From assembly GCA_030616605.1 (NCBI GenBank), contig JAUWWY010000002.1, positions 30,404 through 94,403 of the forward strand: a DNA stretch of 64,000 bases. Reading direction: 5' to 3'. The notes under the pieces are model-generated. The model ran no database searches and was not told where the DNA came from. It saw nothing but the letters and a program-made list of their open reading frames with translations. Position 1 is the stretch's first letter. Each line of letters starts with the position of its first letter. The stretch is from a bacterium (lineage in GTDB: Bacteria; Patescibacteriota; Minisyncoccia; Minisyncoccales; CG1-02-41-26). Both the position numbers and the translations under genes were made by a program. Shown here in pieces: positions 1 to 64,000 of this stretch.

Positions 1-584
1 GCCCCGGTTGATAAAACATTGTAATCAATAGAAGTAATAATCTGGAGAGCATTTAAAGTAGGCATATCGGGATGAACACTAGTAGTGTTGGTAGCCGTGG
101 CTGTTTGGTTATCTTCAGCAATTACATCACAGTCCCAGGTATCGGCGACAGCATCAGTTGGAGTAGCAAAGAACCAGATATCAGCAGTGCAAGTAGCATA
201 GACATTATTACCGTCTATTTCACCTAAATTGCAAGCTATTTGAGTATAACAATCATTACCATCATCATCACAAGATGCCCCAGCCGAAGTGAGATACATG
301 GTAGCAGTAGCATGATCAACAGTTCCACCTCCGTTAGTGTCGGTTATTGTAGCAGTGCAGGTGGCAGTGGTAGTGCCATTTTCAGTTAAGGCAGTTGGAA
401 GGTCTAATTCAACATCACTGACGGTTGGGGTAGCATTTCCTACTTGGACTTGAGAAGTAACAGTACTGGTAGTAACTGCTTTTACTGCTGGTGACCAAAA
501 AGAAGCAAAACCAATTCCAATCATTAAAAAAGCTATACCAAAGAAGATTGTCCAAGATATTGTTCTTTTAGTTTTTTCTGCCAT
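1..584 (-). CDS. Membrane-anchored/secreted surface protein, paralog A (3' part runs off the window; about 194 N-terminal codons present)
   Basis: Absent from the ORF track because it is open at the window edge. The ATG at 584 (minus) reads MAEKTKRTISWTIFFGIAFLMIGIGF... Nt 470-584 are nearly identical to 1510-1638, and nt 1-70 to 1056-1125, of the next gene. Confidence 0.7.
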   Translation of the reverse strand, partial: MAEKTKRTISWTIFFGIAFLMIGIGFASFWSPAVKAVTTSTVTSQVQVGNATPTVSDVELDLPTALTENGTTTATCTATITDTNGGGTVDHATATMYLTSAGASCDDDGNDCYTQIACNLGEIDGNNVYATCTADIWFFATPTDAVADTWDCDVIAEDNQTATATNTTSVHPDMPTLNALQIITSIDYNVLSTG

Positions 585-723
585 TAGTTATCTTTCTAAA
601 ATACAAAAATAATATTTTTATCCGACCTTTTAATTTTATTTAATTATCCATTTATTATAGCAAATATTATAGCAAATAAGAATATTTAAATACAATAAAC
701 AATATTTATCCATAGCACTATAT

Positions 724-1638
724 TTATGAATCTGGTGTTGCCACAATTGAAGTAGTTGAGTTATAAGTACCCGCTGCTGTGCCCGAAGGAACTTTCATTT
801 TCCAGTAGACAGTATCAAATGAGTTAGAAGGACTTTGCGTTGGTTTTATCAAGACAGCCTCGATTTTATCATAACTGGTGGTAGAACAAGAAGTCATACT
901 TTCATAAGGGTTATCAATCAAAGAATACACCTGTTCATCTCCGCCAATAGTGACACCATTGCCAGCTAAAATAAAATCTGTTGAAGAAGCAAGTAAGTCA
1001 AGAGCAGCATTACCAGTTGTTGTCGCAATGGTTGTTTGACTTGCTGAACTGGTTGCCCCGGTTGATAAAATCTCATAATCAATAGAAGAAGTAATCTGGA
1101 GAGCATTTAAAGTTGGCATATCAACAGGGATGATGGTCATACTGCTACCCGTGGCTGCTTGGTTGTCTTCAGCAATTACCTTACAGTTCCATTCGCCTGG
1201 AACAGCAAAGAACCAGATAGGTTCAGTGCAAGTAGCATAGACATTATTACCACTTACATCTCCTAAACTGCAAGCTATTTGGGTATAACAATCATTATCA
1301 TCATCATCACAAGATGCCCCAGCCGAATCGAGGTACATGGTAGCAGTAGCATATTCAACAGTATTACCTCCCTGTAGGTCAATTACGGTAGCAGTGCAGG
1401 TGGCAGTGATAGTACTGTTTTCAGCTAAAGCGGTTGGAAGGTCTAAGTAAACACTGCTGAAAGTTGGGCTATCGTTTCCTACTTCAACCTGAGCAATAAC
1501 AGTATTGGTAGTAACTGCTTTTACTGCTGGTGACCAAAAAGAAAAAGTCCAAAAAGAAGCAAAACCAATTCCAATCATTAAAAAAGCTATACCAAAGAAG
1601 ATTGTCCAAGATATTGTTCTTTTAGTTTTTTCTGGCAT
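724..1638 (-). CDS. Membrane-anchored/secreted Cys-containing surface protein, paralog B
   Basis: ORF 724..1659. The start is moved to the ATG at 1638 (MPEKTKRTISW) by homology to the paralog A start. It has an N-terminal TM/signal segment and the shared module TATCTATV.DL.GG...CY..I.C...YATCT..IWF. Confidence 0.65.
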   Translation of the reverse strand: MPEKTKRTISWTIFFGIAFLMIGIGFASFWTFSFWSPAVKAVTTNTVIAQVEVGNDSPTFSSVYLDLPTALAENSTITATCTATVIDLQGGNTVEYATATMYLDSAGASCDDDDNDCYTQIACSLGDVSGNNVYATCTEPIWFFAVPGEWNCKVIAEDNQAATGSSMTIIPVDMPTLNALQITSSIDYEILSTGATSSASQTTIATTTGNAALDLLASSTDFILAGNGVTIGGDEQVYSLIDNPYESMTSCSTTSYDKIEAVLIKPTQSPSNSFDTVYWKMKVPSGTAAGTYNSTTSIVATPDS

Positions 1639-1687
1639 TCTTATTTTTCTGAAATACAATAATAATCATTTTTTATTTTACCATATT

Positions 1688-3757
1688 TTAGGGGGTGTCT
1701 GCTGTTGCCACAATTGAAGTAGTTGCGTAATAAATACCAAAAGTTTGACCCAAAGGAATCCCCATTTTCCAATAAATAGTATCAGTTGAAGTAGAAGGGT
1801 CGCTGTAGGGTTTATCCAATTCAGTCTCGATTCTCTCCCAACTAGTAGTAGAACAAGAAGTCATACTTTCATAAGCAACATTACTTAAAGAATATGCCTG
1901 TTTATCTCCGGGAATAGTAGTACCATTGCCAACCAAAATAAAATCTGTTGAAGAAGCAAGTAAGTCAAGAGCAGCATTACCAGTAGTAGTAGCAATGGTT
2001 GTTTGACTATCCGTACTGGTTCCCCCGCCTCCCAATTTTCCATAATTAATAGAAGAAATAATAATTACAGCATTAAGAGTATTTAATTCCGGAGGGTCAC
2101 CATCTGTATTGTTGCCAGTAGCTCCTTGGTTGTCTCTAGCAATTACATAGCACTGCCAAGTTTCTCCGGAATAATCGCCACTATCAGTTGGGTCAGCATG
2201 AAACCAAATATCAGCCGTGCAAGTAGCATATTTGTTGTTGCCAACTGGTGGATCCGATAAATCACAGGTTATATCCTGGTAACAATTATTATTATCTTGG
2301 GAGCAAGAAGAAGTTGCTGCCACTCCTGAACGGTAAATAGTGGCTGTAGCAGCAGTAATTTGATCACCCCCATCAAGGTCTTCTATGGTAGCTGTGCAGG
2401 TAGCAGTGGTAGTGCCATTTTCATTAACAGTAATACTTGGATAAGGGATTAAATTAACACTAGGAACTGTCGGGGGATTGTTGGGAATACCAACAGTTTG
2501 CTCATGAAATCGCACATTGCCGTTCGTCTGGGTAGTGTAGGTCAGCTGAATCTTGGAATCGCTATTATAATCTTTCCTCCCTGCAGAGAGATAGGCCAGG
2601 GATTCGCCTGACCCATCAACGATTTCGGTTTCAGACCCGGTCCAATCTATTGTAGTATCATCTGAGGTTTTGTACCAAATATCCTGAGAATCAGAACTTT
2701 TGACATAAAACGCAACGATCTCTCCATCAGTTGCATTATGGCTTAAAGACAATGTATTCACCGCCTCACCAGAGAAAACAGTGTTTTTTGCTCCGAACAC
2801 TGGCGTGGCGCTGGAAAAATCAATTGTCTGGTGAATGAGATTAGTGCCGTCTTTATACAAAACATGGGCATTGGTGCTGTCGTCGCTGACGAGTGAAAAC
2901 ATGCCGTTGGTCATGGTCAAAGCGGTTTCTGTGTCTTCCGAGGAAACAGTTATAGAGGTGTTCCATGTTGCTTTTTTCGTCCTCAATATCGCGGTGGTGT
3001 CCTGCCAGACAATCCCTATTGCATTAATGCCGATATTAACAGCAGCAACATAGTTTATTACAGTTTGATCGGTATCATCAACAGGTTGAGCGCCAGTCCA
3101 GCTGGGCGCATCAGGAGGGGCAGTGGGGTCTGCTGCTGAATCAGCATCAACATACACCTTCCAACTGTCGCCGCTATCTGTTGCGCACACCATCCACACT
3201 CTCCCGCCGGTATCAATCACCACAGCAATATTGTGTCCCTTCGCACAAGTGCCAGCGTCTTGGACAAGTCCCCAGCTAAAGTCGTCATTACCAGTGGTGA
3301 CACTGCCGTGCACATAGTTGGTTTTAGTATTAAATTGCGGGTTAATATGCACTGCGTGCAACGTGGTCCCATCTACAAAAATATCAACGCCGGCTTCATA
3401 ACCAGCTATTAGATCACTAACCCCTGAATCAACATTGACTGTCCACCCTGATATACCAGTTGATGACCACGCGTAGTCAGCATGTTCTCTGGCTCCTCCA
3501 CCGGGCCCATAATAAAAAGTATAGTAATTCTGATTCCCCACAGGGTTGCGGAACGCATAATGGAAGTTTTCGTATCGGGTGGCATCGGTGTTTTCGGTAC
3601 CAACCGTACTAGTAGCGTAAGCGATCTTTGTCTCAGGTGGCACCGGCGGCTTTTTCCAAATCTGCGGCCAACCAGAAAAAATCCAAAAGGCAACCATCAA
3701 AAAAATCACCAGAATAACTAAAGAGTTTTTAAAATTATTCTTTATAATTTTCCCCAT
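1688..3757 (-). CDS. Large surface protein, paralog C. N-terminal TM anchor, central more G+C-rich region with Asp-box-like motifs (DSGDSW, SDDTTIDW), C-terminal module shared with paralogs A and B
   Basis: 689-aa ORF. The C-terminal ~230 aa align by eye with the 724..1638 product (TTATCTATIEDLDGG..., QTTIATTTGNAALDLLASSTDFIL, SMTSCSTTS, IYWKM). Confidence 0.65.
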   Translation of the reverse strand: MGKIIKNNFKNSLVILVIFLMVAFWIFSGWPQIWKKPPVPPETKIAYATSTVGTENTDATRYENFHYAFRNPVGNQNYYTFYYGPGGGAREHADYAWSSTGISGWTVNVDSGVSDLIAGYEAGVDIFVDGTTLHAVHINPQFNTKTNYVHGSVTTGNDDFSWGLVQDAGTCAKGHNIAVVIDTGGRVWMVCATDSGDSWKVYVDADSAADPTAPPDAPSWTGAQPVDDTDQTVINYVAAVNIGINAIGIVWQDTTAILRTKKATWNTSITVSSEDTETALTMTNGMFSLVSDDSTNAHVLYKDGTNLIHQTIDFSSATPVFGAKNTVFSGEAVNTLSLSHNATDGEIVAFYVKSSDSQDIWYKTSDDTTIDWTGSETEIVDGSGESLAYLSAGRKDYNSDSKIQLTYTTQTNGNVRFHEQTVGIPNNPPTVPSVNLIPYPSITVNENGTTTATCTATIEDLDGGDQITAATATIYRSGVAATSSCSQDNNNCYQDITCDLSDPPVGNNKYATCTADIWFHADPTDSGDYSGETWQCYVIARDNQGATGNNTDGDPPELNTLNAVIIISSINYGKLGGGGTSTDSQTTIATTTGNAALDLLASSTDFILVGNGTTIPGDKQAYSLSNVAYESMTSCSTTSWERIETELDKPYSDPSTSTDTIYWKMGIPLGQTFGIYYATTSIVATADTP

Positions 3758-3816
3758 GTTCTTATTTTAGCACAAAAAACTTTCTCAAAAAAATTAAGGA
3801 TGTGGAAAAAACTAAG

Positions 3817-4911
3817 TTAAAGGTTAGTTCTTTTTAAGCTCGCTAAGATTCCCAAACCAAGATAAAAAGCCAAGAGTTGGGAGCCACCGTAGCTGACAAA
3901 AGGCAAGGGGATACCGATTATCGGCAAAACCCCAAGAGCCATTCCTATATTTATAAAACTTTGAGAAAGAAGTAAAAAACTGAAGCCAGCAGCAAATAAC
4001 CTGGTAAAATTGTCCTCAGCACTTAGGGCAATTTTCATTATCTGCCAGAAAAGAAAACTGAATAAAAATATTAAAACAAACACCCCTAAAAAACCTGTTT
4101 CTTCAGCAATAGCTGAAAAAATAAAATCAGTCTGGGGTTCTGGTAAAAAACCGTACTGGGCTTGAGAACCTTTGAAAAGTCCCTTTCCCAAAAGGCCACC
4201 CGAGCCTATGGCAATTTTTGACTGATTAATATTCCAGGAAATTCCCTGAGGGTCAACTTGCTGATTTAAAAAGCTCAAAACTCTTTGTTTTTGATAATCT
4301 TTTAACCAAAACTGCCAGGAAAACCCACCAATAATTAAAAAAACTAAAAATAAAATTAAAAAATGACGAAGTTTAATTCCAGAGAAAATAATAATTCCCA
4401 GCCAGACTGAAATCAAAATAAGAGAAGAACCAAGGTCTGGTTGAAATAAAACTAAAAAGAAAGGAATAAGAAGATAAATCCCGGAAAACAGAATTGGTTG
4501 AAACCTTTTAGTTTCAATATGACGAAAGGAAAAATACTTACTTAAAACAACAATTAAGCAGATTACAACAAGCGGTACAGGATCAAAAGAAAAAATTCCT
4601 GCTTTATACCATCCTTTAACTCCTCTTACTTCACTGCCAAATAAAAACAATCCCCCTAAACTCAGTAAACCCAAAAGATAAAAACCCAAAACTAAATAAG
4701 AATTTGTTTTTAAAAATCTTAGGTCAAAAAAACTGAAAAAAATCAGCAAAAAAATACCCAGAGCAAAAAAGGCAATTTGTTTTTTGAAATTAAAAAAATC
4801 CTCTATTCCAAGAGAAGAACTATAAATAGATAAAAGTCCAAAAGAAGTTAGAAGGAAAGCTGGTAAAATTAAAAACCAGTTAAGTTTTTTAAAATAAATT
4901 AAAAAATTCAT
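3817..4911 (-). CDS. FtsW/RodA/SpoVE (SEDS) family peptidoglycan polymerase
   Basis: 364-aa polytopic membrane protein with family-typical motifs (QPDLGS, AEETGF, PFVSYGGS). Confidence 0.85.
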   Translation of the reverse strand: MNFLIYFKKLNWFLILPAFLLTSFGLLSIYSSSLGIEDFFNFKKQIAFFALGIFLLIFFSFFDLRFLKTNSYLVLGFYLLGLLSLGGLFLFGSEVRGVKGWYKAGIFSFDPVPLVVICLIVVLSKYFSFRHIETKRFQPILFSGIYLLIPFFLVLFQPDLGSSLILISVWLGIIIFSGIKLRHFLILFLVFLIIGGFSWQFWLKDYQKQRVLSFLNQQVDPQGISWNINQSKIAIGSGGLLGKGLFKGSQAQYGFLPEPQTDFIFSAIAEETGFLGVFVLIFLFSFLFWQIMKIALSAEDNFTRLFAAGFSFLLLSQSFINIGMALGVLPIIGIPLPFVSYGGSQLLAFYLGLGILASLKRTNL

Positions 4912-4923
4912 AAATTAAGAATA

Positions 4924-4941
4924 TCACCGTCCCGACCGGTG
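4924..4941 (-). repeat. REP-like hairpin repeat, copy E (inverted orientation): TCACCGTCCCGACCGGTG
   Basis: Reverse complement of the 18-mer CACCGGTCGGGACGGTGA found four more times within 1.3 kb. It can fold as a CACCG/CGGTG stem. Confidence 0.8.
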
Positions 4942-5685
4942 TTTTTCCTTTTCTTCTGCCTCCTCTAGAGCGAGCTCGGCGAATTCCCTAATTTCTCCCT
5001 TGTACCTTATCCAATTTTCAACAAACTTTTTGCAACCTTGTGGACCATTCATTACCTTTGACAAAAATTCTCTCTCGGTGACCGATGGAAAATTCTTTTT
5101 GCCAATATAATCAGGATAACTTGACCATTTATAATTTTCCAAAAACTTAATGACTTTCTCTGGGTTTTGAATTCCTATTTCTTTCCATTTTGGCTCAATA
5201 AGAGAAATGGGGTTGGCGTGGATATAAACAAATACAACTTTTAATTGGTTATCGTCTTCGATGTGAACCGAAACGAATCTGTTTTGAAAAACATGGCCTT
5301 TGCGATTGTATTTTCTATTGAAATATCCCCCATAACCTCCACCTATCTTTTGCATAAAGTTGGAAATTCCCTCGTCTTTTAGCTGTTTCAACAATAAATG
5401 GATATGATTGGGCATAAGAGAAAAAGTTAAAACTTCAACAATTTTATCCCGTTCATCATTGACACCGGTCGGGACGGTGATGGTTTCTTTGAGGGCTTTT
5501 TTCATTTGGGCACGAACTTTCCTCCGTTCCCTAATCTTTACTAATCTGGCCGTATTAAACTCATAAATGGAGAAAATTCCACGATAATAGTCATCAATAT
5601 CTTTGAAAATTAAATTATCATCAATTGCTCTTAGAGTAACGTGATAAATTTCGCTGTTTGCAAATTGTTGTTCTCTATAAGGCAT
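4924..5685 (-). CDS. REP-associated tyrosine transposase (RAYT; IS200-like Y1/HUH transposase fold)
   Basis: HUH motif MPNHIHLLL and downstream VYIHANP tyrosine motif. The ATG at 5685 is preferred over the GTG at 5697 used in the track. The last five codons plus stop (HRSGR*) are supplied by a REP copy. Confidence 0.75.
   Translation of the reverse strand: MPYREQQFANSEIYHVTLRAIDDNLIFKDIDDYYRGIFSIYEFNTARLVKIRERRKVRAQMKKALKETITVPTGVNDERDKIVEVLTFSLMPNHIHLLLKQLKDEGISNFMQKIGGGYGGYFNRKYNRKGHVFQNRFVSVHIEDDNQLKVVFVYIHANPISLIEPKWKEIGIQNPEKVIKFLENYKWSSYPDYIGKKNFPSVTEREFLSKVMNGPQGCKKFVENWIRYKGEIREFAELALEEAEEKEKHRSGR
5463..5480 (+). repeat. REP-like hairpin repeat, copy A (inside the RAYT coding sequence, in frame as TVPTG)
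   Basis: Exact CACCGGTCGGGACGGTGA. Confidence 0.8.
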
Positions 5686-5694
5686 AAATAGTGT

Positions 5695-5712
5695 CACCGG
5701 TCGGGACGGTGA
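5695..5712 (+). repeat. REP-like hairpin repeat, copy B (between the RAYT start and the giant-gene stop)
   Basis: Exact CACCGGTCGGGACGGTGA. Shares the extended context AATAGTGTCACCGGTCGGGACGGTGATGG with copy C. Confidence 0.8.
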
Positions 5713-5730
5713 TGGCTTTAAATGTTAATC

Positions 5731-8700
5731 TTATGGCGTTGGTTCTGGAGTTGGTTCGGGTTCGGGTTCAGGTTCAGGAGTTGGTTCTGGCTCTGGCTCG
5801 GGCGTTGGTTCAGGTTCAGGAGTTGGTTCTGGCTCGGGCGTTGGTTCAGGTTCAGGAGTTGGTTCTGGCTCTGGCTCGGGCGTTGGTTCAGGTTCAGGAG
5901 TTGGTTCTGGCTCTGGAGTTGGAATAGTGTCACCGGTCGGGACGGTGATGGTTGACTCGGTGATTGTGGTTGTAGCCTGTTCTGAATCTATTGAAGAGGT
6001 TTCTGGAGTAGTTGTTGCTTCAGGGCTAGTGGTTTCTTCGGTGGTAGTTGCTGTTTCAGTAGTAGTTGTGTTCGTAGTCGTAGCTTGGGACTCTGTAGTG
6101 TCTCCTGCCGGGGATTCTTCTTCAGGAGTTGTAGAATCTGTGGTGCCACCTGTGGTGTCACCGGTCGGGACGGTGATGGTGGCGGAATCGCAGTCAGCCT
6201 TGACTCTCATTTGTTGACCATTCTCAACCCAACTACACCAAATCTCACCAGTGATTTGGTCAACCATTTCTAATTTATCAATCCGGGCTGTACCAACTAT
6301 TAGTTTCTTAACCTTAGCCACGCCATTTTCAATAATCAGGCCTAACTTTTGCAAACTGTCTTTTACGGCTTCAGTAAAATTGTGAAGCAAGGTTGTTTGT
6401 TCTGAGCTGGAAGTAGTTGTTGCCCCAATTTTTAATTTCAATTCTTCTATTTGATTTTGCTGCTCTTTTATCATCCCCAAAGCCAAACCACCCAAATCAG
6501 TACCAGATATACCCTTATTATCTCCTAAACCAAAAATGGCATAAAAATCCTCGGAGAATGGACTAAAATGTCTCATTGCTGAATCTATATCTTGTTTATA
6601 AGACCATTCCTGAAGAGGCAATTCTTTCAATTTATTGAGTAACTCTTTCCCATCTATTTCCACAAAGTTATGTTTTATTTCTTTACTTGAACTACCCATC
6701 CACTGCCCAGTACCCATAAGTACATTGTCAGCGCTTACCCAAGCACCAAAACTATTTGCCCCAGCATGCCATCTCTGGGCATAGGGCGCTGTATCATCAG
6801 CATGTATTTGCAACATACCAGTAAGCTCTGCCCCACCATTATCCACAATATCTAAATTACCCACAGGACTATCCGTCCCGATGCCGACGTTTCCTGCAGA
6901 TGTGATTCTCATTGCCTCAGTAAGTGTAGGTCCTGCAGTAACAGAAAATGCAAGGTCTACCCAACCATAATCTGTGTCACCAGTTGGTATTGCTTTAATT
7001 TCAGCATATCTTTCAGTAGGAGCATGTGTTGGGGAAAGTCTTATTGCCACAGAATCCTGACCAAAAACCCTGCCAGAAGTTAATTGTAATAAAACTTTCT
7101 CTCCTGCTGTGGTGTCGGAAATCTCTAAAAGACTTGTAGGACTCCCCGTCCCGATGCCGACATTGCCGTCATTTCTCACATAAAAAGCATCGTCGTCTAA
7201 ATCATACTGTGTCCCAGCAGGCAAAGATTCTGTTGCTATGCCTGATGCTCCTTCAACAGGGGTAAAAACTCCCTGAATTTGTGCTGTGCTGAACTTATTA
7301 TACGTATCTACTTGATAAGCATAAATCTTCAATGTTTTTAGTTCTGACGTATCTGAAGTTAATATAGCTTTAATTGGTATTACTCGATAACCTGCTGATT
7401 GTATGGGAATAAGAGTAATATCGGGACTACTTGACATAGTAGCTTGTTGCCTAATTCTAACCATAAACTGCTGGGAAGATATTCTTAACCAAGTCCCTCC
7501 AACAATACTTACTATAAATATACTCTCAGTTTCGGCATATTGAGAAATAAGGTTCGTCTCTGCTATTTGATACCATTTATTATTATCAGTTGAACCAGAC
7601 TCAGCGGTTAGCCAATAGTTTTGCATTTGACCTTTTGATTTTACAAATCCATTTACATCTAACGTATACTCAGGACTATCCGTCCCGATTCCTAAATTGC
7701 CACCAGTGTTAAAATAAGAATCTCCAATGGTATTGAACCATATTGTAGTACCAGTCGCATCGGCCAGAGTCATGGTAGCATGCTTATTTGTTTGCTCCCA
7801 CAATCCCAAAATAGCATTTCCATCGGAATTAAGAATTTGGAATGGGTGAGTATCTGTACCTGAAGATTGCACTGTTAGTCTCGCCCCAGGACTACTCGTC
7901 CCGATGCCGACTTTACCATCTCGTTGTATTCTCATGTGTTCAATATAACCCGGAGCTGCAGCCCTTGAGCCAAATATTAAATTAACCTCATCTTCAGCAG
8001 GTCTTTCAGCATCAATTATAAAATACTCTCCACCCCCTAAATTAAACTTTATAGGAATATGCGAACCAAATGAATCATTAGTATGCTGAAGATAAAGCCA
8101 AGGAGTAGCATCATAAGGAGATTGAGCAGAGTTGTCGTAAGGACGTATTATCTCAAGATACTTTGCCCTTATATTTCCAGAAACTTCTAAAAGTCTAGCA
8201 GGACTACTCGTCCCGATGCCGACTCTCTGATTTCCTGAATCAATATATAAGACAGGGGTTGAACTTGTGCCAAATTGAGCCGAACCATAGACATCCAAAA
8301 GAGATGCAGGACTACTCGTTCCGATGCCGACGTTGCCATTATCATGTATTCTCATGACTTCTGCATTATTCTGCCCAAATACAACAGGAATATCCTCTAT
8401 TGCTCCGATTGCAAAAGTGGTCGCACTCTGGCTCCAAATAGCATTCATATCATTAGTTGAAATTCCAAATAAAGTGCCACCAGTTGAACTACCATAAGAC
8501 CTTACTTGAATATAATTCCCACTTCCAGAATTGAAACTGGATAAGTAACCTGAATAAGAAACATTGTTTGTTTGTGATACTAAGCCTATATCTTCTGCAC
8601 CAGCTCCATATACATGAACCTTATATACCGGCGTCACTGTCCCGATGCCGACTCTGCCGCTACTGTCAATTCTCATCCTCTCTGTGCCAAATGTTTTGAA

Positions 8701-11481
8701 TGTAATTGTGTTTGCCAGGGGGGTGCCAACTCCAAGAATATACATATTGTCTAAATAAGCTATGTTGTCCGCATCAGCATCAACTATTGTTATGATTATT
8801 TGGTCAATAGCGTCTTTATCCGCATCTGCAACCCCAGATATCTCCCAAGTTTCCGTTTGGTAGGTATTGGATGTCGCAACATTTGCCGTATGCTCGGTAA
8901 TTGTCCCTCCAGAATCGTGAATACTTATTTTTATATTACTTCCTGTTCTTAAAGCATAGATGTCATATTTAATCGTGCTCATACCAGACAAATCTATCGT
9001 CGGGCTAACTGTCCTCGTCAAAGTCTCATTTAAACTACTGGTCATTTGTGCTATTCCTTTCAGAGAGTAAGTACCTTGTTGGACAATGGTAGATTCAGAA
9101 TAACATTGCAATGCACTTACACCATGGGAAGGATTTTCGTCTTCAGTGCCATTACCACTATTATAAATAGCTTCAATATCAGCCGTAGAAAGCTTAAAGT
9201 TATAAAGGCGAACATCATCTATATCTCCATCAAATCTTTCGGAACCTCCCCCAAGCTGACCTATAAATCCTTGAGTCCAGTCAAAGCTATTTAAAGCGGT
9301 TACTGAATCTGTGCCATCTACACCTGCATTTATGTAAAGCTTCATATCGGTTCCATCATAAGTAACAACCACATGAGACCATCCAGCAGTAGAAATATCT
9401 GCTGCACTTATAGCGTGGATATATCCGCCACCAAGTTTGTTTGTATAACAATGAAGTTTACTATTTTCAATTCTGAAAAACGTAGTGTTAGAAAACTCAG
9501 GCATCATTACAATCTCGTGTACCCCTGTAATTGTATCTGGATAAATCCAAGCACAAATGCTAAATTTTGTTGCCTGCATATCAAGTTCAGTTAAATTTAC
9601 ATAATCATTGGTTCCATCAAAATCAAACGCACCACCTATTTTACCTGTTGAATGCAAAAGAGAAGTATTTTTTGATGCTACCCCAGTAGATGCTGCCATG
9701 GCATCAGCCACATTGGTATTAGCTGCGTCATCATTTAATTTATAATGATGTAATGGATCAGCAACTTCTCCAGCAGCAGCACTACTCACATAAGCTGCTT
9801 GAGCCGCTGCATCGTTAGCATATTCCATATAATCAAGTTCAGTTGGCGCTGCAGGTGCTGTGAGTGAAATAGTTGTGTCATTGTCAGCATCCTGAAGGGC
9901 AGTCGTTATAATAGAGCCATTTACTTCTAACTTTGCCCCAGGACTATTTGTTCCGATTCCCAATCTATTATTAGTATCATCCCAATAAAGATTAGTATTG
10001 TCCTGGGAAATTAGTCCTGATGAAGTAGAGAAGAGGATTGAACCATTGGTTAATCCTGAAAGAGTCAAATCAGTGGTTACTATTAAGTTAGTGGTGGTAG
10101 CTGTGCTTGTAACAGTAAGATTATTAAAAGTTGGAGAATCAGATGTTCTCAGGTTTTGGTTCATTAGATAAACTTCAGTTGCTCCCTGACCAGTATCAAT
10201 TGTTCCTGCTAAAGTAATATTTCCTGAACCCCAGATATCGCCAGCCACGGTTAAAGGATAAGATGGAGTTGTGGTAGCGATACCTAATCTGGTAATAGTG
10301 GTGGTGGCTAAAGTGGAGGTGGCTTGGACAACCTGAGTACCTGAGACAGCAAGATTGCCACTCATTGAAATATCACCAGTGGTACTAAGATTGCCATTTG
10401 AATTAACAGTTAAATAATTGGTTGTGCCACCAACTCTGAAGGTGTTGGTTAAAGTAACAGGGGAGATAAAATTAGCAGTGGCATAAACTCTCAGTTTGTC
10501 TAAAGAATCAGAACCAAGAGTGGCAGAACCACCAACTCCTAAGTTAGTAATTCCAGCCATACCGGAAACCCCCAAAGAAGCTAAGGTCGCTGCTCCTCCT
10601 ATTTGAATTCCCTGGGAGCCAATATATACTGGAGCGGTTGAAACCTGAGTGGAAGGAGGATGAGTTTGAAGTTTACTGGTTAAAATCTGGAGAGTCAGAA
10701 TATCTTTTTCCCATTCCTGGATTTCGGAAATTTGGGATTTGAGCAGAATCAGGGATTTATCATCAATTGTTTCTATTTCTTTGACAATAACTTCTACCTC
10801 TTTTATTATTTCTTTTTGAGACACTCCTTCTTCTTTTAGTTTTTCAAATCTTTCCTGGAGTTCTCTGAATTGTTCTCTGGTAATAAATTTCTCAGCAATT
10901 AATTTTTCTATTTCTTGTTTTAAAACAAGATCTTCCCTTAAAACAACTTTCTCTTTTCCTTTAAAAATGCTAACTACTTTTTGAGGAACCTGTTTTATTT
11001 TCTGAACCAGTATTTGAATTTGTTTTTTAATTGCTCTTGTATTTTGAGTAACATATTGGCTGACCTGGTCTTTAATAGAGGCAGTATTTTTTTTAATATC
11101 AGAAGTAATTTCTTCTACTTGTTTTACGAAGGAACTGACAACTGGTTCAAAATAGGAATAAGCAAAAATAGTTCCAATAAAAGTCAAAACAAAAACCAGT
11201 GCTATTGCCACTACAATAGTGCGTGGCAGCACTGATTGGTAAAAAGGTTTCTCTATTTTTTCTAATTCTTTTTTCTTCTTTCTCTTGGCTGTCTGATTTT
11301 TATACTCTGTCACCCTCTTCAAATATTCATCTATCCATTCTTTGGTAGTCGTCCAGTTTCTACCAATTTTTACTGCCTTTAGTTTTCCTTGCCTGACTCT
11401 TAAATTCAAATACTCCTGAGAATATCCAGAATATTCTGCTGCTTTTCTAAGGGAGATTTGCTCGGACTTTCCTTCCTGCAT
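5731..11481 (-). CDS. Giant (1916 aa) HTH, TM, coiled-coil, LamG, tail-fibre-like protein with a Peptidase_S74-type intramolecular chaperone domain
   Basis: The N-terminus has an excisionase/MerR-like HTH ([34 protein letters not shown]), followed by one TM helix. The LamG/ConA-like region runs from [10 protein letters not shown] to [11 protein letters not shown]. At least 8 G.VGIGT.SP repeats are typical of tail-fibre proteins. [10 protein letters not shown]...LQEWSYK resembles the S74 chaperone domain. Confidence 0.7.
5734..5925 (-). repeat. Coding tandem repeat (36/42-bp units on a 6-bp base period) encoding a (TPEPEP)n tail
   Basis: Repeated GGCGTTGGTTCAGGTTCAGGAGTTGGTTCTGGCTC(TGGCTC)G units. 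Translates on the minus strand as [14 protein letters not shown]... Confidence 0.9.
5931..5948 (+). repeat. REP-like hairpin repeat, copy C (inside the giant gene, in frame as ITVPTGDT)
   Basis: Exact CACCGGTCGGGACGGTGA. Confidence 0.8.
6159..6176 (+). repeat. REP-like hairpin repeat, copy D (inside the giant gene, in frame as ITVPTGDT)
   Basis: Exact CACCGGTCGGGACGGTGA. Confidence 0.8.
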
Positions 11482-11543
11482 TATCTAATTATCAACCATC
11501 CCATATACCCTTATCAAGCCCCTCCTGTGGATAACTATTTGAT

Positions 11544-11563
11544 ACCAAATAGTACTATTTGGT
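11544..11563. promoter_or_regulatory. Perfect 20-bp palindrome ACCAAATAGTACTATTTGGT upstream of the giant HTH gene (candidate operator)
   Basis: Perfect dyad read directly. It lies 63-82 nt upstream of the ATG at 11481 and 10 nt from a perfect DnaA-box 9-mer (TGTGGATAA, 11526-11534). Confidence 0.4.
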
Positions 11564-11578
11564 AACAAATATATAGTA

Positions 11579-13609
11579 TTACTGCAAAAGTTGGAGAAAG
11601 TTTTTTTCGTTAAGGATTCTAATTCCTAATTTTTTAGCTTCTTCTAATTTTGAACCGGGGTTCTTGCCAACTATTAAAAAATCGGTCTTTTTACTGACTA
11701 AATTTGTTGGATGTCCACCCAATATTCTTATCTTGTTTTCGGCTTGAGCTCTACTCATAGATTTTAAAGTACCGGTTAAGACAAAGGTTTTTCTTTTCAA
11801 TTTCTTGCCGAATTTTTGGGGAGCTAAAATTTTAACTCCTGCCTTTTTTAAATCTTCAATTAGCTTCAAATTTCTCTCTGATTTAAACCATTTAAATATA
11901 GATTGGGAAGCTTGAGGACCAATATCTGGAATCTTTTTAAGTTCTTCTTTTGAGGCGTCTTTTAGTTTTTCTATAGAGCCAAAATATTGAGCAAGAGCAA
12001 TGGCTGTTTCTTCTCCGACATAACGAATTCCAAAACTATAAATAAACCGAGTTAAAGATATTTTTCTACTATTTTCAATAGCTCGAACTAAATTTCTGGC
12101 AGATTTTTCAGCAAATCTTTCCAAAGGAATTAAGTCTCCTTGTTTTAATTCAAAAATATCAGAAGCTCTAGAAATTAAATTCTCATCCATTAAAAGGTCA
12201 ATAATCTTTGGTCCGACTCCAACAATATCAAATGCTTTTTTGGAAACAAAATGAGATAAAATTTCTTTTCTCCGGGCAGAACAATCTGGATTAGGACATC
12301 TCCATACTGCTTCTCCCAAGGGTCGAACTAATTTACTTTTGCAAATTGGACATTTTGTAGGAAATTGGAATCCTTTTTCTCTTCCTGTTCTCAACTCTTT
12401 AAGAACCTTTACTACTGCTGGAATAACGTCTCCGGCTCGCTCGATAATTATTGTATCTCCGATTTTTACCCCCAATCTCTTTAATTGGTCGTGGTTGTGA
12501 AGAGTTGCCCTAGTAATAGTAACTCCCTCCACCTTAACTGGCTCTAAATGGGCTACAGGAGTTAAAGCACCTGTTCTTCCCATTTGAACTTTTATATCTT
12601 TAATTTTTGTGGTAGCTTGCTTGGGAGAAAATTTCAAAGCCCGAATCCCCCGAGGACTTTTACCGGCTACTCCCAGTTTTTGAAACAAGGAATTATTGTC
12701 TACGCTTACCACCACCCCATCAATTTGAAAAGGCAGGACTTCTCTTTTTTTAGCAAGAGCTTGCCAGAAATCTAAAGCTTGAGCTAAATTCTGACAAACT
12801 CTACCTAAGTCAATTTTAAATCCCAAGGCCGATAAAATTTGATGCCCCTGAGAGTGAAATCCTTGACCAAGATTTGCAATTAAATCGTAAGCTAAAAATT
12901 TAAGAGGTCTTTCACTTGCTAACTTAGGATTAAGTTGGCGGATGGAGCCGGCAGCTAAATTCCGGGGATTAGAATAGGTTGACTTCCCTTCTTTTTTACG
13001 TTTCTCATTAAATTTCTCAAAATCTCTTTTTTCCATATAAACTTCGCCCCGAATTTCTATCCTGTCTTTCTCAATTAATTTCTTTAGATTTTTCTTGTTT
13101 TTTAAAAAAGGAATTTTCTGATGAATCTCAAGTTTTAAAGGAATACTTTCTATTGTTTTTAAATTTTGAGTAACATCTTCTCCAGTAATTCCATCTCCCC
13201 GGGTTGCTCCCTGGCTGAAAATTCCGTTTTTGTAAATCAAAGAGATTGCAAAACCATCTATTTTCATCTCAGCAAAATATTGGAATTTCTGACCAGAAAT
13301 TAATTTTTTCAAATAGTTTTCCCAATTTTTCAATTCTTTTTGCTCAAATACATCTTCAATAGAAAGCATGGCTATTCTGTGTCTCTTTTTCTTGAATTCG
13401 TCTAATGGTTTGCCAGCTACTCTCTGGGTAGGCGAATCTGAAGTTATAAATTCCGGGTATCTCTGTTCTAATTTGTAAAGCTCGTGTTTCAAAGAATCTA
13501 ATGCTTCCTGGGAAATCTCTTGCTTATTACGGACATGATATAAATAACGGTGATAGTTAATCACCTTTTTTAGTTTTTCTATCCTTTTTTGAATCTCAGA
13601 TTTGTTCAT
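11579..13609 (-). CDS. ligA: NAD-dependent DNA ligase
   Basis: 676 aa. KxDG adenylation motif (EMKIDGFAISL), Zn-finger Cys4 (CPICKS...CPNPDC), HhH and BRCT-like C-terminus. Confidence 0.95.
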   Translation of the reverse strand: MNKSEIQKRIEKLKKVINYHRYLYHVRNKQEISQEALDSLKHELYKLEQRYPEFITSDSPTQRVAGKPLDEFKKKRHRIAMLSIEDVFEQKELKNWENYLKKLISGQKFQYFAEMKIDGFAISLIYKNGIFSQGATRGDGITGEDVTQNLKTIESIPLKLEIHQKIPFLKNKKNLKKLIEKDRIEIRGEVYMEKRDFEKFNEKRKKEGKSTYSNPRNLAAGSIRQLNPKLASERPLKFLAYDLIANLGQGFHSQGHQILSALGFKIDLGRVCQNLAQALDFWQALAKKREVLPFQIDGVVVSVDNNSLFQKLGVAGKSPRGIRALKFSPKQATTKIKDIKVQMGRTGALTPVAHLEPVKVEGVTITRATLHNHDQLKRLGVKIGDTIIIERAGDVIPAVVKVLKELRTGREKGFQFPTKCPICKSKLVRPLGEAVWRCPNPDCSARRKEILSHFVSKKAFDIVGVGPKIIDLLMDENLISRASDIFELKQGDLIPLERFAEKSARNLVRAIENSRKISLTRFIYSFGIRYVGEETAIALAQYFGSIEKLKDASKEELKKIPDIGPQASQSIFKWFKSERNLKLIEDLKKAGVKILAPQKFGKKLKRKTFVLTGTLKSMSRAQAENKIRILGGHPTNLVSKKTDFLIVGKNPGSKLEEAKKLGIRILNEKNFLQLLQ

Positions 13610-13612
13610 AGA

Positions 13613-13975
13613 TTAAAAATTTATTTCAATTTTTCTCTTTGTTTTTTTGTATTTGCCAGTCGACCAAACAGTAGTGGTTGAAGTATCAGAAACACAAACT
13701 TCATAGCTTGCTCCATTAGCTAAAGTAGCTTTATAAGCTGAAGCACAGTCTCCTAAGGCAAGAGAATATCCTTCTTTGAAAACTGCGTACAAGAGTCTCT
13801 CTATTCCGGTATCTGCCCCATAAAAAGCATTTACTGAATCACTTGTAGTCCAAATAATTTTTATTTGGCTGACTGAAATACTGACCAAAGATAAGAGAGC
13901 TGTGGTTAAAACAGAAAGAATAACAATAGTCAGATACAAAGAAACTCCTTTTTGATTTTTTTTAATATTGAACAT
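13613..13975 (-). CDS. PilX/GspK-like minor pilin (hydrophobic N-terminus, no G|F site)
   Basis: Start moved to MFNIKKNQKGVSLYLTIVILSVL... It is last in the H-I-J-K-like minor pilin series. Confidence 0.5.
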   Translation of the reverse strand: MFNIKKNQKGVSLYLTIVILSVLTTALLSLVSISVSQIKIIWTTSDSVNAFYGADTGIERLLYAVFKEGYSLALGDCASAYKATLANGASYEVCVSDTSTTTVWSTGKYKKTKRKIEINF

Positions 13976-14516
13976 CGAGGTCTCTTTGGGAAATTGTGGT
14001 TTGGAGATTAAGAGTTTGAGGTGATGCTCCAACTGTTTTCAACTTTAAAGCAAAGGTCACTTGGGGCTGAAGAACATCGTCTTGAGATGCTCCTTTGATT
14101 TCAAAAGACAGTCCCTCTACCTCAAGATTTGATGGGGTCAAAGGCATAAAATCTTTAGATTCGGGAACTGGAGGGGTACCATCAGCTAATTTTGATTTCC
14201 CTACCTTTAATTGCTTAGTCTCTAAAATAAATTCTTGACATTTTCCATTGTAATTCAAGAATCTTATACCATTAGCTATAGTTTCAAAATTATGTTTTTC
14301 AGTAATGCAATTCCCAGTAATGTCTTTTTTCGCCATCCGTAAATCCCGGCTTATATACTCTGTTAGATAGGAAGCGCTGTTTAAAAGATATGCTGAATTT
14401 AAGCTTTCTCTTTGATAATGAAAAGCAGAAGTAAAAAGGCTTAAAAAGGCAATAATTACAATGGAAAAGATAGTTATGCTAATTAGAATTTCAATTAAAG
14501 TGAAACCTTTATTCAT
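13962..14516 (-). CDS. PilW/GspJ-like minor prepilin with an intact leader
   Basis: MNKG|FTLIEILISITIFSIVI prepilin cleavage/methylation motif. Start at the ATG at 14516. Confidence 0.75.
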   Translation of the reverse strand: MNKGFTLIEILISITIFSIVIIAFLSLFTSAFHYQRESLNSAYLLNSASYLTEYISRDLRMAKKDITGNCITEKHNFETIANGIRFLNYNGKCQEFILETKQLKVGKSKLADGTPPVPESKDFMPLTPSNLEVEGLSFEIKGASQDDVLQPQVTFALKLKTVGASPQTLNLQTTISQRDLDVQY

Positions 14517-14521
14517 AAATA

Positions 14522-15064
14522 TTAACGCCAATTATATAAATTTTCTTCAACTTCAAAGGGCGAACCCTTACCTAACCAGTTTATTTCAACTTTGACATTC
14601 AAAATATCAGCCGACACTGAGTCAGGTGTAATTGTAATTTTCCTTTTAAATTTTGTATCTTGACCATTTTGATAATTATAAAATTCGTTAGAATCAATTT
14701 TTAGATAGCGACCCTGAAAAGAAACAAGGGCTAAATCATCATAGTCAATTTCACAACCGCCAGAACAATCAGTTAAACCATCATCCCAATTTACTCTTTC
14801 CAGCCAATTTGAGTCCCGAATATTTCTGACAATTTCAATTCCCTCTCTACTAAGCTGTGAGGCAATAAATTTGTTATTCTGTTCCGCTGTAATAGAAACT
14901 ACTCTGGGAACTATGGCATAGATACCAACAATTCCAATAGTCATTATTGAAACAGCGACCATTATTTCCATTAAGCTAAACCCAGCACCACTTTTATTGG
15001 GGAAAAGTGGTCTCTTGATAAAGTTGGAAATATAAAAGTGGTGCTGGGTAAATCCTTTGTTCAT
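14522..15064 (-). CDS. PilV/GspI-like minor prepilin whose leader carries a 24-codon palindromic insertion
   Basis: Reads MNKGFT-QHHFYISNFIKRPLFPNKSGA-G|FSLMEIMVAVS. Removing nt 14984-15055 gives the canonical MNKGFSLMEIM. Confidence 0.7.
   Translation of the reverse strand: MNKGFTQHHFYISNFIKRPLFPNKSGAGFSLMEIMVAVSIMTIGIVGIYAIVPRVVSITAEQNNKFIASQLSREGIEIVRNIRDSNWLERVNWDDGLTDCSGGCEIDYDDLALVSFQGRYLKIDSNEFYNYQNGQDTKFKRKITITPDSVSADILNVKVEINWLGKGSPFEVEENLYNWR
14981..15048. mobile_element. 68-bp palindromic (MITE-like) relic: 16-bp perfect inverted repeats CCCAGCACCACTTTTA / TAAAAGTGGTGCTGGG separated by 36 bp
   Basis: Arms at 14981-14996 and 15033-15048 are exact reverse complements. They match the termini of the GIY-YIG element at 15575-15857 at 15 of 16 positions. 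Confidence 0.75.
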
Positions 15065-15067
15065 AAT

Positions 15068-15838
15068 TTATTCTATTTCTATTCTCCCGGCCGAATTTAT
15101 TTTTATAATCTTCTCATCTTCTCCTAAAACAAGGATAATTTCAGCTTCTTCCCTCCAATCCTCTCCATTTATAAAAGTGATTGGGTTAGGAGGAGAAAAA
15201 ACAATGTTTAAAGCATTTGAGACCGAGGGTGATATGCTTTGAATTTGAACTCCTTTTTCTAAATTCACCTCTCTTAAAACTTTGTCATTTGCTTGAATAT
15301 AACTTTGGTCTTTATTACAGTCAGCAAAAAGAAGATAAGAAGTTGGTGAAGAAACTACGTGAAAATAAACGCCAAAATTATGAGTTTCTCCGCCAGCACA
15401 ACTTACTTCTCCAGCTCCCATTGCCATCTCCTGGGTTTCTCTTAAATCTTGTGTTAATTGATAAGCTACTCTTTGAAGGGCTAATTTTTTTTCCTCTCCT
15501 GTTTTACCTAAAAATAAAACAGAAGAGAGAATACCAATGATTATTATGGTCACCAAAAGTTCAACTAAAGTGAACCCAGCACCATTTTTAAAGCTATTTC
15601 GTGCACGCCTCTTAAACTCTTTAACGGCGTTGCCATGACCCTTCAACCTTTTCTCTCTTTCTCTGGCGTCTTGTTCTGATTGATATGCCTCATAAGATAC
15701 AAGTCGCCACGGCCTATATCGTCTGGTCGATATTTCTAAACCATTATTATGTTCATGCAACCTTCTACGAAGATCATTTGTAGATCCTATGTATACTTGC
15801 TTATATTTTGTACTTTCTAATAGATATACGTAAAACAT
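15068..15838 (-). CDS. GIY-YIG nuclease domain (aa 1-~80) fused in frame to a FimT/GspH-like minor prepilin (G88|F89TLVELLVTIIIIGIL...)
   Basis: The N-terminus is MFYVYLLESTKYKQVYIGSTNDLRRRLHEHN...YEAY...REKRLK (GIY-YIG). It is followed by NGAG|FTLVELL, the prepilin cleavage motif, and a pseudopilin body. Confidence 0.8.
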   Translation of the reverse strand: MFYVYLLESTKYKQVYIGSTNDLRRRLHEHNNGLEISTRRYRPWRLVSYEAYQSEQDAREREKRLKGHGNAVKEFKRRARNSFKNGAGFTLVELLVTIIIIGILSSVLFLGKTGEEKKLALQRVAYQLTQDLRETQEMAMGAGEVSCAGGETHNFGVYFHVVSSPTSYLLFADCNKDQSYIQANDKVLREVNLEKGVQIQSISPSVSNALNIVFSPPNPITFINGEDWREEAEIILVLGEDEKIIKINSAGRIEIE

Positions 15839-15857
15839 AATTAAAAATGGTGCTGGG
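15575..15857 (-). mobile_element. GIY-YIG gene cassette bounded by perfect 16-bp inverted repeats, inserted in prepilin leader codons
   Basis: CCCAGCACCATTTTTA (15575-15590) and TAAAAATGGTGCTGGG (15842-15857) are exact reverse complements. They are flanked by the near-identical direct repeats GGGTTCAC and GGATTCAC. Confidence 0.75.
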
Positions 15858-15873
15858 TGAATCCTTTATTCAT
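15841..15873 (-). other. Relic prepilin start: 10-codon ORF MNKGFTQHHF* whose ATG overlaps the pilD stop (ATGA)
   Basis: ATGAATAAAGGATTCACCCAGCACCATTTTTAA. It is identical at peptide level to the first 10 residues of the 14522..15064 product. Confidence 0.7.
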
Positions 15874-16637
15874 AATAAATTAAGATACCAATTAATTATT
15901 TCTCTTCCCCAAAATAAAGCAATAAATGTTCCGCTAACCAGAAAAGGACCAAAAGGTACTTTACTTGTTAAGCTTTTTTTAGCAAAAGCCACTAAACCTA
16001 ATCCTATTATAGCACCGATAAAAAATGAAAAAAATAAACCAACTAAAATATTAGGAAAGCCGAGAAAAAGACCGATAAAAAAACCTAATTTGGCATCACC
16101 TAAGCCCATCCATTTACCCCGGGACAAGAACCAAATTAGAAAGAAAAACCCTGAAGCAGCAAGAGCACTTAGAATTGAGGAATAAAAATTAGAAGTTTGA
16201 AAATTGAAAATTATTTGATAAAAAAGAACTATTATGATTGCTGGAAAAATTATTTTATCAAGGATTATATAGTGTTTAAGGTCATAAACGAAAATGACAA
16301 TTAAGAGACAAGAAATGATTGATAAATAAACAGTAAATGGTAAATCGTAAATGGTAAATCGTAAAAAAATTAAGACAAAAATAATTCCTGTGCCTATCTC
16401 AACTAAGGGATATTGCCAGGAAATTGGTTTTTGACAATACCTACACTTTCTCTTTAAGAATATAAAACTTAAAATTGGGATTAAATCAAAAAATCCTAAT
16501 TTGTGATGACAACTTGGACAATAAGAACGATTACTGAGAAAACTCTCTTTCTTTTCCAAACGATAAATCAGACAATTTAAAAAACTGCCAAAACAAATCC
16601 CAAAAATAAAAATAATTATCCCAAAAATTATATTCAT
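15870..16637 (-). CDS. pilD: Prepilin peptidase / N-methyltransferase (A24 family)
   Basis: 255 aa. N-terminal CxxC...CxxC (CPSCHHKL...CRYCQKPI), polytopic, with the conserved GLGDAKL aspartyl motif. Confidence 0.9.
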   Translation of the reverse strand: MNIIFGIIIFIFGICFGSFLNCLIYRLEKKESFLSNRSYCPSCHHKLGFFDLIPILSFIFLKRKCRYCQKPISWQYPLVEIGTGIIFVLIFLRFTIYDLPFTVYLSIISCLLIVIFVYDLKHYIILDKIIFPAIIIVLFYQIIFNFQTSNFYSSILSALAASGFFFLIWFLSRGKWMGLGDAKLGFFIGLFLGFPNILVGLFFSFFIGAIIGLGLVAFAKKSLTSKVPFGPFLVSGTFIALFWGREIINWYLNLL

Positions 16638-16649
16638 TAGCTCATTCTA

Positions 16650-16684
16650 ACAAAAAATTGCCCAAGAGAAAAATCTTGGGCAAT
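16650..16684 (-). terminator. Rho-independent terminator/attenuator after the major pilin gene
   Basis: 11-bp stem ATTGCCCAAGA/TCTTGGGCAAT with a 6-nt loop, followed on the minus strand by TTTTTTG. Confidence 0.7.
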
Positions 16685-16714
16685 TTTAGAAAATTATTTA
16701 TTGTTTAATAAACC

Positions 16715-17146
16715 CTAGCCGCTCACTGCAGGACAGGTATAAGTAGCACCCACACAATTTCCTGTTGCACCTGGATCCGTGCTAGTGAAACCAGCTATTC
16801 CAGTACTATCCGCACAATACCAGTAAGTGGCTTTAGCATTCAAGGCAGAATATATACAGGCCGCATCAGTACCAGCACTAATACCCGGGTCCACCGTATC
16901 AGGGTTATTGTTTTTAACCTCAGCACAAAGATTAACCATATCGCCAGTACAATCGAAGCTAGTGTAACTACCCTCATTAGCATAGATATAAGTCATTACT
17001 GTCCTTGCCTGGGCAATAGCCGAAACAATTCGGGCATCCTTGGCTTTTTTGGTAGCTCCGGGAAAGCTTACCAAGACAACTGAAGCCAAAATTCCAATAA
17101 TAGCAATGACTACTAATAATTCAATTAAGGTAAAACCTTTTTTCAT
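16715..17146 (-). CDS. Type IV pilin (likely the major subunit)
   Basis: MKKG|FTLIELLVVIAIIGILASVVL. 143 aa. Followed by a strong terminator. Confidence 0.85.
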   Translation of the reverse strand: MKKGFTLIELLVVIAIIGILASVVLVSFPGATKKAKDARIVSAIAQARTVMTYIYANEGSYTSFDCTGDMVNLCAEVKNNNPDTVDPGISAGTDAACIYSALNAKATYWYCADSTGIAGFTSTDPGATGNCVGATYTCPAVSG

Positions 17147-17200
17147 AAAATTTTTATTCTTTTAGATTTTTAGCTCGACCTTTTTAATTTCTTGTTTAAT

Positions 17201-17668
17201 TTATTCACAGGCACAACTATTTCCACCCTGACAAGTATCATTACAACTTCTACCGGCTGCTGCCGGAGAAATATTGTATTCTTTTAGGATTAAATTCCCA
17301 TCAATACAAAGATATTTGTTAACTCCAGGCAGATGACTTACGGCACAATAATTTTTTGCATCGTTATTTATATGGATTATTAAATCTTGATCGCTGTTTT
17401 CTTCAATATCATTACAAAGGGTTTCAATTGTTTTATCATTACAATTACAGCCATCCTTGCTAATAGTAATACATCTAAGATTGACAAAACTTCCTTGTGT
17501 AGATTCCATTATGGTGCTTTCGGTTCGACACTGAGCCATACTAGAGTAAACTCGGGCATCTCTGGCTTTACTTAAAGCTCCAGGAAAACTAACCAAGACA
17601 ACTGAAGCCAAAATTCCAATAATAGTAATGACTACTAATAATTCAATCAATGTAAAACCTTTTTTCAT
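17201..17668 (-). CDS. Type IV pilin, Cys-rich variant
   Basis: Start moved to MKKG|FTLIELLVVITIIGILASVVL. 12 Cys in the globular part by my count. Confidence 0.8.
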   Translation of the reverse strand: MKKGFTLIELLVVITIIGILASVVLVSFPGALSKARDARVYSSMAQCRTESTIMESTQGSFVNLRCITISKDGCNCNDKTIETLCNDIEENSDQDLIIHINNDAKNYCAVSHLPGVNKYLCIDGNLILKEYNISPAAAGRSCNDTCQGGNSCACE

Positions 17669-17723
17669 ACTTATTCTATTATAACACAATAACATAAATA
17701 CGAGGTAATTAGTAATCACTTTT

Positions 17724-18944
17724 TCACGTTCCCATTCCTCCCAATCCCATTCTGAATAAGGGAATAAAAATAGAAATTGCTAATATCCCTATTCCTACCC
17801 CCAAAACAGCAATTAAGATTGGTTCTAAAATACTTGTCAGATTTTCAGTCGTTCTTTCTACCTCTTGGCGGTAAAACTCAACTATGTTCATTAAAGTTTC
17901 ATCCAATTTTCCGGTTTCCTCGCCGGTTGAAATCATCTGGCTGACAAAGAAAGGAATTTGTTCCGGGTATCGATTGAAAACGGAACTTATCTTTTCCCCC
18001 CGAGCTACTTTTTCTTGAGCTTCATTTATAATTTTTTTATAAACTACATTTTCTATTATATCCCCAGTAACTTTTAAGGCCTGAGTAATGGGTAAACCCG
18101 CCTTAATTAAAACCGAAAGATTTTCTGAGAAGCGGGTAAGATAAACTTTTTTATTAAAGTCTCCAAGAATTGGGAGCTTTAAAATTATTTTATCATAAAA
18201 TTCTCTCTTTTCTTTAGACCTTTTAAAATATTGAGGTAGAAAAAACAAACCAGCAAATATAACAAAGATAAGAATCCAGCCTCCTTTTCTGGTAAACTCA
18301 GAAAGAGAGATTATCAATCTTGTTAATAAAGGAATTTCCCCTCCAAATCCTTCAAAGACCTCGGTTAATTTGGGAATAACAAAGAATACAATCAGAAAAA
18401 ATGCTCCAAGGAAAACCACAATAATAAAAGCTGGATAAATCATTGCCCCTTTTATCTGCTGATGAAGATTATATTCCCTTTCCAAATGGTCAGCTAAATA
18501 ATCTAAAGATTCGGCAACTTTCCCGGTAGCCTCTCCCGACCTGACAATATTTACAAAAAAAGAACTGAAAATTTTTGGATATAAAGAGAAAGCTTGACTT
18601 AAAGCACCTCCTCCTTCAACTGATTCTGCCATTGTTAAAATTTTTTCTCTGAACACAGAATTTCCAGTTTGAGCCACCTGGGCTCTCAGGGCCTCAACTG
18701 AAGAAATACCCGACCTTAACATAACTGCAAATTGACGGGTAAAAACAGCGACAACTTTTGGGTTAATTCCTCTACCCAAAGCTACTTTCTTACTCAAAAA
18801 ACCTACTTTGGTTTCTTTTTTTAAAGAAGTAACGTAAAGTTTATATTTTTCTAAAATATCTAAAGCACTTTTTCTTGAAAACGCCTCAATAGAGCCTCGC
18901 TGGATTTTACCTTCTTTAGTTCTGGCTTTATAGGTAAATCGCAT
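17724..18944 (-). CDS. pilC: Type IV pilus platform protein (GspF/PilC family)
   Basis: 406 aa with duplicated T2SF domains and 3 TM segments. Confidence 0.9.
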   Translation of the reverse strand: MRFTYKARTKEGKIQRGSIEAFSRKSALDILEKYKLYVTSLKKETKVGFLSKKVALGRGINPKVVAVFTRQFAVMLRSGISSVEALRAQVAQTGNSVFREKILTMAESVEGGGALSQAFSLYPKIFSSFFVNIVRSGEATGKVAESLDYLADHLEREYNLHQQIKGAMIYPAFIIVVFLGAFFLIVFFVIPKLTEVFEGFGGEIPLLTRLIISLSEFTRKGGWILIFVIFAGLFFLPQYFKRSKEKREFYDKIILKLPILGDFNKKVYLTRFSENLSVLIKAGLPITQALKVTGDIIENVVYKKIINEAQEKVARGEKISSVFNRYPEQIPFFVSQMISTGEETGKLDETLMNIVEFYRQEVERTTENLTSILEPILIAVLGVGIGILAISIFIPLFRMGLGGMGT

Positions 18945-18957
18945 GGGTTAATTTTTA

Positions 18958-20028
18958 CTAAATTCTCTTTAATCTTGATTTTAAGTCTTCGGGATTTAAA
19001 GAATATCTTAAAGCATTTTCCTCTGAAATTTCTTTTGACCTCACTAAATCACTTAAACATTTGTTAAGGGAAATCATTCCCTCTCTCGCTGAAGTTTCAA
19101 TAATTGAAGGAATCTCATGAATTTTTTTCTCTCGGATTAAATTACTAACAGCTGAAGTGTTAAACATAATCTCACAAGCTGGCCGAAGCTCTTCTTTTGT
19201 CCCTAATATAAGCCGTTGAGAAATCACTGCTAAAAGCGAGCCTGACAACTGGGCACTAATTTGACTCTGTTGGTGAGGAGGAAAAACATCAATTATTCTA
19301 TGAATAGTCTGACTGGCAGAGTTTGTGTGTAGAGTAGCAAAAACTAAGTGACCTGTCTCAGCTGTAGTTATTGCCGTTGAAATTGTTTCTAAATCTCTCA
19401 TTTCCCCAACCATAATCACATCCGGGTCTTCTCTCAAGGTTGATCTTAAAGCCCCAGCAAAACTTAAAGTGTCACTTCCAACCTCTCTTTGATCAATTAA
19501 AGATTTATCATCTTCAAAAACATATTCAATCGGGTCCTCAATAGTAATTATATGTTCTCTTCTTTTGTGATTTATCTCATCAATTAAAGCAGCAAGGGTG
19601 GTGGACTTCCCTTGAGAAGAAGCTCCAGTAATCAAAACAAATCCCTGAGAAGCCTCGGTTAATTCATGTAAAATCAACGGTAGATTTAATTCTTCAATTG
19701 TTTTAATTTTTAAGGAAATAATCCGCAAAGCAATAGTTACATTGCCTTGCTCAAAATAAACATTTATTCTAAATCTTCCCTTATCCTCAAATTTATATCC
19801 GAAATCAATCTCCTTTTCTCTTAAAAACTTCTCTTGCTGATTTTCGTTCATTAAATTGAAGGCTAATCCCCGAGAATCTTGAGGGGTTATTATTGCTTCC
19901 CCTTTTAAATCAATCAAGTTTCTGGTTATTCTTAAAACCGGGGGGTGACCAACAGAAATATGAATGTCAGAGGCACCTTTTTTAATAGCTATGTCTAAAA
20001 GTTTTTTGAGTTGTTTTGGATAGTTCAT
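18958..20028 (-). CDS. pilT: Type IV pilus retraction ATPase (PilT family)
   Basis: 356 aa. Walker A GASSQGKST, EDPIE, and the His box ATLHTNSA. Confidence 0.85.
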   Translation of the reverse strand: MNYPKQLKKLLDIAIKKGASDIHISVGHPPVLRITRNLIDLKGEAIITPQDSRGLAFNLMNENQQEKFLREKEIDFGYKFEDKGRFRINVYFEQGNVTIALRIISLKIKTIEELNLPLILHELTEASQGFVLITGASSQGKSTTLAALIDEINHKRREHIITIEDPIEYVFEDDKSLIDQREVGSDTLSFAGALRSTLREDPDVIMVGEMRDLETISTAITTAETGHLVFATLHTNSASQTIHRIIDVFPPHQQSQISAQLSGSLLAVISQRLILGTKEELRPACEIMFNTSAVSNLIREKKIHEIPSIIETSAREGMISLNKCLSDLVRSKEISEENALRYSLNPEDLKSRLKRI

Positions 20029-20053
20029 AATATTGATTTTTTGTTGTTAGAAA

Positions 20054-21778
20054 TTACTCTTCGGTTGTCCTCATTATTTCTTCAAGAGAGGTGATGCCTG
20101 CTAAAACTTTTAAAATTCCATCTTTTTCCATTGAAATCATTTCTTGAGATTTTGCTTCTTTTAAGATTTCCCCTTCGGTGGGTTTCTCAATAATAATTTC
20201 AGCTAACTTAGGTGTCATTTTTATAATCTCAAAAACTCCAATTCTGCCCGAATATCCTTTAAAATTACACTTTTTGCAACCTTTAGCTTTATAGATAAAA
20301 AGAGGCTCTTCTATTTTTTTGGCAATTATGTTTTTGGGTAAAGTTTTAATTTTATCTAAGATATACTTTTTCTGCTCACCCTGAAGTTTTACTCTTTCTT
20401 TACACTCTTTGCAAAGAACTTTTATCAAGCGCTGACTAATTATTATGCTTAAGGCAGGGGGGATTAAAAATGGCTTTACAGCCATATCAACTAATCTTGG
20501 GATAGCACCAGCAGCATTATTTGTGTGTAAGGTGGAAAGAACAAGATGGCCGGTTAAACCAGCATGAATAGCTAAAGCAGCGGTTTCCTCGTCTCGAATT
20601 TCACCAACCATAACAATATCAGGGTCTTGTCTTAAAAGCTGCCGAAGACCTCTGGCAAAAGTAAAGTTAATTTCTTGATTGACTTGGGATTGATTAACTC
20701 CACTAATGTAATATTCAACCGGGTCCTCCAGGGTAACAATATTAACTCCTTCCTTATTTACCATTCTTAAAATAGTATATAGGGTAGTAGTTTTACCGCA
20801 ACCAGTAGGACCAGTAACTAAAATTATACCGTAAAGACTTTTAATCGTTTCTTCAACTATTTTAAAATCTCTATCTTGAAAGCCTAATTCATCCAAAGAT
20901 TTTATTCCTTTTTCTGGATCAAGAATTCTGATGGCAACTTTTTCACCTAATTCTGTAGGAAAACTTGAGACTCGAAAATCAATTCTTCTGTCTCCAATTA
21001 CTGTTGAAAACCTGCCGTCTTGAGGAAGCCGGGTTTCATCAATTTTCAAACCACCCAAAATTTTAATCCTGGCTACAACCGCTGAATGAATCTTCAGGGG
21101 TAAAACTAAGGAGGGATACAAAACTCCATCTAGTCTAAACCTTACTCTTAAATTCTCTCTGGTTGGCTCAATATGAATGTCAGAGGCCTTTCCCTCTACT
21201 GCCTGGCGTAAAATAACCGCTACCATTTTAATAATTGGTGCTTCCTCAACTAATCTTTCAAACTCTTCTTTTTCAACACCTTTTCTCTTTGCTTCTTCCT
21301 TTATTTCTTTTTCCAATCTTTCTAAGGCCCTTTCTACCTCCTTTTCCGGAACCTGATAACTTAGGAGGTAATTATTAAAATCGGAAAGAGTAATTAAAAA
21401 GATTTTTGACTCAAGTTTGTGCTGTCTTGTTAAAAATTTAAGAGCCTCTTGGGCCTGGGGGTCTTCGGGAAAAACCATTCCTACTTCCAAGACTTTTTTC
21501 TCTCTATCTATTACCAAAGGAATCATTCTATAAAACTCAATCGATTCTCTGGGGATAATTGAAAGAACTTCTGGAGAAATTTTTTTAACTATTCTTTCTT
21601 TTAAGGGAAACTCAAAAAGTTTACTTTTTAAATTAAAAAGTTCTTTCTCTTCAATAATTTTTTCATCTAAAATTATTTCTTCCTGCTTTTTTCCCTGCTT
21701 TTTAACTTCATCTCTAAGTCTAATCCCTTCTTTTTTATTTATAATCTTTTTTTTGACTAAATGTTGAATTAAATCCAT
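20054..21778 (-). CDS. pilB: Type IV pilus assembly ATPase (GspE/PilB family)
   Basis: 574 aa. Walker A GPTGCGKTT, EDPVE, TLHTNNA, and a C-terminal CxxC...CxxC zinc site. Confidence 0.9.
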   Translation of the reverse strand: MDLIQHLVKKKIINKKEGIRLRDEVKKQGKKQEEIILDEKIIEEKELFNLKSKLFEFPLKERIVKKISPEVLSIIPRESIEFYRMIPLVIDREKKVLEVGMVFPEDPQAQEALKFLTRQHKLESKIFLITLSDFNNYLLSYQVPEKEVERALERLEKEIKEEAKRKGVEKEEFERLVEEAPIIKMVAVILRQAVEGKASDIHIEPTRENLRVRFRLDGVLYPSLVLPLKIHSAVVARIKILGGLKIDETRLPQDGRFSTVIGDRRIDFRVSSFPTELGEKVAIRILDPEKGIKSLDELGFQDRDFKIVEETIKSLYGIILVTGPTGCGKTTTLYTILRMVNKEGVNIVTLEDPVEYYISGVNQSQVNQEINFTFARGLRQLLRQDPDIVMVGEIRDEETAALAIHAGLTGHLVLSTLHTNNAAGAIPRLVDMAVKPFLIPPALSIIISQRLIKVLCKECKERVKLQGEQKKYILDKIKTLPKNIIAKKIEEPLFIYKAKGCKKCNFKGYSGRIGVFEIIKMTPKLAEIIIEKPTEGEILKEAKSQEMISMEKDGILKVLAGITSLEEIMRTTEE

Positions 21779-21783
21779 GAAAG

Positions 21784-22041
21784 CTAATAAGATTCAAATG
21801 GATTCTGGCGACCAATTTCTTCGGGTAAAGAGATTTTTTCAAAAGGTAAAAGTTGTTCAATTTCTGAACTCCTTAAAAATTCAAGGTCAATTTCAATTTC
21901 AGAAAGGCCAATTGAAATTTCGGGTATTGATAAGGCTTGAGGTTCTAAGATAATTTCTTTAAAAAAAACAATCAAAGAAAGAATAATTACTCCAATAACC
22001 AAATATTTAAAAATTTTGTCTTGTTCTGGATTTTCCAACAT
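21784..22041 (-). CDS. Small single-TM protein in the pilus operon (function unknown)
   Basis: 85-aa ORF with one TM helix, tightly spaced between pilO-like and pilB. Confidence 0.4.
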   Translation of the reverse strand: MLENPEQDKIFKYLVIGVIILSLIVFFKEIILEPQALSIPEISIGLSEIEIDLEFLRSSEIEQLLPFEKISLPEEIGRQNPFESY

Positions 22042-22044
22042 GTT

Positions 22045-22590
22045 TTAGTAAGAATAAACTTTTAGTGACAAATTAAATTCTATTATTTCCTCCCTGGTTT
22101 CTTTTTTTAAAAAAATGCTTTCAACTTCAATTATTCTTGAAGATTTCTCAATTACATTAAGAAAATTTTCAAAGGAAGGAAGGGTTCCTCCAACATTTAA
22201 ATTAAAATAAGTTTCTTTGGGCTTTGGTCGAGAGGGAATTTCCTCTTCTTCCAACTGAAAAACAGAAGTTTTAGTTTGAGCTAAAGATTTTAATATTAAA
22301 CCACTCTCTGAAACTTTTTCTTGAAAAAAGTTTAACAAAGAAGCAAAAGAGATTTTATCTGGTAGAGCAAAATCAATTTTTTCTAAACTTTCTGACTCTG
22401 TCTCTTTTTCTAGATTTTCTGAAATCTCTTGAAGGTTTGAAAGGTAAACTTTTTGTTCTTGAACTTTTATTTCTTTTTCAGAAACTTCCTGCCTTAAGCT
22501 TTTGAAATCAAAATAGCTCGGCAGGATAAAGTAAATAATAAGCAAAAAACTGAGAAAGAATAAAATTGGAATTGTAAAAACTCTTTTCAT
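22045..22590 (-). CDS. PilO-like pilus alignment protein
   Basis: N-terminal TM plus coiled coil. The position after the PilN-like gene, with a 4-nt overlap, supports the call. Confidence 0.55.
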   Translation of the reverse strand: MKRVFTIPILFFLSFLLIIYFILPSYFDFKSLRQEVSEKEIKVQEQKVYLSNLQEISENLEKETESESLEKIDFALPDKISFASLLNFFQEKVSESGLILKSLAQTKTSVFQLEEEEIPSRPKPKETYFNLNVGGTLPSFENFLNVIEKSSRIIEVESIFLKKETREEIIEFNLSLKVYSY

Positions 22591-23120
22591 TTTTTAATTA
22601 AATTTTCAGAGAATTTAAAATTTAAACTAAAATTGACAGTTCCTTCCCGATCCAAAACAATATCAGAAACTCTAAGGTTTTTAACTTCTTCTTTCTTTTG
22701 AAAGATTAGAATCTGCTGACCTAAAGTTTGAAAATTTTCGGTTTTCCCTGATAACTCAACCAGGAAATCTTTGTTATTTAAATGTAAAGAAGTTAAGTAA
22801 ACTTTTAGATGACAGGAATCTTTTAAAAATTCAAAAAATTTTGAGGAGATTTTATGTTTTTCTAAAAGTTCAGAAAAATCTTCAATTTTTTCTGAAGTCT
22901 TAGATAATCTCTTTTCTACTTCTTTTTGAGCTTGAGAAGATAATTCTCTTTCTAATTCCTCTTTTTTTGTTTCTAAGTCTGAAATCTGGTTTTGAAGAAA
23001 AAAGGAAAACCCCCCTAAAATTATCAACAAAATCAAAGAAAGCCAAAAGAGAAAATTAAAAAAGCTTGGTATTTCAGGTTTTGGCTTGGGAATAATTTTT
23101 GTTAAACCTTTTTGAGGCAT
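22587..23120 (-). CDS. PilN-like pilus alignment protein
   Basis: TM helix plus coiled coil, immediately downstream of pilM. Confidence 0.55.
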   Translation of the reverse strand: MPQKGLTKIIPKPKPEIPSFFNFLFWLSLILLIILGGFSFFLQNQISDLETKKEELERELSSQAQKEVEKRLSKTSEKIEDFSELLEKHKISSKFFEFLKDSCHLKVYLTSLHLNNKDFLVELSGKTENFQTLGQQILIFQKKEEVKNLRVSDIVLDREGTVNFSLNFKFSENLIKK

Positions 23121-23132
23121 ATTTTTTATTAA

Positions 23133-24188
23133 TTAGCTTTCTAATCCCATTATGGCAACTCCTAAAGCCACTGCAAATGAGGGACCTAATTCTTTTAATC
23201 GGGGTTTAAGTGCGGAAGGAAAAGAAATATTGCTAAAAGGGTCAACAATTCGAACTTTCTTTTTGGTTCGGCTTTCTAAATATTCTTTCAGTCCAAAAAG
23301 AGAAGCGACCCCTCCGGCTAAAATGATATCAGTTATTTCTTTACCTTCTGCCTGATAAAAATCCCGGCAAACTTTTTCAATTTCAGAAGCCAACAAATTA
23401 ATTTCGGGAAGAAGGGCTTTGATAACCTCTTCTTTTTTGGGGTCCAAACCGTATTTTTTTTTAATTTCTTTTGCTTTTTCTAAATCAATATTTAAAGCAG
23501 AACTTAAAGCTTTTGTTAAATTATTATCGGAAATATCAAAACTATGATTTCTGAGAAGACTCTTATCTTCAACAATGCTGATGCTGGTACTTTGCCAGCC
23601 AATATCAATCAAACAAACCGGTTTTTTAGATAATTCTTTTGGAATTGAGGTTCTAATTAAGCCAAAAACTTCTGCTTCCATTCCTTTTGATTTAACTTTA
23701 ATTAAGTTTACCATTTTTTGATAATTTTCCAAAACTCTATTTGGAACCGCAACTAATAATATCTTAAGTTTTACTCCTGGCAAAATCTCTTTTCTTTCAA
23801 TTATTCGCCAATCAAAAGAAACTTCAGACAAAGGAAGAGGAATGTGATGGCGAGCTTCAAACTCAATTGCTTGAGGAACTTCTTTTTCGGTCATTGGCGG
23901 CAAACTGAAAGTGGTAAAAAATGTAGAAAAATCCGGAAGAGAAAAAGCGACTCTTCTTTCTTTAATTCCTGCTTTTTTTAGAAGAGCTTCCAAAATTTCA
24001 GAAACTTTTTCACTTAAAAGAACCAGAGTTTCTCCATGAAAAGTTTTAATGGAAGCTTTATCTACAGGGAGATTAAACTCCAGGTAATTTTCTAATTTCT
24101 TTTTCTTGCCAAAACCGGAAATCTCGACTACTTTTATTGAGGCGGCACCAATATCTATCCCTAAACATTTTTTTGATAAAATACCCAT
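23133..24188 (-). CDS. pilM: Type IV pilus assembly protein PilM (actin-like ATPase fold)
   Basis: 351 aa. N-terminal GIDIGAASIKVVE phosphate-1 motif and GGVASL near the C-terminus. Confidence 0.85.
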   Translation of the reverse strand: MGILSKKCLGIDIGAASIKVVEISGFGKKKKLENYLEFNLPVDKASIKTFHGETLVLLSEKVSEILEALLKKAGIKERRVAFSLPDFSTFFTTFSLPPMTEKEVPQAIEFEARHHIPLPLSEVSFDWRIIERKEILPGVKLKILLVAVPNRVLENYQKMVNLIKVKSKGMEAEVFGLIRTSIPKELSKKPVCLIDIGWQSTSISIVEDKSLLRNHSFDISDNNLTKALSSALNIDLEKAKEIKKKYGLDPKKEEVIKALLPEINLLASEIEKVCRDFYQAEGKEITDIILAGGVASLFGLKEYLESRTKKKVRIVDPFSNISFPSALKPRLKELGPSFAVALGVAIMGLES

Positions 24189-24228
24189 ATTTATTAATTT
24201 ATTGTATCATAAATTTCAGAATGAGAGT

Positions 24229-24966
24229 ATGGATTTGAAAAAATTTCTTTTAGACATTATTTTTCCCCAGTTTTGTTTAGGTTGCGGTCAAGAAGGAACT
24301 CTTTTTTGTCAAGATTGTTTTAGTACAATTGAAATTTTAGAGCATCAATTTTGCCCTTTTTGCAAAAAACCGAAAAAAGTTTTAAGCAAGGAAAAATGCA
24401 GAATTCATCAAACAATGAATCTTGACGGACTTTTTGCCGCAACTTCCTACAAAAATTCTTTGGTTAAAAACCTCATCAGAAATTTCAAATATGAGCCTTT
24501 TTTAAAGGAACTCCGCGGCCCCTTGACTTCTTTAATAATAACACAATTTCTTCTGACAAAAAACAAATATTTTATAAAAGACAAAAAAAATTTACTTTTA
24601 GTCCCTATTCCCCTTTCTAACTTTCGAAAAAGATGGCGGGGTTTTAACCAATCAGAAGAAATCGCAAAAATTCTCTCTCGATTTTTCAAGATTCCTCTTT
24701 TAAATAATGGTCTCATAAAAATTAAAAAAGCTCAACCACAGGTTGAGCTTTCAATGGAAGAAAGAGAAAGAAATATTAAAGATAGTTTTGATTTAAAAAA
24801 TCCTCAAGCTGTTCAGGGTAAAATAATTTGTTTAGTTGATGACGTTTTTACCACCGGCGCCACAATGGAAGAAGCAGCAAAGGTTCTAAAAAAAGCCGGG
24901 GCAAAAGAGGCATGGGGAATTGTTATTGCCAGAGAAGAATTAATAGGAAGAGTTTCCCGGGCTTAA
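24229..24966 (+). CDS. comF: ComF-family phosphoribosyltransferase-like competence protein
   Basis: Start moved to MDLKKFLLDIIFPQFCLGCG. Has Zn-finger CxxC pairs and the PRTase motif LVDDVFTTGAT. Confidence 0.8.
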   Translation: MDLKKFLLDIIFPQFCLGCGQEGTLFCQDCFSTIEILEHQFCPFCKKPKKVLSKEKCRIHQTMNLDGLFAATSYKNSLVKNLIRNFKYEPFLKELRGPLTSLIITQFLLTKNKYFIKDKKNLLLVPIPLSNFRKRWRGFNQSEEIAKILSRFFKIPLLNNGLIKIKKAQPQVELSMEERERNIKDSFDLKNPQAVQGKIICLVDDVFTTGATMEEAAKVLKKAGAKEAWGIVIAREELIGRVSRA

Positions 24967-24970
24967 TTCA

Positions 24971-25657
24971 TCACTTTTTCTTTTTACGAACAACCCCTAA
25001 TATGATTTTTTCCAAATAATCTCTATAAAAATATATTAAAAGAGAAACAACCATTGCTCCTCCTAAAAAAAGCAAGGGAAATATTAGATTGGAGGAGGCA
25101 ACACCGTTTCCGACTAAATTCAATACAAACAATCCAGGCAATCTTCCAAGGGCACAAATTATAACTAAAATCCTGATTTTAATCTTGGTTAAACCGGCAA
25201 TATAACAAATTGTGTCATCTGGAAACAGGGGCAACAGATAAATCAAAAATAATGTAAATGGACCGGCCTTATCAGCAATTCTGTCAAACTTTTCCATGGT
25301 TTTTTTCTTAACTATCTTTTCTACAAAGGGACGACCGTATCTTCTTGATAACAAAAAGGCAATGTAAGAACCAATGATAATACCAATCATGGAATATATT
25401 GTTCCTAAAACAATGCCAAACAAATAACCACTAACAAGTCCTATTATCTGGCCCGGTAAAGGACTAATTAACATCTGAAGGCAAACAAGGGCTATTAGAA
25501 TCAAAGGGGATAAAAAATTGAATCTCAAAATAAATTCTCTTAAATTACTTTGACTTGAAAAAAGTTTGGTCAATGGTTGCCAAAGTAAAACACTCAAAAG
25601 GATAATAACCAAAACAAATATTATAAATTTTAGAACAATCTGGTTTTTTTCTTTCAT
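24971..25657 (-). CDS. TVP38/TMEM64 (DedA-superfamily) membrane protein
   Basis: 228 aa, polytopic, with family-like motifs PLPGQIIGLVSGYLFG and DDTICYIAGLTKI. Confidence 0.7.
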   Translation of the reverse strand: MKEKNQIVLKFIIFVLVIILLSVLLWQPLTKLFSSQSNLREFILRFNFLSPLILIALVCLQMLISPLPGQIIGLVSGYLFGIVLGTIYSMIGIIIGSYIAFLLSRRYGRPFVEKIVKKKTMEKFDRIADKAGPFTLFLIYLLPLFPDDTICYIAGLTKIKIRILVIICALGRLPGLFVLNLVGNGVASSNLIFPLLFLGGAMVVSLLIYFYRDYLEKIILGVVRKKKK

Positions 25658-25703
25658 TATTAATTAAAATCGCCCAGCTAATTGGGCTCTTTATTTACTG
25701 TGA

Positions 25704-25787
25704 CGGAGGGTGCAGGATTCGAACCTGCGAGGGATTTCTCCCACCGATTTTCAAGACCGGCGCTTTAAACCACTCAGCCAACCCTCC
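25704..25787 (-). tRNA. tRNA-Ser (anticodon UGA)
   Basis: Hand-folded cloverleaf. Acceptor GGAGGGT/ACCCTCC, anticodon loop CTTGAAA, long variable arm, T-arm GCAGGTTCGAATCCTGC. Confidence 0.85.
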
Positions 25788-25795
25788 AAGAAAAG

Positions 25796-26005
25796 GCGGA
25801 GGAGGTGGGACTCGGCTACAAGTAAATTTCCTGACGGAAATTTCTCGCAGCCCGCCCCTCGCGGTGCTCGCCTTGCCCCTCGCTACGCTCAGAACAAACT
25901 CGCACATCGCTGCGGTCTTCTCGTCCCAACGAAAGGCAATTAATTGCCTTTCTCCTCTCCGGCACAAAATTTCAACCTCACCAAAGGAGAAGTGAAATTT
26001 TATGT
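25796..26005 (-). other. G+C-rich ~190-nt structured insert ending with a 19-nt duplicate of the tRNA-Ser(GCU) 3' end
   Basis: GCGGAGGAGGTGGGACTCG occurs at 25796-25814 and again at 26006-26024. Internal perfect hairpins are GAAAGGCAATTAATTGCCTTTC and GAAATTTCC-GTCA-GGAAATTTC. Confidence 0.6.
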
Positions 26006-26006
26006 G

Positions 26007-26095
26007 CGGAGGAGGTGGGACTCGAACCCACAAGCGGCTTTTTAGACCGCGATAGGTTAGCAACCTATTCTCGTGACCAATTTGAGTACTCCTCC
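26007..26095 (-). tRNA. tRNA-Ser (anticodon GCU)
   Basis: Acceptor GGAGGAG/CTCCTCC, anticodon loop TTGCTAA, long variable arm, T-arm GTGGGTTCGAGTCCCAC. Confidence 0.85.
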
Positions 26096-26203
26096 AATAT
26101 TTTTAAATTTTACCACTTAAATTCCAAGAAATCAACCAAAACTCTTGACATCTGTTTTTATTTGATTAGACTAACGATAATATCAACATTTTTAAAATTT
26201 TAT

Positions 26204-26707
26204 ATGTTGAACCCCAAAAATTTAAACGGCCTGTGTTTCTTGATTTTGATAGTAATAATAACATTTTCTTTAATTTTTCTGCTGGAAAAAAAAGTGATGG
26301 CAGATGAATTTTCAGTTGCAACAGAAAAAGAGCTTTCAGATTTACCAATTTTTGAAGAAACTTCTTTCCTAACTTTAAACCTCCCTCCTTGCTACGAAGA
26401 TTCTGATATAAAGCGAAAGGTTAAAGTAATGGTCACTGGCTACTCCTCTTCGGTTTGGGAAACTCAAGGCGACCCTTTTATTACCGCTTCTGGTACCCGA
26501 GTTAAAGAAGGAATTATTGCTAATAATCTCTTGCCTTTTAAAACAGAAATAAGATTGCCGGAAATTTCTGGCGATAAAATTTTTGTAGTTGAAGACAGAA
26601 TGCATTCAAGAAAGGGCCCTTACCATATTGATATCTGGTTTCCTTCCCGTGAAGAAGCCCTGGCTTTTGGAGCAAAATTAACTGAAATGGAAATCCTCAG
26701 CAATTAA
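26204..26707 (+). CDS. Secreted 3D-domain (MltA/RlpA-like double-psi barrel) protein, putative cell-wall-binding or lytic
   Basis: Start moved to MLNPKN, because the track ORF start overlaps a tRNA. Has a signal/TM segment, then VTGYSS...TASG...DRM...IDIW, typical of 3D domains. Confidence 0.6.
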   Translation: MLNPKNLNGLCFLILIVIITFSLIFLLEKKVMADEFSVATEKELSDLPIFEETSFLTLNLPPCYEDSDIKRKVKVMVTGYSSSVWETQGDPFITASGTRVKEGIIANNLLPFKTEIRLPEISGDKIFVVEDRMHSRKGPYHIDIWFPSREEALAFGAKLTEMEILSN

Positions 26708-26764
26708 TAATTATTTAAAATTTGGTAACAAAAAACCCGCAATCAAAAGTTGCGGGTTTTTTAG

Positions 26765-26849
26765 TGCCGCGGGTGGGACTCGAACCCACACGGAGAAAAC
26801 CTCCAAGTGATTTTAAGTCACTCCTGTAAACCAATTCCAGCACCGCGGC
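26765..26849 (-). tRNA. tRNA-Leu (anticodon UAA)
   Basis: Acceptor GCCGCGG/CCGCGGC, anticodon loop CTTAAAA, long variable arm. Confidence 0.85.
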
Positions 26850-26856
26850 AAATCTA

Positions 26857-26928
26857 AGGCCAGGAGGGGATTTGCACCCCTGTAAAACGGTTTTGCAGAC
26901 CGTTCCCGAACTACTTGGGTACCTGGCC
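26857..26928 (-). tRNA. tRNA-Cys (anticodon GCA)
   Basis: Acceptor GGCCAGG/CCTGGCC, anticodon loop CTGCAAA. Confidence 0.85.
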
Positions 26929-26971
26929 ACACTTTTATTAAACCCTATTTTTCGCGATTTTTCAACCCTTA

Positions 26972-28462
26972 TTACAAGGGTTTTTTCTCTTTTTCTTCTT
27001 TAAAAACAGCTAAAACATCTCCTTCTTTAATTTCTGTTTCTCCCTCAAATAAAATACCAATCTCTTTTCCTTTGCCAGCTAAAACAATATCCTTTTTTTC
27101 TTGTTGAATATTTTTAATCTTTCCTTTACCAATAACTTCTTCCTCTCTTAAAACCTCAGTCGAAGTATTTTTGGTAATCTCTCCTTCAATAACCCTAGCG
27201 CCAATAACCTGGACATCTTTTGTTTTTTTGAATAAAACTAAAATCTTAACTTTTCCCAAATCAACTCTTTCAATTTTCGGAGCTATTAATTTTTTCATCT
27301 CCTTTCTTACTTCTTCAATTAGTTCATAGATGACCTCAAAAAATTTAGGGAATATTTTTTTTTGATGACTAAAAAATTTAGCTGTCTCATCCATTTTTAC
27401 TCTGAAAGCAAAAATTTTAGCTCTGGAACTTTCAGCAAGTTGAATATCGGAAACTCCAATATTACCGATTTCTTTTTTGACTATTCTTAAAACAACCTCA
27501 TCTAAAGAAAAACTTTCTAAGGCTCCCTCAATTGCTTCCAAAGAACCTAAAACATCAGCTTTTAAAATAATATTTAAAACTTTTTTCTCTTCACTTATTA
27601 AAAAAACTCTCGGTCCTTTTTCTTTTTCCTCTTTTATTTCTTTTTTAGCCGCATCAATATCAGGAAAAACTTTAAATCTTTCTCCAATCTTAGGCATTGT
27701 TTCAAAACCTAAAATTTGAACCGGTTGAGAAGGATAAGCCTGTTTTAAGGGCCGACCCTGAAAATTATTTAATCTTTTAACTTTAGCCAAAGCAGAAGAA
27801 GTTGCTAAAATATCGTCCTCTTTTAAAATTCCTTTTTCTAAAATTAAGGTGATAACTGGACCTTTTCTTGGATCCAAAAAATTTTCAATAACTGTGCCTT
27901 CTGCTCCTTTAGAAATCTCTGTTTTCAAATCTTCTACTTCAGCCATTAACAAAACTATTTCTACAAGTTTCTCAATTCCTTCTCCGGTTTTAGCTGAAAC
28001 ATTAACCGAAGGTATTTTTCCTTTGAGCGATTCAACCAAAATATTCTCTTTAGCCAATTCTTGTTTTATTTTTTCTGGTTGAGCTTCTTTTTTATCTATT
28101 TTATTCAAAGCAACAATCATTGGAATGCCAGATTTTTTAACAACTTGAATTGCTTCTTTTGTTTGCTCTTTAACTCCCTCTGCTGCATCAACAACTAGAA
28201 CAGCAATATCTGCCACCTTAGCTCCCCGACTTCTCATAGCTGAAAATGCTTCATGACCCGGTGTATCAATAAAAGTAATCTTTTTACCCTCTTTTTCAAC
28301 CTCATAAGCCCCAATGTGTTGGGTAATCCCACCTGATTCTTTTTCAGTAATTCTAAAATCTTTTTTAATGGCCTCAAGTAAGGTAGATTTTCCATGGTCA
28401 ATATGACCCAAAACAACTACTACCGGCGGCTTAACCACTAAATTTTCTTTTCCTTTAATCAT
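26972..28462 (-). CDS. infB: Translation initiation factor IF-2 (short form lacking the long N-terminal region)
   Basis: The G-domain starts at residue ~14 (VLGHIDHGKSTLL, DTPGHEAF, NKID). 496 aa. Confidence 0.9.
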   Translation of the reverse strand: MIKGKENLVVKPPVVVVLGHIDHGKSTLLEAIKKDFRITEKESGGITQHIGAYEVEKEGKKITFIDTPGHEAFSAMRSRGAKVADIAVLVVDAAEGVKEQTKEAIQVVKKSGIPMIVALNKIDKKEAQPEKIKQELAKENILVESLKGKIPSVNVSAKTGEGIEKLVEIVLLMAEVEDLKTEISKGAEGTVIENFLDPRKGPVITLILEKGILKEDDILATSSALAKVKRLNNFQGRPLKQAYPSQPVQILGFETMPKIGERFKVFPDIDAAKKEIKEEKEKGPRVFLISEEKKVLNIILKADVLGSLEAIEGALESFSLDEVVLRIVKKEIGNIGVSDIQLAESSRAKIFAFRVKMDETAKFFSHQKKIFPKFFEVIYELIEEVRKEMKKLIAPKIERVDLGKVKILVLFKKTKDVQVIGARVIEGEITKNTSTEVLREEEVIGKGKIKNIQQEKKDIVLAGKGKEIGILFEGETEIKEGDVLAVFKEEKEKKPL

Positions 28463-28590
28463 AGTAACGATATTACTTTAATTTAGTCTTTATTTCAAGT
28501 AATTAAGCTATTGTTATCTCTCTGGTTATGTGGCAGTATTTAGAATAAATATTATTTTTTAGCACCTTTCAAATAAAATAAGGAGAGAAC

Positions 28591-28833
28591 ATGAGCAATC
28601 TGGAGACCGACAAAAAACTATCTTGGGGGTATTGTCTATTTGTAGGAGTCTGCACATTGATAGCTACTCAGAGCATTGGCCTGAGTTTAGCTGTTTCCTT
28701 TATAATACTTGCTCCAGCATTAACATACTACCAAGGTTCAATCCCTGTTTTGAGAAAAAAGACTTATGTTCTATTGAGTCTTTTAATAGGAATAGTTTTA
28801 ATCATCTTAAAGCTCGGAAAACTAATTCCCTAA
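28591..28833 (+). CDS. Small two/three-TM membrane protein, function unknown
   Basis: 80-aa ORF preceded by AAGGAGAG 6 nt upstream and followed by a terminator. Confidence 0.5.
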   Translation: MSNLETDKKLSWGYCLFVGVCTLIATQSIGLSLAVSFIILAPALTYYQGSIPVLRKKTYVLLSLLIGIVLIILKLGKLIP

Positions 28834-28839
28834 ACAAAA

Positions 28840-28875
28840 AGCGCTGATTCTAAAAAGTTCAGTGCTTTTTATTTT
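28840..28875 (+). terminator. Rho-independent terminator
   Basis: Stem AGCGCTGA/TCAGTGCT (one G-U pair) followed by TTTTTATTTT. Confidence 0.65.
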
Positions 28876-28909
28876 AGCTAACTAGCCATTCCGTAGCCTT
28901 GGCAAAGAA

Positions 28910-28999
28910 TGGCGGAGGGGGTGAGATTCGAACTCACGGTGGTCTTGCGACTACAATGGTTTTCGAAACCATCCCTTTAAACCGCTCAGGCACCCCTCC
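28910..28999 (-). tRNA. tRNA-Ser (anticodon CGA), CCA encoded
   Basis: Acceptor GGAGGGG/CCCCTCC, anticodon loop TTCGAAA, long variable arm, 3' GCCA. Confidence 0.85.
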
Positions 29000-29023
29000 A
29001 ATAGAAATTAGAAAATTTATTTT

Positions 29024-29094
29024 TGGACCCAGGGAGAGTTGAACTCCCGACTCTTCCATGCCGAGGAAGTGTTTTACCGCTAGACTATGGGCCC
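29024..29094 (-). tRNA. tRNA-Ala (anticodon GGC) with a G3:U70 pair and an apparent C at position 33
   Basis: Acceptor GGGCCCA/TGGGTCC gives G3:U70. Anticodon stem CTTCC/GGAAG encloses the loop TCGGCAT. Confidence 0.65.
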
Positions 29095-29110
29095 GGCTTT
29101 TAATTTTCTA

Positions 29111-29182
29111 AGCGGGTGAAGGGAATTGAACCCTCGTTTCGTACTTGGCAAGCACGTGTAATAGCCACTATACTACACCCGC
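29111..29182 (-). tRNA. tRNA-Gly (anticodon GCC)
   Basis: Acceptor GCGGGTG/CACCCGC, anticodon loop TTGCCAA. Confidence 0.85.
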
Positions 29183-29186
29183 AATG

Positions 29187-29258
29187 TGCCGCGGGCCGGA
29201 GCCGAACCGGCGACCTCTTCTTTTTCAGAGAAGCGCTCTACCACTGAGCTACCGCGGC
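29187..29258 (-). tRNA. tRNA-Phe (anticodon GAA)
   Basis: GCCGCGGTAGCTCAGTGGTAGAGC..., anticodon loop CTGAAAA. Confidence 0.9.
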
Positions 29259-29259
29259 C

Positions 29260-29334
29260 TGGTGGACGATGCAGGATTTGAACCTGCGACCTCGTCGATG
29301 TAAGCGACGCGCTCTTCCACTGAGCTAATCGTCC
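29260..29334 (-). tRNA. tRNA-Val (anticodon UAC), CCA encoded
   Basis: GGACGATTAGCTCAGTGGAAGAGC..., anticodon loop CTTACAT, 3' ACCA. Confidence 0.9.
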
Positions 29335-29346
29335 AATCAAATTTTA

Positions 29347-29431
29347 TGCCCAGGGTGGGACTTGAACCCACACGCCCTAAAAAGAGCATAGCTCCTCAAG
29401 CTATTGCGTATACCAATTCCGCCACCTGGGC
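29347..29431 (-). tRNA. tRNA-Leu (anticodon GAG)
   Basis: Acceptor GCCCAGG/CCTGGGC, anticodon loop TTGAGGA, long variable arm. The 5' nucleotide abuts or overlaps the rplS stop. Confidence 0.85.
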
Positions 29432-29826
29432 TATCTTTTATTTTTAGTTTCCTTCCTCTTTAACTTCGCTTTTTTGCCAACTCTTTTTCTTAAATAATAA
29501 AGTTTTGCTCTTCTTGTTTTAGCTCTGCTGACAATTTCAATTTTTTCAATGGTTGGTGAGTGTAAGGGAAAAATTCTTTCCACTCCAACTCCCTCAATAA
29601 GATTTCTGACCGTAATAGTTGAGGAAATTCCTTTGCCGTGTTTTCTAGCTATAACTATTCCTTCAAAAATTTGAATTCTCTCTTTTTCTTCTTCTTTTTT
29701 GGATTTTTTACCCTTTTTAGGAACTTCTTTTATTCTTTGATAAACCCGAACCGTATCACCGGACCTAATATCAGGTAAATCTTCTTTTAAAAATGTTCTC
29801 AAAAATGTTTCTACTGCTTTTGTCAT
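29431..29826 (-). CDS. rplS: 50S ribosomal protein L19 (with a K/E-rich internal insert)
   Basis: Family-typical motifs: [10 protein letters not shown]...[25 protein letters not shown]...[11 protein letters not shown]. Confidence 0.9.
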
Positions 29827-29870
29827 ATCTAAAATATCTTATCTTAAAATTTCTTTTAGGTAAAGCTTTG

Positions 29871-29944
29871 TGTCCCTACTCCGATTTGAACGGAGAACCT
29901 CAACCTCCGCAAGGTCGCGCTCTATCCAATTAAGCTATAGGGAC
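29871..29944 (-). tRNA. tRNA-Arg (anticodon GCG)
   Basis: Acceptor GTCCCTA/TAGGGAC. Anticodon stem CGACC/GGTTG with the loop TTGCGGA. Confidence 0.8.
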
Positions 29945-29956
29945 TTCGGTTTAATA

Positions 29957-30030
29957 TCGGGGCACTGGGACTCGAACCCAGAATCGTGCGCTCCCAAAGC
30001 GCAAATGTTAACCAATTACACTATGCCCCG
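29957..30030 (-). tRNA. tRNA-Pro (anticodon UGG)
   Basis: Acceptor CGGGGCA/TGCCCCG, anticodon loop TTTGGGA. Confidence 0.85.
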
Positions 30031-30136
30031 TACTGAATGAAGTTCTGGTGCGCTAATCATTTTACTTAATAAAATCAAGAAAATCAATAGATTATCTTGT
30101 TTTTTAAGGAAAAAAAGTTATTATATCAATAGAATT

Positions 30137-31321
30137 ATGAAAAAATTTATTTTCACAATTTTAGTTTTTAGTTTTTTATTTGGAACTTTCGGTTCTGTTT
30201 TTGCTCAGGAAAAAACCGAAATAAACTTTTTCTTCAGTCCCATCTGTCATTATTGTGCTCAAGAAAAAGAATTTTTAAATATCCTGGAAAAAAATTATCT
30301 GGAAATTGAAATTAAAAGATTTAATACTTTTGAAAAAGAAAATGTTAATCTCTTAAAAAAACTTTATCAGGAGTATAAAGTTCCCTTATCAGACCAGGGA
30401 TGGGTACCTATTACCTTTACTCCAAAAGAATATTTTTTGGGTTTTGATGAAAAAATTGCTCAGAATATAGAGAATTGTATTTTAGAATGCAATGTTGAAG
30501 AACCTTTAGAAAAACCCTTAAAAGAAGATTTAACTCCAATAGATTTAGAAAAAAGAATTTCTCTGCCAATTATTGGAGAAATTAATCTTTCAAATTTTTC
30601 TCCTTTAGCTTTAAGTATAGTTTTGGGAGCTTTAGATGGTTTTAATGCCTGTGCTATGATTGCCTTGGGATTTTTATTGACTGTTTTAATAGCTACTGGT
30701 GTTAGAAAAAGAATTATTTTAATTGGTGGCGTTTTTATTCTGGTCTCAGGAATAGTTTACTTTCTGTTTATCTCAGCTTGGTTTAATTTATTTTTAGTTT
30801 TAGAACAGATAAAATTTATTACTCTTTCAGTTGGAGTAATAGTAATTTTATTTTCAATATTTTTATTAAAAGATTATTTTCACGGCATAGTTTGCAAACT
30901 ATGCCAGATTGACCCAAAAAGAGCAAAAAATATTTTTGTTAAATTTGAAATGAAACTCTTTAAAAAAATGGAAGAAATTTCAACTGCTAAAATGTCATTG
31001 CCTCTCCTTATATTGGGAGTAGCAGTTGTGGCAGCCGGAATAAATTTAGTAGAATTGGTCTGCACTTTTGGCTTTCCTTTAGTTTTTACCAAAATTTTAA
31101 CCTCTTTTTCATTACCAACTATTTCTTATTATCTCTATCTTTTAGTTTATATACTATTTTATATGCTTGATGATTTTATTATTTTTCTGATTGCTGTTTT
31201 TACCTTAAGAATCACTCAAGTCTCTGAAAAATATTTAAAAGCCATAAAATTAATTTCTGCAATCGTTCTTTTAATCTTAGGCTTGACAATGATTTTAAGG
31301 CCTGAATTTTTAACGTTCTAA
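30137..31321 (+). CDS. Exported thioredoxin-fold (CHYC) domain fused to a CcdA/DsbD-like transmembrane thiol-disulfide transporter
   Basis: Signal peptide, FFFSPICHYCAQEK (CxxC), then a polytopic region with GALDGFNACAM and ELVCTFGFP, the two half-site Cys motifs typical of DsbD/CcdA. Confidence 0.6.
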   Translation: MKKFIFTILVFSFLFGTFGSVFAQEKTEINFFFSPICHYCAQEKEFLNILEKNYLEIEIKRFNTFEKENVNLLKKLYQEYKVPLSDQGWVPITFTPKEYFLGFDEKIAQNIENCILECNVEEPLEKPLKEDLTPIDLEKRISLPIIGEINLSNFSPLALSIVLGALDGFNACAMIALGFLLTVLIATGVRKRIILIGGVFILVSGIVYFLFISAWFNLFLVLEQIKFITLSVGVIVILFSIFLLKDYFHGIVCKLCQIDPKRAKNIFVKFEMKLFKKMEEISTAKMSLPLLILGVAVVAAGINLVELVCTFGFPLVFTKILTSFSLPTISYYLYLLVYILFYMLDDFIIFLIAVFTLRITQVSEKYLKAIKLISAIVLLILGLTMILRPEFLTF

Positions 31322-31339
31322 AAGATTAAATTCAAAGAT

Positions 31340-32521
31340 ATGAAGCAAAAAAAAATTTATCTCGATTATGCAGCAACTACTCCTTTGGCTTTGGAAGTTC
31401 TAAGGGAAATGCTGCCTTATTTGAAAAAAGATTTTGGCAATCCTTCTTCAATTCACACTCTTGGCCAAATAGCTCAGGAAGGATTGGACAAAGCAAGAGA
31501 AAGAGTGGCAAACTTTCTGAATTGCTCTATTTCAGAAATTTTCTTTACTGGTTCAGCCACTGAAGCTAATAATTTGGCAATTTTTGGACTAATCAAAAGT
31601 TCTCAAAAAAGAGGAGTAAAACCCCATATTATTACAACTCAAATTGAGCACCATGCAGTTTTAGAACCTTGCAAAGAATTAAAAAAACAAGGAGTAGAAA
31701 TAACTTATTTAGAAGTAAATAAAGAGGGTTTAGTTAAAATTTCTGCTCTTGAAAAAGCTATCAAGGAAAACACGGTTTTAGTTTCAATAATATATGCCAA
31801 TAATGAAATCGGTACAATCCAACCAATCGTTGAAATCGGAAAATTACTCCAAATTACAAACTCTAAATTAAAAACTAAAATTTATTTCCATACTGATGCT
31901 GTTCAGGCAGTAAATTATTTGGATTGCGATGTTGAAAAATTAGGAGTTGACCTTTTAACTTTATCGGCTCACAAAATTTACGGACCCAAGGGAGTCGGAG
32001 CCTTGTATATTAAACAGGGAAGTCCAATTAGTCCCTTAATTTATGGTGGAGGACATGAAAGCGGATTGAGGTCAGGTACGGAAAATGTGGCTGGAATTGC
32101 TGGTCTGGGAAAGGCAATTGAGGAAATTGAAAAATCAAAAAAGGATATTAAAAGAATTGAAAAATTAAGGAATAAACTGATTGATAATATTCTAAAAAAC
32201 ATCCCTAAAGCAAAATTAAATGGTTCAAGAGAACATCGTTTAGCCAATAATGTAAATGTCAGTATTCCCGGAGCAGAAGGAGAAAGTATGGTTATTGCTT
32301 TGGACCAAAAAGGTATTGCTGTTTCAACCGGCTCTGCTTGTTCTTCAAGAAGTTTAAAGCCCTCTCATGTTCTTTTGGCTTTAGGATTACTTCCTAAAGA
32401 AGCTCACGGTTCTTTAAGATTCTCTCTGGGAAAATATACCCAAGAGGAAGATATTAATAAAGTTTTGGCAGTTTTGCCAAAAATTGTTCAAAGATTAAGA
32501 AAAATATCCCCTTTTAAGTGA
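31340..32521 (+). CDS. Cysteine desulfurase (NifS/IscS class)
   Basis: 393 aa. PLP-Lys motif LSAHKIYGPKG and active-site loop SSGSACSS. Confidence 0.9.
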   Translation: MKQKKIYLDYAATTPLALEVLREMLPYLKKDFGNPSSIHTLGQIAQEGLDKARERVANFLNCSISEIFFTGSATEANNLAIFGLIKSSQKRGVKPHIITTQIEHHAVLEPCKELKKQGVEITYLEVNKEGLVKISALEKAIKENTVLVSIIYANNEIGTIQPIVEIGKLLQITNSKLKTKIYFHTDAVQAVNYLDCDVEKLGVDLLTLSAHKIYGPKGVGALYIKQGSPISPLIYGGGHESGLRSGTENVAGIAGLGKAIEEIEKSKKDIKRIEKLRNKLIDNILKNIPKAKLNGSREHRLANNVNVSIPGAEGESMVIALDQKGIAVSTGSACSSRSLKPSHVLLALGLLPKEAHGSLRFSLGKYTQEEDINKVLAVLPKIVQRLRKISPFK

Positions 32522-32525
32522 AACT

Positions 32526-33047
32526 ATGAAAAAAATTGGTCCTTATACAAAAAAAGTTTTTGAGCATTTTCAAAATCCCCATAACATGGGAAAAATCAAA
32601 AACCCAGACGGCGTTGGTAAGGTAGGCAATATTGTATGTGGAGACGTTATGTGGCTTTATATTAAAATTAGTAAAGATAAAAAGGGAAAAGAGATAATTA
32701 AAGATATAAAATTTGAAACTTATGGTTGTTTAGCCGCCATAGCTACAAGCAGCGTGATTACTGATTTAATAAAAGGGAAAACTATTGAAGAAGCTTTGGA
32801 ATTTAACCGCCAAGAAGTAGTTGATATCTTGGGTGGGTTACCACCGATAAAATTACACTGCTCGGTTTTGGCAGTAGATGCCTTACTTGAAGCAATCCAT
32901 GATTATTTAAAAAAACAAAAGAGACCCATTCCCAAAAAACTCAGAGAAAGACACAAAATACTTGAAAAAGAGAAAAAAGAAATTGAAAAAAAATACAAAG
33001 AGTGGACTAAAACAGAAGAAACTCTTCATGAGAAAAGAAAAAAATAA
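32526..33047 (+). CDS. Fe-S cluster scaffold NifU/IscU-like with a Lys-rich C-terminal tail
   Basis: Three ligand Cys in the family-typical positions: GNIVCGD, YGCLAAIATSS, LHCSVLA. Confidence 0.85.
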   Translation: MKKIGPYTKKVFEHFQNPHNMGKIKNPDGVGKVGNIVCGDVMWLYIKISKDKKGKEIIKDIKFETYGCLAAIATSSVITDLIKGKTIEEALEFNRQEVVDILGGLPPIKLHCSVLAVDALLEAIHDYLKKQKRPIPKKLRERHKILEKEKKEIEKKYKEWTKTEETLHEKRKK

Positions 33048-34143
33048 AAAAATTATTGTGGCTATGTCAGGAGGTCTTGATTCCTCAGTAGCAGCCGCCC
33101 TTTTGAAAGGGGCTGGCTTTGATTTAGTCGGGGTTTTTATGCGGCTTTTCTCTGGTTCTCCGAGATTTTCAGAAAAAAGGGCAAAAAAAGTAGCTGATAT
33201 TTTAGGAATTCCATTTCAGGTTTGGGACCTAAAAAAAGAATTTAAAAAAAGAGTAATTGATTACTTTTTAAAAGAATATAAAGCAGGAAGAACTCCTAAT
33301 CCTTGCGTTGTTTGCAATAAAGAAATAAAGTTCGGGTTATTATTAGAAAAAGCTCTGGCTTTAAAAGCAGATTTTATAGCCACCGGACACTATGCAAGAA
33401 AACAAGCAACAAGCAACAAGAAACAAGAAACAAGCTATAAGTTATTAAGAGCTAAAGATAAAAATAAGGATCAATCTTATTTTTTGTGGCAGTTAAATCA
33501 AAAACAATTAAAGCATATTTTATTTCCGATTGGAGATTACAGTAAAAAACAAGTTAGAGATTTGGCAAAAAAATACGATTTACCTGTCTTAGATATTCCA
33601 GAATCTCAAGAGATTTGTTTTATCCAAACAACAATAAATGATTTTTTGGCTCGCTATCTCAAGCCAAAACCAGGCCCCGTAGTAAAGCAAGCTCTTTACG
33701 GGGTGAAAAAAATTATTGGACAGCATCAAGGTTTACATTTTTATACTATTGGTCAAAGAAAAGGAATAGAATTAGCTAGCGGTCCCACCTTCGCCCGCTT
33801 GCAACGGGCTTCGGCGGACAAGCCTTGGTATGTCTTGGATAAAGATGTAAAAAGAAATATCTTAATCATTACTCAAAATGAAAAAGATTTAATGAAAAAA
33901 GAATTAATTGCAGAAAATGTTAATTGGATTTCTAATAAAGCTCCGAAATTACCATTAAAAATTAAAATAAAAATAAGATATAAATCTTTATTAGCTTCAG
34001 CCCTAATAATGGAAAAAATCGGGGAAAAAACATATAAGGTATCTTTGACAAAAAACCAGCGAGCAATAACTCCTGGCCAGTCAGTGGTTTTTTATCAGGG
34101 AAAAAAATTATTAGGTGGAGGAATAATAAAAAAGAGTCATTGA
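33028..34143 (+). CDS. mnmA: tRNA-specific 2-thiouridylase
   Basis: Start moved to MRKEKNKKIIVAMSGGLDSS (PP-loop SGGxDS). Also NPCVVCN and DQSYFL motifs. Overlaps the scaffold gene by 20 nt. Confidence 0.9.
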   Translation: MRKEKNKKIIVAMSGGLDSSVAAALLKGAGFDLVGVFMRLFSGSPRFSEKRAKKVADILGIPFQVWDLKKEFKKRVIDYFLKEYKAGRTPNPCVVCNKEIKFGLLLEKALALKADFIATGHYARKQATSNKKQETSYKLLRAKDKNKDQSYFLWQLNQKQLKHILFPIGDYSKKQVRDLAKKYDLPVLDIPESQEICFIQTTINDFLARYLKPKPGPVVKQALYGVKKIIGQHQGLHFYTIGQRKGIELASGPTFARLQRASADKPWYVLDKDVKRNILIITQNEKDLMKKELIAENVNWISNKAPKLPLKIKIKIRYKSLLASALIMEKIGEKTYKVSLTKNQRAITPGQSVVFYQGKKLLGGGIIKKSH

Positions 34144-34206
34144 TTATTTAAATCAAGAAAGATATAATTAAAAATCATAAAGGTCATAATTTAAACATTT
34201 AAATAT

Positions 34207-34971
34207 ATGTACGAAGATTTAAAAGGAAAAGTTGCTATTATAACCGGCAGCCGAAGAGGAATGGGTAGAACCCATGCTTTAATGTTAGCCCAGGCTGGTT
34301 CTAAGGTTATTGTTTCTGATATTTCTCAAGAGGACTGCCAAAAAGTAGTTAAAGAAATTGAAAAAGCTGGGGGAGAAGCTTTGGCTATCAAATGTGATGT
34401 GACAAAAAAAGAAGAGATAGATGAAATGGTTAAAAAAACAGTGGAAAAATTTGGCAAACTTGACATTTTGGTCAACAACGCTGGAATTGTTCAATTCAAA
34501 ACTTTTTTGGAAATGACTGAACAAGAATGGGATAAAACTTTAGATATTAATTTAAAAGGATACTTTTTGTGTGCCCAAGCTGCAGCCAAAGAGATGGTTA
34601 AACAAAAATCAGGAGTAATAATTAATATTGCTTCTGTTGCTATGGGCCAGCAGGGAATTGGAATGGCAAATATTGTCCAATATTGTGCCAGCAAAGGTGG
34701 GATTGCCGGGATGAGTGAAGCTTTAGCTATGGAATTAGCTCCTTATAATATTAGAGTTAATGTTATCTCTCCAGGAATGATTGAAACTCCGATGATTGAT
34801 TCAGTTAAAGAGGACCCAAAAATGATGGAAGCGATGTTAGCCAGGGTTCCAATGCATCGAGTAGCAAAACCAGAAGAAGTTTCTAACTTAGTTTTATTTT
34901 TAGCTTCTAATGCCTCCTCTTATATGACTGGCTCTTTAGTTGTAATTGACGGCGGCTGGTTGGCCGGCTAA
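34207..34971 (+). CDS. Short-chain dehydrogenase/reductase (FabG-like)
   Basis: TGSRRGMG Rossmann motif, NNAG, and the catalytic YxxxK (YCASK). Confidence 0.85.
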   Translation: MYEDLKGKVAIITGSRRGMGRTHALMLAQAGSKVIVSDISQEDCQKVVKEIEKAGGEALAIKCDVTKKEEIDEMVKKTVEKFGKLDILVNNAGIVQFKTFLEMTEQEWDKTLDINLKGYFLCAQAAAKEMVKQKSGVIINIASVAMGQQGIGMANIVQYCASKGGIAGMSEALAMELAPYNIRVNVISPGMIETPMIDSVKEDPKMMEAMLARVPMHRVAKPEEVSNLVLFLASNASSYMTGSLVVIDGGWLAG

Positions 34972-35002
34972 AAAATCCTACGAGATCAAATCTCATAAGA
35001 TT

Positions 35003-35239
35003 ATGAAAATCACTAAAGATACAACTTTAGCTGAAATTTTAAATTACTCTGGAACAGAGAAAATTTTAGAAAAATACAAACTGCCCTGCTTATTTTGTCC
35101 AATGGCAAAGTTTGAGATAGGAAGTTTAAAAATCGGCAAGGTCTGCAAAATTTACAATATTGATATTAAAAAACTTCTCAAAGAACTAAATAACCATGCA
35201 AAGAGAAAAAGCATTAAATTTATTAAAAGAAAATCTTAA
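35003..35239 (+). CDS. Small DUF1858-like (hybrid-cluster-associated redox disulfide) protein
   Basis: Start moved to MKITKDTTLAEIL...CLFCPMA. Its 3' end overlaps the next gene. Confidence 0.5.
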   Translation: MKITKDTTLAEILNYSGTEKILEKYKLPCLFCPMAKFEIGSLKIGKVCKIYNIDIKKLLKELNNHAKRKSIKFIKRKS

Positions 35240-35750
35240 AAATCAGAATTTAATTAAGCATTGCTTGGCAGTTGAAATAGTAATGAAAGAATTAGCTAAG
35301 CATTTTAACGAGAATGAAGAAAAATGGGCAATTTGTGGTTTATTGCATGATATTGATTATGAAAAGACAAAAGGTGACCCGAATTTACATTCAAAAATTG
35401 GAAGTGAAATGCTGAAAGATTTAGGTCTTGAAGAAGATATTTACCAGGCCGTCTTAACTCATAACGAAGCTCATAATATTGCTCCAGAAAGTTTAATGGC
35501 AAAAGCTTTATATTGTATTGACCCCTTAACCGGTTTAATTGTTGCAGCCACCCTGGTTTTACCATCAAAAAAGATAAATGATCTGCAAGTTGAAAGTGTT
35601 TTAAAGCGCTTCAAGGAAAAAGCTTTTGCCCGAGGGGCTAATCGAGAAATAATCGCCCAATGTCAAGAATACTTGAATTTAAGTTTAGAAAAATTTACAG
35701 AAATTGTTTTATCGGCTATGCAAAAAATTTCTGAGGAATTAGGCTTGTGA
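35196..35750 (+). CDS. HD-domain (HDIG-type) phosphohydrolase
   Basis: H...LHDIDYE...H motif pattern. 184 aa. Confidence 0.7.
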   Translation: MQREKALNLLKENLKNQNLIKHCLAVEIVMKELAKHFNENEEKWAICGLLHDIDYEKTKGDPNLHSKIGSEMLKDLGLEEDIYQAVLTHNEAHNIAPESLMAKALYCIDPLTGLIVAATLVLPSKKINDLQVESVLKRFKEKAFARGANREIIAQCQEYLNLSLEKFTEIVLSAMQKISEELGL

Positions 35751-36118
35751 GGTCTAAAGAATTAGGAAATTTTGGAGAAAAAATCGCCAGCAATTATCTT
35801 AAAAAGAAAAAATATAAAATTTTAGCTAAAAATTTTAAAAGAAAGTGGGGAGAAATTGATATTGTTACTAAAAAGAAAAATAAAATTATTTTCTTTGAGG
35901 TAAAGTCTATTTCGAAAAGAGAAGGATTTTTACCGGAAGACCAAATTTCTCAGAAAAAGAAAAGGCAGCTTTTAAAAATGGCTCAGATTTATTTATCAGA
36001 AAATAAAATCTCTTTAGCTGTCCCTCATCAAATTGATATTTTAGCAATTGAAATTTTTCCCGATTTTAAAAAAGCTAAAATTAGACATCTTGAAAATGCT
36101 CTTGAGGATTATTATTGA
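35747..36118 (+). CDS. yraN: YraN-family (UPF0102) endonuclease-like protein
   Basis: GEKIASNYLKKKKYKILAKNF..GEIDIV...FFEVKS is typical of the family. Confidence 0.8.
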   Translation: MRSKELGNFGEKIASNYLKKKKYKILAKNFKRKWGEIDIVTKKKNKIIFFEVKSISKREGFLPEDQISQKKKRQLLKMAQIYLSENKISLAVPHQIDILAIEIFPDFKKAKIRHLENALEDYY

Positions 36119-36144
36119 CAAATAATTTTATTTTTTGATATACT
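36115..36144 (+). promoter_or_regulatory. Sigma-70-type promoter for nusA (TTGACA, 18 nt, TG-n-TATACT)
   Basis: TTGACA at 36115-36120. Extended -10 TGATATACT ends at 36144. Confidence 0.55.
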
Positions 36145-36157
36145 TAAACAAAAGGTC

Positions 36158-36187
36158 GTCCGTTCTCACAAACGGACAATTTTATTA
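36158..36187 (+). promoter_or_regulatory. Terminator-like hairpin in the nusA leader (candidate attenuator)
   Basis: GTCCGTT-CTCACA-AACGGAC followed by AATTTTATT, located between the predicted promoter and the nusA ATG (36194). Confidence 0.45.
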
Positions 36188-36193
36188 AAAAAT

Positions 36194-37396
36194 ATGGATC
36201 TAAAAACACTAGCATCAGCAGTAATAGAAATTGCCGAAGAACGAGGAATTCCTCAAGAAAAAGTTATCAAAATAATTGAGGCAGCTTTAGCATCGGCCTA
36301 CAAAAAAGAGCATGGAGAAAAGAGGGAAAGATATAAAGCTAAACTTAATCCAAAAACAGGAGAGGTAAAATTCTGGCGATTAAAGTTAGTAGTTACAGAA
36401 GATATGCTTCTCTCTGAAAAAGAAATTGAGGAAATGAAACAAAAAAAGAGAAAGAATAAAGAAGAAGAAAAAATCCGTTTTAGTTCTGATAGACATATTC
36501 TTTTGGAAGAGGTCAAAAAAACTAATAAGAAAATAAAACCAGGCGAATATTTAGAAATCCCAGTTGAATCAAAAGAAGGTTTTGGTAGAATTGCTGCCCA
36601 AACAGCAAAACAAGTAATTCTCCAAAGAATAAAAGAGGTGGAAAAAGAAGTAATTCTAAAAAATTATAAAGAAAAAGAAGGAGAGATTGTTTCTGGAATT
36701 GTTCAAAGAGTTGAACCAAAAGCAGTCTTTTTTGACATTGGCAAAACTTCGGGAATTCTGCCAGGGTTGGAACAAATTCCCGGAGAGTTTTATCGACCTG
36801 GTCAAAGATTAAAACTCTATATTTTAAAAGTTGAAGAAACTGCAAAAGGACCTGTTATTTTCCTTTCCAGAACTTATGCTAAATTGGTTTCAAAACTTTT
36901 TGAGTTGGAAGTGCCCGAAATTTCAGCTAATCAGCTTGTTATAAAATCAATTGCCAGAGAGTCTGGCTCTCGAACAAAAATTTCTGTCCATGCTCTTGAA
37001 GAAGGAATTGACCCGGTCGGCTCTTTAATTGGCCAAAGAGGAACAAGAATTTTGGCAGTAATTAATGAATTAGGAGGCGAGAAAATTGATGTTGTTGAAT
37101 GGTCAGAAATTAAAGAAAGATATATTGCTAATGCCCTCAGTCCAGCCAAAGTCCTGGAAGTTGAAATTTTACCAAAAAACAAAGCTCGGGTCTTGGTGCC
37201 AACAGATCAACTTTCTTTAGCTATTGGCAAAAACGGTCAAAATGTAAGATTAGCCGCAAAATTAACCGGCTGGAAAATAGATGTCGCCTCAATAGATGAA
37301 ATAGAGAAAGAAAAAGTAAAAGAAGTAGTAGTAGAAAAAGAAGAAAAGAAAAAGAAATCTGTAGCCAAGAAAGAAAAAAGAAAACAAAAAAAGTAA
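36194..37396 (+). CDS. nusA: Transcription termination/antitermination factor NusA
   Basis: N-terminal domain, S1 (GEIVSGIVQRVE), two KH (GQRGTRI, GKNGQNVRLA), and a Lys-rich tail. Confidence 0.9.
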   Translation: MDLKTLASAVIEIAEERGIPQEKVIKIIEAALASAYKKEHGEKRERYKAKLNPKTGEVKFWRLKLVVTEDMLLSEKEIEEMKQKKRKNKEEEKIRFSSDRHILLEEVKKTNKKIKPGEYLEIPVESKEGFGRIAAQTAKQVILQRIKEVEKEVILKNYKEKEGEIVSGIVQRVEPKAVFFDIGKTSGILPGLEQIPGEFYRPGQRLKLYILKVEETAKGPVIFLSRTYAKLVSKLFELEVPEISANQLVIKSIARESGSRTKISVHALEEGIDPVGSLIGQRGTRILAVINELGGEKIDVVEWSEIKERYIANALSPAKVLEVEILPKNKARVLVPTDQLSLAIGKNGQNVRLAAKLTGWKIDVASIDEIEKEKVKEVVVEKEEKKKKSVAKKEKRKQKK

Positions 37397-37405
37397 TGAA
37401 AAAAT

Positions 37406-38947
37406 ATGGTAGCCAAGGTTTTCTCAGCTGCTCTTAAGGGTCTCTCTGCCCAAATTATTGAAGTTGAAGTTGCTGCTTCAAAAGGTTTAAGGTCTTTCAC
37501 TATTGTTGGTTTAGGAGACAAAGCAATTGAGGAAGCAAAAGAAAGAGTAGGAGCGGCTATAAAAAGCATTGGTTTTTCTCCTCCTTATCAGCAAACAAAA
37601 AGGGTTTTAATTAATCTTGCTCCGGCTAATTTAAAAAAAGAGGGAACCCTATATGATTTGCCTATTGCCTTAGCTTACCTTTTAGTCTCAAAACAAACGA
37701 TATTTAAATCTGAAGGAAAAATTATTTTAGGAGAGCTGGCTTTGGATGGAAGACTAAAACCAATTAAAGGGGCTATTTCTTTTGCTCTTTCAGCTCAAGA
37801 GAAAGGGTTCTCAGAAATAATTTTACCAAAAGAAAACAAAAAAGAAGCAAGTTTAGCCCGACTTTTAAAAACTAAAAAGACAATTAAAGTTGTCGGAGTT
37901 GAAAGTTTAAAAGAGGTTATAGATTATTTAAAGGGAGAAAAAGAAATTGAAGACGAAGAAATAAATCTTTCCGATTTAAAAACTTCTTTAGATTTTGAAA
38001 TTGAATTCAATTGGATTAAAGGCCAAAATCATGCTAAAAGAGGTTTGGAAATTGCGGCTGCTGGAGGACACAACGTTCTTTTCCAGGGACCACCAGGAGC
38101 CGGAAAAACTCTATTGGCTAAATCAATTGTTTCAATTCTGCCAAAACTGTCTATTGAGGAATTATTAGAAATTACCAAAATTTACAGCACGGCTGGTCTT
38201 CTAAAAGAAAATTCTTTTTTAAGCCAAAGAGTCTTTCGTTCTCCTCATCATACCTCTTCTGAAGTCGCTTTAATTGGCGGTGGTTCTCCTCCAAGACCTG
38301 GAGAAATAACTCTTGCTCATCGAGGAGTTTTATTTTTAGATGAATTCCCGGAGTTCCATCGGGATGTTTTAGAAAGCTTGCGTCAACCCATAGAAGATGG
38401 AGAAATTACTATTCAAAGGGCAAAAGATACTTCAACTTTTCCCAGTAAATTCACTTTAATTGCTGCCAGCAACCCTTGCCCTTGCGGTTATTACGGAGAC
38501 CCAGAAAAAGAATGCAGCTGTACTTTTTCTCAAATTGCTTCTTATCAAAGAAAATTATCAGGACCCTTAATGGATAGAGTTGATATTTTTTGCTGGATTC
38601 CTTCTTTAAAATATGAGGAACTGGTTTCAACTGATAAACAAAATTTAAGTGATGATATTAGAGAAAAAGTAGAAATAGCAAAAAAAATTCAAAAAGAGAG
38701 ATTTGGAAAAGGAAAAATTTTAACTAATTCTGAAATGAAAATTCCTCAAATAAAAAAATACTGTCAAGTTAACAGTAATTCTCAAATTATCTTAAAAAAA
38801 TACGTTGACTCAGGAAAACTTTCTGCTCGAGGGTATCATCGGATTTTGAAAGTAGCCAGAACTATTGCTGATTTGGAAGAAAAAGAGAATATCTCATTTA
38901 ATAATATCACTGAAGCTCTTATCTATCGTTCTAGAAAAAATGATTGA
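37406..38947 (+). CDS. comM: YifB/ComM-family Mg-chelatase-like AAA+ ATPase
   Basis: Lon-like N-domain, Walker A GPPGAGKT, Walker B LFLDEFPEF. 513 aa. Confidence 0.85.
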   Translation: MVAKVFSAALKGLSAQIIEVEVAASKGLRSFTIVGLGDKAIEEAKERVGAAIKSIGFSPPYQQTKRVLINLAPANLKKEGTLYDLPIALAYLLVSKQTIFKSEGKIILGELALDGRLKPIKGAISFALSAQEKGFSEIILPKENKKEASLARLLKTKKTIKVVGVESLKEVIDYLKGEKEIEDEEINLSDLKTSLDFEIEFNWIKGQNHAKRGLEIAAAGGHNVLFQGPPGAGKTLLAKSIVSILPKLSIEELLEITKIYSTAGLLKENSFLSQRVFRSPHHTSSEVALIGGGSPPRPGEITLAHRGVLFLDEFPEFHRDVLESLRQPIEDGEITIQRAKDTSTFPSKFTLIAASNPCPCGYYGDPEKECSCTFSQIASYQRKLSGPLMDRVDIFCWIPSLKYEELVSTDKQNLSDDIREKVEIAKKIQKERFGKGKILTNSEMKIPQIKKYCQVNSNSQIILKKYVDSGKLSARGYHRILKVARTIADLEEKENISFNNITEALIYRSRKND

Positions 38948-38948
38948 T

Positions 38949-39950
38949 TTAATTTTGCTCTCCCCACCTTAAATAAGTTCCTACTGGATATTTACTTAAA
39001 AAGTTTCTTGTTCCCCTGAGGTCGAAGTGAAGATGACAACCTGTAGCTCCCAAAGTATATCCTGTATTTCCTGTCCGCCCGATAATTTCTCCTTTGGATA
39101 CTTTCTGACCTGGTCTAACCAAAATCTGAGAAAGGTGGCCATAATAACTGACTACTCCATTGGGATGCAAAATTGTAATTCTATTTCCCCCAATCCAAAT
39201 TGGGCCAGCTCTCTGAACTATACCACTAGCTACAGCCACCACTGAACTTCCACAGTTATTAGCAATATCAATAGCATTCCCGATTACCCCGTGAAGTCCC
39301 TGACTTATCCTTCCCTGACAGGGAAAGATAAAGTAAGACTCAGCTAAAGGTATTTGAGAAACCATGAGAGGAATTAAAGGCATCTTGCCTCCCGGAATAA
39401 TTAAAAGGTCTCCAATGAAAATATCATCTCGATCTGAAAGTTCATTAAGAGCAACAATTTCATCTACTTCTGCTTTATAAATTTGAGCGATTTGGCTTAA
39501 TGTATCTCCTTTTCTGGCAACATGCAAAACCCCGGAAACAGGTAAAATAATCAGCTTTTGACCCAACTTTATAACTGTGTTTCTGGACAAATCGTTTGCC
39601 CAAAGAATGGTTTCTAAAGAAATATCAAATTCCTGAGCTATAGAACTTAAATTGTCTCCTGGCTGAACAATATATTCTTCAATTTCTCTTCTATCTGGAA
39701 ATCCAGTAAAAGTTCCTAAAATTCTTCCCGAAACCAAAAAGGGCGGTCCTTCTGACTCTAAAAAGGCGCCCTCAACAACACTTAAATCAAAAACTTCAAA
39801 TATCTTTTTCTCCTGAGGAAATAAATATTGTGTTTCATCAAAGATATTCCTTTGAAATAAAAATGGTTTCTCTTTCTGGAAAAAAGAGAAAGCAAGAAAA
39901 ACAGTTAAACAAAGTATAGAAATCCCTATGTAAATTTTCCAATGCTTCAT
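38949..39950 (-). CDS. Secreted peptidoglycan hydrolase: two LysM domains plus an M23 metallopeptidase domain
   Basis: LysM motifs YIVQPGDNLSSIAQEF and HVARKGDTLSQIAQIY. M23 motifs HGVIGNAIDI and GNTGYTLGATGCHLHFDL. Confidence 0.85.
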   Translation of the reverse strand: MKHWKIYIGISILCLTVFLAFSFFQKEKPFLFQRNIFDETQYLFPQEKKIFEVFDLSVVEGAFLESEGPPFLVSGRILGTFTGFPDRREIEEYIVQPGDNLSSIAQEFDISLETILWANDLSRNTVIKLGQKLIILPVSGVLHVARKGDTLSQIAQIYKAEVDEIVALNELSDRDDIFIGDLLIIPGGKMPLIPLMVSQIPLAESYFIFPCQGRISQGLHGVIGNAIDIANNCGSSVVAVASGIVQRAGPIWIGGNRITILHPNGVVSYYGHLSQILVRPGQKVSKGEIIGRTGNTGYTLGATGCHLHFDLRGTRNFLSKYPVGTYLRWGEQN

Positions 39951-40015
39951 AAAGCTTATCTAAAAAATACCTCGAAAAATGAAAAAAAGCAAGTCAAGTT
40001 ATCCACACCCCTTTA

Positions 40016-40825
40016 ATGAAAAAAGAGATTAAAAATTTACTAAAAGCGAAAAATATCTTACCTAAAAAGAGATTGGGGCAGAATTTTCTAATCTCAGAAA
40101 AAGTTTTAGAAAAAATTATTGCTGCCGCCCAATTAAAGCCTGAAGATACTATTTTAGAAATAGGACCGGGTATTGGTATTCTGACAAAAGAAATAGCTCA
40201 AAAAGCAAAAAAAGTTATAGCTGTTGAAAAAGACCTGAGGATGATTGATATCCTAAAAGAAAACCTAAAAGATTTCCAAAATGTAGAAATTATAAATGAA
40301 GATATCTTGAAACTTAGAGAGGAACAATGGCCTCAAGAAAACTATAAACTTGTCGCCAATTTACCTTACTATATTACAGCGCCGGTCATTCGAATGTTTT
40401 TAGAATCAGCCCATCCGCCAAAATTGATGGTTTTGATGGTTCAGAAAGAAGTTGGTCAAAGAATCTGTGCCAAACCGCCTCGAATGTCAAAACTTGCTGT
40501 TTTTTGCCAATTTTTTGGAAAGCCGGAAATTATCGATATTGTCTCAAAAAAATCTTTCTGGCCCCAACCCAAAGTTGATTCAGCTATTATAAAAATAGTT
40601 CCGCATCAGTCTCCTCTTTCAAGTCAGCTCCACCAACGATTCATCAAAATCGTAAAAGCTGGATTTTCTCATCCCAGGAAACAATTAGTAAAAAATCTTT
40701 TTTTGAATTTAAATCTTTCTCGACAAAGTGTTGAGAGATGGCTTTTGAAAAATAATATTCAACCAAGCCAGCGGGCAGAAACCTTAAGTTTGAATGATTG
40801 GCTGAACTTGACTCTTCATTCTTAA
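40016..40825 (+). CDS. rsmA: 16S rRNA (adenine1518/1519-N6)-dimethyltransferase
   Basis: LGQNFL, SAM motif EIGPGIGILT, and NLPYYIT. Confidence 0.9.
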   Translation: MKKEIKNLLKAKNILPKKRLGQNFLISEKVLEKIIAAAQLKPEDTILEIGPGIGILTKEIAQKAKKVIAVEKDLRMIDILKENLKDFQNVEIINEDILKLREEQWPQENYKLVANLPYYITAPVIRMFLESAHPPKLMVLMVQKEVGQRICAKPPRMSKLAVFCQFFGKPEIIDIVSKKSFWPQPKVDSAIIKIVPHQSPLSSQLHQRFIKIVKAGFSHPRKQLVKNLFLNLNLSRQSVERWLLKNNIQPSQRAETLSLNDWLNLTLHS

Positions 40826-40849
40826 TATTTTTTTTGGTAGAATGATTTA

Positions 40850-42910
40850 ATGAGTAAATTTTTTAAAAAACAAGTAGTTTTAACTTTTCTGATTTTTCTA
40901 ATCCTTGGTCTCTTTTTTCCAACAAACCTTGTTCAAGCCCAAGCTTGGTATGTTAAAGTATTCACTGGTCTGCCTAATGCACTGGTTGTTTTGGCTCTTC
41001 AATTAGTCCTTTTAGCTGCAAATGGAATATTTTTTCTTGCCAGTGAGCTCTTGTCCTGGGTAATTAGCGGCCCCTTTAATCTCTCTTTTACCAACCCGGC
41101 AAATAATCCAGCTATAGCCATTGGCTGGACTTTGCTCCGTGACCTGACTAATATGCTCTTTATTTTGGGTTTGGCTTATATTGGTTTGGCTACTGCTTTA
41201 AACTTAGGTGGTTTTGAGACTAAAAAAACATTTGCCAACATCTTACTCGTTGCCCTTATAATTAACTTTACTCCGGTGATTTGCGGGGTAGTTGTTGATA
41301 TCTCAAATGTCCTGTCCAATTTCTTTTTGGGAAATGTCAGTTTTAATAGTCTTGTGGAAATTGGTGAAATATATCGAGGCGGTATTGGAGAAGCAATTAA
41401 AAACCTTACTGATATGGCAACTATAGTTAAAGTCCTTATTTTAATTGTTTATGCCATTTTAGGCTCTTTGATTCTTTTCCTTTTTACTATAATCTTTTTT
41501 GTAAGACCTATAGCTATCTGGATTTTAGTTATTCTCTCTCCAATAGCTTTCTTTGCCTGGATTTTTAATGATACAAGAAAATTTTTCAAGATGTGGTGGG
41601 GTCAGTTCATACAATGGAGTTTCATTGCTGTTCCAGCCGGATTTTTCATTTATCTCAGCCAGCAAATTTTAGTCAGAAAGGGGGAATTCGAAACATCTGG
41701 AGGCGCTGGTTTTTTGAACGAGTTTACCGCTGCTATAGCTCCCTACATTTTAGTTATTGCCTTTTTGTTTTTTGGCTTTTTTATGAGTCTAAAAACAAAC
41801 GCTATGGGAAGTGAGGCAGCAATAAAGTTAGGCAAAAAGGTTGGGGGATTAGCAATAACAGGAGGAAAATTCGTTGGTAAAAAAGGAGCATTAGGAACCC
41901 AAAGATGGTTAGAAAGAAAAGGAGAAATACCAAAACCTGGCGAGAAAGGACGAGCAGAATGGGAAAAAGAACACAAAATAAGAGCCGGATTTGGAAAATT
42001 TGGAAGATATGCTTTTGGTGAAGGAACTGAGGAAGAGAAAAGGAGATGGGGTACCTGGGGGAAAATTAGAAAAGGGACAGCTACTGCCCTTACCCTGGGT
42101 GCACCTGTTTGGGTAAGACCTTTGGGAAGATATGTTTCGGGTAAAATGGAAGAGGAAAGAGAAAGAGAAATTCAAAAAACATATAAAAAGGTTCAAGGAA
42201 AAACCCTGGCTACTCAAGAAGCTGCTCTTAAAAATTCTCTTTCTCTGTCAGGACCTCTGGGAAGAGAGCAAAGAATTGGCACTCTCCAGGCAATAACTGA
42301 AGACCGTAATTTTGAAAAAATAATAACCGAGTCAAAAGAAAGAAAAAGGATAATAAATAGGGTCTTAGAAGATGCATTAAAGTTCCGACCTGAAACTGTT
42401 GCTAAAACTCTAAGATTTCTTGACCCAGAAGTAACCCAAAAAGTTAGTATAGAAATGAAACTACCTCAAGATATTCTTAAAAAAGCTGGGATAAGTTTTA
42501 GCGATGAAGACCTGAAAAAAGGATTTAAAAATTTAACTGAAAAATTAATAGGTACAATTCAACCAAGTAAAATGAGTTTGTGGTCAGAAGACGTAGCTGG
42601 AGAGGTTGCCAGAAGTGAAGCTGCTCATAAATTCTGGACTGGAGCTCATATCAGTGAAGGAGGTAAATTGTTTGGAGCAATCTTCTTTGGAAAATTTCGA
42701 GAAGGAATGCAATCAGTTGCCGGAGAAACTGAAGATAAACAAAAAAAGTTTTATGAAAAACATAATCCATCACTTCACAAATATCTTGGTAGTTCAGCAG
42801 CTCAAGGATTAGGTGTTGGCTTTGGCGCAGTTCCAAAAAAGAAAGAAGCTAAAAAGATTAGCGAAGAAGAAAGGGAGGGATTTATTAGGGGGAGAGGACC
42901 GGGAAAATAG
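40850..42910 (+). CDS. VirB6/TrbL-like polytopic membrane protein with a ~330-aa K/R/E/G-rich cytoplasmic tail (T4SS-like cluster)
   Basis: Signal peptide, at least 6 TM helices in the first ~340 aa, then a charged soluble tail. The call rests on topology and context only. Confidence 0.45.
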   Translation: MSKFFKKQVVLTFLIFLILGLFFPTNLVQAQAWYVKVFTGLPNALVVLALQLVLLAANGIFFLASELLSWVISGPFNLSFTNPANNPAIAIGWTLLRDLTNMLFILGLAYIGLATALNLGGFETKKTFANILLVALIINFTPVICGVVVDISNVLSNFFLGNVSFNSLVEIGEIYRGGIGEAIKNLTDMATIVKVLILIVYAILGSLILFLFTIIFFVRPIAIWILVILSPIAFFAWIFNDTRKFFKMWWGQFIQWSFIAVPAGFFIYLSQQILVRKGEFETSGGAGFLNEFTAAIAPYILVIAFLFFGFFMSLKTNAMGSEAAIKLGKKVGGLAITGGKFVGKKGALGTQRWLERKGEIPKPGEKGRAEWEKEHKIRAGFGKFGRYAFGEGTEEEKRRWGTWGKIRKGTATALTLGAPVWVRPLGRYVSGKMEEEREREIQKTYKKVQGKTLATQEAALKNSLSLSGPLGREQRIGTLQAITEDRNFEKIITESKERKRIINRVLEDALKFRPETVAKTLRFLDPEVTQKVSIEMKLPQDILKKAGISFSDEDLKKGFKNLTEKLIGTIQPSKMSLWSEDVAGEVARSEAAHKFWTGAHISEGGKLFGAIFFGKFREGMQSVAGETEDKQKKFYEKHNPSLHKYLGSSAAQGLGVGFGAVPKKKEAKKISEEEREGFIRGRGPGK

Positions 42911-42929
42911 ATAAAATTTAGGATAAAAA

Positions 42930-42961
42930 CAAAAAAGAAGAGTTTTTTACTCTTCTTTTTT
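42930..42961. terminator. Bidirectional rho-independent terminator between convergent genes
   Basis: AAGAAGAGT-TTTTT-ACTCTTCTT stem-loop with an A-run upstream and a T-run downstream. Confidence 0.7.
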
Positions 42962-42993
42962 GATTGCTTTAGAACATTTTTCTGTTCTAGGGT

Positions 42994-43890
42994 CTAAAGA
43001 TTTCCTATCTTTTCCAAGATCTTCAGATCTCTCAGCTGTTCTATAGTCATTGCCTGTCCTTCTACGCCTCCCACTATGAGACCGGCTATTTCTTTGGAAA
43101 CGCCCTTTTCTATATAGGCCTCTAATCGAAGGGAAATTGCCTTTTTTTCGGACATTGCCGCTTCAGCTTCTCTGGCTTTTATTTCGGGTTTTTCCCAGGC
43201 CTTTTCAGTCTCATCGGGGAACTTGACACTCGACAACTCTATGTCCAAGCATTCTTTCGGTATACCCACTTCAAAGAAGGGGTTGCCTTCTTCGCTAAGC
43301 AAATAGTTTTTGATTTCTTCTTCAATCTCGGGTTGACTTTCTCGGCACTCTTCAGATGTCCTTTCTGACATCCGATGTCTCACTGCGCCGAGAACTGTAT
43401 TTTCAAAGAACTTACCAAACTCCTCTATATCCGCCTTCAGCAGATTCTTGATTGGAAGTCTATAATAGGCTTTTAAGAGTAGTTCTTTTCCTAAAACTCT
43501 CCCCCAATTTGTTGCCAATTGTTCTTTTGGGGAAGTTTCCTGTTCAGACACAGGCACAGGAAAAGAGTATTCCCTGTCTACTCGAGGCCATCGAAAATAA
43601 ACCCCTATCTTTACTTCCATCCGCTGACTACTCATCTCTCCTGACTTCTTTGAATACAATCCTCTAAGAATTTGATAACTTAAGTCATACTGACCGGTCG
43701 GAAACAGTTTTAATCCCTCAAAAGGCCAAAGGATAAAGCAAAGCCCAGAAGGGACTGCTTTGTCCGGCTTGGCAAATCTCGTTTTAACTGCCTGAACAGG
43801 AGTATCAGTCGTTCCGACCTGCCTCACACATTTTAGCAACCAAAATCCCATAAAGACGATAAGTACGGCAATTATCAGCCACTGATTCAT
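42994..43890 (-). CDS. SPFH/Band-7-like membrane-anchored protein (antisense to the surrounding cluster, visibly more G+C-rich)
   Basis: N-terminal TM helix followed by V.QVG...V.TRF.KP...V.SGLCFILWPFE, which resembles the start of an SPFH domain. AAGGAG RBS present. Confidence 0.45.
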   Translation of the reverse strand: MNQWLIIAVLIVFMGFWLLKCVRQVGTTDTPVQAVKTRFAKPDKAVPSGLCFILWPFEGLKLFPTGQYDLSYQILRGLYSKKSGEMSSQRMEVKIGVYFRWPRVDREYSFPVPVSEQETSPKEQLATNWGRVLGKELLLKAYYRLPIKNLLKADIEEFGKFFENTVLGAVRHRMSERTSEECRESQPEIEEEIKNYLLSEEGNPFFEVGIPKECLDIELSSVKFPDETEKAWEKPEIKAREAEAAMSEKKAISLRLEAYIEKGVSKEIAGLIVGGVEGQAMTIEQLRDLKILEKIGNL

Positions 43891-44025
43891 TTTCTTTTCT
43901 CCTTTCCAAATATTATTGTTTAGGTACTAACTAGACAATAACAGGAAATCTTATCAGTGTCAAGTAGAGATTGTTCCCGAATAAGGACTGTTCCTATTGT
44001 TTGGTTTTTTTTATCTTTTAGCTTG

Positions 44026-44034
44026 TGCTATAAT
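44026..44034 (+). promoter_or_regulatory. Extended -10 promoter element TGCTATAAT
   Basis: TG-n-TATAAT ends 22 nt upstream of the ATG at 44057. Confidence 0.5.
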
Positions 44035-44056
44035 AAAACGAAAGTATAATAAAAAT

Positions 44057-44506
44057 ATGCCGGAATATTCTCAACAAGAACTTCAAAAATTATTTGACAG
44101 CTTAGATCCAGAACTAAAAGAGACTCTCTTATCTGAGGAAACAGCAGAAAGAATCAGTCAGATTTCTAAAAGACACAAGATAAATGAAAAAAATGTTCCC
44201 AGAGTAGCAAGGCTCGTTGGCAATGTTTTGATGGGACTTTTACCGCCAGAAGAATTGCCTGAAACCCTGGAAATAAAATTAGGGATAGATAAAGAAAAGG
44301 CTCAAGATATTTCCCGGGAGATTAATCGTTTTATTCTTTTCCCGGTCAATGAAAGATTAGCTAAGTTTTATCGGGAAATCAGACTTGCTCCCGGTGGAAG
44401 AATTGAAAGGAGAGAAATAGAAAAAAAAGAGGAGATTGAAATTCCAAAAAGGAAGAGAGGTAAAAAGCTGACCACTGATATTTATCGAGAACCTATAGAG
44501 GAATAA
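44057..44506 (+). CDS. Acidic/charged hypothetical protein, first gene of the main T4SS-like operon
   Basis: Start moved to MPEYSQQELQKLF. No TM segment and no motif I recognise. Confidence 0.5.
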   Translation: MPEYSQQELQKLFDSLDPELKETLLSEETAERISQISKRHKINEKNVPRVARLVGNVLMGLLPPEELPETLEIKLGIDKEKAQDISREINRFILFPVNERLAKFYREIRLAPGGRIERREIEKKEEIEIPKRKRGKKLTTDIYREPIEE

Positions 44507-44510
44507 TTTT

Positions 44511-44924
44511 ATGAGATATAAAGTACCAAAGTTTTTGGAAAGGGAAACAAAATTTTTCGCCTTCTTAACTTTTAAACAACTGGCTTTGGTGGGAGGAGCT
44601 AGTTTAATTTTGCTTGCCTTATATTATATCCTCCCAAAATCTATTTTTTTTGTTTCTCTTTTTGTCATCGGCGGAATAGTTTTCAGTATGGTTTTTGTTA
44701 GAGTTGAAGGACTTTCTCTTTCTCAACTTGTACTTCAGTTTTTTGGTTATTTAACTGGTCCAAAAAACTATATCTGGCGAAGAAAAAAAATTACCTCTCC
44801 TATCAAATTAAAGGAAAAAAAGGAGGTTAAAAAAGAAGAAAAAGAAGAAGAATCTCCATTAAAAGTTTCTCCGAGAGGTAAATTGCAGAAATTATCTTCA
44901 AAAATCGAAATGGGACTTCGTTAA
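44511..44924 (+). CDS. PrgI/VirB3-like small membrane protein
   Basis: MRYKVPKFLERETKFFAFLTFKQL followed by 2 TM helices. This matches the PrgI-family pattern usually found immediately upstream of VirB4-type ATPases. Confidence 0.55.
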   Translation: MRYKVPKFLERETKFFAFLTFKQLALVGGASLILLALYYILPKSIFFVSLFVIGGIVFSMVFVRVEGLSLSQLVLQFFGYLTGPKNYIWRRKKITSPIKLKEKKEVKKEEKEEESPLKVSPRGKLQKLSSKIEMGLR

Positions 44925-44928
44925 AATT

Positions 44929-45579
44929 ATGTTTCAAGCTTCAACCCAACAATTTTTAGAATTTTCCCAAATCAGAGAAGGAGTGGTTATTCTTAAAAAT
45001 AAAGCCCTAAAAGGAATTTTGCTGGTTTCTTCAATAAATTTTAATCTGAAATCAGAGGATGAACAAAAAGCAATTATTTACCAATTCCAGAATTTTCTGA
45101 ATTCTTTGGATTTCCCTTGTCAAATTGTTGTCCAATCAAGAAAACTGAATATTACCGGCTATTTTGACAAATTAAAAAAACTTGAAAGAGCTCAAGAAAA
45201 TGAGCTTTTGAAGATTCAAACCGCTGAATATCGAAAATTTATTGAAACCCTGGTTAAAGAAGGAACAATTATGAGAAAAGAGTTTTTGGTTGTTGTCCCT
45301 TTTAGTGTTTCTGAAGCAGCCGGCATAAGTAAAGAATTATTTAAAGGGCTCTTGGGTAAGAAAAAAGATTTCTTTGGATTAGGAGAAGAAAATTTCAAAA
45401 GATGTCGAGAACAACTCTGGCAAAGAATGGAATTTGTTGCTATAGGTTTGCGAAGATGCGGCTTAACTGCTGTTCCTTTAACAACCTATGAATTAATTGA
45501 ACTCTTTTGGAGTTTACATCATCCAAAACAAGCCGAATTTGGCTATTACCCGGAAATTCTTCCTGAGCTTATTCGCTAA
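44929..45579 (+). CDS. Soluble hypothetical protein resembling the N-terminal (non-ATPase) domain of VirB4-type proteins
   Basis: The pattern I.EG.V.L.N...GILLVSSINF.L.SE.E resembles the start of VirB4/TrbE-class proteins. No Walker motifs. Confidence 0.35.
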   Translation: MFQASTQQFLEFSQIREGVVILKNKALKGILLVSSINFNLKSEDEQKAIIYQFQNFLNSLDFPCQIVVQSRKLNITGYFDKLKKLERAQENELLKIQTAEYRKFIETLVKEGTIMRKEFLVVVPFSVSEAAGISKELFKGLLGKKKDFFGLGEENFKRCREQLWQRMEFVAIGLRRCGLTAVPLTTYELIELFWSLHHPKQAEFGYYPEILPELIR

Positions 45580-45669
45580 CAATTTCTAATATTAAAATAA
45601 CTACCCTAAGTACTGTTAATTTGCGAACAAAGTGAGCAAATTAACGGGCGGTGGGTGGGGCTGTGGAAT

Positions 45670-47460
45670 ATGCAATTGCCATTTTTAAAAAAGAAAAAAG
45701 AAAAAACAACCCTAGAATTAGAATTCAAACCAGAAGAAATTCTTATCAAAGATATTGTTGCCCCTCCCTCAGTTGAAATCAGTCAAAATTATTTAAAATT
45801 AGGAGAAAGATTTTCTAAAACTTTTTTTATTTTCTCTTACCCAAGATATTTATCAACCGGCTGGATGTCACCTGTTATTAATTTAAGCCACCCTTTGGAC
45901 ATTGCCTTTCATATTCATCCAATAGATTCAAGAACTATTTTAAAACAGCTCCGAAAAAAAATAACTGAGGTCGAAGCTGAACTTATAGAAAGAAAAGAAA
46001 AGGGACTTATTAGAGACCCTATCCTAGAAACAGCTTACAAAGATATTGAGGGTCTAAGAGATGCTCTCCAAACAGCAAGCGAAAGAGTTTTTAGATTAGG
46101 AGTTTATATTACTATTTACGGAGACACTAAAAAAGAATTAAGAGATGTTGAAACTAAACTGAGGTCAATATTGGAATCAAGATTAATTTATCTGAAACCA
46201 ACTTATTTAAGAGAAAAACAGGGTTTTCTATCAACTGCTCCTTATGGACTTGACCAAATCTTAGTCCACATTCCAATGAATACTGATCCTTTATCAAGTA
46301 TTTTTCCTTTTGTTTCACCAGACCTTAGCGCTAATGAAGGAGTTTTATGCGGTATTAACAAACATAATAATTCTTTAGTTTTGTTTGACCGATTTACTTT
46401 AGAGAATGCGAATTCAGTTTGTTTCGCTAAAGCCGGCTCAGGAAAGTCGTATGCTCTAAAATTAGAAGTTCTTCGTTATTTAATGCAGGATGTATCCTGC
46501 ATTATTATTGACCCAGAGAACGAGTATCAGTTTTTAGCTGATGCTGTAGCTGGTTCTTTCTTTAATATCTCTCTGACCTCAGCCCATCATTTAAATCCCT
46601 TTGACTTGCCAAAACCAAGAGAGGATGAAAAAACCGAAAATGTTTTAAGGTCAAATGTGATAAACCTGGTTGGTCTAATGCGAATAATGCTTGGGGGATT
46701 AAGTCCAGAAGAAGATGCAATTATTGATAGGGCTTTAAGTGAAACTTATGCTGCCAAAGACATCACTCCAGATTCTGACCCTTCAACCTGGCCAGAAAAA
46801 ATTCCCTTAATGTCAGATTTTCAAACAGTCTTGGAGGGTATGGAAGGGACAGAATCTTTAATAGAAAGGGTAAGAAAATTCACCACTGGCTCTTTTGCTC
46901 CTTTTTTCAATAATCCCTCCAATATTCAGATGGATAAAGACCTACTTGTCTTTGGAATTCGGGATATGGAAGACGAATTAAGACCAATAGCAATGTTTAT
47001 TGTTTTAAGATATATCTGGAATCAAGTTCGCTCCTCTTTAAGAAAAAGAATTCTATTAGTTGATGAAGCCTGGTGGATAATGCAAACAGAAGAAGGAGCT
47101 TCATTTTTGTTCGGTATTTGCAAAAGGGCAAGAAAATACTGGCTTGGAGTTTCAACTATTACTCAAGATGTTTCAGATTTTATGAAATCAGATTATGGTA
47201 AACCAATTATTACCAATTCTTCCTTACAGCTTTTAATGAAGCAATCTCCAGCTACCATTGATTTTGTCCAAAAAACTTTCAATTTAACTGAAGGAGAAAA
47301 ATATCTTTTGTTAGAATGTGATGTCGGAGAAGGAATTTTTATTGCCGGACAAAAACGGGTGGCTATAAAAGTTATTGCTTCTTATGCCGAAGACCAAATC
47401 ATTACCAGTTCTCCAGAAGAAGTCAAAAAAATAAAAGAAGCCAAAAAACGATTAAGATAA
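45670..47460 (+). CDS. VirB4/TraC-like type IV secretion ATPase
   Basis: Walker A AKAGSGKSY and Walker B LLVDEAWW. The N-domain YPRYLSTGWMSPVINL is typical of Gram-positive-type VirB4. The track ORF starts at the GTG at 45655; the ATG at 45670 is preferred. Confidence 0.8.
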   Translation: MQLPFLKKKKEKTTLELEFKPEEILIKDIVAPPSVEISQNYLKLGERFSKTFFIFSYPRYLSTGWMSPVINLSHPLDIAFHIHPIDSRTILKQLRKKITEVEAELIERKEKGLIRDPILETAYKDIEGLRDALQTASERVFRLGVYITIYGDTKKELRDVETKLRSILESRLIYLKPTYLREKQGFLSTAPYGLDQILVHIPMNTDPLSSIFPFVSPDLSANEGVLCGINKHNNSLVLFDRFTLENANSVCFAKAGSGKSYALKLEVLRYLMQDVSCIIIDPENEYQFLADAVAGSFFNISLTSAHHLNPFDLPKPREDEKTENVLRSNVINLVGLMRIMLGGLSPEEDAIIDRALSETYAAKDITPDSDPSTWPEKIPLMSDFQTVLEGMEGTESLIERVRKFTTGSFAPFFNNPSNIQMDKDLLVFGIRDMEDELRPIAMFIVLRYIWNQVRSSLRKRILLVDEAWWIMQTEEGASFLFGICKRARKYWLGVSTITQDVSDFMKSDYGKPIITNSSLQLLMKQSPATIDFVQKTFNLTEGEKYLLLECDVGEGIFIAGQKRVAIKVIASYAEDQIITSSPEEVKKIKEAKKRLR

Positions 47461-47462
47461 TT

Positions 47463-47822
47463 ATGGCTCAAGAAGATAAAACAGGAATATTCTTTTCTCC
47501 GGTTGGAGTTGCGATGATGTCTTTAGCTGTCATTTGTGATGTTGGCGAGCTCGTTGTTGAACTGATCCCAGTTGTTGGACAAGCTTTATCAATAGCAATT
47601 GATTTTATAGCTCTGATTCTTATTGGCGGTTGGATGTATTTTAAATCAGGAGAGGTTTCTGTTCCTAAAAAAACAGCTGGTAAAATAGGAAAAATGACAA
47701 AATGGACTAAAAGATTAAAATGGCTGAGACCTGTATGTTTAGTTATTGAGATGATTCCAATAGCTTCCAGCATTCTTCCTTTGTGGATAGTAGCTGTCTA
47801 TTTTGAGCTAAAATACGGCTAA
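47463..47822 (+). CDS. Small polytopic membrane protein (T4SS-like cluster)
   Basis: 119 aa with 3-4 TM helices. Its stop overlaps the next ATG (TAATG). Confidence 0.5.
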   Translation: MAQEDKTGIFFSPVGVAMMSLAVICDVGELVVELIPVVGQALSIAIDFIALILIGGWMYFKSGEVSVPKKTAGKIGKMTKWTKRLKWLRPVCLVIEMIPIASSILPLWIVAVYFELKYG

Positions 47823-50800
47823 TGGTAAGAGTAAAAAAAATTTTTTTATTTTTTCTTCTGATTATCTTGCTTTTTCAAGCCAGTTCTGTTTTTGCTTTGG
47901 AAATAAAATATCCCTCCCTGCCTGGAACTGAATCACCAAACCAGATTGAAGAAAAAGTAAGAGTGGGAATAATCTCCAAAGAAGATAAACTCCCTCTTTA
48001 TATAAATTATTTTGTCCGCCTGATTTTTTTGATTGCTCTTACTATAGCAATCATTGTAATAATTTATGGCGGACTTTTATATTTAATTTCCGGAGCTAAA
48101 CCTTCTGTTTTGGTTATTGCCAAAAAACGAATATCTCAAGGACTCTTGGGACTTTTGATTTTAGTTTCTTCTTATCTGGTTTTAGCGGTAATTAATCCCC
48201 AATTAATGGTTTTTAAAAAAGTTTCTCCTCCCTTAGAACCTGGTATTGTTTATACTCCTGTCCCGACCAATCAAGCTACTTTTTTAGAAGTTCCTTTAGG
48301 GACTTTAATTGAAAGAATAATTAATGAACTTGATGAAACCACCACAACCGTTCAATGGGGAGAGGTCCATCAAATTGAAATTCCTATTTTAGAAATTATA
48401 ACTACTTTAACAGATGCAATTTCAACAACTGAGTCCTTAAGAGATGAACTTAGAAACTGTAAGTGTGGAAAATCAGAATATGACATTGAATGGGATGGTT
48501 TAAAAGGAAAATGTGTTGGAGGAATGAGTGAAGAGGATGAAGAAAATTGGTGGCAAAAGGTTTGGCAAGAATTAGAAGAAGAAATAAAAGGAGGACAAAA
48601 TGTTTGTCTAACTCGTTGTGAGGATTGCGGAACAATTTGCGATTTAGAAGAAATAAAAGAAAAAAGAAAATATCTCCTGGAACTTTTAGCTAAACTTCAA
48701 ACTCAAAAAATAAAACTTTCTACTGACCAGATAGGTTTAATAGAAAAAACCTTAGGAGGTAATGCCGGGAAGTTTTTACTCTCTGAATTATCAGGAGGGA
48801 GCTTCCAAGGAGATTTTTTCAGCCAAAAACAGGCCTTAGAAGAACAAGGTTTTGAAGTAATTGTGGAGAGACCAAAACAGTTTCCCGAAAGTAAAATAGA
48901 TCCTTTCACTTTTTATGCTCCTTTAATGGGTGATATTCTTCCGTCCGAGATAACAAGAAAAAATCAAGAAACTTATCGAGAAAGCCAAAGATTAAGTATA
49001 TTTGCTGTTCTTGCCCAACTTAGCCTAGAAGACATTGAACAAATGATTCAAGACTGTCTTAGTTCAGCTTTTGGCCAGGGTGAATTCATTCTTGCCAAAG
49101 ATGACCTCTTAGAAATTGTTGAAAAAGCTTTAAAAGAGGGAACGGCTAATTATTTAAGTGAGACTTTAGCTGAAAACAGTTTGGATTATAGCGGAGCATT
49201 TTTGAAAAAATTAAGAGAGGGAATAAATACTGAAGTGGCAAGCTCAACAATAGTAAACTGTCAAAAAGCAGGGTTAAACCAAGAACAATGTAGACAGCAA
49301 AATATTCCCCCTCATTTTCTTTCCAATAAATTAGCTGAAGTTTTAACCGAAGATATAAGAGAAAAACTCCCTTCAGAAATTCAAAAATTTCTCAGAGAAA
49401 ATTTGAGGCAATTCATTTTTGACCAGGATTTAAATGAATTTTTAGATAAAGACATGGTTGAACTTCTTGATGGAGTTCTTCAAGGAGCTTTAAGTAAAAG
49501 TTTAGAAGACCAGATTCCTTTTTTGAGAAAAAATTTAGAAAAAAGAATGACAGACTTTATACCAATTCTTGTTTTAGACCCTCTCCAAACCATTGATTCT
49601 TTTTTGGCAAAATATTTAAAAAACCTTAAGAAAATAGTGGATTCTCAAATAGCAGATTTGATTAAAAAATTAGGTGACCTACTCAGCCAACCGGCTCTAT
49701 CTTTAATAGATTCTTACAGACAAGATAATCCTACTCTTTTCCGGGAAAATCTTGAAATGGAAGCTTGTTGGGACCTTTTTAGACAAGGATATTACTACAA
49801 TTACCCTCCTTATCCTTACTTAGGGCAAGGGGAGTGTCTTAAAGCAAGCCCTGGAGATGTAAATGATTTTGATGTTGGTCAAGGACCATTATGGGATAAC
49901 CTTGTTATAGCTGCAAATCTCGAACATTTCAACGTTCCTCTAGGACTTGAAGTTTCTGACATTTGCCGATTTAATTATTGTTGGCAGGAAACAGAAGAAA
50001 TAGGAAAAAGATGTCAAGAAGATCCATGGGTAAGGCCTGGCGATTTAAATCCGACCAGAGAAAATATGAGCAGATGGGGTAGAGAATTTATAGTCGGCTT
50101 GATTAATTTTGGCGAGCAATTTATGGTTGCTCTAATTCAAACCACGGTTTACACCTTAACCAAATATACCCAGGTTTGGGTTGAAGATGAAATTATTGCT
50201 CCTCTTCAGCCATATCTTACTCAACTTTCCGATTTTCAGAAAAAATTACATGAATTTTTAACTTCAACTATTAAACAGCTCCTGCCTCAACAAATTGCTA
50301 CTTATTTAGGGAGCAATATAGAGCAAATCTTAGCAGACATCTGTAATAAAGCAAAAGCAGACCAAACAATTAAGCTTTACCAGGGAATGACTGAGATAGA
50401 AATTAGCAAAGATGTAGGTGAGTGGGCCTGTAATCTTGATAAAGAATTCCACGACAGTCTGCTTGATAACTTAGAGGAAACTGGTGAATGGGGTGAAAAA
50501 ATAGTAGAGGGTCTTAACACTACTGTTGAAGAGTTTATTCCAGCCTCAATCAGAGAAAAATGGCTTTATAGTTCTTTTGCTGAAATTCTTTGGCCCGAAG
50601 TAACAAATATTGAAGCTCTTGTTAAAGGAACTCCCAAACAATTTATTTGTGGAGAACTTATGGCAGATTATCATCCTAATTTAGTAAAAACAGGAGTGGA
50701 GCCATCAGTTTTTGATAAATGCCAGTCTCTAAAAATAGCTGGTCTTATTCCTTATTTGGACAAAACAAACCCTCTATGGCTAGGGATGTCTGATGAAAAA

Positions 50801-52837
50801 AAACAGGATTATCTTACCCATTGCTATTTTATCTGGTATGGCTGTCAAAATCCTTTCTCTGGTTGGGATCAAGGAATAGGGACGCTTATTAAAAGATTTT
50901 TAACTACTGAGTGCAACAGAGTTGATGGAAAAGTATTTATAGAATGTAACCAGGCAAAATGTGAAAACTGTCTTGGAGAACTAAAAAACGAATGCACAGC
51001 TTGTGATATTTTAGTTGATAATTCCGTCGCTTTTACTCTTTTCAAATATGGAATTGAAGAAAAATATGGTCAAACATCACCAGACCCAGAAAGCACAGAA
51101 GCTGAAGATGAAATAACAGCTTATCAATGGTTAGTAGTTGTTTTCCCTGATTTAATAAGCCAGGTTGATAAATTAGCCAAAGAAAGAGGTTTGGAAGGAA
51201 AATGGAAGTTAGGAGACCCCTCACCAAGACAAGAAGCAATCGACGCTGACAAACCTGATGATTTAGACTTAAAAACTACAGCTTTAGCTCTTGTCTCCTG
51301 GTTTAGCGAACAGAAAACTGTCTATCAAGTTCTGACCAGTCCTTATTTTGGAATAATGCATTATTTAAAAGGTGAAGATTACATAGGAAATAATTTCTTA
51401 GCTAGAACCCCTTATCAACTTCTTCACGATGACCTTTGTCTTAAAATAAAACAAGATTTTAAAAAAGATTATCCAGATTGGACTCTTGAAAAAATAATAC
51501 AAAGACAATGGAAAGAGATAAGTGGAGCTCTCCCTTATTCAATGGAGAGCCTGGAAAAACCTACCCTGGCCGAAAGCTTAGAGATTCTTTTAACTATTAA
51601 AGAAAGCGAAGTTCCCTGGGAACGCAGAAATCAATATCTAACCTGTTCATTATTAGATTACAAGCCGGCTCAGATTTTAGGTCTTGACCAAAAACTTATC
51701 CGTTATGTCCGACCAAAAGAATACCAAATTTTATTTCAGTTAATTAAGGATGAATTAACTAATGAAGATAGACCAGAACCTTTAAATAAACTTCTCAATT
51801 ATCTCTATGGACAAACCCCGGTTACTGCTCTTCGCGACATTGGAAATAGATTAGAAAACCCGGAAGAAAGAGAGGATATACTAAGATTTGCTGACTTTTT
51901 GGATACTAAAATTGGAGACCAAATTAATCAAGGTCCAATGGCTGAAAAAATTATTATCCTTATTTTTAGAGCCCTAGGAATAGAAAATTTACTTAATCAA
52001 AGGCTTGGCTGGGATGGATGGAATATTCTCCAACAAATTTTAGCAAAAACTCCAGTTCAAATAATTGAAGATTATCTTACTCAACAACTTATTAGCAATA
52101 AAATAACAGAAGCAGCTTCTATTATGAGTCTATTGGCAGAAAAATCTATTTTGGGTGAACCTTATGTAGATACTTTGGGTAAATGGCTTCATTTAACTGA
52201 ACCTATCTATGAATTGTTTATAGCCAGAGAAAAACTTGATGAAAAAATCAATGATGCCGTAAGGCAAACCCAAGTAGTTATTCAAGATAGTTTTAGAAAA
52301 GTCTTAATAGAATATCCTAAGGCCGGTCTCAACTGGCTGGCTAAAACTTTAGCTAATCTTGTTGGAATAGAATTGGGAGAAAAAGCAGCTGACCAAATGG
52401 CCGGGGTTTGTCGAGATGCTATAGCTGTGGAACAAATAAATGAACAATGTCCAACAGGAGAAGTTTATAAAAAAGAAACTAAAGAATGCTGCTCTCTGGG
52501 AAAGGGTTTGGTTTGTCTACCAAAATGCCGGGAAAAACCAACTGATGAAGATTGTAAAATAGGGGAAAGCGAAACAACAAAAAATGAAACAAAATATTGC
52601 TGTTTTGATGATAAATGCCGAATATGCCGGGAACCTAAGAGTACAGGAGAAACAATTGAATGTAAAAGAGAAGGAGAAGAGAAAACAGGGCAACTTTGCT
52701 GCAAAGAAAGAATAGTAAAAGATGACCTCTGCTGTGTAAATATTATGGATTGTATTATTGAAAAATTTACTTTTCATTTAGAACTTTTAGGTGATGTTCT
52801 TATTGATGGACCTCCGCTTAATGAATTAACCAGATAA
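47822..52837 (+). CDS. Giant (1671 aa) secreted protein: N-terminal VirB2/TrbC-like pilin module fused to a huge ectodomain with a Cys-knot-like C-terminus
   Basis: Signal peptide plus two TM helices, ending ...SYLVLAVINPQL. This module is homologous to the N-terminus of the 58374 product. About 17 Cys in the last ~115 aa. Confidence 0.6.
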   Translation: MVRVKKIFLFFLLIILLFQASSVFALEIKYPSLPGTESPNQIEEKVRVGIISKEDKLPLYINYFVRLIFLIALTIAIIVIIYGGLLYLISGAKPSVLVIAKKRISQGLLGLLILVSSYLVLAVINPQLMVFKKVSPPLEPGIVYTPVPTNQATFLEVPLGTLIERIINELDETTTTVQWGEVHQIEIPILEIITTLTDAISTTESLRDELRNCKCGKSEYDIEWDGLKGKCVGGMSEEDEENWWQKVWQELEEEIKGGQNVCLTRCEDCGTICDLEEIKEKRKYLLELLAKLQTQKIKLSTDQIGLIEKTLGGNAGKFLLSELSGGSFQGDFFSQKQALEEQGFEVIVERPKQFPESKIDPFTFYAPLMGDILPSEITRKNQETYRESQRLSIFAVLAQLSLEDIEQMIQDCLSSAFGQGEFILAKDDLLEIVEKALKEGTANYLSETLAENSLDYSGAFLKKLREGINTEVASSTIVNCQKAGLNQEQCRQQNIPPHFLSNKLAEVLTEDIREKLPSEIQKFLRENLRQFIFDQDLNEFLDKDMVELLDGVLQGALSKSLEDQIPFLRKNLEKRMTDFIPILVLDPLQTIDSFLAKYLKNLKKIVDSQIADLIKKLGDLLSQPALSLIDSYRQDNPTLFRENLEMEACWDLFRQGYYYNYPPYPYLGQGECLKASPGDVNDFDVGQGPLWDNLVIAANLEHFNVPLGLEVSDICRFNYCWQETEEIGKRCQEDPWVRPGDLNPTRENMSRWGREFIVGLINFGEQFMVALIQTTVYTLTKYTQVWVEDEIIAPLQPYLTQLSDFQKKLHEFLTSTIKQLLPQQIATYLGSNIEQILADICNKAKADQTIKLYQGMTEIEISKDVGEWACNLDKEFHDSLLDNLEETGEWGEKIVEGLNTTVEEFIPASIREKWLYSSFAEILWPEVTNIEALVKGTPKQFICGELMADYHPNLVKTGVEPSVFDKCQSLKIAGLIPYLDKTNPLWLGMSDEKKQDYLTHCYFIWYGCQNPFSGWDQGIGTLIKRFLTTECNRVDGKVFIECNQAKCENCLGELKNECTACDILVDNSVAFTLFKYGIEEKYGQTSPDPESTEAEDEITAYQWLVVVFPDLISQVDKLAKERGLEGKWKLGDPSPRQEAIDADKPDDLDLKTTALALVSWFSEQKTVYQVLTSPYFGIMHYLKGEDYIGNNFLARTPYQLLHDDLCLKIKQDFKKDYPDWTLEKIIQRQWKEISGALPYSMESLEKPTLAESLEILLTIKESEVPWERRNQYLTCSLLDYKPAQILGLDQKLIRYVRPKEYQILFQLIKDELTNEDRPEPLNKLLNYLYGQTPVTALRDIGNRLENPEEREDILRFADFLDTKIGDQINQGPMAEKIIILIFRALGIENLLNQRLGWDGWNILQQILAKTPVQIIEDYLTQQLISNKITEAASIMSLLAEKSILGEPYVDTLGKWLHLTEPIYELFIAREKLDEKINDAVRQTQVVIQDSFRKVLIEYPKAGLNWLAKTLANLVGIELGEKAADQMAGVCRDAIAVEQINEQCPTGEVYKKETKECCSLGKGLVCLPKCREKPTDEDCKIGESETTKNETKYCCFDDKCRICREPKSTGETIECKREGEEKTGQLCCKERIVKDDLCCVNIMDCIIEKFTFHLELLGDVLIDGPPLNELTR

Positions 52838-52843
52838 AGAATT

Positions 52844-55800
52844 ATGTTTTTCAAGAAAAAGTATTTCAAAAACACTCTTTGCTGGATAGTTATGGTAGCT
52901 CTTTTGTTACAGTCTTTTCCTTTGATAGTTCAAGCTAATTTTTTAAAAGACCTTTTAAAAAAACTTAAATTGCCGGATGAAATCAAACTAGATGAAAAAG
53001 GAGATATTATGTTGGGAGATTGGCGCTTAGCAAAATGTACTTATAAGGATAAAACAGGAAAATGTGTTAATATTTTTTCAGATTTTGAGCTTGGTCAAAG
53101 TCAAGTAAGCTTATTAAACGAACAGGGAAAACCGGATATTATTCAACCAGAGATTCCTGAAATCTGTGAATTAAGAGTCCCTTTGTCCCCGGAAGAAGAA
53201 TTATTAACTAAAGAAGAGAGACGGTCTTTAAGTAAGGCTTGTTCTGATTTGAGAAGAATCCAAAGAGCAGCAGTTAATCAGGTTTATTTTGCTAAAAAAA
53301 TTTTTAACAAGACCGACCCGCTTTCTGATTGTTTGTTTGTAAAAAATTGTAAATCATCCTGCAACCTCCGTTTTGGAGAGATAAGTTATACAATTAGCAT
53401 TCTTGACATCGCTGCTATGTTCCTGCCAATTGGCTGGGTAAACACTCTTAGAAAGATTCTTAGCTTTCTCTCTAAACTCAACAAAATCCGGGCTATATTT
53501 GAACAACTTAAAACTCTTTTAACAGATGGGGTTAAAGTTTTGAATGATATTTTTGAACAAGCAGCCTATCTTAAAACCTTTTATGACTCTCTAAAAAACA
53601 TTTTAAGTATGGTAGAAACAGGGACGAGTTTCGGAAAACTTCTTAAGCATTACAGTGATAATCTTTTTAAGTTTACCAGAGCGAAATCTGAAGCCCAGAG
53701 TTTAATAAGAGACGCTCAATTAGAAACCTTATATTTAATAGATGACTTGAAATACGAGCCAGGAATAGCTTTTCTTTTTAAAGACGATGCTGATTCAAAA
53801 GCAAAAAGGGGAGAACTTCAGGAAATAATGGATGATTATCTTTCTCACCTTGAAACCCCTGACCAACTTACTGGTAGATTAAAAGGGAATAGAGTACCTG
53901 TTCAAACAACCATTGATAGAGAACAAAATAATCCTCTTGACCTTTCTTGTCCTGTGGAACCAACGAGTTGTTATATTTCTTACTCAAGCATACCGGATTA
54001 TTGTTCAGCTTCTCTTTCAAATGGAATCGTTACTTTGGAATGTCCGGAAATAGAATATGAAATTACCTGCACTTCAACACGAACCGCCTTTGGAGACTAT
54101 AAAAAATCTTATACTTTTGAACTCGTAAAGGGTCCAGCAAGTATAAGTACTCATACAGAAATATGCGCAGAGCAAGACGAATATTGGCAACAAGTTTGTC
54201 GTCCTTATACATATTGTGATATTCCAGAGGAAATTCTAGTGGACTGTTCCTCTGCTGAGGTAGGCTGCTACGATAAGTGCGATTTTGGCTGTAATCCATA
54301 TGCATTTAGCCAATATTGTACAACAGAATATTGTGAAACACTTAGAAAGCAATGTTATAAGCTTCAAACTCAAGGATGGGGTTGGCCTTCTAGTGAAGGA
54401 GGTTGTCAGTCATACCCCTATAAATATTTTTGGGAAGGAGTGCTTTACAATACAGGCAAGAACTGCGAGCTTTCCTATCCTCATGAGTTTGGAGAGCATA
54501 GGGTTTCCTGTGAACAAATACCAGGCTCGGTTCGTATCTCCTGCCCAGGAGACTGCACTTTTTCCTGCGCTTCGCCAGGGAATAATTGGTTTAATATCCT
54601 TTATGGTAATCAAGGTATTTATGAAAATATCAGGTCGTTATCTAACACGGTTGATATGCTTATAGGTATCCCTTGGAATATCAATAATCCTGAACAAGGC
54701 TCTTTCATGAAAGAGCTTTTATTAACAGCAAATGACGCTCTAAATGAAGTAATATCTCCTCTTAGGCCATCTCTTTCTTCATTAATCAGTTCTCTTCCAA
54801 AATACTTGGCAACTACAACTCATGCTTTTCCAGGTGACACTAAATACTGGGCAACCACAAGTGAGAGTATTTCAGCTAACACTTATGAAGAAGCTTTAAC
54901 TCAAGCAAGGGCAACTTGTGGATACGATGCTGAACTCATTTTCTTTGACTGGGATAGCGAAATTCAAGTTATCCAAAAAGCTGAATTAGAATTATTAAAA
55001 CAATTCCTTGAATATCTTTTAACAGCTACAACAGCTACAGTGATTGAATCTTTAAATAAGCCATTAGTCAACTTTGAAATAAAAAAAATAGAAGCTGAAC
55101 TTAAAGCTGCAGCAGCTTCAACCACATTTTCAACAGCTTCAAGCACACTTAGACAATTAAAAGGAGAATTAGAAGTTCTCAGACAAGATTTCTCTGATTT
55201 GAATGAGGATATTAAGTATTGGAGCCAGCAGGAAGCCATCTCAACTCCAAGAGCTTATATCTCAAACCTTATTGACATAAAAAATAGTTCCAAAAACATT
55301 TCTGAAGGTAGTCTGTTAGAGAGCAAAAATATTCTTTCTCAACTTATTGCTCTTGGAATAACTAACCAAAACTTTATCGATCTCTTGGGAGAAATCAGTC
55401 TTCTTTTGGGAGAAATAGAAAACTTTCTTGGTTCTTATGAATGTCCGGGTCAAGGATTTCTTGGTCAGCTTAAGTGCTTTGAAGAAACAAATGGAAAAAC
55501 CTTTGAAGAAATAGAAAAGTTCCTCGAAGCTATTGAAGGACTTGAACAAACAGCTTTAACTTTTGATGAAATAAGAAAAAATGTTGTTCAAATTAAACCT
55601 ACTCTTGAAATTCGCCCTTTAGAAGTAGAGGATATAGCAGACCTTGATAGTTTTGAGGAATTTGGAGAAAAGCTTTGGCAAAGCCCGCTTTCCTATCTTG
55701 ATGACTTATTCTATGGCGAGAAAGGTATAGAAAATTACTTGGCTGATATAAAAAATGACTTAGAAAATTTAAAAAATATTGATATTCTTAGTCAACAAGC

Positions 55801-57313
55801 CTTGGATGAAATAGAAAAAATTAAAGATGAAAAATGCCCAACTTTAGAGCTTCTGATTTTTGGTAATGAAGATTTAAGGAATTGCTGTCATGCTTTAGAC
55901 TTTATTTTAAAACGCGACCCAGAAAACATAGAAGAAGAATGTAATGACCCGGCAAACACTTGTCTGCTTAGTGGTAATGAATTGATTACTGGTTGCCAAT
56001 TTAATCAAGAATTAACTGAATTAATCTCAGATTTAACTGGAAATGAATTGGCTGATGATTGTCAGTTCCGAGATGCATTAACCTTAGCCCTCATTGAACA
56101 AGAACTTACCTTAGCAGACCTTGAACTAATAGAAAATCTTCCAGAATGGTGGGAAAATAATGTATGCGAAGAAATTCCAAAAAAGATACCTGATGTAATA
56201 GAATGTAAAAGACGTGTAGGATGTCACATGACATTTAAAGACAATCCTGCTTATGAAAATTGTCTATCTTTTGCAGCAACCCTGGATATCCAATACATAA
56301 CAAAACTATTAACAGAAGAATTTAAAGACCTATGTATTAAATTGAATTATCAAAAAGCCCTAAAAAAAGATTGTAATGATTTCTTCCTTTTGAAGAAAGC
56401 TTTAAAAAATGAATGCGGAACTGATGAAAATTGTCTAAATCTAAGGACAGAACTTTCAGAGAGTTGTATTGGTTGTGATGGCTGTCTCTGGGAAGCGATA
56501 CCAGATTTAACTGAGAAAGAAAATGGGGAATATAAAGAATTAGACAAAATAAGATTTGTCTGCACTACTAAATTAAGCGATATCAGCACTCCCTTAGAAG
56601 AGATTCTAAAGGTTTATTCTGTGCTTTTAGGAATAAAATCATCAACCAGGTTTGTTCGGGGGATAGGAACTTCTATTGAGGATGCAAAAAAAGCTTATGA
56701 AAGCGCCCAGAAATTAATAACAATGATAAAAGAACTCCCAGAAGCACTTAAGGAGGGTTGGGAAGAACCAGACGTGGAAAGTGGTTTTAAAATTGGCATG
56801 CCGGAATGCATACCCAGGCCGGCTGTCAGTTATATTGACAATAAGGAAGTAACCGGAATTGAAGGAGGGCCGGTTTGCCCAAGAATTAATTATCTTTTCT
56901 CAATAATTGAATCTAATTTCGCTCTAATGAGACAGAGTTTAAACCGTATTAATCTGCTTCGGAAAGAGGAAAAATGGTGGGGTTTTGAAATCGGCCAAAT
57001 AAGAGTAAGTCTTATAAAAACCTATCCTAATTATAATGGAGGAGAGGGTCCTTATTTTGAAAAAGTTGATTCTCTTTATAACCAAGCAGAAGCTATAAAA
57101 ACGAGAGCTCAAAATCTTTGGGCTATAGCTACGGCTGTAAATTTTGCCAACACCAACTGCACCTGCGGCCAAAGTTTTTGCAAGTTTCCCTTTTGTATTT
57201 CCGGCATTCCTTTAACCCTTTCTCCTTTAAAAGACCCTTATTGTTATTTAATTTATATTCTCCGTTATGTTCTTCTACGTCAAGCCGAAGTCTTGGAAGG
57301 TCACATAAAATAA
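52844..57313 (+). CDS. Giant (1489 aa) secreted Cys-rich protein, function unknown
   Basis: N-terminal signal peptide. Dense Cys clusters at roughly aa 360-570 and near the C-terminus. No motif I recognise. Confidence 0.55.
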   Translation: MFFKKKYFKNTLCWIVMVALLLQSFPLIVQANFLKDLLKKLKLPDEIKLDEKGDIMLGDWRLAKCTYKDKTGKCVNIFSDFELGQSQVSLLNEQGKPDIIQPEIPEICELRVPLSPEEELLTKEERRSLSKACSDLRRIQRAAVNQVYFAKKIFNKTDPLSDCLFVKNCKSSCNLRFGEISYTISILDIAAMFLPIGWVNTLRKILSFLSKLNKIRAIFEQLKTLLTDGVKVLNDIFEQAAYLKTFYDSLKNILSMVETGTSFGKLLKHYSDNLFKFTRAKSEAQSLIRDAQLETLYLIDDLKYEPGIAFLFKDDADSKAKRGELQEIMDDYLSHLETPDQLTGRLKGNRVPVQTTIDREQNNPLDLSCPVEPTSCYISYSSIPDYCSASLSNGIVTLECPEIEYEITCTSTRTAFGDYKKSYTFELVKGPASISTHTEICAEQDEYWQQVCRPYTYCDIPEEILVDCSSAEVGCYDKCDFGCNPYAFSQYCTTEYCETLRKQCYKLQTQGWGWPSSEGGCQSYPYKYFWEGVLYNTGKNCELSYPHEFGEHRVSCEQIPGSVRISCPGDCTFSCASPGNNWFNILYGNQGIYENIRSLSNTVDMLIGIPWNINNPEQGSFMKELLLTANDALNEVISPLRPSLSSLISSLPKYLATTTHAFPGDTKYWATTSESISANTYEEALTQARATCGYDAELIFFDWDSEIQVIQKAELELLKQFLEYLLTATTATVIESLNKPLVNFEIKKIEAELKAAAASTTFSTASSTLRQLKGELEVLRQDFSDLNEDIKYWSQQEAISTPRAYISNLIDIKNSSKNISEGSLLESKNILSQLIALGITNQNFIDLLGEISLLLGEIENFLGSYECPGQGFLGQLKCFEETNGKTFEEIEKFLEAIEGLEQTALTFDEIRKNVVQIKPTLEIRPLEVEDIADLDSFEEFGEKLWQSPLSYLDDLFYGEKGIENYLADIKNDLENLKNIDILSQQALDEIEKIKDEKCPTLELLIFGNEDLRNCCHALDFILKRDPENIEEECNDPANTCLLSGNELITGCQFNQELTELISDLTGNELADDCQFRDALTLALIEQELTLADLELIENLPEWWENNVCEEIPKKIPDVIECKRRVGCHMTFKDNPAYENCLSFAATLDIQYITKLLTEEFKDLCIKLNYQKALKKDCNDFFLLKKALKNECGTDENCLNLRTELSESCIGCDGCLWEAIPDLTEKENGEYKELDKIRFVCTTKLSDISTPLEEILKVYSVLLGIKSSTRFVRGIGTSIEDAKKAYESAQKLITMIKELPEALKEGWEEPDVESGFKIGMPECIPRPAVSYIDNKEVTGIEGGPVCPRINYLFSIIESNFALMRQSLNRINLLRKEEKWWGFEIGQIRVSLIKTYPNYNGGEGPYFEKVDSLYNQAEAIKTRAQNLWAIATAVNFANTNCTCGQSFCKFPFCISGIPLTLSPLKDPYCYLIYILRYVLLRQAEVLEGHIK

Positions 57314-57326
57314 ATTAAAATAAAGT

Positions 57327-58361
57327 ATGTTAAAAAAATCTAAAATTTATCTTGGTTTCTTGATAGTAATTTTAATCCCAATTCTTTTAGTTTTTGCTTT
57401 TTTAGCAAATAAAAAAACTTTGGTTTCTGCTCAAGCCGGTCTGGTTTGTGACGAACCAATTCCAACTGGAGAAAGCCTTGAACAAGGTTTAGAATTAATG
57501 AGTGATGCTTATCGCGAACTCCAAAATCTTAGAGACTACCTTACTTTTGCTATTGAAGAATTTCAATCAGAAGTTAGTGACTTATACCAAGACGCGGAAG
57601 AGGTTTGTAATTTCTCAGTCTGTCGGCCCCAGGTTATTGATATTGCCCCGGCTCTTAAGCTTAAGGTTTCTTATATTTTCGGCACTAAAACTCTTATTGG
57701 AGCCCATATTCCTCTCTGTACTCCAAAAGATTGTGCTGGAAACCCTTGTCCTGACCTTGATGACCATCTTGAAGTATTAGAAGCAATGAAAAATGGAATA
57801 AATGGTTCTTATGAGATTATCAGGGATATTTTTACTCAAGAGACAGTTCCAATTACTATGGATATAAAAAGGGAAACAGAGGAATTGGGTCAGTTTATTA
57901 CAAAAGCGGAATTAGCCAGAAGAAAATTAGAATTGAGCCGAGAGTGGCTTCATCCTACAGCTGAAGCACAAAAAAGAAGTTGTGCTTTATCAGAACTGGA
58001 AAGAAAAAAAGTTGATGCTGGAGAAATAGGGGATAGATATCCAATGAGATGCACTGATGCTTTAAGCCAGGGACTTTATTGGCCAAGAGCTTGGTCAGAA
58101 AGTTGTCAAGATGATTGTAAAGAAGGCCCAACCGAGGAGTGTAAAACTTGTCTTGGACAAGACCCGGGACTATTTGCATCTGTTTTAGCTAAAATTAACT
58201 TTAAAATCTATGGAATTTGTGGAACTTTTTGTCAAGAAGAACTCAGTTTAGAATGTTTAAATTGTCTTTGTGCTGACTTATCTGAAAAAGAATGTACTAC
58301 CTGGCTCTGCGGCGGAAATTATAATAATTATGTTTGCTGTCATGAGACTCCTTTAGAGTAA
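57327..58361 (+). CDS. Secreted Cys-rich protein (344 aa), function unknown
   Basis: Signal/TM N-terminus. C-terminal CKEGPTEECKTCLG...CGTFC...CLNCLC...CTTWLCGG...VCCH. Confidence 0.55.
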   Translation: MLKKSKIYLGFLIVILIPILLVFAFLANKKTLVSAQAGLVCDEPIPTGESLEQGLELMSDAYRELQNLRDYLTFAIEEFQSEVSDLYQDAEEVCNFSVCRPQVIDIAPALKLKVSYIFGTKTLIGAHIPLCTPKDCAGNPCPDLDDHLEVLEAMKNGINGSYEIIRDIFTQETVPITMDIKRETEELGQFITKAELARRKLELSREWLHPTAEAQKRSCALSELERKKVDAGEIGDRYPMRCTDALSQGLYWPRAWSESCQDDCKEGPTEECKTCLGQDPGLFASVLAKINFKIYGICGTFCQEELSLECLNCLCADLSEKECTTWLCGGNYNNYVCCHETPLE

Positions 58362-58373
58362 TTTACAAAATCT

Positions 58374-60083
58374 ATGTTTAAAAATTCAACAAAAATCCTT
58401 ATAATTGTTTTATTGTTTTTACCGGTTTTTAGTTTTGCTGCTTTAGATTTAGAATATGGCTACCCTGAACTGCCTAGTGGTCAAACTATAAGCACTGCCA
58501 GTTCTCTTGGTGACGTTATTACCTATTTTGTAGCCTGGGCTATTATAATTGGAGCTTTAATTGCTTTTATTTCTTTAATTATTGCTGGAACACAATATCT
58601 TGCCTCAACCGGCAGACCAGAGGTAATGGGACAAGCAAAAAACAGGATTTTTAATTCTTTTTTGGGTTTAATAATTTTATTGGGTTCTTATCTAATTCTA
58701 ATTACCATTAACCCTCAATTAATAGTTATGGAGATTGAAAAAGTGCCGATTGAATACGGTATAGTTTTATTAACAGAAACTGGTGCCAACTCGCTGAATG
58801 CTGGTGATTCTGTTGAAGATATTGTTAAAGATGGAGAAGCTGCCTATCTGCCCTACAAACTTCCAGATGCTGAAGAAAAATTTAAAAACCTTGAAAGTGT
58901 TGAAGGTAGTGTAACTGTTGTAACAAAAGTAAATTTTAAAGATTTTAAAATAAAATCAATTGGCTTTTTAAAAAACACTTGGGACACAGCTAAAATTATT
59001 ACTTATGCTGAAAAAGATTTCAAAAAATTCAAAGAAGGAGAAGATGGAGCGGCTAAAGAATATACTTCTGATGGAAAATTAAATGAAGATGGTCAGCCGA
59101 TTCCTGGGACTATGGCTGAAATTAGTGGAATAAAAGTAGTTAATTTAGATTTTTTTGATACAAAAGTAAAATATATAAATTTATACCTTACCGAACCCAC
59201 AGAGGAAAAAGAAATAGTCTTTCACCCTCCCTTATCTTTTGAAAGAAAAACTCTCAGGACTGGGGTTTTTCTTTACTCTGATAAACCAGGATATGAAGAA
59301 CGTTTAGATTCAAGCGTGGAAGATTTTCATAATATTGATTTCAATGATGAAACCAAGAGAATTGAAATTAAAAATGATGAAGCACATAAATATATTGCTG
59401 TTTTACATGAAGATGCTCATTGGTCAGACCAATTAAGAATCTTTTTTCAAAGATTTGAGTATCCAGAGGGAAGCGGCAAATATGTTGGCAACCTAATATC
59501 AGATATCCCCCGAAAAACTATCAGAGACCCAATAATTGACCAATATGGAAGAATAAAAAAACCTTCTTCAATTCATATTAAACAACTGAGTGATGACTCT
59601 TCTACTTGTAAACAAGTTCAAATCTGTACCGGAACTGAATTTCTTGGAGAATGTTTTGTCTATCTTCCTCCCGAAGAAAGTATTGAGCTCAATGAAAATG
59701 TCTGGCTTGCCACCAGCACTTTGCCGATTTATATGCCTCAAAACATTATAGAAAGTACAGTAAAAAAATTAAAGGAAGATGAAACAATTGAAACTAAAAC
59801 AATAGAATTTAGCCAGAAAATAAACTCTATTAAAATTGAGGGGAATTGTTTAGTAGTTCTTTTTGAAAAAAAAATTCACTCAGAAAGAGATGCTGAGTGT
59901 TCTACAAATCCAGAGAAATGTTGGGAAGGAGGAGGAGGGCCAGGCAAACATTCTGAAGTTTTTACTGGAAGTGATACTGATTTAAGCGATAATCCAATTA
60001 ATGGATGTAGACCCTTAAAGGGTTTTGCCTTCTGGACTACCAACCCTTGTGCTTCATCAATCGCTATCTACTCAATAAAGTAA
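58374..60083 (+). CDS. Protein with an N-terminal VirB2/TrbC-like pilin module and a ~450-aa ectodomain
   Basis: Signal peptide, two TM helices, and the motif G.QYL.S.G.P......K.RI....LGL.IL..SYL.L..INPQL shared with the 47822 product. Confidence 0.6.
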   Translation: MFKNSTKILIIVLLFLPVFSFAALDLEYGYPELPSGQTISTASSLGDVITYFVAWAIIIGALIAFISLIIAGTQYLASTGRPEVMGQAKNRIFNSFLGLIILLGSYLILITINPQLIVMEIEKVPIEYGIVLLTETGANSLNAGDSVEDIVKDGEAAYLPYKLPDAEEKFKNLESVEGSVTVVTKVNFKDFKIKSIGFLKNTWDTAKIITYAEKDFKKFKEGEDGAAKEYTSDGKLNEDGQPIPGTMAEISGIKVVNLDFFDTKVKYINLYLTEPTEEKEIVFHPPLSFERKTLRTGVFLYSDKPGYEERLDSSVEDFHNIDFNDETKRIEIKNDEAHKYIAVLHEDAHWSDQLRIFFQRFEYPEGSGKYVGNLISDIPRKTIRDPIIDQYGRIKKPSSIHIKQLSDDSSTCKQVQICTGTEFLGECFVYLPPEESIELNENVWLATSTLPIYMPQNIIESTVKKLKEDETIETKTIEFSQKINSIKIEGNCLVVLFEKKIHSERDAECSTNPEKCWEGGGGPGKHSEVFTGSDTDLSDNPINGCRPLKGFAFWTTNPCASSIAIYSIK

Positions 60084-60092
60084 TATAAGCAC

Positions 60093-60542
60093 TTATCTTG
60101 GTTTTATAATCAGTTTTCTATCTGGTTCCTCTCCCTGACTTTCGGTTAAAATATCTTCTCTTTTGTTTAAAGTAAGATGGATTATTCTCCTCTCAAAAGG
60201 AGTCATTGAAGATAAAACTTTCTCTTTTTTGGTTAAAGCAACTTCATCAGCTGTATTTTTTGCTACTTCTTTTAAATAATCAATTTTCTTTTTCTTATAC
60301 TGATTAATATCAAAATCAACAAAAATTTTCTCTTCAAGTTGCTTATTTAAAATTTTGGCTAAGAGGTATTGAATATTAATTAAAGTTTTGCCTCTTTTAC
60401 CAATTAAAATCTCTGGGTTTTCTGTTTCAAGTTCAAAAGAAACTGTATTATCTTTTATCTCAATCTTCTCTGGACTTTCTTCTAAACTCATTTTATCAAA
60501 GAACTCTTTAATTATTTTCTCTATTCTTTTTTTATCTTTCAT
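60093..60542 (-). CDS. jag: Jag-like KH/R3H RNA-binding protein
   Basis: KH motif IGKRGKTLINIQYL and R3H motif PFERRIIHLTL. Sits downstream of yidC. Confidence 0.8.
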   Translation of the reverse strand: MKDKKRIEKIIKEFFDKMSLEESPEKIEIKDNTVSFELETENPEILIGKRGKTLINIQYLLAKILNKQLEEKIFVDFDINQYKKKKIDYLKEVAKNTADEVALTKKEKVLSSMTPFERRIIHLTLNKREDILTESQGEEPDRKLIIKPR

Positions 60543-61251
60543 AATTAGTTTTTAATTTCTTACCAACTAAATAATATTCTCCGATTGAAAACAAGGTGCT
60601 TGTTATCCAATAAAGACCAATAATTGAACCAAATTTCCAAACAATAAAAATAGTTAAAAGGGGGAAAAAATAAATCATCTGAGACTGAATCATTTGGCCG
60701 GGGTCTTTTTTTTCTGGTCTTTTTTTGGGTAAAGAAAGTTTTGACTGAAAAAATTGTAAAATTCCAGCAACTAAAGCCAAAATAATATTGGGCTTACCCA
60801 AATCAATTATCCCTAAAAACATTAAATTTATTGATTCAGGATAAGAAATAAAACTATAAAGGGTTGTTCTTAAGGCTTCTGGCTTCAGCCCTCTTAAAAA
60901 AACTTGATATAAGGCAATAAGAATCGGCAATTGAAAAAGTAAAGGGAAACAGCCAGAAAATGGATTAACTTTTGTTTTTTTATAAAATTCCATCATTGCC
61001 TGGGACTGCTTCTGTTTATCCTTTTTATACTTTTCCTGAATTTCTTTGATTTTGGGTTGTAAATCAGCAAGAAGTTTTTGAGAACGAATTGCCTTTAAAG
61101 AGATTGGGGAAAGAATAAGTTTAATTATTAAAGTTAATAAAATTATTGCTATACCAAAATCATGCCCGGGAAAATAAATATAGAGTAAAATCAGAAGATT
61201 CAATAATGGCTGATAGAGAACTGTATTGAAGAATTGTATTAGAAAATTCAT
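60532..61251 (-). CDS. yidC: Membrane protein insertase YidC (short form)
   Basis: 239 aa. KYKKDKQKQSQAMMEFYKKTKVNPFSGCFPLLFQLPI is typical of YidC/Oxa1. Confidence 0.9.
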   Translation of the reverse strand: MNFLIQFFNTVLYQPLLNLLILLYIYFPGHDFGIAIILLTLIIKLILSPISLKAIRSQKLLADLQPKIKEIQEKYKKDKQKQSQAMMEFYKKTKVNPFSGCFPLLFQLPILIALYQVFLRGLKPEALRTTLYSFISYPESINLMFLGIIDLGKPNIILALVAGILQFFQSKLSLPKKRPEKKDPGQMIQSQMIYFFPLLTIFIVWKFGSIIGLYWITSTLFSIGEYYLVGKKLKTNYER

Positions 61252-61263
61252 TTGCTTAATTTT

Positions 61264-61485
61264 TTAAGGAATATCTACCCCACCTTTATTAAAGGGGTTA
61301 CATCTCAATAGTCTAAAAAAAGATAAAATCAATCCTTTTAAAATTCCATATTTTTTTATAACTAAAATACTGTATTCCGAACAACAAGGATAAAATCTAC
61401 AATTCCCCCCTAAATAAACTGAAATAAATTTCTGATAAATTTTAATTATTTTAAAAATTAAATTTTGGATCATAAACTTAATCAC
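61264..61485 (-). CDS. yidD: Membrane protein insertion efficiency factor YidD
   Basis: CRFYPCCSEY...GGVDIP. Confidence 0.85.
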   Translation of the reverse strand: MIKFMIQNLIFKIIKIYQKFISVYLGGNCRFYPCCSEYSILVIKKYGILKGLILSFFRLLRCNPFNKGGVDIP

Positions 61486-61823
61486 TTAATCAGTTTCGCT
61501 TTTTCAAGAAGTTTTTCTATTATCTCTTTTATTTCTCTAAAATCTATTTCTTCAATCCCTTTTTTGCTTAAAAAAATAATGTCGTAACCCGTTTTAATCT
61601 GAGATAATTTATTTTTTATAACTTCCCTAAGTCTCCGTTTTACCTTATTCCGCTCTTTTGCTTTTTTTGAAATTTTTAGAGAAACAACAAATCCAAATCG
61701 ACTTTCTTTTAAGTTATTTTCTAATTTCTTTAAAATTAAAAATTTCTCAAAAAAAACCTTCCCTTTTTTAAAGACTAAATCAAAACTTTTCTTTTTCTTT
61801 AATCGATGTTTCTTTGGTAACAT
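61482..61823 (-). CDS. rnpA: RNase P protein component
   Basis: 113 aa, basic, with the RNR-like motif KAKERNKVKRRLRE. Position between rpmH and yidD. Confidence 0.85.
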   Translation of the reverse strand: MLPKKHRLKKKKSFDLVFKKGKVFFEKFLILKKLENNLKESRFGFVVSLKISKKAKERNKVKRRLREVIKNKLSQIKTGYDIIFLSKKGIEEIDFREIKEIIEKLLEKAKLIK

Positions 61824-61836
61824 TTTATCTCAGTCT

Positions 61837-61971
61837 TCAAGCCGTCAGTTTTTTTCTCTTCTTTTTTCTCCGCCTTAAAAGAATTTTTCTCCCATTTTTG
61901 GTTTTTTGTCGGGCTCTAAAACCGTGAGTTTTCTTTCTTTTTTTTCTTTTCGGTTGATAGGTTAAACTCAT
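61837..61971 (-). CDS. rpmH: 50S ribosomal protein L34
   Basis: Below the ORF-track size cutoff. Hand translation gives [44 protein letters not shown]. Confidence 0.9.
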
Positions 61972-62131
61972 TAAATAAATATAACTTTTATTCATTTTTT
62001 AGTCAATTCTTTTTCTAAACAGATTATCCCCAATTTTTTAACAAAGATTGGGGTTTTGTTGATTTCTCAACTAACTTGCAATAGTATTAAACTAGACTCA
62101 TAATAAAATATTATTAATTATTAATTTTAAC

Positions 62132-63505
62132 ATGACCAACCAAGAACTTTGGCAAACTGTTTTAGCTCAAATTCAATTTTCAGTCTCTCGGGCAAATTTT
62201 GCTACTTGGTTTAAAAATACAAAAATCTATTCCAAAAAAAGTGGGGAAGTTATAATTTATGTTGAAAACTCTTTTTCAAAAGAATGGTTAGCTAATAAAT
62301 ATTCCTCTTTGATTTTAAAAATTTTAAGAAGCTTAGAAAAGGATATAAAAAGTATAAAATTTTTAGTCAATTCAGAAAAAAAACCCTCTTTAAATATCCA
62401 GGTTTCTCAAAAAGAAGAAAAAATAGAATCTCCTCAATTAATCCTTAAAGAATTAACGGTTGACCAAAAAACAAATCTTAATCCTTGTTACACTTTTGAA
62501 AATTTTGTAGTTGGAAGGTTCAATGAACTAACTCAGGCAGCTGCTTGGGCTATTTCTGAAAATCCGGGATTTGTTTATAATCCTTTATTTATTTACGGGG
62601 GAGTTGGCCTTGGGAAAACCCATCTCTTACAAGCGACCGGCAATCGAATAACTAAATTATTTCCTCAAAAGAAAGTAAAATATATTCTCTGTGAAAGATT
62701 TGTCTCTGGAATGGTAAATGCTATTAAAGAGCATAAAATAGCAAATTTTAAAAAGGAACTCAAAGAAGTTGATGTTTTAATTATGGATGATGTTCAATTT
62801 TTCGCCGGGAAAGAAAAATCTCAAGAAGAATTTTATCATATCTATAATCTTTTGCATCAATCTCAAAAACAAATCATTCTTTCTTCAGACAGATCTCCGA
62901 AATCTATTCCAGCCCTTGAAGAAAGATTAAAATCAAGATTTGAAGGGGGCATGATAGCTGATATAAGTATTCCTGATTATGAAACCAGAATAGCAATTTT
63001 AAAAACAAAATGTGAAGAAAAAGATATAGAATTAAATTCGGAAGTTTTAGAGTATGTTTCTTCAAATATTAGAACTAATATCCGGGAAATGGAAGGAGCT
63101 TTAAATAGATTAATATTTTTTAAAAAAATTAATAATAAAAATCCTGATTTAGAAATCGCAAAAAAACTTTTAGGGAATTTAATTAATATCCCCAGAAAAA
63201 AAACTACTTCTAAAAAAATTATTCAAACTATAAATGAATTTTACGACTTGAATAAAGAAGAAATACTCTTATCAACCAGAAGAAAAGAAATTGTCAGACC
63301 AAGACAAATAGCAATGTATCTTTTGAGAGAAGAGTTAAATGAATCATTTCCTTCAATAGGAAGAAAATTCAATGGGAAAGACCATACTACTGCAATGTAT
63401 TCCTGTATAAAAATAGCAAAAGAAATTAAAGAAAATGATGAATTATTATCAGAAATAAATTTAATTCGTCAAAAATTATATAGTGGATTAATTGAGGAAA
63501 AATAG
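62132..63505 (+). CDS. dnaA: Chromosomal replication initiator protein DnaA
   Basis: 457 aa. AAA+ Walker A GGVGLGKTHL, Walker B LIMDDVQF, and the C-terminal DNA-binding helix GRKFNGKDHTTAMY. Confidence 0.95.
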   Translation: MTNQELWQTVLAQIQFSVSRANFATWFKNTKIYSKKSGEVIIYVENSFSKEWLANKYSSLILKILRSLEKDIKSIKFLVNSEKKPSLNIQVSQKEEKIESPQLILKELTVDQKTNLNPCYTFENFVVGRFNELTQAAAWAISENPGFVYNPLFIYGGVGLGKTHLLQATGNRITKLFPQKKVKYILCERFVSGMVNAIKEHKIANFKKELKEVDVLIMDDVQFFAGKEKSQEEFYHIYNLLHQSQKQIILSSDRSPKSIPALEERLKSRFEGGMIADISIPDYETRIAILKTKCEEKDIELNSEVLEYVSSNIRTNIREMEGALNRLIFFKKINNKNPDLEIAKKLLGNLINIPRKKTTSKKIIQTINEFYDLNKEEILLSTRRKEIVRPRQIAMYLLREELNESFPSIGRKFNGKDHTTAMYSCIKIAKEIKENDELLSEINLIRQKLYSGLIEEK

Positions 63506-63713
63506 AGAGGGTTTATTATTTATTTATTACAAAAATAAAAACAACTTAATTTATCTAGAGGTTTATTAAAAACTTTTCAACAAATTATCCCCAAAATTAA
63601 AAATTAGTTTTCCTTGAAATTACTAACATTTAATGTAATTTTATTAAATTAAATGTTATAATAATAGTAATAATAATTTAAAATTTAATTTAATTATTAT
63701 TATTATTAGAACT
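63506..63713. promoter_or_regulatory. Candidate oriC / DNA-unwinding region in the dnaA-dnaN spacer
   Basis: DnaA-box variant TTATCCCCA at 63586-63594, with the same 9-mer at 62014-62022 upstream of dnaA. An almost pure A/T inverted repeat lies at ~63640-63710. Confidence 0.5.
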
Positions 63714-64000
63714 ATGGAATTAGAAATTTTAAAAGAAAAATTAAATCAAAGTTTAATAATAATAGAACAATTAATAAGAAAAAATATAAATCTACCTATT
63801 TTAAATAATATTCTACTTGAGGTAGAAAAAAATTTTCTAAAAATAAGTGCTACTAATTTAGAAACAAGTATTATTTGGTGGATTTTAGCAAAAGTTAAAG
63901 AAGAAGGAAAAGTTACAATCCCTGCTTCTTTTTTAAGATCTTTAATTGGGTTTATAAAACAAGAAAAAATTAAATTAAAATCAGAGAAAAATAATTTAAT
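63714..64000 (+). CDS. dnaN: DNA polymerase III beta sliding clamp (5' part, runs off the window)
   Basis: Hand translation gives MELEILKEKLNQSLIIIEQLIRKNINLPILNNILLEVEKNFLKISATNLETSI... Position after dnaA. Confidence 0.8.
   Translation, partial: MELEILKEKLNQSLIIIEQLIRKNINLPILNNILLEVEKNFLKISATNLETSIIWWILAKVKEEGKVTIPASFLRSLIGFIKQEKIKLKSEKNNL

Follow-up and report, generated by a model that had tools for sequence, protein, structure and literature searches.

A 283-bp insertion is present on the minus strand (15575-15857) of the window, as the whole stretch of 64,000 nucleotides analysed here is called, between the Gly -1 and Phe +1 codons of a minor pilin gene. It is composed of 17-bp terminal inverted repeats, placed around one minimal GIY-YIG nuclease gene of the SLX1/UPF0213 type, and the nuclease frame continues into the pilin. 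The best explanation, which we regard as probable, is that of a mobile element of Patescibacteria, inserting into prepilin codons and producing a precursor predicted to be cut by the prepilin peptidase PilD, at low cost for the host.

The pilD gene, the fusion and the neighbouring pilin genes all lie on the minus strand. pilD (15870-16637) codes for a prepilin peptidase/N-methyltransferase carrying both its domains (Pfam A24_N_bact, 8.7e-33; Peptidase_A24, 2.1e-15) and adjoins the fusion gene: this adjacency is a matter of operon order only, pilD being no component of the element. Its stop codon overlaps (ATGA) the ATG of a 10-codon stub, MNKGFTQHHF* (15841-15873), where the pilin's own start and leader, MNKGF, enter the left repeat. 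The latter, CCCAGCACCATTTTTAA (17 bp, 15841-15857), is abutted by a 4-bp copy of the target-site duplication, TTCA (15858-15861), and is free of stops in all frames, except for its final 3 nt, corresponding to the TAA of the stub. Similar stubs, MKGFTQHHF* and ..QGFTQHHF*, are found at loci L154 and L003. Two nt downstream of the stub stop, the nuclease ATG opens a 256-aa fusion ORF (15068-15838), made of nuclease, KNGAG|F junction and pilin. Its first 88 codons (15575-15838) are the nuclease coding part, which stands as the "leader" of the pilin and ends with the right repeat, TTAAAAATGGTGCTGGG (17 bp, 15575-15591). This repeat is the complement of the left one; it encodes K-N-G-A-G and thereby provides the recreated peptidase site with its -1 Gly. 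The second TTCA copy (15571-15574) consists of the Phe +1 codon and the first base of Thr +2, and opens the mature GspH/FimT-like minor pilin (15068-15574), which reads FTLVELLV... up to the stop and is recognised by the N_methyl HMM. A neighbouring minor pilin (13962-14531, ATG at 14516, MNKG|FTLIEIL) has an unoccupied site. The stub, the ATGA overlap, the ORF start at 15838 and this intact neighbour are all as described in a first-pass annotation, made from the sequence alone; the inverted repeats, there reported as exact and 16 bp long, are indeed perfect, their length being 17 bp. The flanking direct repeats it had noticed, GGATTCAC and GGGTTCAC, border the 283-bp element, TTCA being duplicated at both ends.

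The nature of the segment as an insertion is established by an empty site. In an independent assembly (L001, from SRR22580794), coding for a pilin 96% identical at the protein level, the same pilD-pilin junction is found without the 283-bp element: GGTTTCACTTTAG is present once, and the uninterrupted target is AATAAAGGTTTCACTTTAGTTGAA. L001 reads ..TTATTATGAATAAAGGTTTCACTTTAGTTGAA, where the window reads GGATTCA[283 bp]TTCACTTTAGTTGAA. The best match to the fusion in the protein collection covers 66% of the query at 96% identity, the window's own fusion not being among the matches, and the mature pilin is 96% identical to an uninterrupted one (P0001). Since a 96%-identical orthologue has an empty site, the segment is an insertion and not an ancestral domain, as had been proposed from the sequence. 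The junctions are not assembly artefacts, because the nuclease-pilin architecture has been assembled independently many times: dozens of separate assemblies contain it, some of them on contigs of 118-722 kb.

Both parts of the fusion are recognised by profile searches, which bore out the two-domain architecture suggested by the first-pass annotation. Pfam PF01541 (GIY-YIG) matches residues 1-71 (E 1.3e-16, 61 bits, gathering cut-off 22.6), and PF07963 (N_methyl) matches residues 85-109 (E 9e-7, 28.6 bits, cut-off 21.2). TIGR02532 also scores above cut-off (1.2e-5), and the pilin features Gly -1, Phe +1 and Glu +5, followed by a hydrophobic stretch of about 20 residues; TIGR01708 (GspH) and ComGD match the pilin part weakly, and Foldseek pairs it with EpsH. 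No other Pfam family is found in the sole ORF of the element. In the nuclease, the GIY Tyr, the YIG Tyr, the central Arg and the C-terminal Glu of the GIY-YIG superfamily are conserved: across the fusions, Y16, G18, R26, H30, E62 and N70 are invariant, and Y3 and Y5 at least 90% conserved. The AlphaFold model of the fusion (pLDDT 85) features two confident domains, with values above 90 for residues 1-60 and the pilin helix at residues 91-141; the sole segment below 50 is formed by residues 82-89 (SFKNGAGF), at the predicted cut site. By Foldseek, the GIY-YIG fold matches 1zg2 (UPF0213), Slx1 (4xlg, 7cq3) and I-TevI (1ln0), with probabilities of 0.85-1.0 and modest E-values; the nearest PDB relatives of the nuclease are UPF0213 BH0048 and SLX1.

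The family is widespread in Patescibacteria. 112 GIY-YIG-prepilin fusions were collected, on 23 unrelated clusters of pilin bodies, with leaders of 71-178 aa; of the 150 best cluster representatives of the nuclease, at least 71 are fusions. The junction invariably reads K-[S/N]-G-A-G|F-T-L-[I/V]-E, with Gly -1 in 112 of 112 cases, as anticipated from the inner repeat in the window, and Glu +5 in 111; the conservation of KSGAG could stem from a constraint at the DNA level, because the junction doubles as inverted-repeat sequence. Time and again the element has passed from one pilin gene to another, unrelated one: of the 31 pairs of nucleases at least 80% identical, 17 are carried on unrelated pilin bodies, and the element at locus L002, also 283 bp long, is 88% identical in DNA to that of the window, while the host pilins are unrelated. 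Among 43 repeat pairs abutting pilin N-termini, 28 have the same 4 bp on both flanks, most of the others showing TTCA vs TTTA; at a non-canonical site (L018) the duplication is CAAA. The arms co-vary, as in CCCCGCACC/GGTGCGGGG and CCCCCCAC/GTGGGGGG. Elements are also found as tandem or nested pile-ups, and sister clades with their own repeats occupy unrelated targets, such as DnaA-box sequences. Dozens of these Patescibacteria pilins are annotated as "GIY-YIG nuclease family protein" or "putative endonuclease"; pilin inventories that ignore the fusions are wrong.

The repeats, when searched for elsewhere, nearly always border prepilin cleavage codons. In 538 kb of related loci, where TTYA sites number 16,859, an element arm is carried by 35 of 69 prepilin sites, an occupancy inflated by the choice of the 80 comparison loci, picked for carrying the nuclease. 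A related element is also inserted in frame at L037/L038, in a gene other than a pilin gene, and hairpins bearing these arms are known outside pilin genes too, some of them without duplication. An exact-pattern scan of metagenomes for AAAAGTGGTGCTGGG has paired arms outside pilins among the matches listed; these matches are mostly single, chance occurrences in unrelated, often GC-rich contigs, of no use for frequencies. The targeting of prepilin cleavage codons is thus strong, not absolute, which qualifies the site-specific pilin targeting first proposed.

Nuclease-less derivatives, 26-106 bp long, accompany the complete elements. In the window, a 15-mer of the arm with up to 2 mismatches is found 4 times, vs 0.34 expected, a number reached by none of 100 shuffled sequences. 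Two of these matches, in addition to those of the 283-bp element, delimit a 68-bp copy (14981-15048) with perfect 17-bp arms, CCCAGCACCACTTTTAT, located in the next gene, a PilV-like minor pilin (14522-15064; N_methyl 1.2e-5; TIGR02523 PilV 4.7e-8, under its cut-off). The first-pass annotation does not mention this copy. It is flanked on both sides by TTTA (15049-15052 and 14977-14980, the whole spanning 14977-15052), and is absent from the corresponding gene of L001. Together with the 4-bp duplication it adds 72 nt, i.e. 24 codons, and is read through in frame as MNKGFTQHHFYISNFIKRPLFPNKSGAG|FSLMEIM, so that the product has a leader of 28 aa. As RNA, it is predicted to form a hairpin of -28.9 kcal/mol (z -5.5), just past the start codon. 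Derivative arms are stop-free in every frame; where the insertion is out of frame, new start codons are recruited or an own ATG is carried, some derivatives of about 105 bp bringing both an ATG and a leader of 21-22 aa. The repeat is found alone as well, and the existence of copies devoid of nuclease shows that the cis-acting part is formed by the inverted repeats, and not by the nuclease gene.

Nuclease and pilin form one ORF, both parts being under purifying selection. The dN/dS of the nuclease is 0.07 (window vs L002); that of the pilin, filled vs empty, is 0.16, a value obtained from a small sample (13 synonymous and 8 non-synonymous changes), which shows no decay. Among about 15 nuclease-bearing elements none is antisense to the pilin. 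Nuclease genes are decayed at L006, L029 and L154, with the pilin frame still open, and at L008 and L018 the stub, rather than stopping, is fused in frame. The dN/dS values, the lack of antisense copies, the frames kept, and derivatives either in frame or self-starting all argue for selection for pilin expression. An internal start, producing a pilin with a short leader, was considered: the sole in-frame candidate, TTG at Leu65, is replaced by TTA in the 88%-identical L002, and was therefore rejected as a general mechanism.

A sequence of events may be proposed on these grounds. The old pilin start would produce the 10-codon stub, and ribosomes would re-initiate 2 nt further on, at the nuclease ATG; no Shine-Dalgarno sequence is evident ahead of it. 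A scan for promoters and terminators gave none above shuffled expectation, and for this reason no promoter carried by the element may be claimed. Once the precursor is inserted in the membrane, its nuclease domain, which is basic, would face the cytoplasm: residues 1-88 contain 20 K/R vs 10 D/E, as counted from the sequence, in agreement with the positive-inside rule. Prepilin leaders are cytoplasmic, of variable length and end with Gly or Ala, and the peptidase works at the cytoplasmic face (PMC10191384). PilD would then cut after Gly88, leaving a normal mature pilin in the membrane and a free nuclease in the cytoplasm, and the release of a normal pilin would make the insertion cheap for the host. 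Cleavage of the 88-aa leader is suggested by frame conservation, selection, membrane topology and the disordered linker. In place of a short hydrophilic leader (typically less than about 30 residues; to our knowledge, characterised ones are about 30 aa or less), the window fusion has a nuclease domain, folded according to the model. As to mobility, we infer that the nuclease drives transposition, either by cutting GGN|TTYA-like sites with a 4-nt stagger or by a cut at the base of the repeats, with host repair finishing the insertion. No recognised transposase (DDE, HUH, Ser or Tyr) is found by Pfam in the element, its only ORF being the GIY-YIG domain; GIY-YIG enzymes are, as far as we know, hydrolytic, with no strand-transfer activity known to us. 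As no coding motif of these genomes is more conserved or more often repeated than the prepilin N-terminus, the element would always find new sites.

Other explanations have been weighed against this one. That the architecture is ancestral, or its junctions assembly chimeras, is suggested by the mere recurrence of the fusion and by nothing else; the empty site and the near-identical nucleases on unrelated pilin bodies refute it, and the terminal inverted repeats with their duplication, along with the dozens of assemblies, contigs above 100 kb among them, reduce its probability to practically nothing. As for removal at the RNA or translation level, the direct repeats on both flanks, the stop codon ending the stub and the ability of the repeats to pair, joining the ends of the element, would all suit intron-like splicing or a ribosomal bypass from GGA-TTC to GGG-TTC, producing MNKG|FTLVELL directly. 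Yet no Rfam covariance model, those of group I/II introns and other RNA elements included, reaches its gathering score on 14400-16700; the gap is 283 nt, while bypass elements known to us are around 50 nt; and neither mechanism requires the in-frame nuclease ORF kept in 112 cases, or fits the stubs of L008 and L018, fused in frame without a stop. Splicing and bypass were accordingly rejected, and we hold them to be very improbable.

More serious is the case of an insertion that inactivates a dispensable minor pilin, or is tolerated in it, in a dead or dying gene not processed by PilD. Pilin genes are numerous, with some redundancy among them (the window alone has five prepilin sites), the cleavage of a long folded prepilin leader has no precedent known to us, and some nuclease genes are decayed; this reading must nevertheless be considered unlikely, given the open nuclease-pilin frame in 112 fusions of 23 pilin families, the near invariance of Gly -1 and Glu +5, the low dN/dS of the pilin, small as the sample is, and the lack of antisense insertions. 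Out-of-frame derivatives with recruited or own start codons, and a pilin frame open even behind decayed nuclease copies, also stand against it. Alternatively, the element could have been domesticated by the host, with a cytoplasmic nuclease, specific for ssDNA or for structure, made in step with pilus or competence genes as an analogue of Ssn, or the hairpins acting as recombination or regulatory sites of pilin genes, including reversible on/off switching when they are precisely excised. Standalone, hairpin-flanked GIY-YIG nucleases of the Ssn type, as in Neisseria, modulate natural transformation (PMC11893778), and DNA uptake by Patescibacteria is driven by type IV pili (PMC12455944); the hairpin of the 68-bp copy, close to the start codon, could affect translation, and purifying selection on the nuclease is strong. 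Against domestication, presence and absence differ between near-identical orthologues, copies are scattered over unrelated pilins, pile up in tandem or nested arrays and decay, all marks of a selfish element, and the targets of sister clades, which have repeats of their own, are unrelated ones, DnaA-box sequences among them. A host function is thus given little probability, and the mobile element erased by PilD is retained as the preferred explanation.

Should PilD cut these precursors, selfish DNA would persist in a coding sequence at little cost by borrowing a host signal-type peptidase: a third route to phenotypic silence, besides introns and inteins. Prepilin peptidases would then accept folded cytoplasmic leaders of about 90-180 aa, a potential release tag. 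With 283 bp and an 88-aa nuclease, this is possibly the smallest autonomous mobile element, and may supply a site-specific nuclease of compact size whose target is defined. Type IV pili play a central part both in the uptake of DNA by Patescibacteria and in their epibiotic life. On a broader scale, the chances seem about even that the family represents an unrecognised class of autonomous elements of ~280-320 bp, whose nuclease acts on its own repeats and a short target, with a prepilin clade erased by the peptidase and sister clades on other conserved multi-copy motifs, e.g. DnaA boxes. The first-pass annotation knew of no description of such an arrangement, and literature searches found none either.

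The closest known relatives are the Ssn nucleases with their flanking hairpins, the Rickettsia palindromic elements and the homing endonucleases. Classical IS and MITEs share with the element terminal inverted repeats (here 17 bp), target-site duplication (here 4 bp) and the coexistence of autonomous and non-autonomous copies. Unlike an IS, the element codes only for a hydrolytic GIY-YIG nuclease, without DDE, HUH, serine or tyrosine transposase, and its 283 bp are far below the size of any IS known to us. Homing endonuclease genes, found in introns and inteins and including GIY-YIG ones such as I-TevI, are likewise selfish nuclease genes settled at a highly conserved site of the host and polymorphic for presence or absence, relatives having empty alleles; their cost is masked because the gene product is freed of them, as would be the case here. 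Here, in contrast, no intron is recognised by Rfam, and Pfam and NCBIfam scans found no Hint/intein family in the fusion: the extra domain is N-terminal, not internal, and its proposed removal relies on a host leader peptidase, not on self-splicing. Homing elements have neither inverted repeats at their ends nor a target duplication, nor do they give rise to MITE-like derivatives; the element has all three, and its 17-bp inverted repeats, 4-bp duplication and 26-106-bp derivatives do not fit copying by repair alone. In addition, its nuclease has no separate DNA-binding domain, unlike homing endonucleases.

GIY-YIG-encoding, non-intron insertions have been described in the rRNA genes of CPR bacteria, the same bacterial group (PMC11270868): they are likened here by description only, do not reside in protein leaders, and repeats, duplication or a link to pilins are not reported there. 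Rickettsia palindromic elements and intragenic MITEs (PMC10969869) are short palindromes lying in frame within genes and translated as an extra peptide, much like the 26-106-bp derivatives. The Rickettsia elements are spread over genes of unrelated kinds and remain part of the mature protein, whereas insertions of the present family concentrate at the prepilin cleavage codon, carry the KSGAG sequence, predicted to have them cut off, and have an identifiable autonomous, nuclease-bearing partner.

The Ssn family (cd10448; Chenal et al. 2025, PMC11893778) comprises standalone GIY-YIG nucleases, site-specific for ssDNA and flanked by NTS/SRM hairpin repeats; its authors remark on the IS-like "repeat-gene-repeat" layout. 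The organisation is shared by the element: a single-domain GIY-YIG gene of about 90-100 aa, with a hairpin-forming repeat on each side, the repeat being also found alone. The repeats are unrelated: the arm CCCAGCACCAYTTTT compares with CGTCATTCCCGCG..GCGGGAAT in Ssn, and shows by eye no resemblance to the SRM/NTS motif CGTCATTCCCGCGMAVGCGGGAATCYRG. Unlike those of Ssn, the arms of the element form one inverted pair, with a 4-bp duplication and demonstrable empty sites, and the whole is embedded in coding sequence, where it occupies one specific codon position and belongs to the ORF of a host protein.

All genes of the window around the element lie on the minus strand. The TGA of the prepilin peptidase gene pilD (15870-16637, with both peptidase A24 domains) overlaps an ATG, which opens the truncated pilin start MNKGFTQHHF-stop (the stub, 15841-15873); two bases past the stub's stop, a 256-aa ORF begins (15068-15838). 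Both had been pointed out in the first-pass annotation and were borne out, as was the two-domain product: Pfam recognizes GIY-YIG at residues 1-71 (E 1.3e-16) and the prepilin N_methyl motif at residues 85-109 (E 9e-7). The element (15575-15857, minus strand) ends, as annotated, in perfect inverted repeats (CCCAGCACCATTTTTAA), 17 bp long rather than 16, with TTCA on either flank. These arms occur four times in the 64 kb, against 0.34 expected: the remaining two are the ends of a 68-bp nuclease-less copy that the first-pass annotation leaves out (14981-15048, minus strand; 14977-15052 with its duplication) in the following gene, coding for a PilV-like pilin (14522-15064). This copy, with 17-bp perfect arms (CCCAGCACCACTTTTAT) and TTTA flanks, is translated without loss of frame, giving a 28-aa leader with KSGAG↓F at its end (MNKGFTQHHFYISNFIKRPLFPNKSGAG↓FSLMEIM; the arrow marks the peptidase cut site). 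Three further prepilin sites of the window are unoccupied.

The operon order is pilD, GspH/FimT-like gene, PilV-like gene, another minor pilin, PilX-like ORF. Between a pilin gene (16715-17146) and pilD, a stem-loop seen by eye at about 16655-16682 (minus strand; GCCCAAGA-TTTTTC-TCTTGGGC, then AATTTTTTG) looks like an intrinsic terminator, in which case the minor-pilin operon would start with pilD; it is absent from the output of the promoter/terminator scan.

An insertion, rather than an ancestral domain, had been proposed for the 283-bp segment 15575-15857, and comparison with an empty site confirms this reading. Protein P0001 (172 aa) is 96% identical across the pilin part, and its N-terminus is MNKGFTLVELL; its contig, L001, shares the pilD end and continues as ..TTATTATGAATAAAGGTTTCACTTTAGTTGAA, where the window features GGATTCA, the 283 bp and TTCACTTTAGTTGAA. 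The 68-bp copy is likewise missing from the next gene of L001. Uninterrupted orthologues of the window pilin are numerous (e.g. P0002-P0004, P0008, P0011); others are interrupted, by short inserts in P0025 and P0045 and by the nuclease in P0005, P0023 and P0030.

The 88-aa nuclease part, searched against 1.84 billion cluster representatives (E up to 1e-3), gave 7,542 matches: at least 71 of the best 150, and almost all of the top 62, are nuclease-prepilin fusions. The pilin bodies of the 112 fusions gathered in total form 23 unrelated clusters, and 71-178 aa (median 95) precede the cut site. The junction is K-[S/N]-G-A-G↓F-T-L-[I/V]-E, with Glu+5 in 111 of 112 and Gly-1 in all 112, in line with the earlier claim that the inner repeat recreates this glycine. 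The elements of the window and of locus L002, equal in length and 88% identical in DNA, reside in quite different pilin genes; unrelated pilin bodies are found in 17 of the 31 nuclease pairs sharing 80% identity or more. More than 551 relatives resulted from a genome scan, nearly throughout in Patescibacteria MAGs. The element is one of a family that moves. Some contigs carrying the element and a Patescibacteria-like pilin operon are titled Gammaproteobacteria (L006, L011, L015, L067, L079), or belong to MAGs named Methylomirabilis (L013), Nitrospira (L043) and Cloacimonadota (L068): this could be mis-binning or true spread past Patescibacteria.

Repeat pairs, which the first-pass annotation proposed to search for in related loci, were surveyed in 80 genome loci and the window: 43, with arms ending in GGTGCNGGG or close variants, lie immediately ahead of F[T/S]L[I/V]E. 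Elements lacking the nuclease gene measure 26-106 bp, those that have it 270-409 bp. Of the 43 pairs, 28 have the same four bases on both flanks (TTTA 25, TTCA 2, CAAA 1), the others mostly differing only as TTCA vs TTTA; the non-canonical position of the CAAA pair (L018) speaks for a true target duplication and not an element-borne mimic. Arms covary: CCCCGCACC is paired with GGTGCGGGG in L004, L013 and L022, and CCCCCCAC with GTGGGGGG in L021. All three of their reading frames are free of stop codons, the left arm being translated as PSTTF, QHHF or PAPL and the right as KSGAG; hence the recurrent GLPSTTF, FTQHHF and PAPF peptides of the fusions. Tandem or nested pile-ups are also observed (L034 4244-4324, L019 3985-4393, L027 3989-4348, protein P0020), every new copy sitting at the GGG/TTTA junction created by the preceding one, with leaders such as ..GLPSTTSFVKKNEEGLPSTTSFVKRSGAG↓FSM.

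Site-specific targeting of the pilin motif, as originally claimed, is strong, though not without exception. Strict prepilin sites are occupied in 35 of 69 cases, an upper estimate since loci had been picked for nuclease presence, against 16,859 TTYA sites in 538 kb: clustering at a single codon far exceeds TTYA preference alone. Yet this targeting has limits. A 284-bp pilin-type element (arms CCCCGCACCTTTTGA, TTTA duplication), common to two different MAGs, lies in frame in a small Cys-rich non-pilin gene (L037 743-1026, L038 3982-4265), adding 96 codons and no stop (..GVDGCEFY/PAPFEDM..nuclease..KRCG/VYVRLIGNEVDREE). Hairpins with identical arms (CCCAGCACCACTTTT..AAAAGTGGTGCTGGG) are found outside pilin genes on higher-GC contigs (41-54%; L092 894-961, L093 578-614, L157 5156-5192, L160 906-946, L107 1047-1150, L110 1796-1898), several without flanking duplication; those of L107 and L110 share conserved flanks (..GAGCA/element/TAAAGGTTTT), which suggests a larger repeat unit.

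A sister clade comprises standalone GIY-YIG genes (tail ..LKKDGKALGQLKRRISESLK; L046, L052, L053, L063, L067, L078, L081) in elements of about 316 bp, at about 3956-4271 in each locus, with their own inverted repeats (CCCCACACCTTTCRTTTTAT). They are inserted in DnaA-box-like sequence, as TGTGGATAAC[C]/element/GATAAC.. or GTTATC[C]/element/GTTATCCACA, and the flanks, seen in either orientation, resemble a 6-bp duplication (GTTATC/GATAAC). More standalone subfamilies (L030, L031, L038 at 3638-3871, L044, L056, L082; L042, L043, L049, L075), with their own conserved upstream sequences, translating as ..PPHQI.. or ..NPHTNxHF.., are presumably additional repeat families with other targets.

Three solutions recur for keeping the pilin expressed, and under all of them the -1 Gly is supplied by the element, not the host. 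In the first, read-through, translation begins at the old start and crosses the short derivative in frame (window, L011, L013, L025); when the derivative's length is out of frame, it begins at a start codon recruited from a different frame (L002, L015). Derivatives about 105 bp long amount to portable prepilin leaders, bringing an ATG of their own and encoding a full replacement leader (21-22 aa, with KSGAG at its end): they are found in L010 (3274-3378 and near 4370; MFKFIKKHKIKLRLFIKSGAG↓), in three copies in L022 (4262-4366, 5717-5822, 7913-8017; MDFHPKKFPTQKE..LLKSGAG↓) and in L090 (10197-10299, minus strand). In the third solution, the nuclease itself precedes the cut site: stubs (MNKGFTQHHF, MKGFTQHHF or ..QGFTQHHF, then a stop) end 2 nt ahead of the nuclease ATG or overlap it, and L008 and L018 have an in-frame fusion of the stub. 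Among about 15 elements with a nuclease gene, none is antisense to the pilin, and in broken-nuclease copies (L006, L029, L154) the frame into the pilin is still open.

Both parts of the fusion evolve under purifying selection. The nucleases of the window and L002 differ by 23 synonymous and 9 non-synonymous changes (dN/dS 0.07); for the pilin, the window's filled allele and the empty one of L001 differ by 13 and 8 (dN/dS 0.16). Catalytic positions of the nuclease are invariant across the fusions. In the AlphaFold model, from an alignment of 16 fusions (mean pLDDT 85), the N-terminal domain is compact, residues 91-141 form a long helix and the head is a beta-sheet, with pLDDT below 50 only at residues 82-89, SFKNGAG↓F. 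In Foldseek, the N-domain hits UPF0213 BH0048, Slx1 and I-TevI; the C-domain hits the pseudopilin EpsH. A PDB sequence search is in agreement.

During membrane insertion, the leader of a prepilin stays in the cytoplasm; leaders are of variable length, their last residue is Gly or Ala, and cleavage takes place at the cytoplasmic membrane face (PMC10191384); a basic, soluble N-terminal domain (20 K/R vs 10 D/E in residues 1-88, counted from sequence) is thus topologically compatible. Removal of the element-encoded leader is plausible but unproven, putative PilD cleavage of this long folded leader being the key biochemical step of the proposal; the nuclease domain would be set free in the cytoplasm, where a nuclease acts. 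Conservation of KSGAG alone is ambiguous, because it also belongs to the inverted repeat: the stronger argument is that frame, orientation and pilin sequence have been kept over the long term.

The arrangement had been presented as undescribed, and a full-text literature search (GIY-YIG with pilins, Patescibacteria/CPR or repeats; insertions in prepilin leaders; pilin-nuclease fusions) found no paper tying GIY-YIG nucleases to prepilins or pilin leaders. Neither pilins nor GIY-YIG come up in a 2024 review on MITEs of prokaryotes (PMC10969869); a study of CPR rRNA insertions reports GIY-YIG genes in non-intron insertions and nothing like these fusions (PMC11270868). Public annotations of the fusions are "GIY-YIG nuclease family protein", "putative endonuclease" or "type II secretion system protein H". 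The original observation is confirmed, and its interpretation supported as far as computation reaches.

The movement mechanism is the weakest part of the case, and the transposition chemistry is put forward as a proposal only. Repeats, duplication and nuclease-less derivatives look like those of a cut-and-paste or copy-in element. Every nuclease clade has its own repeats and its own target, an argument for the nuclease being the mobility protein of the element itself. GIY-YIG enzymes cleave DNA by hydrolysis and are not known to have joining activity, so that host repair must complete the insertion. The solved relatives of SLX1 type are structure-specific nucleases. The closest functional precedent is the Ssn family, whose standalone GIY-YIG nucleases bind the single-stranded hairpin repeats that flank their gene and cut them (PMC11893778).

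Follow-up and report, generated by a model that had tools for sequence, protein, structure and literature searches.

Pilin-type hairpins joined to large ectodomains behind VirB4 in a Patescibacteria type IV secretion operon

Background

Conjugative-type pilins of the VirB2/TrbC/TraA group (PF04956) are polymerised in a VirB4-dependent manner into an extracellular pilus, mostly with bound phospholipid. In the pilus of R388, which has a width of 82 Å and a rise of 13.2 Å, the loop of the pilin hairpin points into the lumen and the two termini are exposed to solvent (10.1101/2024.03.04.583355). The modular type IV pilins of Streptococcus sanguinis, PilB and PilC, consist of an N-terminal assembly module with a grafted functional domain, and pilins of this type act as minor subunits for adhesion (PMC8179133). 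Extended VirB6 proteins are a small membrane component of type IV secretion systems enlarged by big hydrophilic domains (PMC12857230).

In cultivated Patescibacteria, the type IV secretion system is among the few machines essential for epibiotic life, and pilin arrays are essential for the epibiotic growth of Southlakia epibionticum (PMC10633639). The Patescibacteria system reportedly descended from monoderm (MPF-FATA) machinery (PMC12102498); its PF18895 pilins are encoded together with PrgI/VirB3, TrsD and VirB4 near dnaA (PMC12102498, PMC10633639), and reviews speculate on a pilus of short VirB2-like pilins (PMC12857230). In a survey of the Patescibacteria, any match to PF18895 was counted as VirB2, and protein lengths were not listed (PMC12102498). 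Text searches of this survey and of a type IV secretion review (PMC12857230) found no mention of large domains fused to pilins.

In this work, profile comparisons, structure prediction and analysis of gene order were applied to two proteins, A and B, encoded in a 64-kb stretch of Patescibacteria DNA, hereafter called the window. Both proteins resemble the Patescibacteria PF18895 pilins, including those of the S. epibionticum ML1 array, in their signal peptide and two-helix hairpin, in the conserved GG..Y.TS.G...AK loop region and in the company of their genes. Unlike the described PF18895 pilins, which have about 100-145 aa and end just past helix 2, they add an LExxYPxxPG motif, an INPQL motif and 440-1530 putatively extracellular residues. 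With the VirB2/TrbC/TraA pilins they share a probably cleaved signal peptide, a gene beside VirB3/VirB4, and a helix-loop-helix whose loop is positively charged and whose two termini lie on one side; they differ in having no direct sequence or profile similarity to that group, in the monoderm host, in a length that is 5-15 times greater, and in that no cyclisation or trimming machinery was seen for them. The likeness to modular type IV pilins lies in the plan of an assembly module carrying a grafted domain, whereas the family and the machine are unrelated, and the class III signal peptide, N-methylation motif and single long helix of those pilins are absent from A and B. Extended VirB6 proteins offer a parallel in the enlargement of a small component, but are polytopic with at least five helices, in contrast to the two-helix pilin module described here.

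Results

Two genes with a shared N-terminal module

Genes A and B (Table 1) are each a single uninterrupted ORF, and the ATG of gene A at 47822 overlaps the stop codon of the upstream ORF (TAATG). A preliminary description of this DNA had located the two genes correctly and aligned their N-termini by eye, and this alignment holds: in BLASTP of the N-termini, residues 12-143 of A and 9-131 of B share 55 of 135 positions (41%, E = 5e-22), in close agreement, over the blocks I.YFV, G..YL.S, P, AK.RI, LGL.IL, SYL.L, INPQL.V and E.GIV, with the motif string then proposed. When the large operon proteins were compared all against all by BLASTP, the similarity between A and B is confined to this stretch. 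Three profiles, built from two sequences, from 216 modules and, independently, from 120 short pilins, were run against all six-frame ORFs, and the module was found in two copies in the window, those of A and B only. A protein identical to B is present in the representative library (P0002).

Table 1. Features of the type IV secretion operon and of proteins A and B, in window coordinates
Feature	Coordinates	Strand	Description
Polytopic 686-aa membrane protein, VirB6/TrbL-like candidate	40850..42910	+	TrbL 19.8 bits, below cut-off; multiple hydrophobic segments
PrgI/VirB3-like protein	44511-44924	+	PrgI 30.7 bits vs cut-off 27
TrsD/TraC-like protein	44929-45579	+	Synteny with relatives
VirB4-type ATPase	45655..47460	+	Pfam P-loop_TraG 83.4 bits, also AAA_10 and DUF87
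119-aa small membrane protein between VirB4 and A	47463..47822	+	3 hydrophobic segments
Gene A	47822..52837	+	1671 aa; pilin-type N-terminal module and ~1530-aa ectodomain; ORF and translation
Putative signal peptide of A, residues 1-25	47822..47896	+	Sec-type: basic n-region RVKK, hydrophobic core, VFA then LE
A residues 26-58	47897..47995	+	Conserved mature N-terminal segment with LExxYPxxPG motif
A residues 59-128	47996..48205	+	Pilin-family core: helix, basic loop (SGAKPSVLVIAKKRISQ), helix, INPQL at end
A residues 129-1671	48206..52834	+	Poorly conserved linker, then large helical cysteine-rich ectodomain (predicted)
Cysteine-rich 1489-aa protein, secreted or anchored	52844-57313	+	Only N-terminal hydrophobic segment; 58 Cys
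Cysteine-rich 344-aa protein, secreted or anchored	57327-58361	+	Only N-terminal hydrophobic segment; 21 Cys
Gene B	58374..60083	+	569 aa; pilin-type N-terminal module and ~440-aa ectodomain; ORF and translation
B residues 1-131	58374..58766	+	Putative signal peptide (SFA then A), LEYGYPELP motif, hairpin, INPQL
B residues 130-569	58761..60080	+	Beta-rich ectodomain with beta/gamma-crystallin-like domains (predicted)

Family membership of the module

The pilin character that had been proposed for the module was confirmed with respect to the family PF18895 (T4SS_pilin). B matches this Pfam profile over residues 43-103 with 28.9 bits, above the cut-off of 26.6. A, matched over residues 55-120, falls short of this value, scoring 18.7 bits over its full length and 23.7 bits for residues 1-150. 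The modules of 38 of 40 relatives are matched as well. With an HMM built from 120 short pilins only, and independent of A and B, the scores are 49.8 bits for A (residues 4-129) and 57.3 bits for B. Profile-profile comparison, which the preliminary description had suggested for both TrbC/VirB2 and the CPR pilin families, was carried out with hhalign: the profile of A/B-type modules aligns with 120 stand-alone short pilins over 103 columns at a probability of 99.6% and E = 8e-24, and the reversed control gives 3%. These comparisons show the module to be a member of the Patescibacteria type IV secretion pilin family PF18895.

The proposed assignment to VirB2/TrbC fared less uniformly: the topology on which it was founded, a signal peptide with a two-helix hairpin, is present, but direct profile similarity is not. 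In a direct hhalign comparison with seven VirB2/TrbC sequences, a narrow set taken from annotated plasmids and mostly from Alphaproteobacteria, the module reached a probability of 0.3%, the same as the reversed controls. Neither A nor B matched Pfam TrbC/VirB2 (PF04956) at E <= 0.1, no pilin was found with the module profile among all PDB sequences (best E = 0.54), and a Foldseek search of the PDB with the full B model matched the hairpin region to generic helical hairpins with E > 2 and to no chain of a conjugative pilin. Short Patescibacteria pilins align with the same seven sequences at a probability of 72% and E = 3.5e-5 (reversed control, 0.2%), and weak PF04956 matches occur in the modules of seven of the 40 relatives (best E = 1.3e-3). 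The link between the A/B module and VirB2/TrbC is, at the level of profiles, only indirect, via the short Patescibacteria pilins and these weak Pfam TrbC matches.

Likeness to the Mbov_0395 family of pilin-like conjugal transfer proteins from Mycoplasma ICEs (NCBIfam NF045849) was seen for B, whose residues 42-108 align to profile positions 6-72 of 80 with 27.3 bits (E = 2e-6), below the cut-off of 40; A has no match, and the 80-position profile is consistent with a small protein. The short Patescibacteria pilin P0189 reaches the cut-off, with 40.7 bits. These likenesses of B and P0189 fit the reported MPF-FATA descent of the system (PMC12102498). The N_methyl profile (PF07963, class III signal peptide) matches neither A nor B. 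Its motif occurs elsewhere in the window, in genes at 13.9-17.7 kb.

Extended and tandem forms across relatives

The observation that classical members of the family are short was borne out, the stand-alone pilins among the best 120 core-profile matches being 69-144 aa long, and the six short pilins that were read end about 10 residues past helix 2. Neither A (1671 aa) nor B (569 aa) ends shortly after helix 2, and because the known members are so short, both are atypical extended forms. They are no oddity of one genome: both architectures are conserved families. A has eight orthologues of 1651-1943 aa with 38-57% identity, seven of which cover 99-100% of A (P0154 covers 59%). The C-terminal domain that follows the module in B is common to about 75 cluster representatives. 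Among the best 150 representatives, 123 carry a single module with an extension (median 404 aa) and 27 carry the module in tandem, in two to eight copies; module-bearing proteins co-occur, two or three per locus. Other relatives join the module to an SLT-like CESAG...GLFQ C-terminus (P0012) or give a weak 3D-domain match (P0099). An earlier word-index homologue search with residues 1-135 of B had returned one match and was superseded by the exhaustive profile search. In all, 29,582 cluster representatives bear the module. These data show that the fusion of module and ectodomain is conserved for both A and B.

Since classical members have only 69-144 aa, an assembly or frameshift error that fused the gene of a short pilin with the gene after it was also considered; it has no specific support. 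In addition to the intact reading frames, full-length orthologues with the same architecture come from independent JGI, ENA, NCBI and Logan assemblies, and such an error, to which we assign next to no probability, is effectively refuted by the orthologues and the syntenic loci.

Topology, conservation and the INPQL motif

Exactly three hydrophobic segments are given by hydropathy for each protein, all of them N-terminal (residues 1-30, 57-94 and 103-131 of A; 1-29, 44-79 and 91-119 of B), and AlphaFold2 (AF2) places helices at residues 53-89 and 94-124 of A and 45-77 and 82-112 of B. Over the modules scored, the loop has on average 2.8 K+R vs 1.5 D+E, and the mature N-terminal segment 1.4 K+R vs 3.6 D+E. 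Hydropathy, AF2 and loop charge agree in giving both proteins a signal peptide, two hydrophobic helices and a short basic loop. The signal peptide of A was read from the sequence and aligns in position with those of short pilins (hhalign); we infer that it is cleaved. Conserved cysteines are restricted to the C-terminal parts of A- and B-type proteins, and the C-terminal 440-1530 residues are predicted to lie outside the cell.

Within the mature N-terminal segment, P31 is invariant and Y30 nearly invariant (A numbering) in an alignment of 40 modules, and the LExxYPxxPG motif is kept in the second units of tandem-module proteins, where no signal peptide precedes it. The LExxYP segment, though conserved, is disordered in the AF2 monomer model of B. 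The hairpin is the best-conserved region of both protein types, with 60% mean pairwise identity vs ~41% elsewhere in A-type proteins and 51% vs 27-38% in B-type proteins.

The INPQL motif at the outer end of helix 2 is nearly invariant in the extended and tandem forms and absent from the six short pilins read, and the linker behind it appears flexible in the AF2 model of B (pLDDT < 50 at residues 118-122). These features would suit polyproteins, in which A, B and the tandem proteins are cut at or just after NPxL to yield a normal-sized pilin for a fibre and a free secreted ectodomain. A precedent is TrbC of RP4, a pilin that TraF trims at the C-terminus. We nevertheless consider such processing improbable. 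Conservation is lowest in the linker that follows INPQL (27-31% identity), and the residues behind NPQL are bulky and hydrophobic rather than a small-x-small site for signal peptidase, which leans against cleavage at this position. N-P often caps the end of a helix, no Pfam match to a signal peptidase or TraF was obtained among the operon proteins and the part of the other window ORFs that was scanned, and the strict co-inheritance of each module with its own ectodomain family fits a functional unit. Cleavage by signal peptidase I after helix 2 was rejected, as small residues do not occur at suitable positions; NPQL as a sortase-type sorting signal was rejected too, the motif standing after a helix and not before a C-terminal anchor.

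The ectodomains

Protein A contains 46 cysteines, many of them invariant among its orthologues, and no hydrophobic segment beyond those of the module. The AF2 model, run for residues 1-1200 with 11 sequences, is mostly alpha and includes a 100-residue helix at 746-845, at low confidence (pLDDT 58.5, pTM 0.28), and is therefore unfit for a fold search. The ectodomain of B was modelled with pLDDT > 90 over most of residues 130-569. In a Foldseek search of the PDB with the B model, the top 12 matches are gamma-crystallins, and microbial beta/gamma-crystallins are also present; for the crystallin matches E starts from 5e-4, the probability is 1.0 and the target-normalised TM is 0.6-0.74. Five cysteines are nearly invariant in B-type ectodomains, and the family consensus strings FNDKAxxIEIKN and FxDNIxSIxIxGxCLVVLFEN presumably resemble beta/gamma-crystallin sequence motifs. 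On the basis of the model, a beta/gamma-crystallin-like Greek-key fold is predicted for the B ectodomain.

Operon and synteny

A and B belong to a chromosomal type IV secretion operon beside dnaA, in the order VirB6-like, PrgI/VirB3, TrsD-like, VirB4, small membrane protein, A, 1489-aa protein, 344-aa protein, B, so that A lies two genes and B five genes downstream of VirB4. In the related locus L011, the gene syntenic to the 686-aa protein has a weak TrbL_3 match, and relatives' genes syntenic to the PrgI and TrsD/TraC-like pair carry PF12666 and PF26593. No family match was found in Pfam or NCBIfam for the 119-aa, 1489-aa and 344-aa proteins. Relatives have a 155-157-aa gene at the position of the 119-aa protein; this protein was considered as a hidden pilin and rejected, being unmatched by both the module and the short-pilin profiles. 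Loci L004, L011 and L013 share the order KsgA, VirB6-like, PrgI, TrsD-like, VirB4, (small protein), A, giant, mid-size, B, with genes of similar size at the 1489-aa and 344-aa positions and with jag/yidC/rnpA and then dnaA after B. The whole arrangement, with full-length orthologues of A and B, recurs in distant relatives. A search for stand-alone short homologues, which had been suggested earlier, found no short pilin gene in the window, nor within 8-10 kb of a module-bearing gene in eight related loci.

The lack of a nearby short pilin is one of several observations consistent with an exapted anchor, in which the hairpin of this lineage would be only a membrane-embedded foot and nothing would polymerise or leave the membrane. 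A, the 1489-aa and 344-aa proteins and B would then be assembled into a fixed complex of the machine, spanning the wall or lying at the surface, that either replaces the missing VirB8/9/10-type parts or serves as an adhesin. A four-gene cassette of cysteine-rich extracytoplasmic proteins is kept directly after VirB4, the very long helices predicted for A in the low-confidence model, such as 746-845, would suit a wall-crossing stalk, the module is joined to other envelope-active domains in relatives (SLT-like in P0012, weakly 3D in P0099), and VirB8 homologues are rarely detected in Patescibacteria (PMC12102498). What makes this arrangement rather unlikely in our view is that the hairpin is more conserved than the ectodomains and keeps the family-wide loop motifs of free pilins, and that its tandem concatenation suggests hairpin-hairpin packing. 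It overlaps with the modular-pilin explanation discussed below, the main difference being whether the assembly leaves the membrane.

Discussion

We favour, at roughly even odds (about 0.5), the explanation that A and B are VirB2-like pilins of a modular, extended kind, in which the hairpin serves to dock large surface domains into the secretion machine. Both proteins would be exported by Sec and cut by signal peptidase I after VFA (A) or SFA (B). Signal-peptide cleavage and membrane topology are predicted for both: the two-helix hairpin would span the cytoplasmic membrane, the basic loop facing the cytoplasm and the two ends the exterior, so that the whole C-terminal part would be extracellular and disulfide-bonded, as a long helical cysteine-knotted rod in A and a beta/gamma-crystallin-like structure in B. 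Rather than a passive anchor, the hairpin may be an assembly module recognised by the VirB3/VirB4/VirB6 machine. Hairpins would pack side by side, those of A with those of B and possibly also with short pilins whose genes lie in another part of the genome; concatenation of the hairpin in tandem, typical of side-by-side protomers in an oligomer, suggests such packing. Recognised by the machine and packed with others, A and B would therefore be incorporated, as minor or terminal subunits, into the short pilus, stalk or ring that the machine would form at the surface, and display their large domains towards the host cell. We infer this oligomerisation, display and host contact from the features described above.

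We know of no fibre seen for any Patescibacteria type IV secretion system. Since both termini of the R388 pilin are solvent-exposed, a C-terminal passenger on a pilin is geometrically possible. Conjugative pili have five subunits per 13.2-Å layer. Calculated from the R388 dimensions and this subunit number, the outer surface available per subunit is ~6.8 nm2; the estimated footprint of a 48-kDa globule is ~18 nm2, and that of a 170-kDa globule is larger. Fibres made solely of A or B, with such a domain on every subunit, are therefore sterically implausible. If A and B were minor subunits of a conventional pilus, the genes surveyed here would offer no major subunit for it, because no short pilin gene lies in the window or within 8-10 kb of the module-bearing gene in the eight related loci. 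We propose, tentatively, a Paceibacteria-type surface structure whose building blocks are VirB2-like hairpins with giant passengers covalently attached, encoded in an operon without a short pilin. If true, A and B would be the first modular conjugative-type pilins, domains of up to ~170 kDa for host recognition or host attack would be displayed by a secretion-driven process on an ultrasmall epibiont, and the same assembly would use the tandem poly-pilin proteins as units linked in advance.

Conclusions

The joining of large, predicted surface domains to a pilin hairpin in a type IV secretion operon is conserved and, to our knowledge, previously undescribed. In a large conserved branch of the pilin family, encoded directly behind VirB4, the hairpin continues into a big surface domain that is probably rich in disulfides, and censuses that score every PF18895 match as "VirB2" mix three architectures, the short, the tandem and the extended. 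If the hairpins assemble, the modular-pilin principle would extend from type 4 filaments to conjugative-type pilins. The ectodomains of A and B are concrete candidates for host recognition, and their arrangement provides a testable model of how a monoderm secretion system without VirB8/9/10 may cross the envelope.

A shared N-terminal module in proteins A and B

Two long proteins encoded in the window, A (1671 aa) and B (569 aa), were aligned by BLASTP over residues 12-143 of A and 9-131 of B (41% identity, E = 5e-22), and protein comparison found no sequence relation beyond these segments; the N-terminal resemblance previously read by eye is thus real and confined to this region. Each protein has three hydrophobic segments, all N-terminal. 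The first is signal-peptide-like, with a basic n-region and the c-region VFA (A) or SFA (B), and helices are predicted at residues 53-89 and 94-124 of A and 45-77 and 82-112 of B, in agreement with the signal peptide, short loop and two helices originally proposed. Three different profiles retrieved no third copy of the module in the 64-kb window.

In the set of homologous modules scored, the inter-helix loop contains on average 2.8 K+R vs 1.5 D+E, and the mature N-terminal segment 1.4 K+R vs 3.6 D+E, which predicts a topology with the loop inside and the termini outside. Since no hydrophobic segment follows the hairpin, everything after it, 440 residues in B and 1530 in A, would lie outside. 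All cysteines of A (46) and B (8) are located in the C-terminal parts, many of them invariant among orthologues, which fits an oxidising, extracytoplasmic site.

Features of the window, with coordinates and strand
Feature	Position	Strand	Remarks
IS200-like transposase	4924-5697		adjoins the 1916-aa gene
1916-aa protein	5731-11481	-
Type IV pilus (type 4 filament) locus	~13600-24200	-	complete-looking
GIY-YIG/pilin ORF	15068-15838	-
LysM-LysM-Peptidase_M23 protein	38949-39950	-	just upstream of ksgA and the secretion operon
ksgA	40016-40825
VirB6/TrbL-like polytopic protein		+	operon gene 1; weak match
Band-7 (SPFH) gene	42994-43890	-	opposite strand inside the operon, after the VirB6/TrbL-like gene
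169-aa protein		+	between the Band-7 gene and PrgI/VirB3
PrgI/VirB3		+
216-aa TrsD/TraC-like protein		+	follows PrgI/VirB3
VirB4 ATPase		+	follows the TrsD/TraC-like protein
119-aa membrane protein	47463-47822	+	between VirB4 and A; three hydrophobic segments, very basic loop
A	47822-52837	+	ORF, 1671 codons; first 131 codons are the stretch under study
1489-aa protein	52844-57313	+	between A and the 344-aa protein; 58 Cys
344-aa protein	57327-58361	+	between the 1489-aa protein and B; 21 Cys
B	58374-60083	+	ORF, 569 codons
rnpA, yidD, yidC, jag		-	upstream of dnaA
dnaA	62132-63505

Family membership of the module

B matched PF18895 (Pfam T4SS_pilin) with 28.9 bits, above the curated cut-off of 26.6, and A scored below it (18.7 bits for the whole protein, 23.7 for its N-terminus taken separately); this family was matched by 38 of 40 homologous modules. 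The best 120 matches to a core-hairpin profile have 69-144 aa; all belong to PF18895, several are named "pilin" by NCBI, and one is encoded in an array of five short pilin genes (locus L020). In the hhalign comparison, the alignment of the A/B-type module profile with these short pilins spanned 103 columns and reached from the signal peptide through helix 2 (probability 99.6%, E = 8e-24; reversed control, 3%), and an HMM built from the short pilins alone scored 49.8 bits with A and 57.3 bits with B. On these profile comparisons, the module is firmly placed in the Patescibacteria pilin family.

The preliminary description had likened the module to VirB2/TrbC pilins, and this part of it held only at one remove. 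The Pfam scan gave no match of A or B to PF04956 (VirB2/TrbC pilins), no PDB sequence matched the module profile, and direct hhalign against seven VirB2/TrbC proteins from annotated plasmids gave a probability of 0.3%. The short Patescibacteria pilins aligned with the same VirB2/TrbC set over both helices (72%, E = 3.5e-5; reversed control, 0.2%), 7 of 40 modules matched PF04956 weakly, and about a dozen of the 120 short pilins carry both Pfam labels. Kinship to classical VirB2/TrbC therefore appears indirect, through the short pilins. The NCBIfam family NF045849, a pilin-like conjugal transfer protein of Mycoplasma ICE, matched residues 42-108 of B with 27.3 bits and the short relative P0189 with 40.7 bits (cut-off, 40). 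By this match, monoderm (MPF-FATA-type) systems seem to have pilin-like hairpins too, which would run counter to the assumed diderm origin of Patescibacteria pilins.

Fused and tandem architectures

An exhaustive search with the module profile yielded 29,582 cluster representatives at E <= 1e-3, of which 4,501 reached E <= 1e-10. Among the best 150 representatives, 123 have a single N-terminal module followed by an extension, whose length has a median of 404 aa, a 10th percentile of 202 aa and a maximum of 1939 aa; 27 (including P0020, P0112, P0003 and P0017) are tandem arrays of 2-8 modules. About six have almost no extension, some of them resembling fragments of A-type proteins. The ectodomain of B is common to about 75 representatives and that of A to six. 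Some poly-pilins, among them P0020 (six near-identical units) and P0112 (eight units), are devoid of any ectodomain. The 461-aa protein P0012 has three pilin modules; its C-terminal segment carries a CESAG...GLFQ motif, looks similar to a lytic-transglycosylase (VirB1-like) domain and has no Pfam match; another homologue, P0099, has a weak 3D-domain match.

Second and later units of tandem proteins begin without a signal peptide at the position of LExxYPxxPG, which directly follows the signal peptide and, with INPQL at the outer end of helix 2, is a hallmark of the extended sub-family. Both ends of each tandem unit fall on one membrane side, and such concatenation of mature units is as expected of protomers packing side by side. 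INPQL is missing from the six short pilins read, which end ~10 residues past helix 2. This restriction of the motif to extended and tandem forms would suit proteolytic release of the ectodomain at NPxL, as raised in the preliminary description, but the linker past INPQL is the least conserved part (27-31% identity), no signal-peptidase-type site is present, and the window proteins scanned gave no Pfam match to the signal-peptidase or TraF family; we consider such release improbable. Mean pairwise identity is 60% in the hairpin vs ~41% in the ectodomain for the A family, and 51% vs 27-38% for the B family. The hairpin is thus the most constrained region, which is not expected of a passive anchor.

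Genomic context

The chromosome is low in GC, as is typical of Patescibacteria, and the window covers its origin region; A and B belong to a single plus-strand operon that has ksgA on one side and the jag/yidC cluster on the other. The stop codon of the 119-aa gene and the start codon of A share bases (TAATG), indicating translational coupling. The 119-aa protein has no family match and is not a pilin-family member; its position is taken in relatives by a 155-157-aa gene, with none called in L004. The cysteine-rich 1489-aa and 344-aa proteins have no family match either, and the sole hydrophobic segment of each is an N-terminal signal or anchor.

The whole operon, including the order A, giant, mid-size protein, B, is syntenic with related loci L004, L011/L012 and L013/L014, as are the flanking ksgA, LysM-M23 peptidase and dnaA genes; related loci come from MAGs labelled Candidatus Nealsonbacteria, Paceibacterales and (generically) Saccharibacteria. 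Genes of similar size occupy the positions of the 1489-aa and 344-aa proteins in L004, L011 and L013, so these two, A and B form a conserved four-gene cassette. A Band_7 gene is in the matching position in L004, and L013 has there an opposite-strand gene with no Pfam match on record. Orthologues of A have 1651-1943 aa and 38-57% identity, seven of eight covering 99-100% of A in a second search. An assembly or frameshift artefact behind the long ORFs is excluded by these full-length orthologues and syntenic operons.

The operon layout is that published for Patescibacteria type IV secretion systems, which lie near dnaA, rnpA and ksgA, contain TrsD, PrgI and "VirB2-like pilins" (detected with PF18895) and are related in origin to MPF-FATA systems (Quinonero-Coronel et al. 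2025, PMC12102498). The LysM-LysM-Peptidase_M23 protein, whose gene position is kept in L004, L011 and L013, may be a wall-remodelling enzyme that stands in for VirB1 in this system; VirB1 homologues with M23/LysM domains were noted in the published survey (PMC12102498).

The type 4 filament locus includes genes for PilM, PilO, PilB-like and PilT-like ATPases, PilC, a prepilin peptidase and at least five N_methyl pilins, so the window encodes two different pilus-related systems. One of its ORFs encodes a GIY-YIG nuclease domain (residues 1-71) followed by the N-methylation motif of type IV pilins (85-109). It represents a genuine fusion or else a pilin gene whose real start codon is internal to the ORF, with a small remnant of a GIY-YIG gene ahead of it. 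In the 1916-aa protein, a single N-terminal hydrophobic segment is accompanied by a Laminin_G_3 (concanavalin-like lectin) domain and, at the C-terminus, a Peptidase_S74 (endosialidase-chaperone) domain, a type known from phage tail fibres and from surface fibres that cleave themselves.

Ectodomains and proposed role of A and B

The structural model of B (mean pLDDT 87; >90 over most of residues 130-569) matched gamma-crystallins and microbial beta/gamma-crystallin domains in the PDB (Foldseek, E from 5e-4, probability 1.0). The B family consensus contains FNDKA..IEIKN and F.DNI.SI.I.G.CLVVLFEN, which we take to be akin to beta/gamma-crystallin motifs; microbial domains of this fold are often Ca2+-binding modules of surface proteins. 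The model of A was poor (pLDDT 58.5) and allowed no fold assignment; it predicts a mostly helical protein with several very long helices and cysteine-rich knots.

Conjugative pili generally have five subunits per layer. In those with a solved structure, the hairpin loop is turned towards the lumen and both termini are exposed to solvent, a geometry that would in principle allow a C-terminal passenger; the R388 pilus is 82 A wide with a rise of 13.2 A (10.1101/2024.03.04.583355). From the R388 width and rise and five subunits per 13.2-A layer, the outer surface per subunit was calculated as ~6.8 nm2; a compact 48-kDa domain would need an estimated ~18 nm2, which makes fibres of A or B alone implausible.

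Our favoured reading, with a probability of about 0.5, takes A and B to be VirB2-like pilins of modular build, in which the hairpin would serve docking and oligomerisation and be recognised by the VirB3/VirB4/VirB6 machine. As minor, terminal or ring-forming subunits, A and B would join the surface structure of this machine, with ectodomains exposed, probably towards the host cell. In the window and eight related loci, all pilin-family ORFs have 355-2080 aa, and no short one was found within 8-10 kb. Together with the conserved four-gene cassette, this would also suit an exapted hairpin in a purely structural, non-polymerising wall-spanning complex, which seems to us possible but rather unlikely. 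Overall, the evidence leans towards intact modular minor or structural subunits over cleaved precursors or stoichiometric fibre subunits.

The secretion system, its near-origin position and its PF18895 "VirB2-like pilins" have been published, the pilins being described as small and encoded in arrays of 2-11 genes (PMC12102498, PMC10633639, PMC12857230). Extended forms were probably counted as VirB2 in the survey without comment, since its table gives HMM coverage and not protein length (PMC12102498). We found no description of a conjugative-type pilin with a large C-terminal domain in the open-access literature. The nearest analogy, the modular type IV pilins of type 4 pili (PMC8179133), is unrelated in sequence and machinery. 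The family and its context were thus already known; what seems new is the extended architecture, with what it implies for the display of surface domains by the Patescibacteria secretion system.
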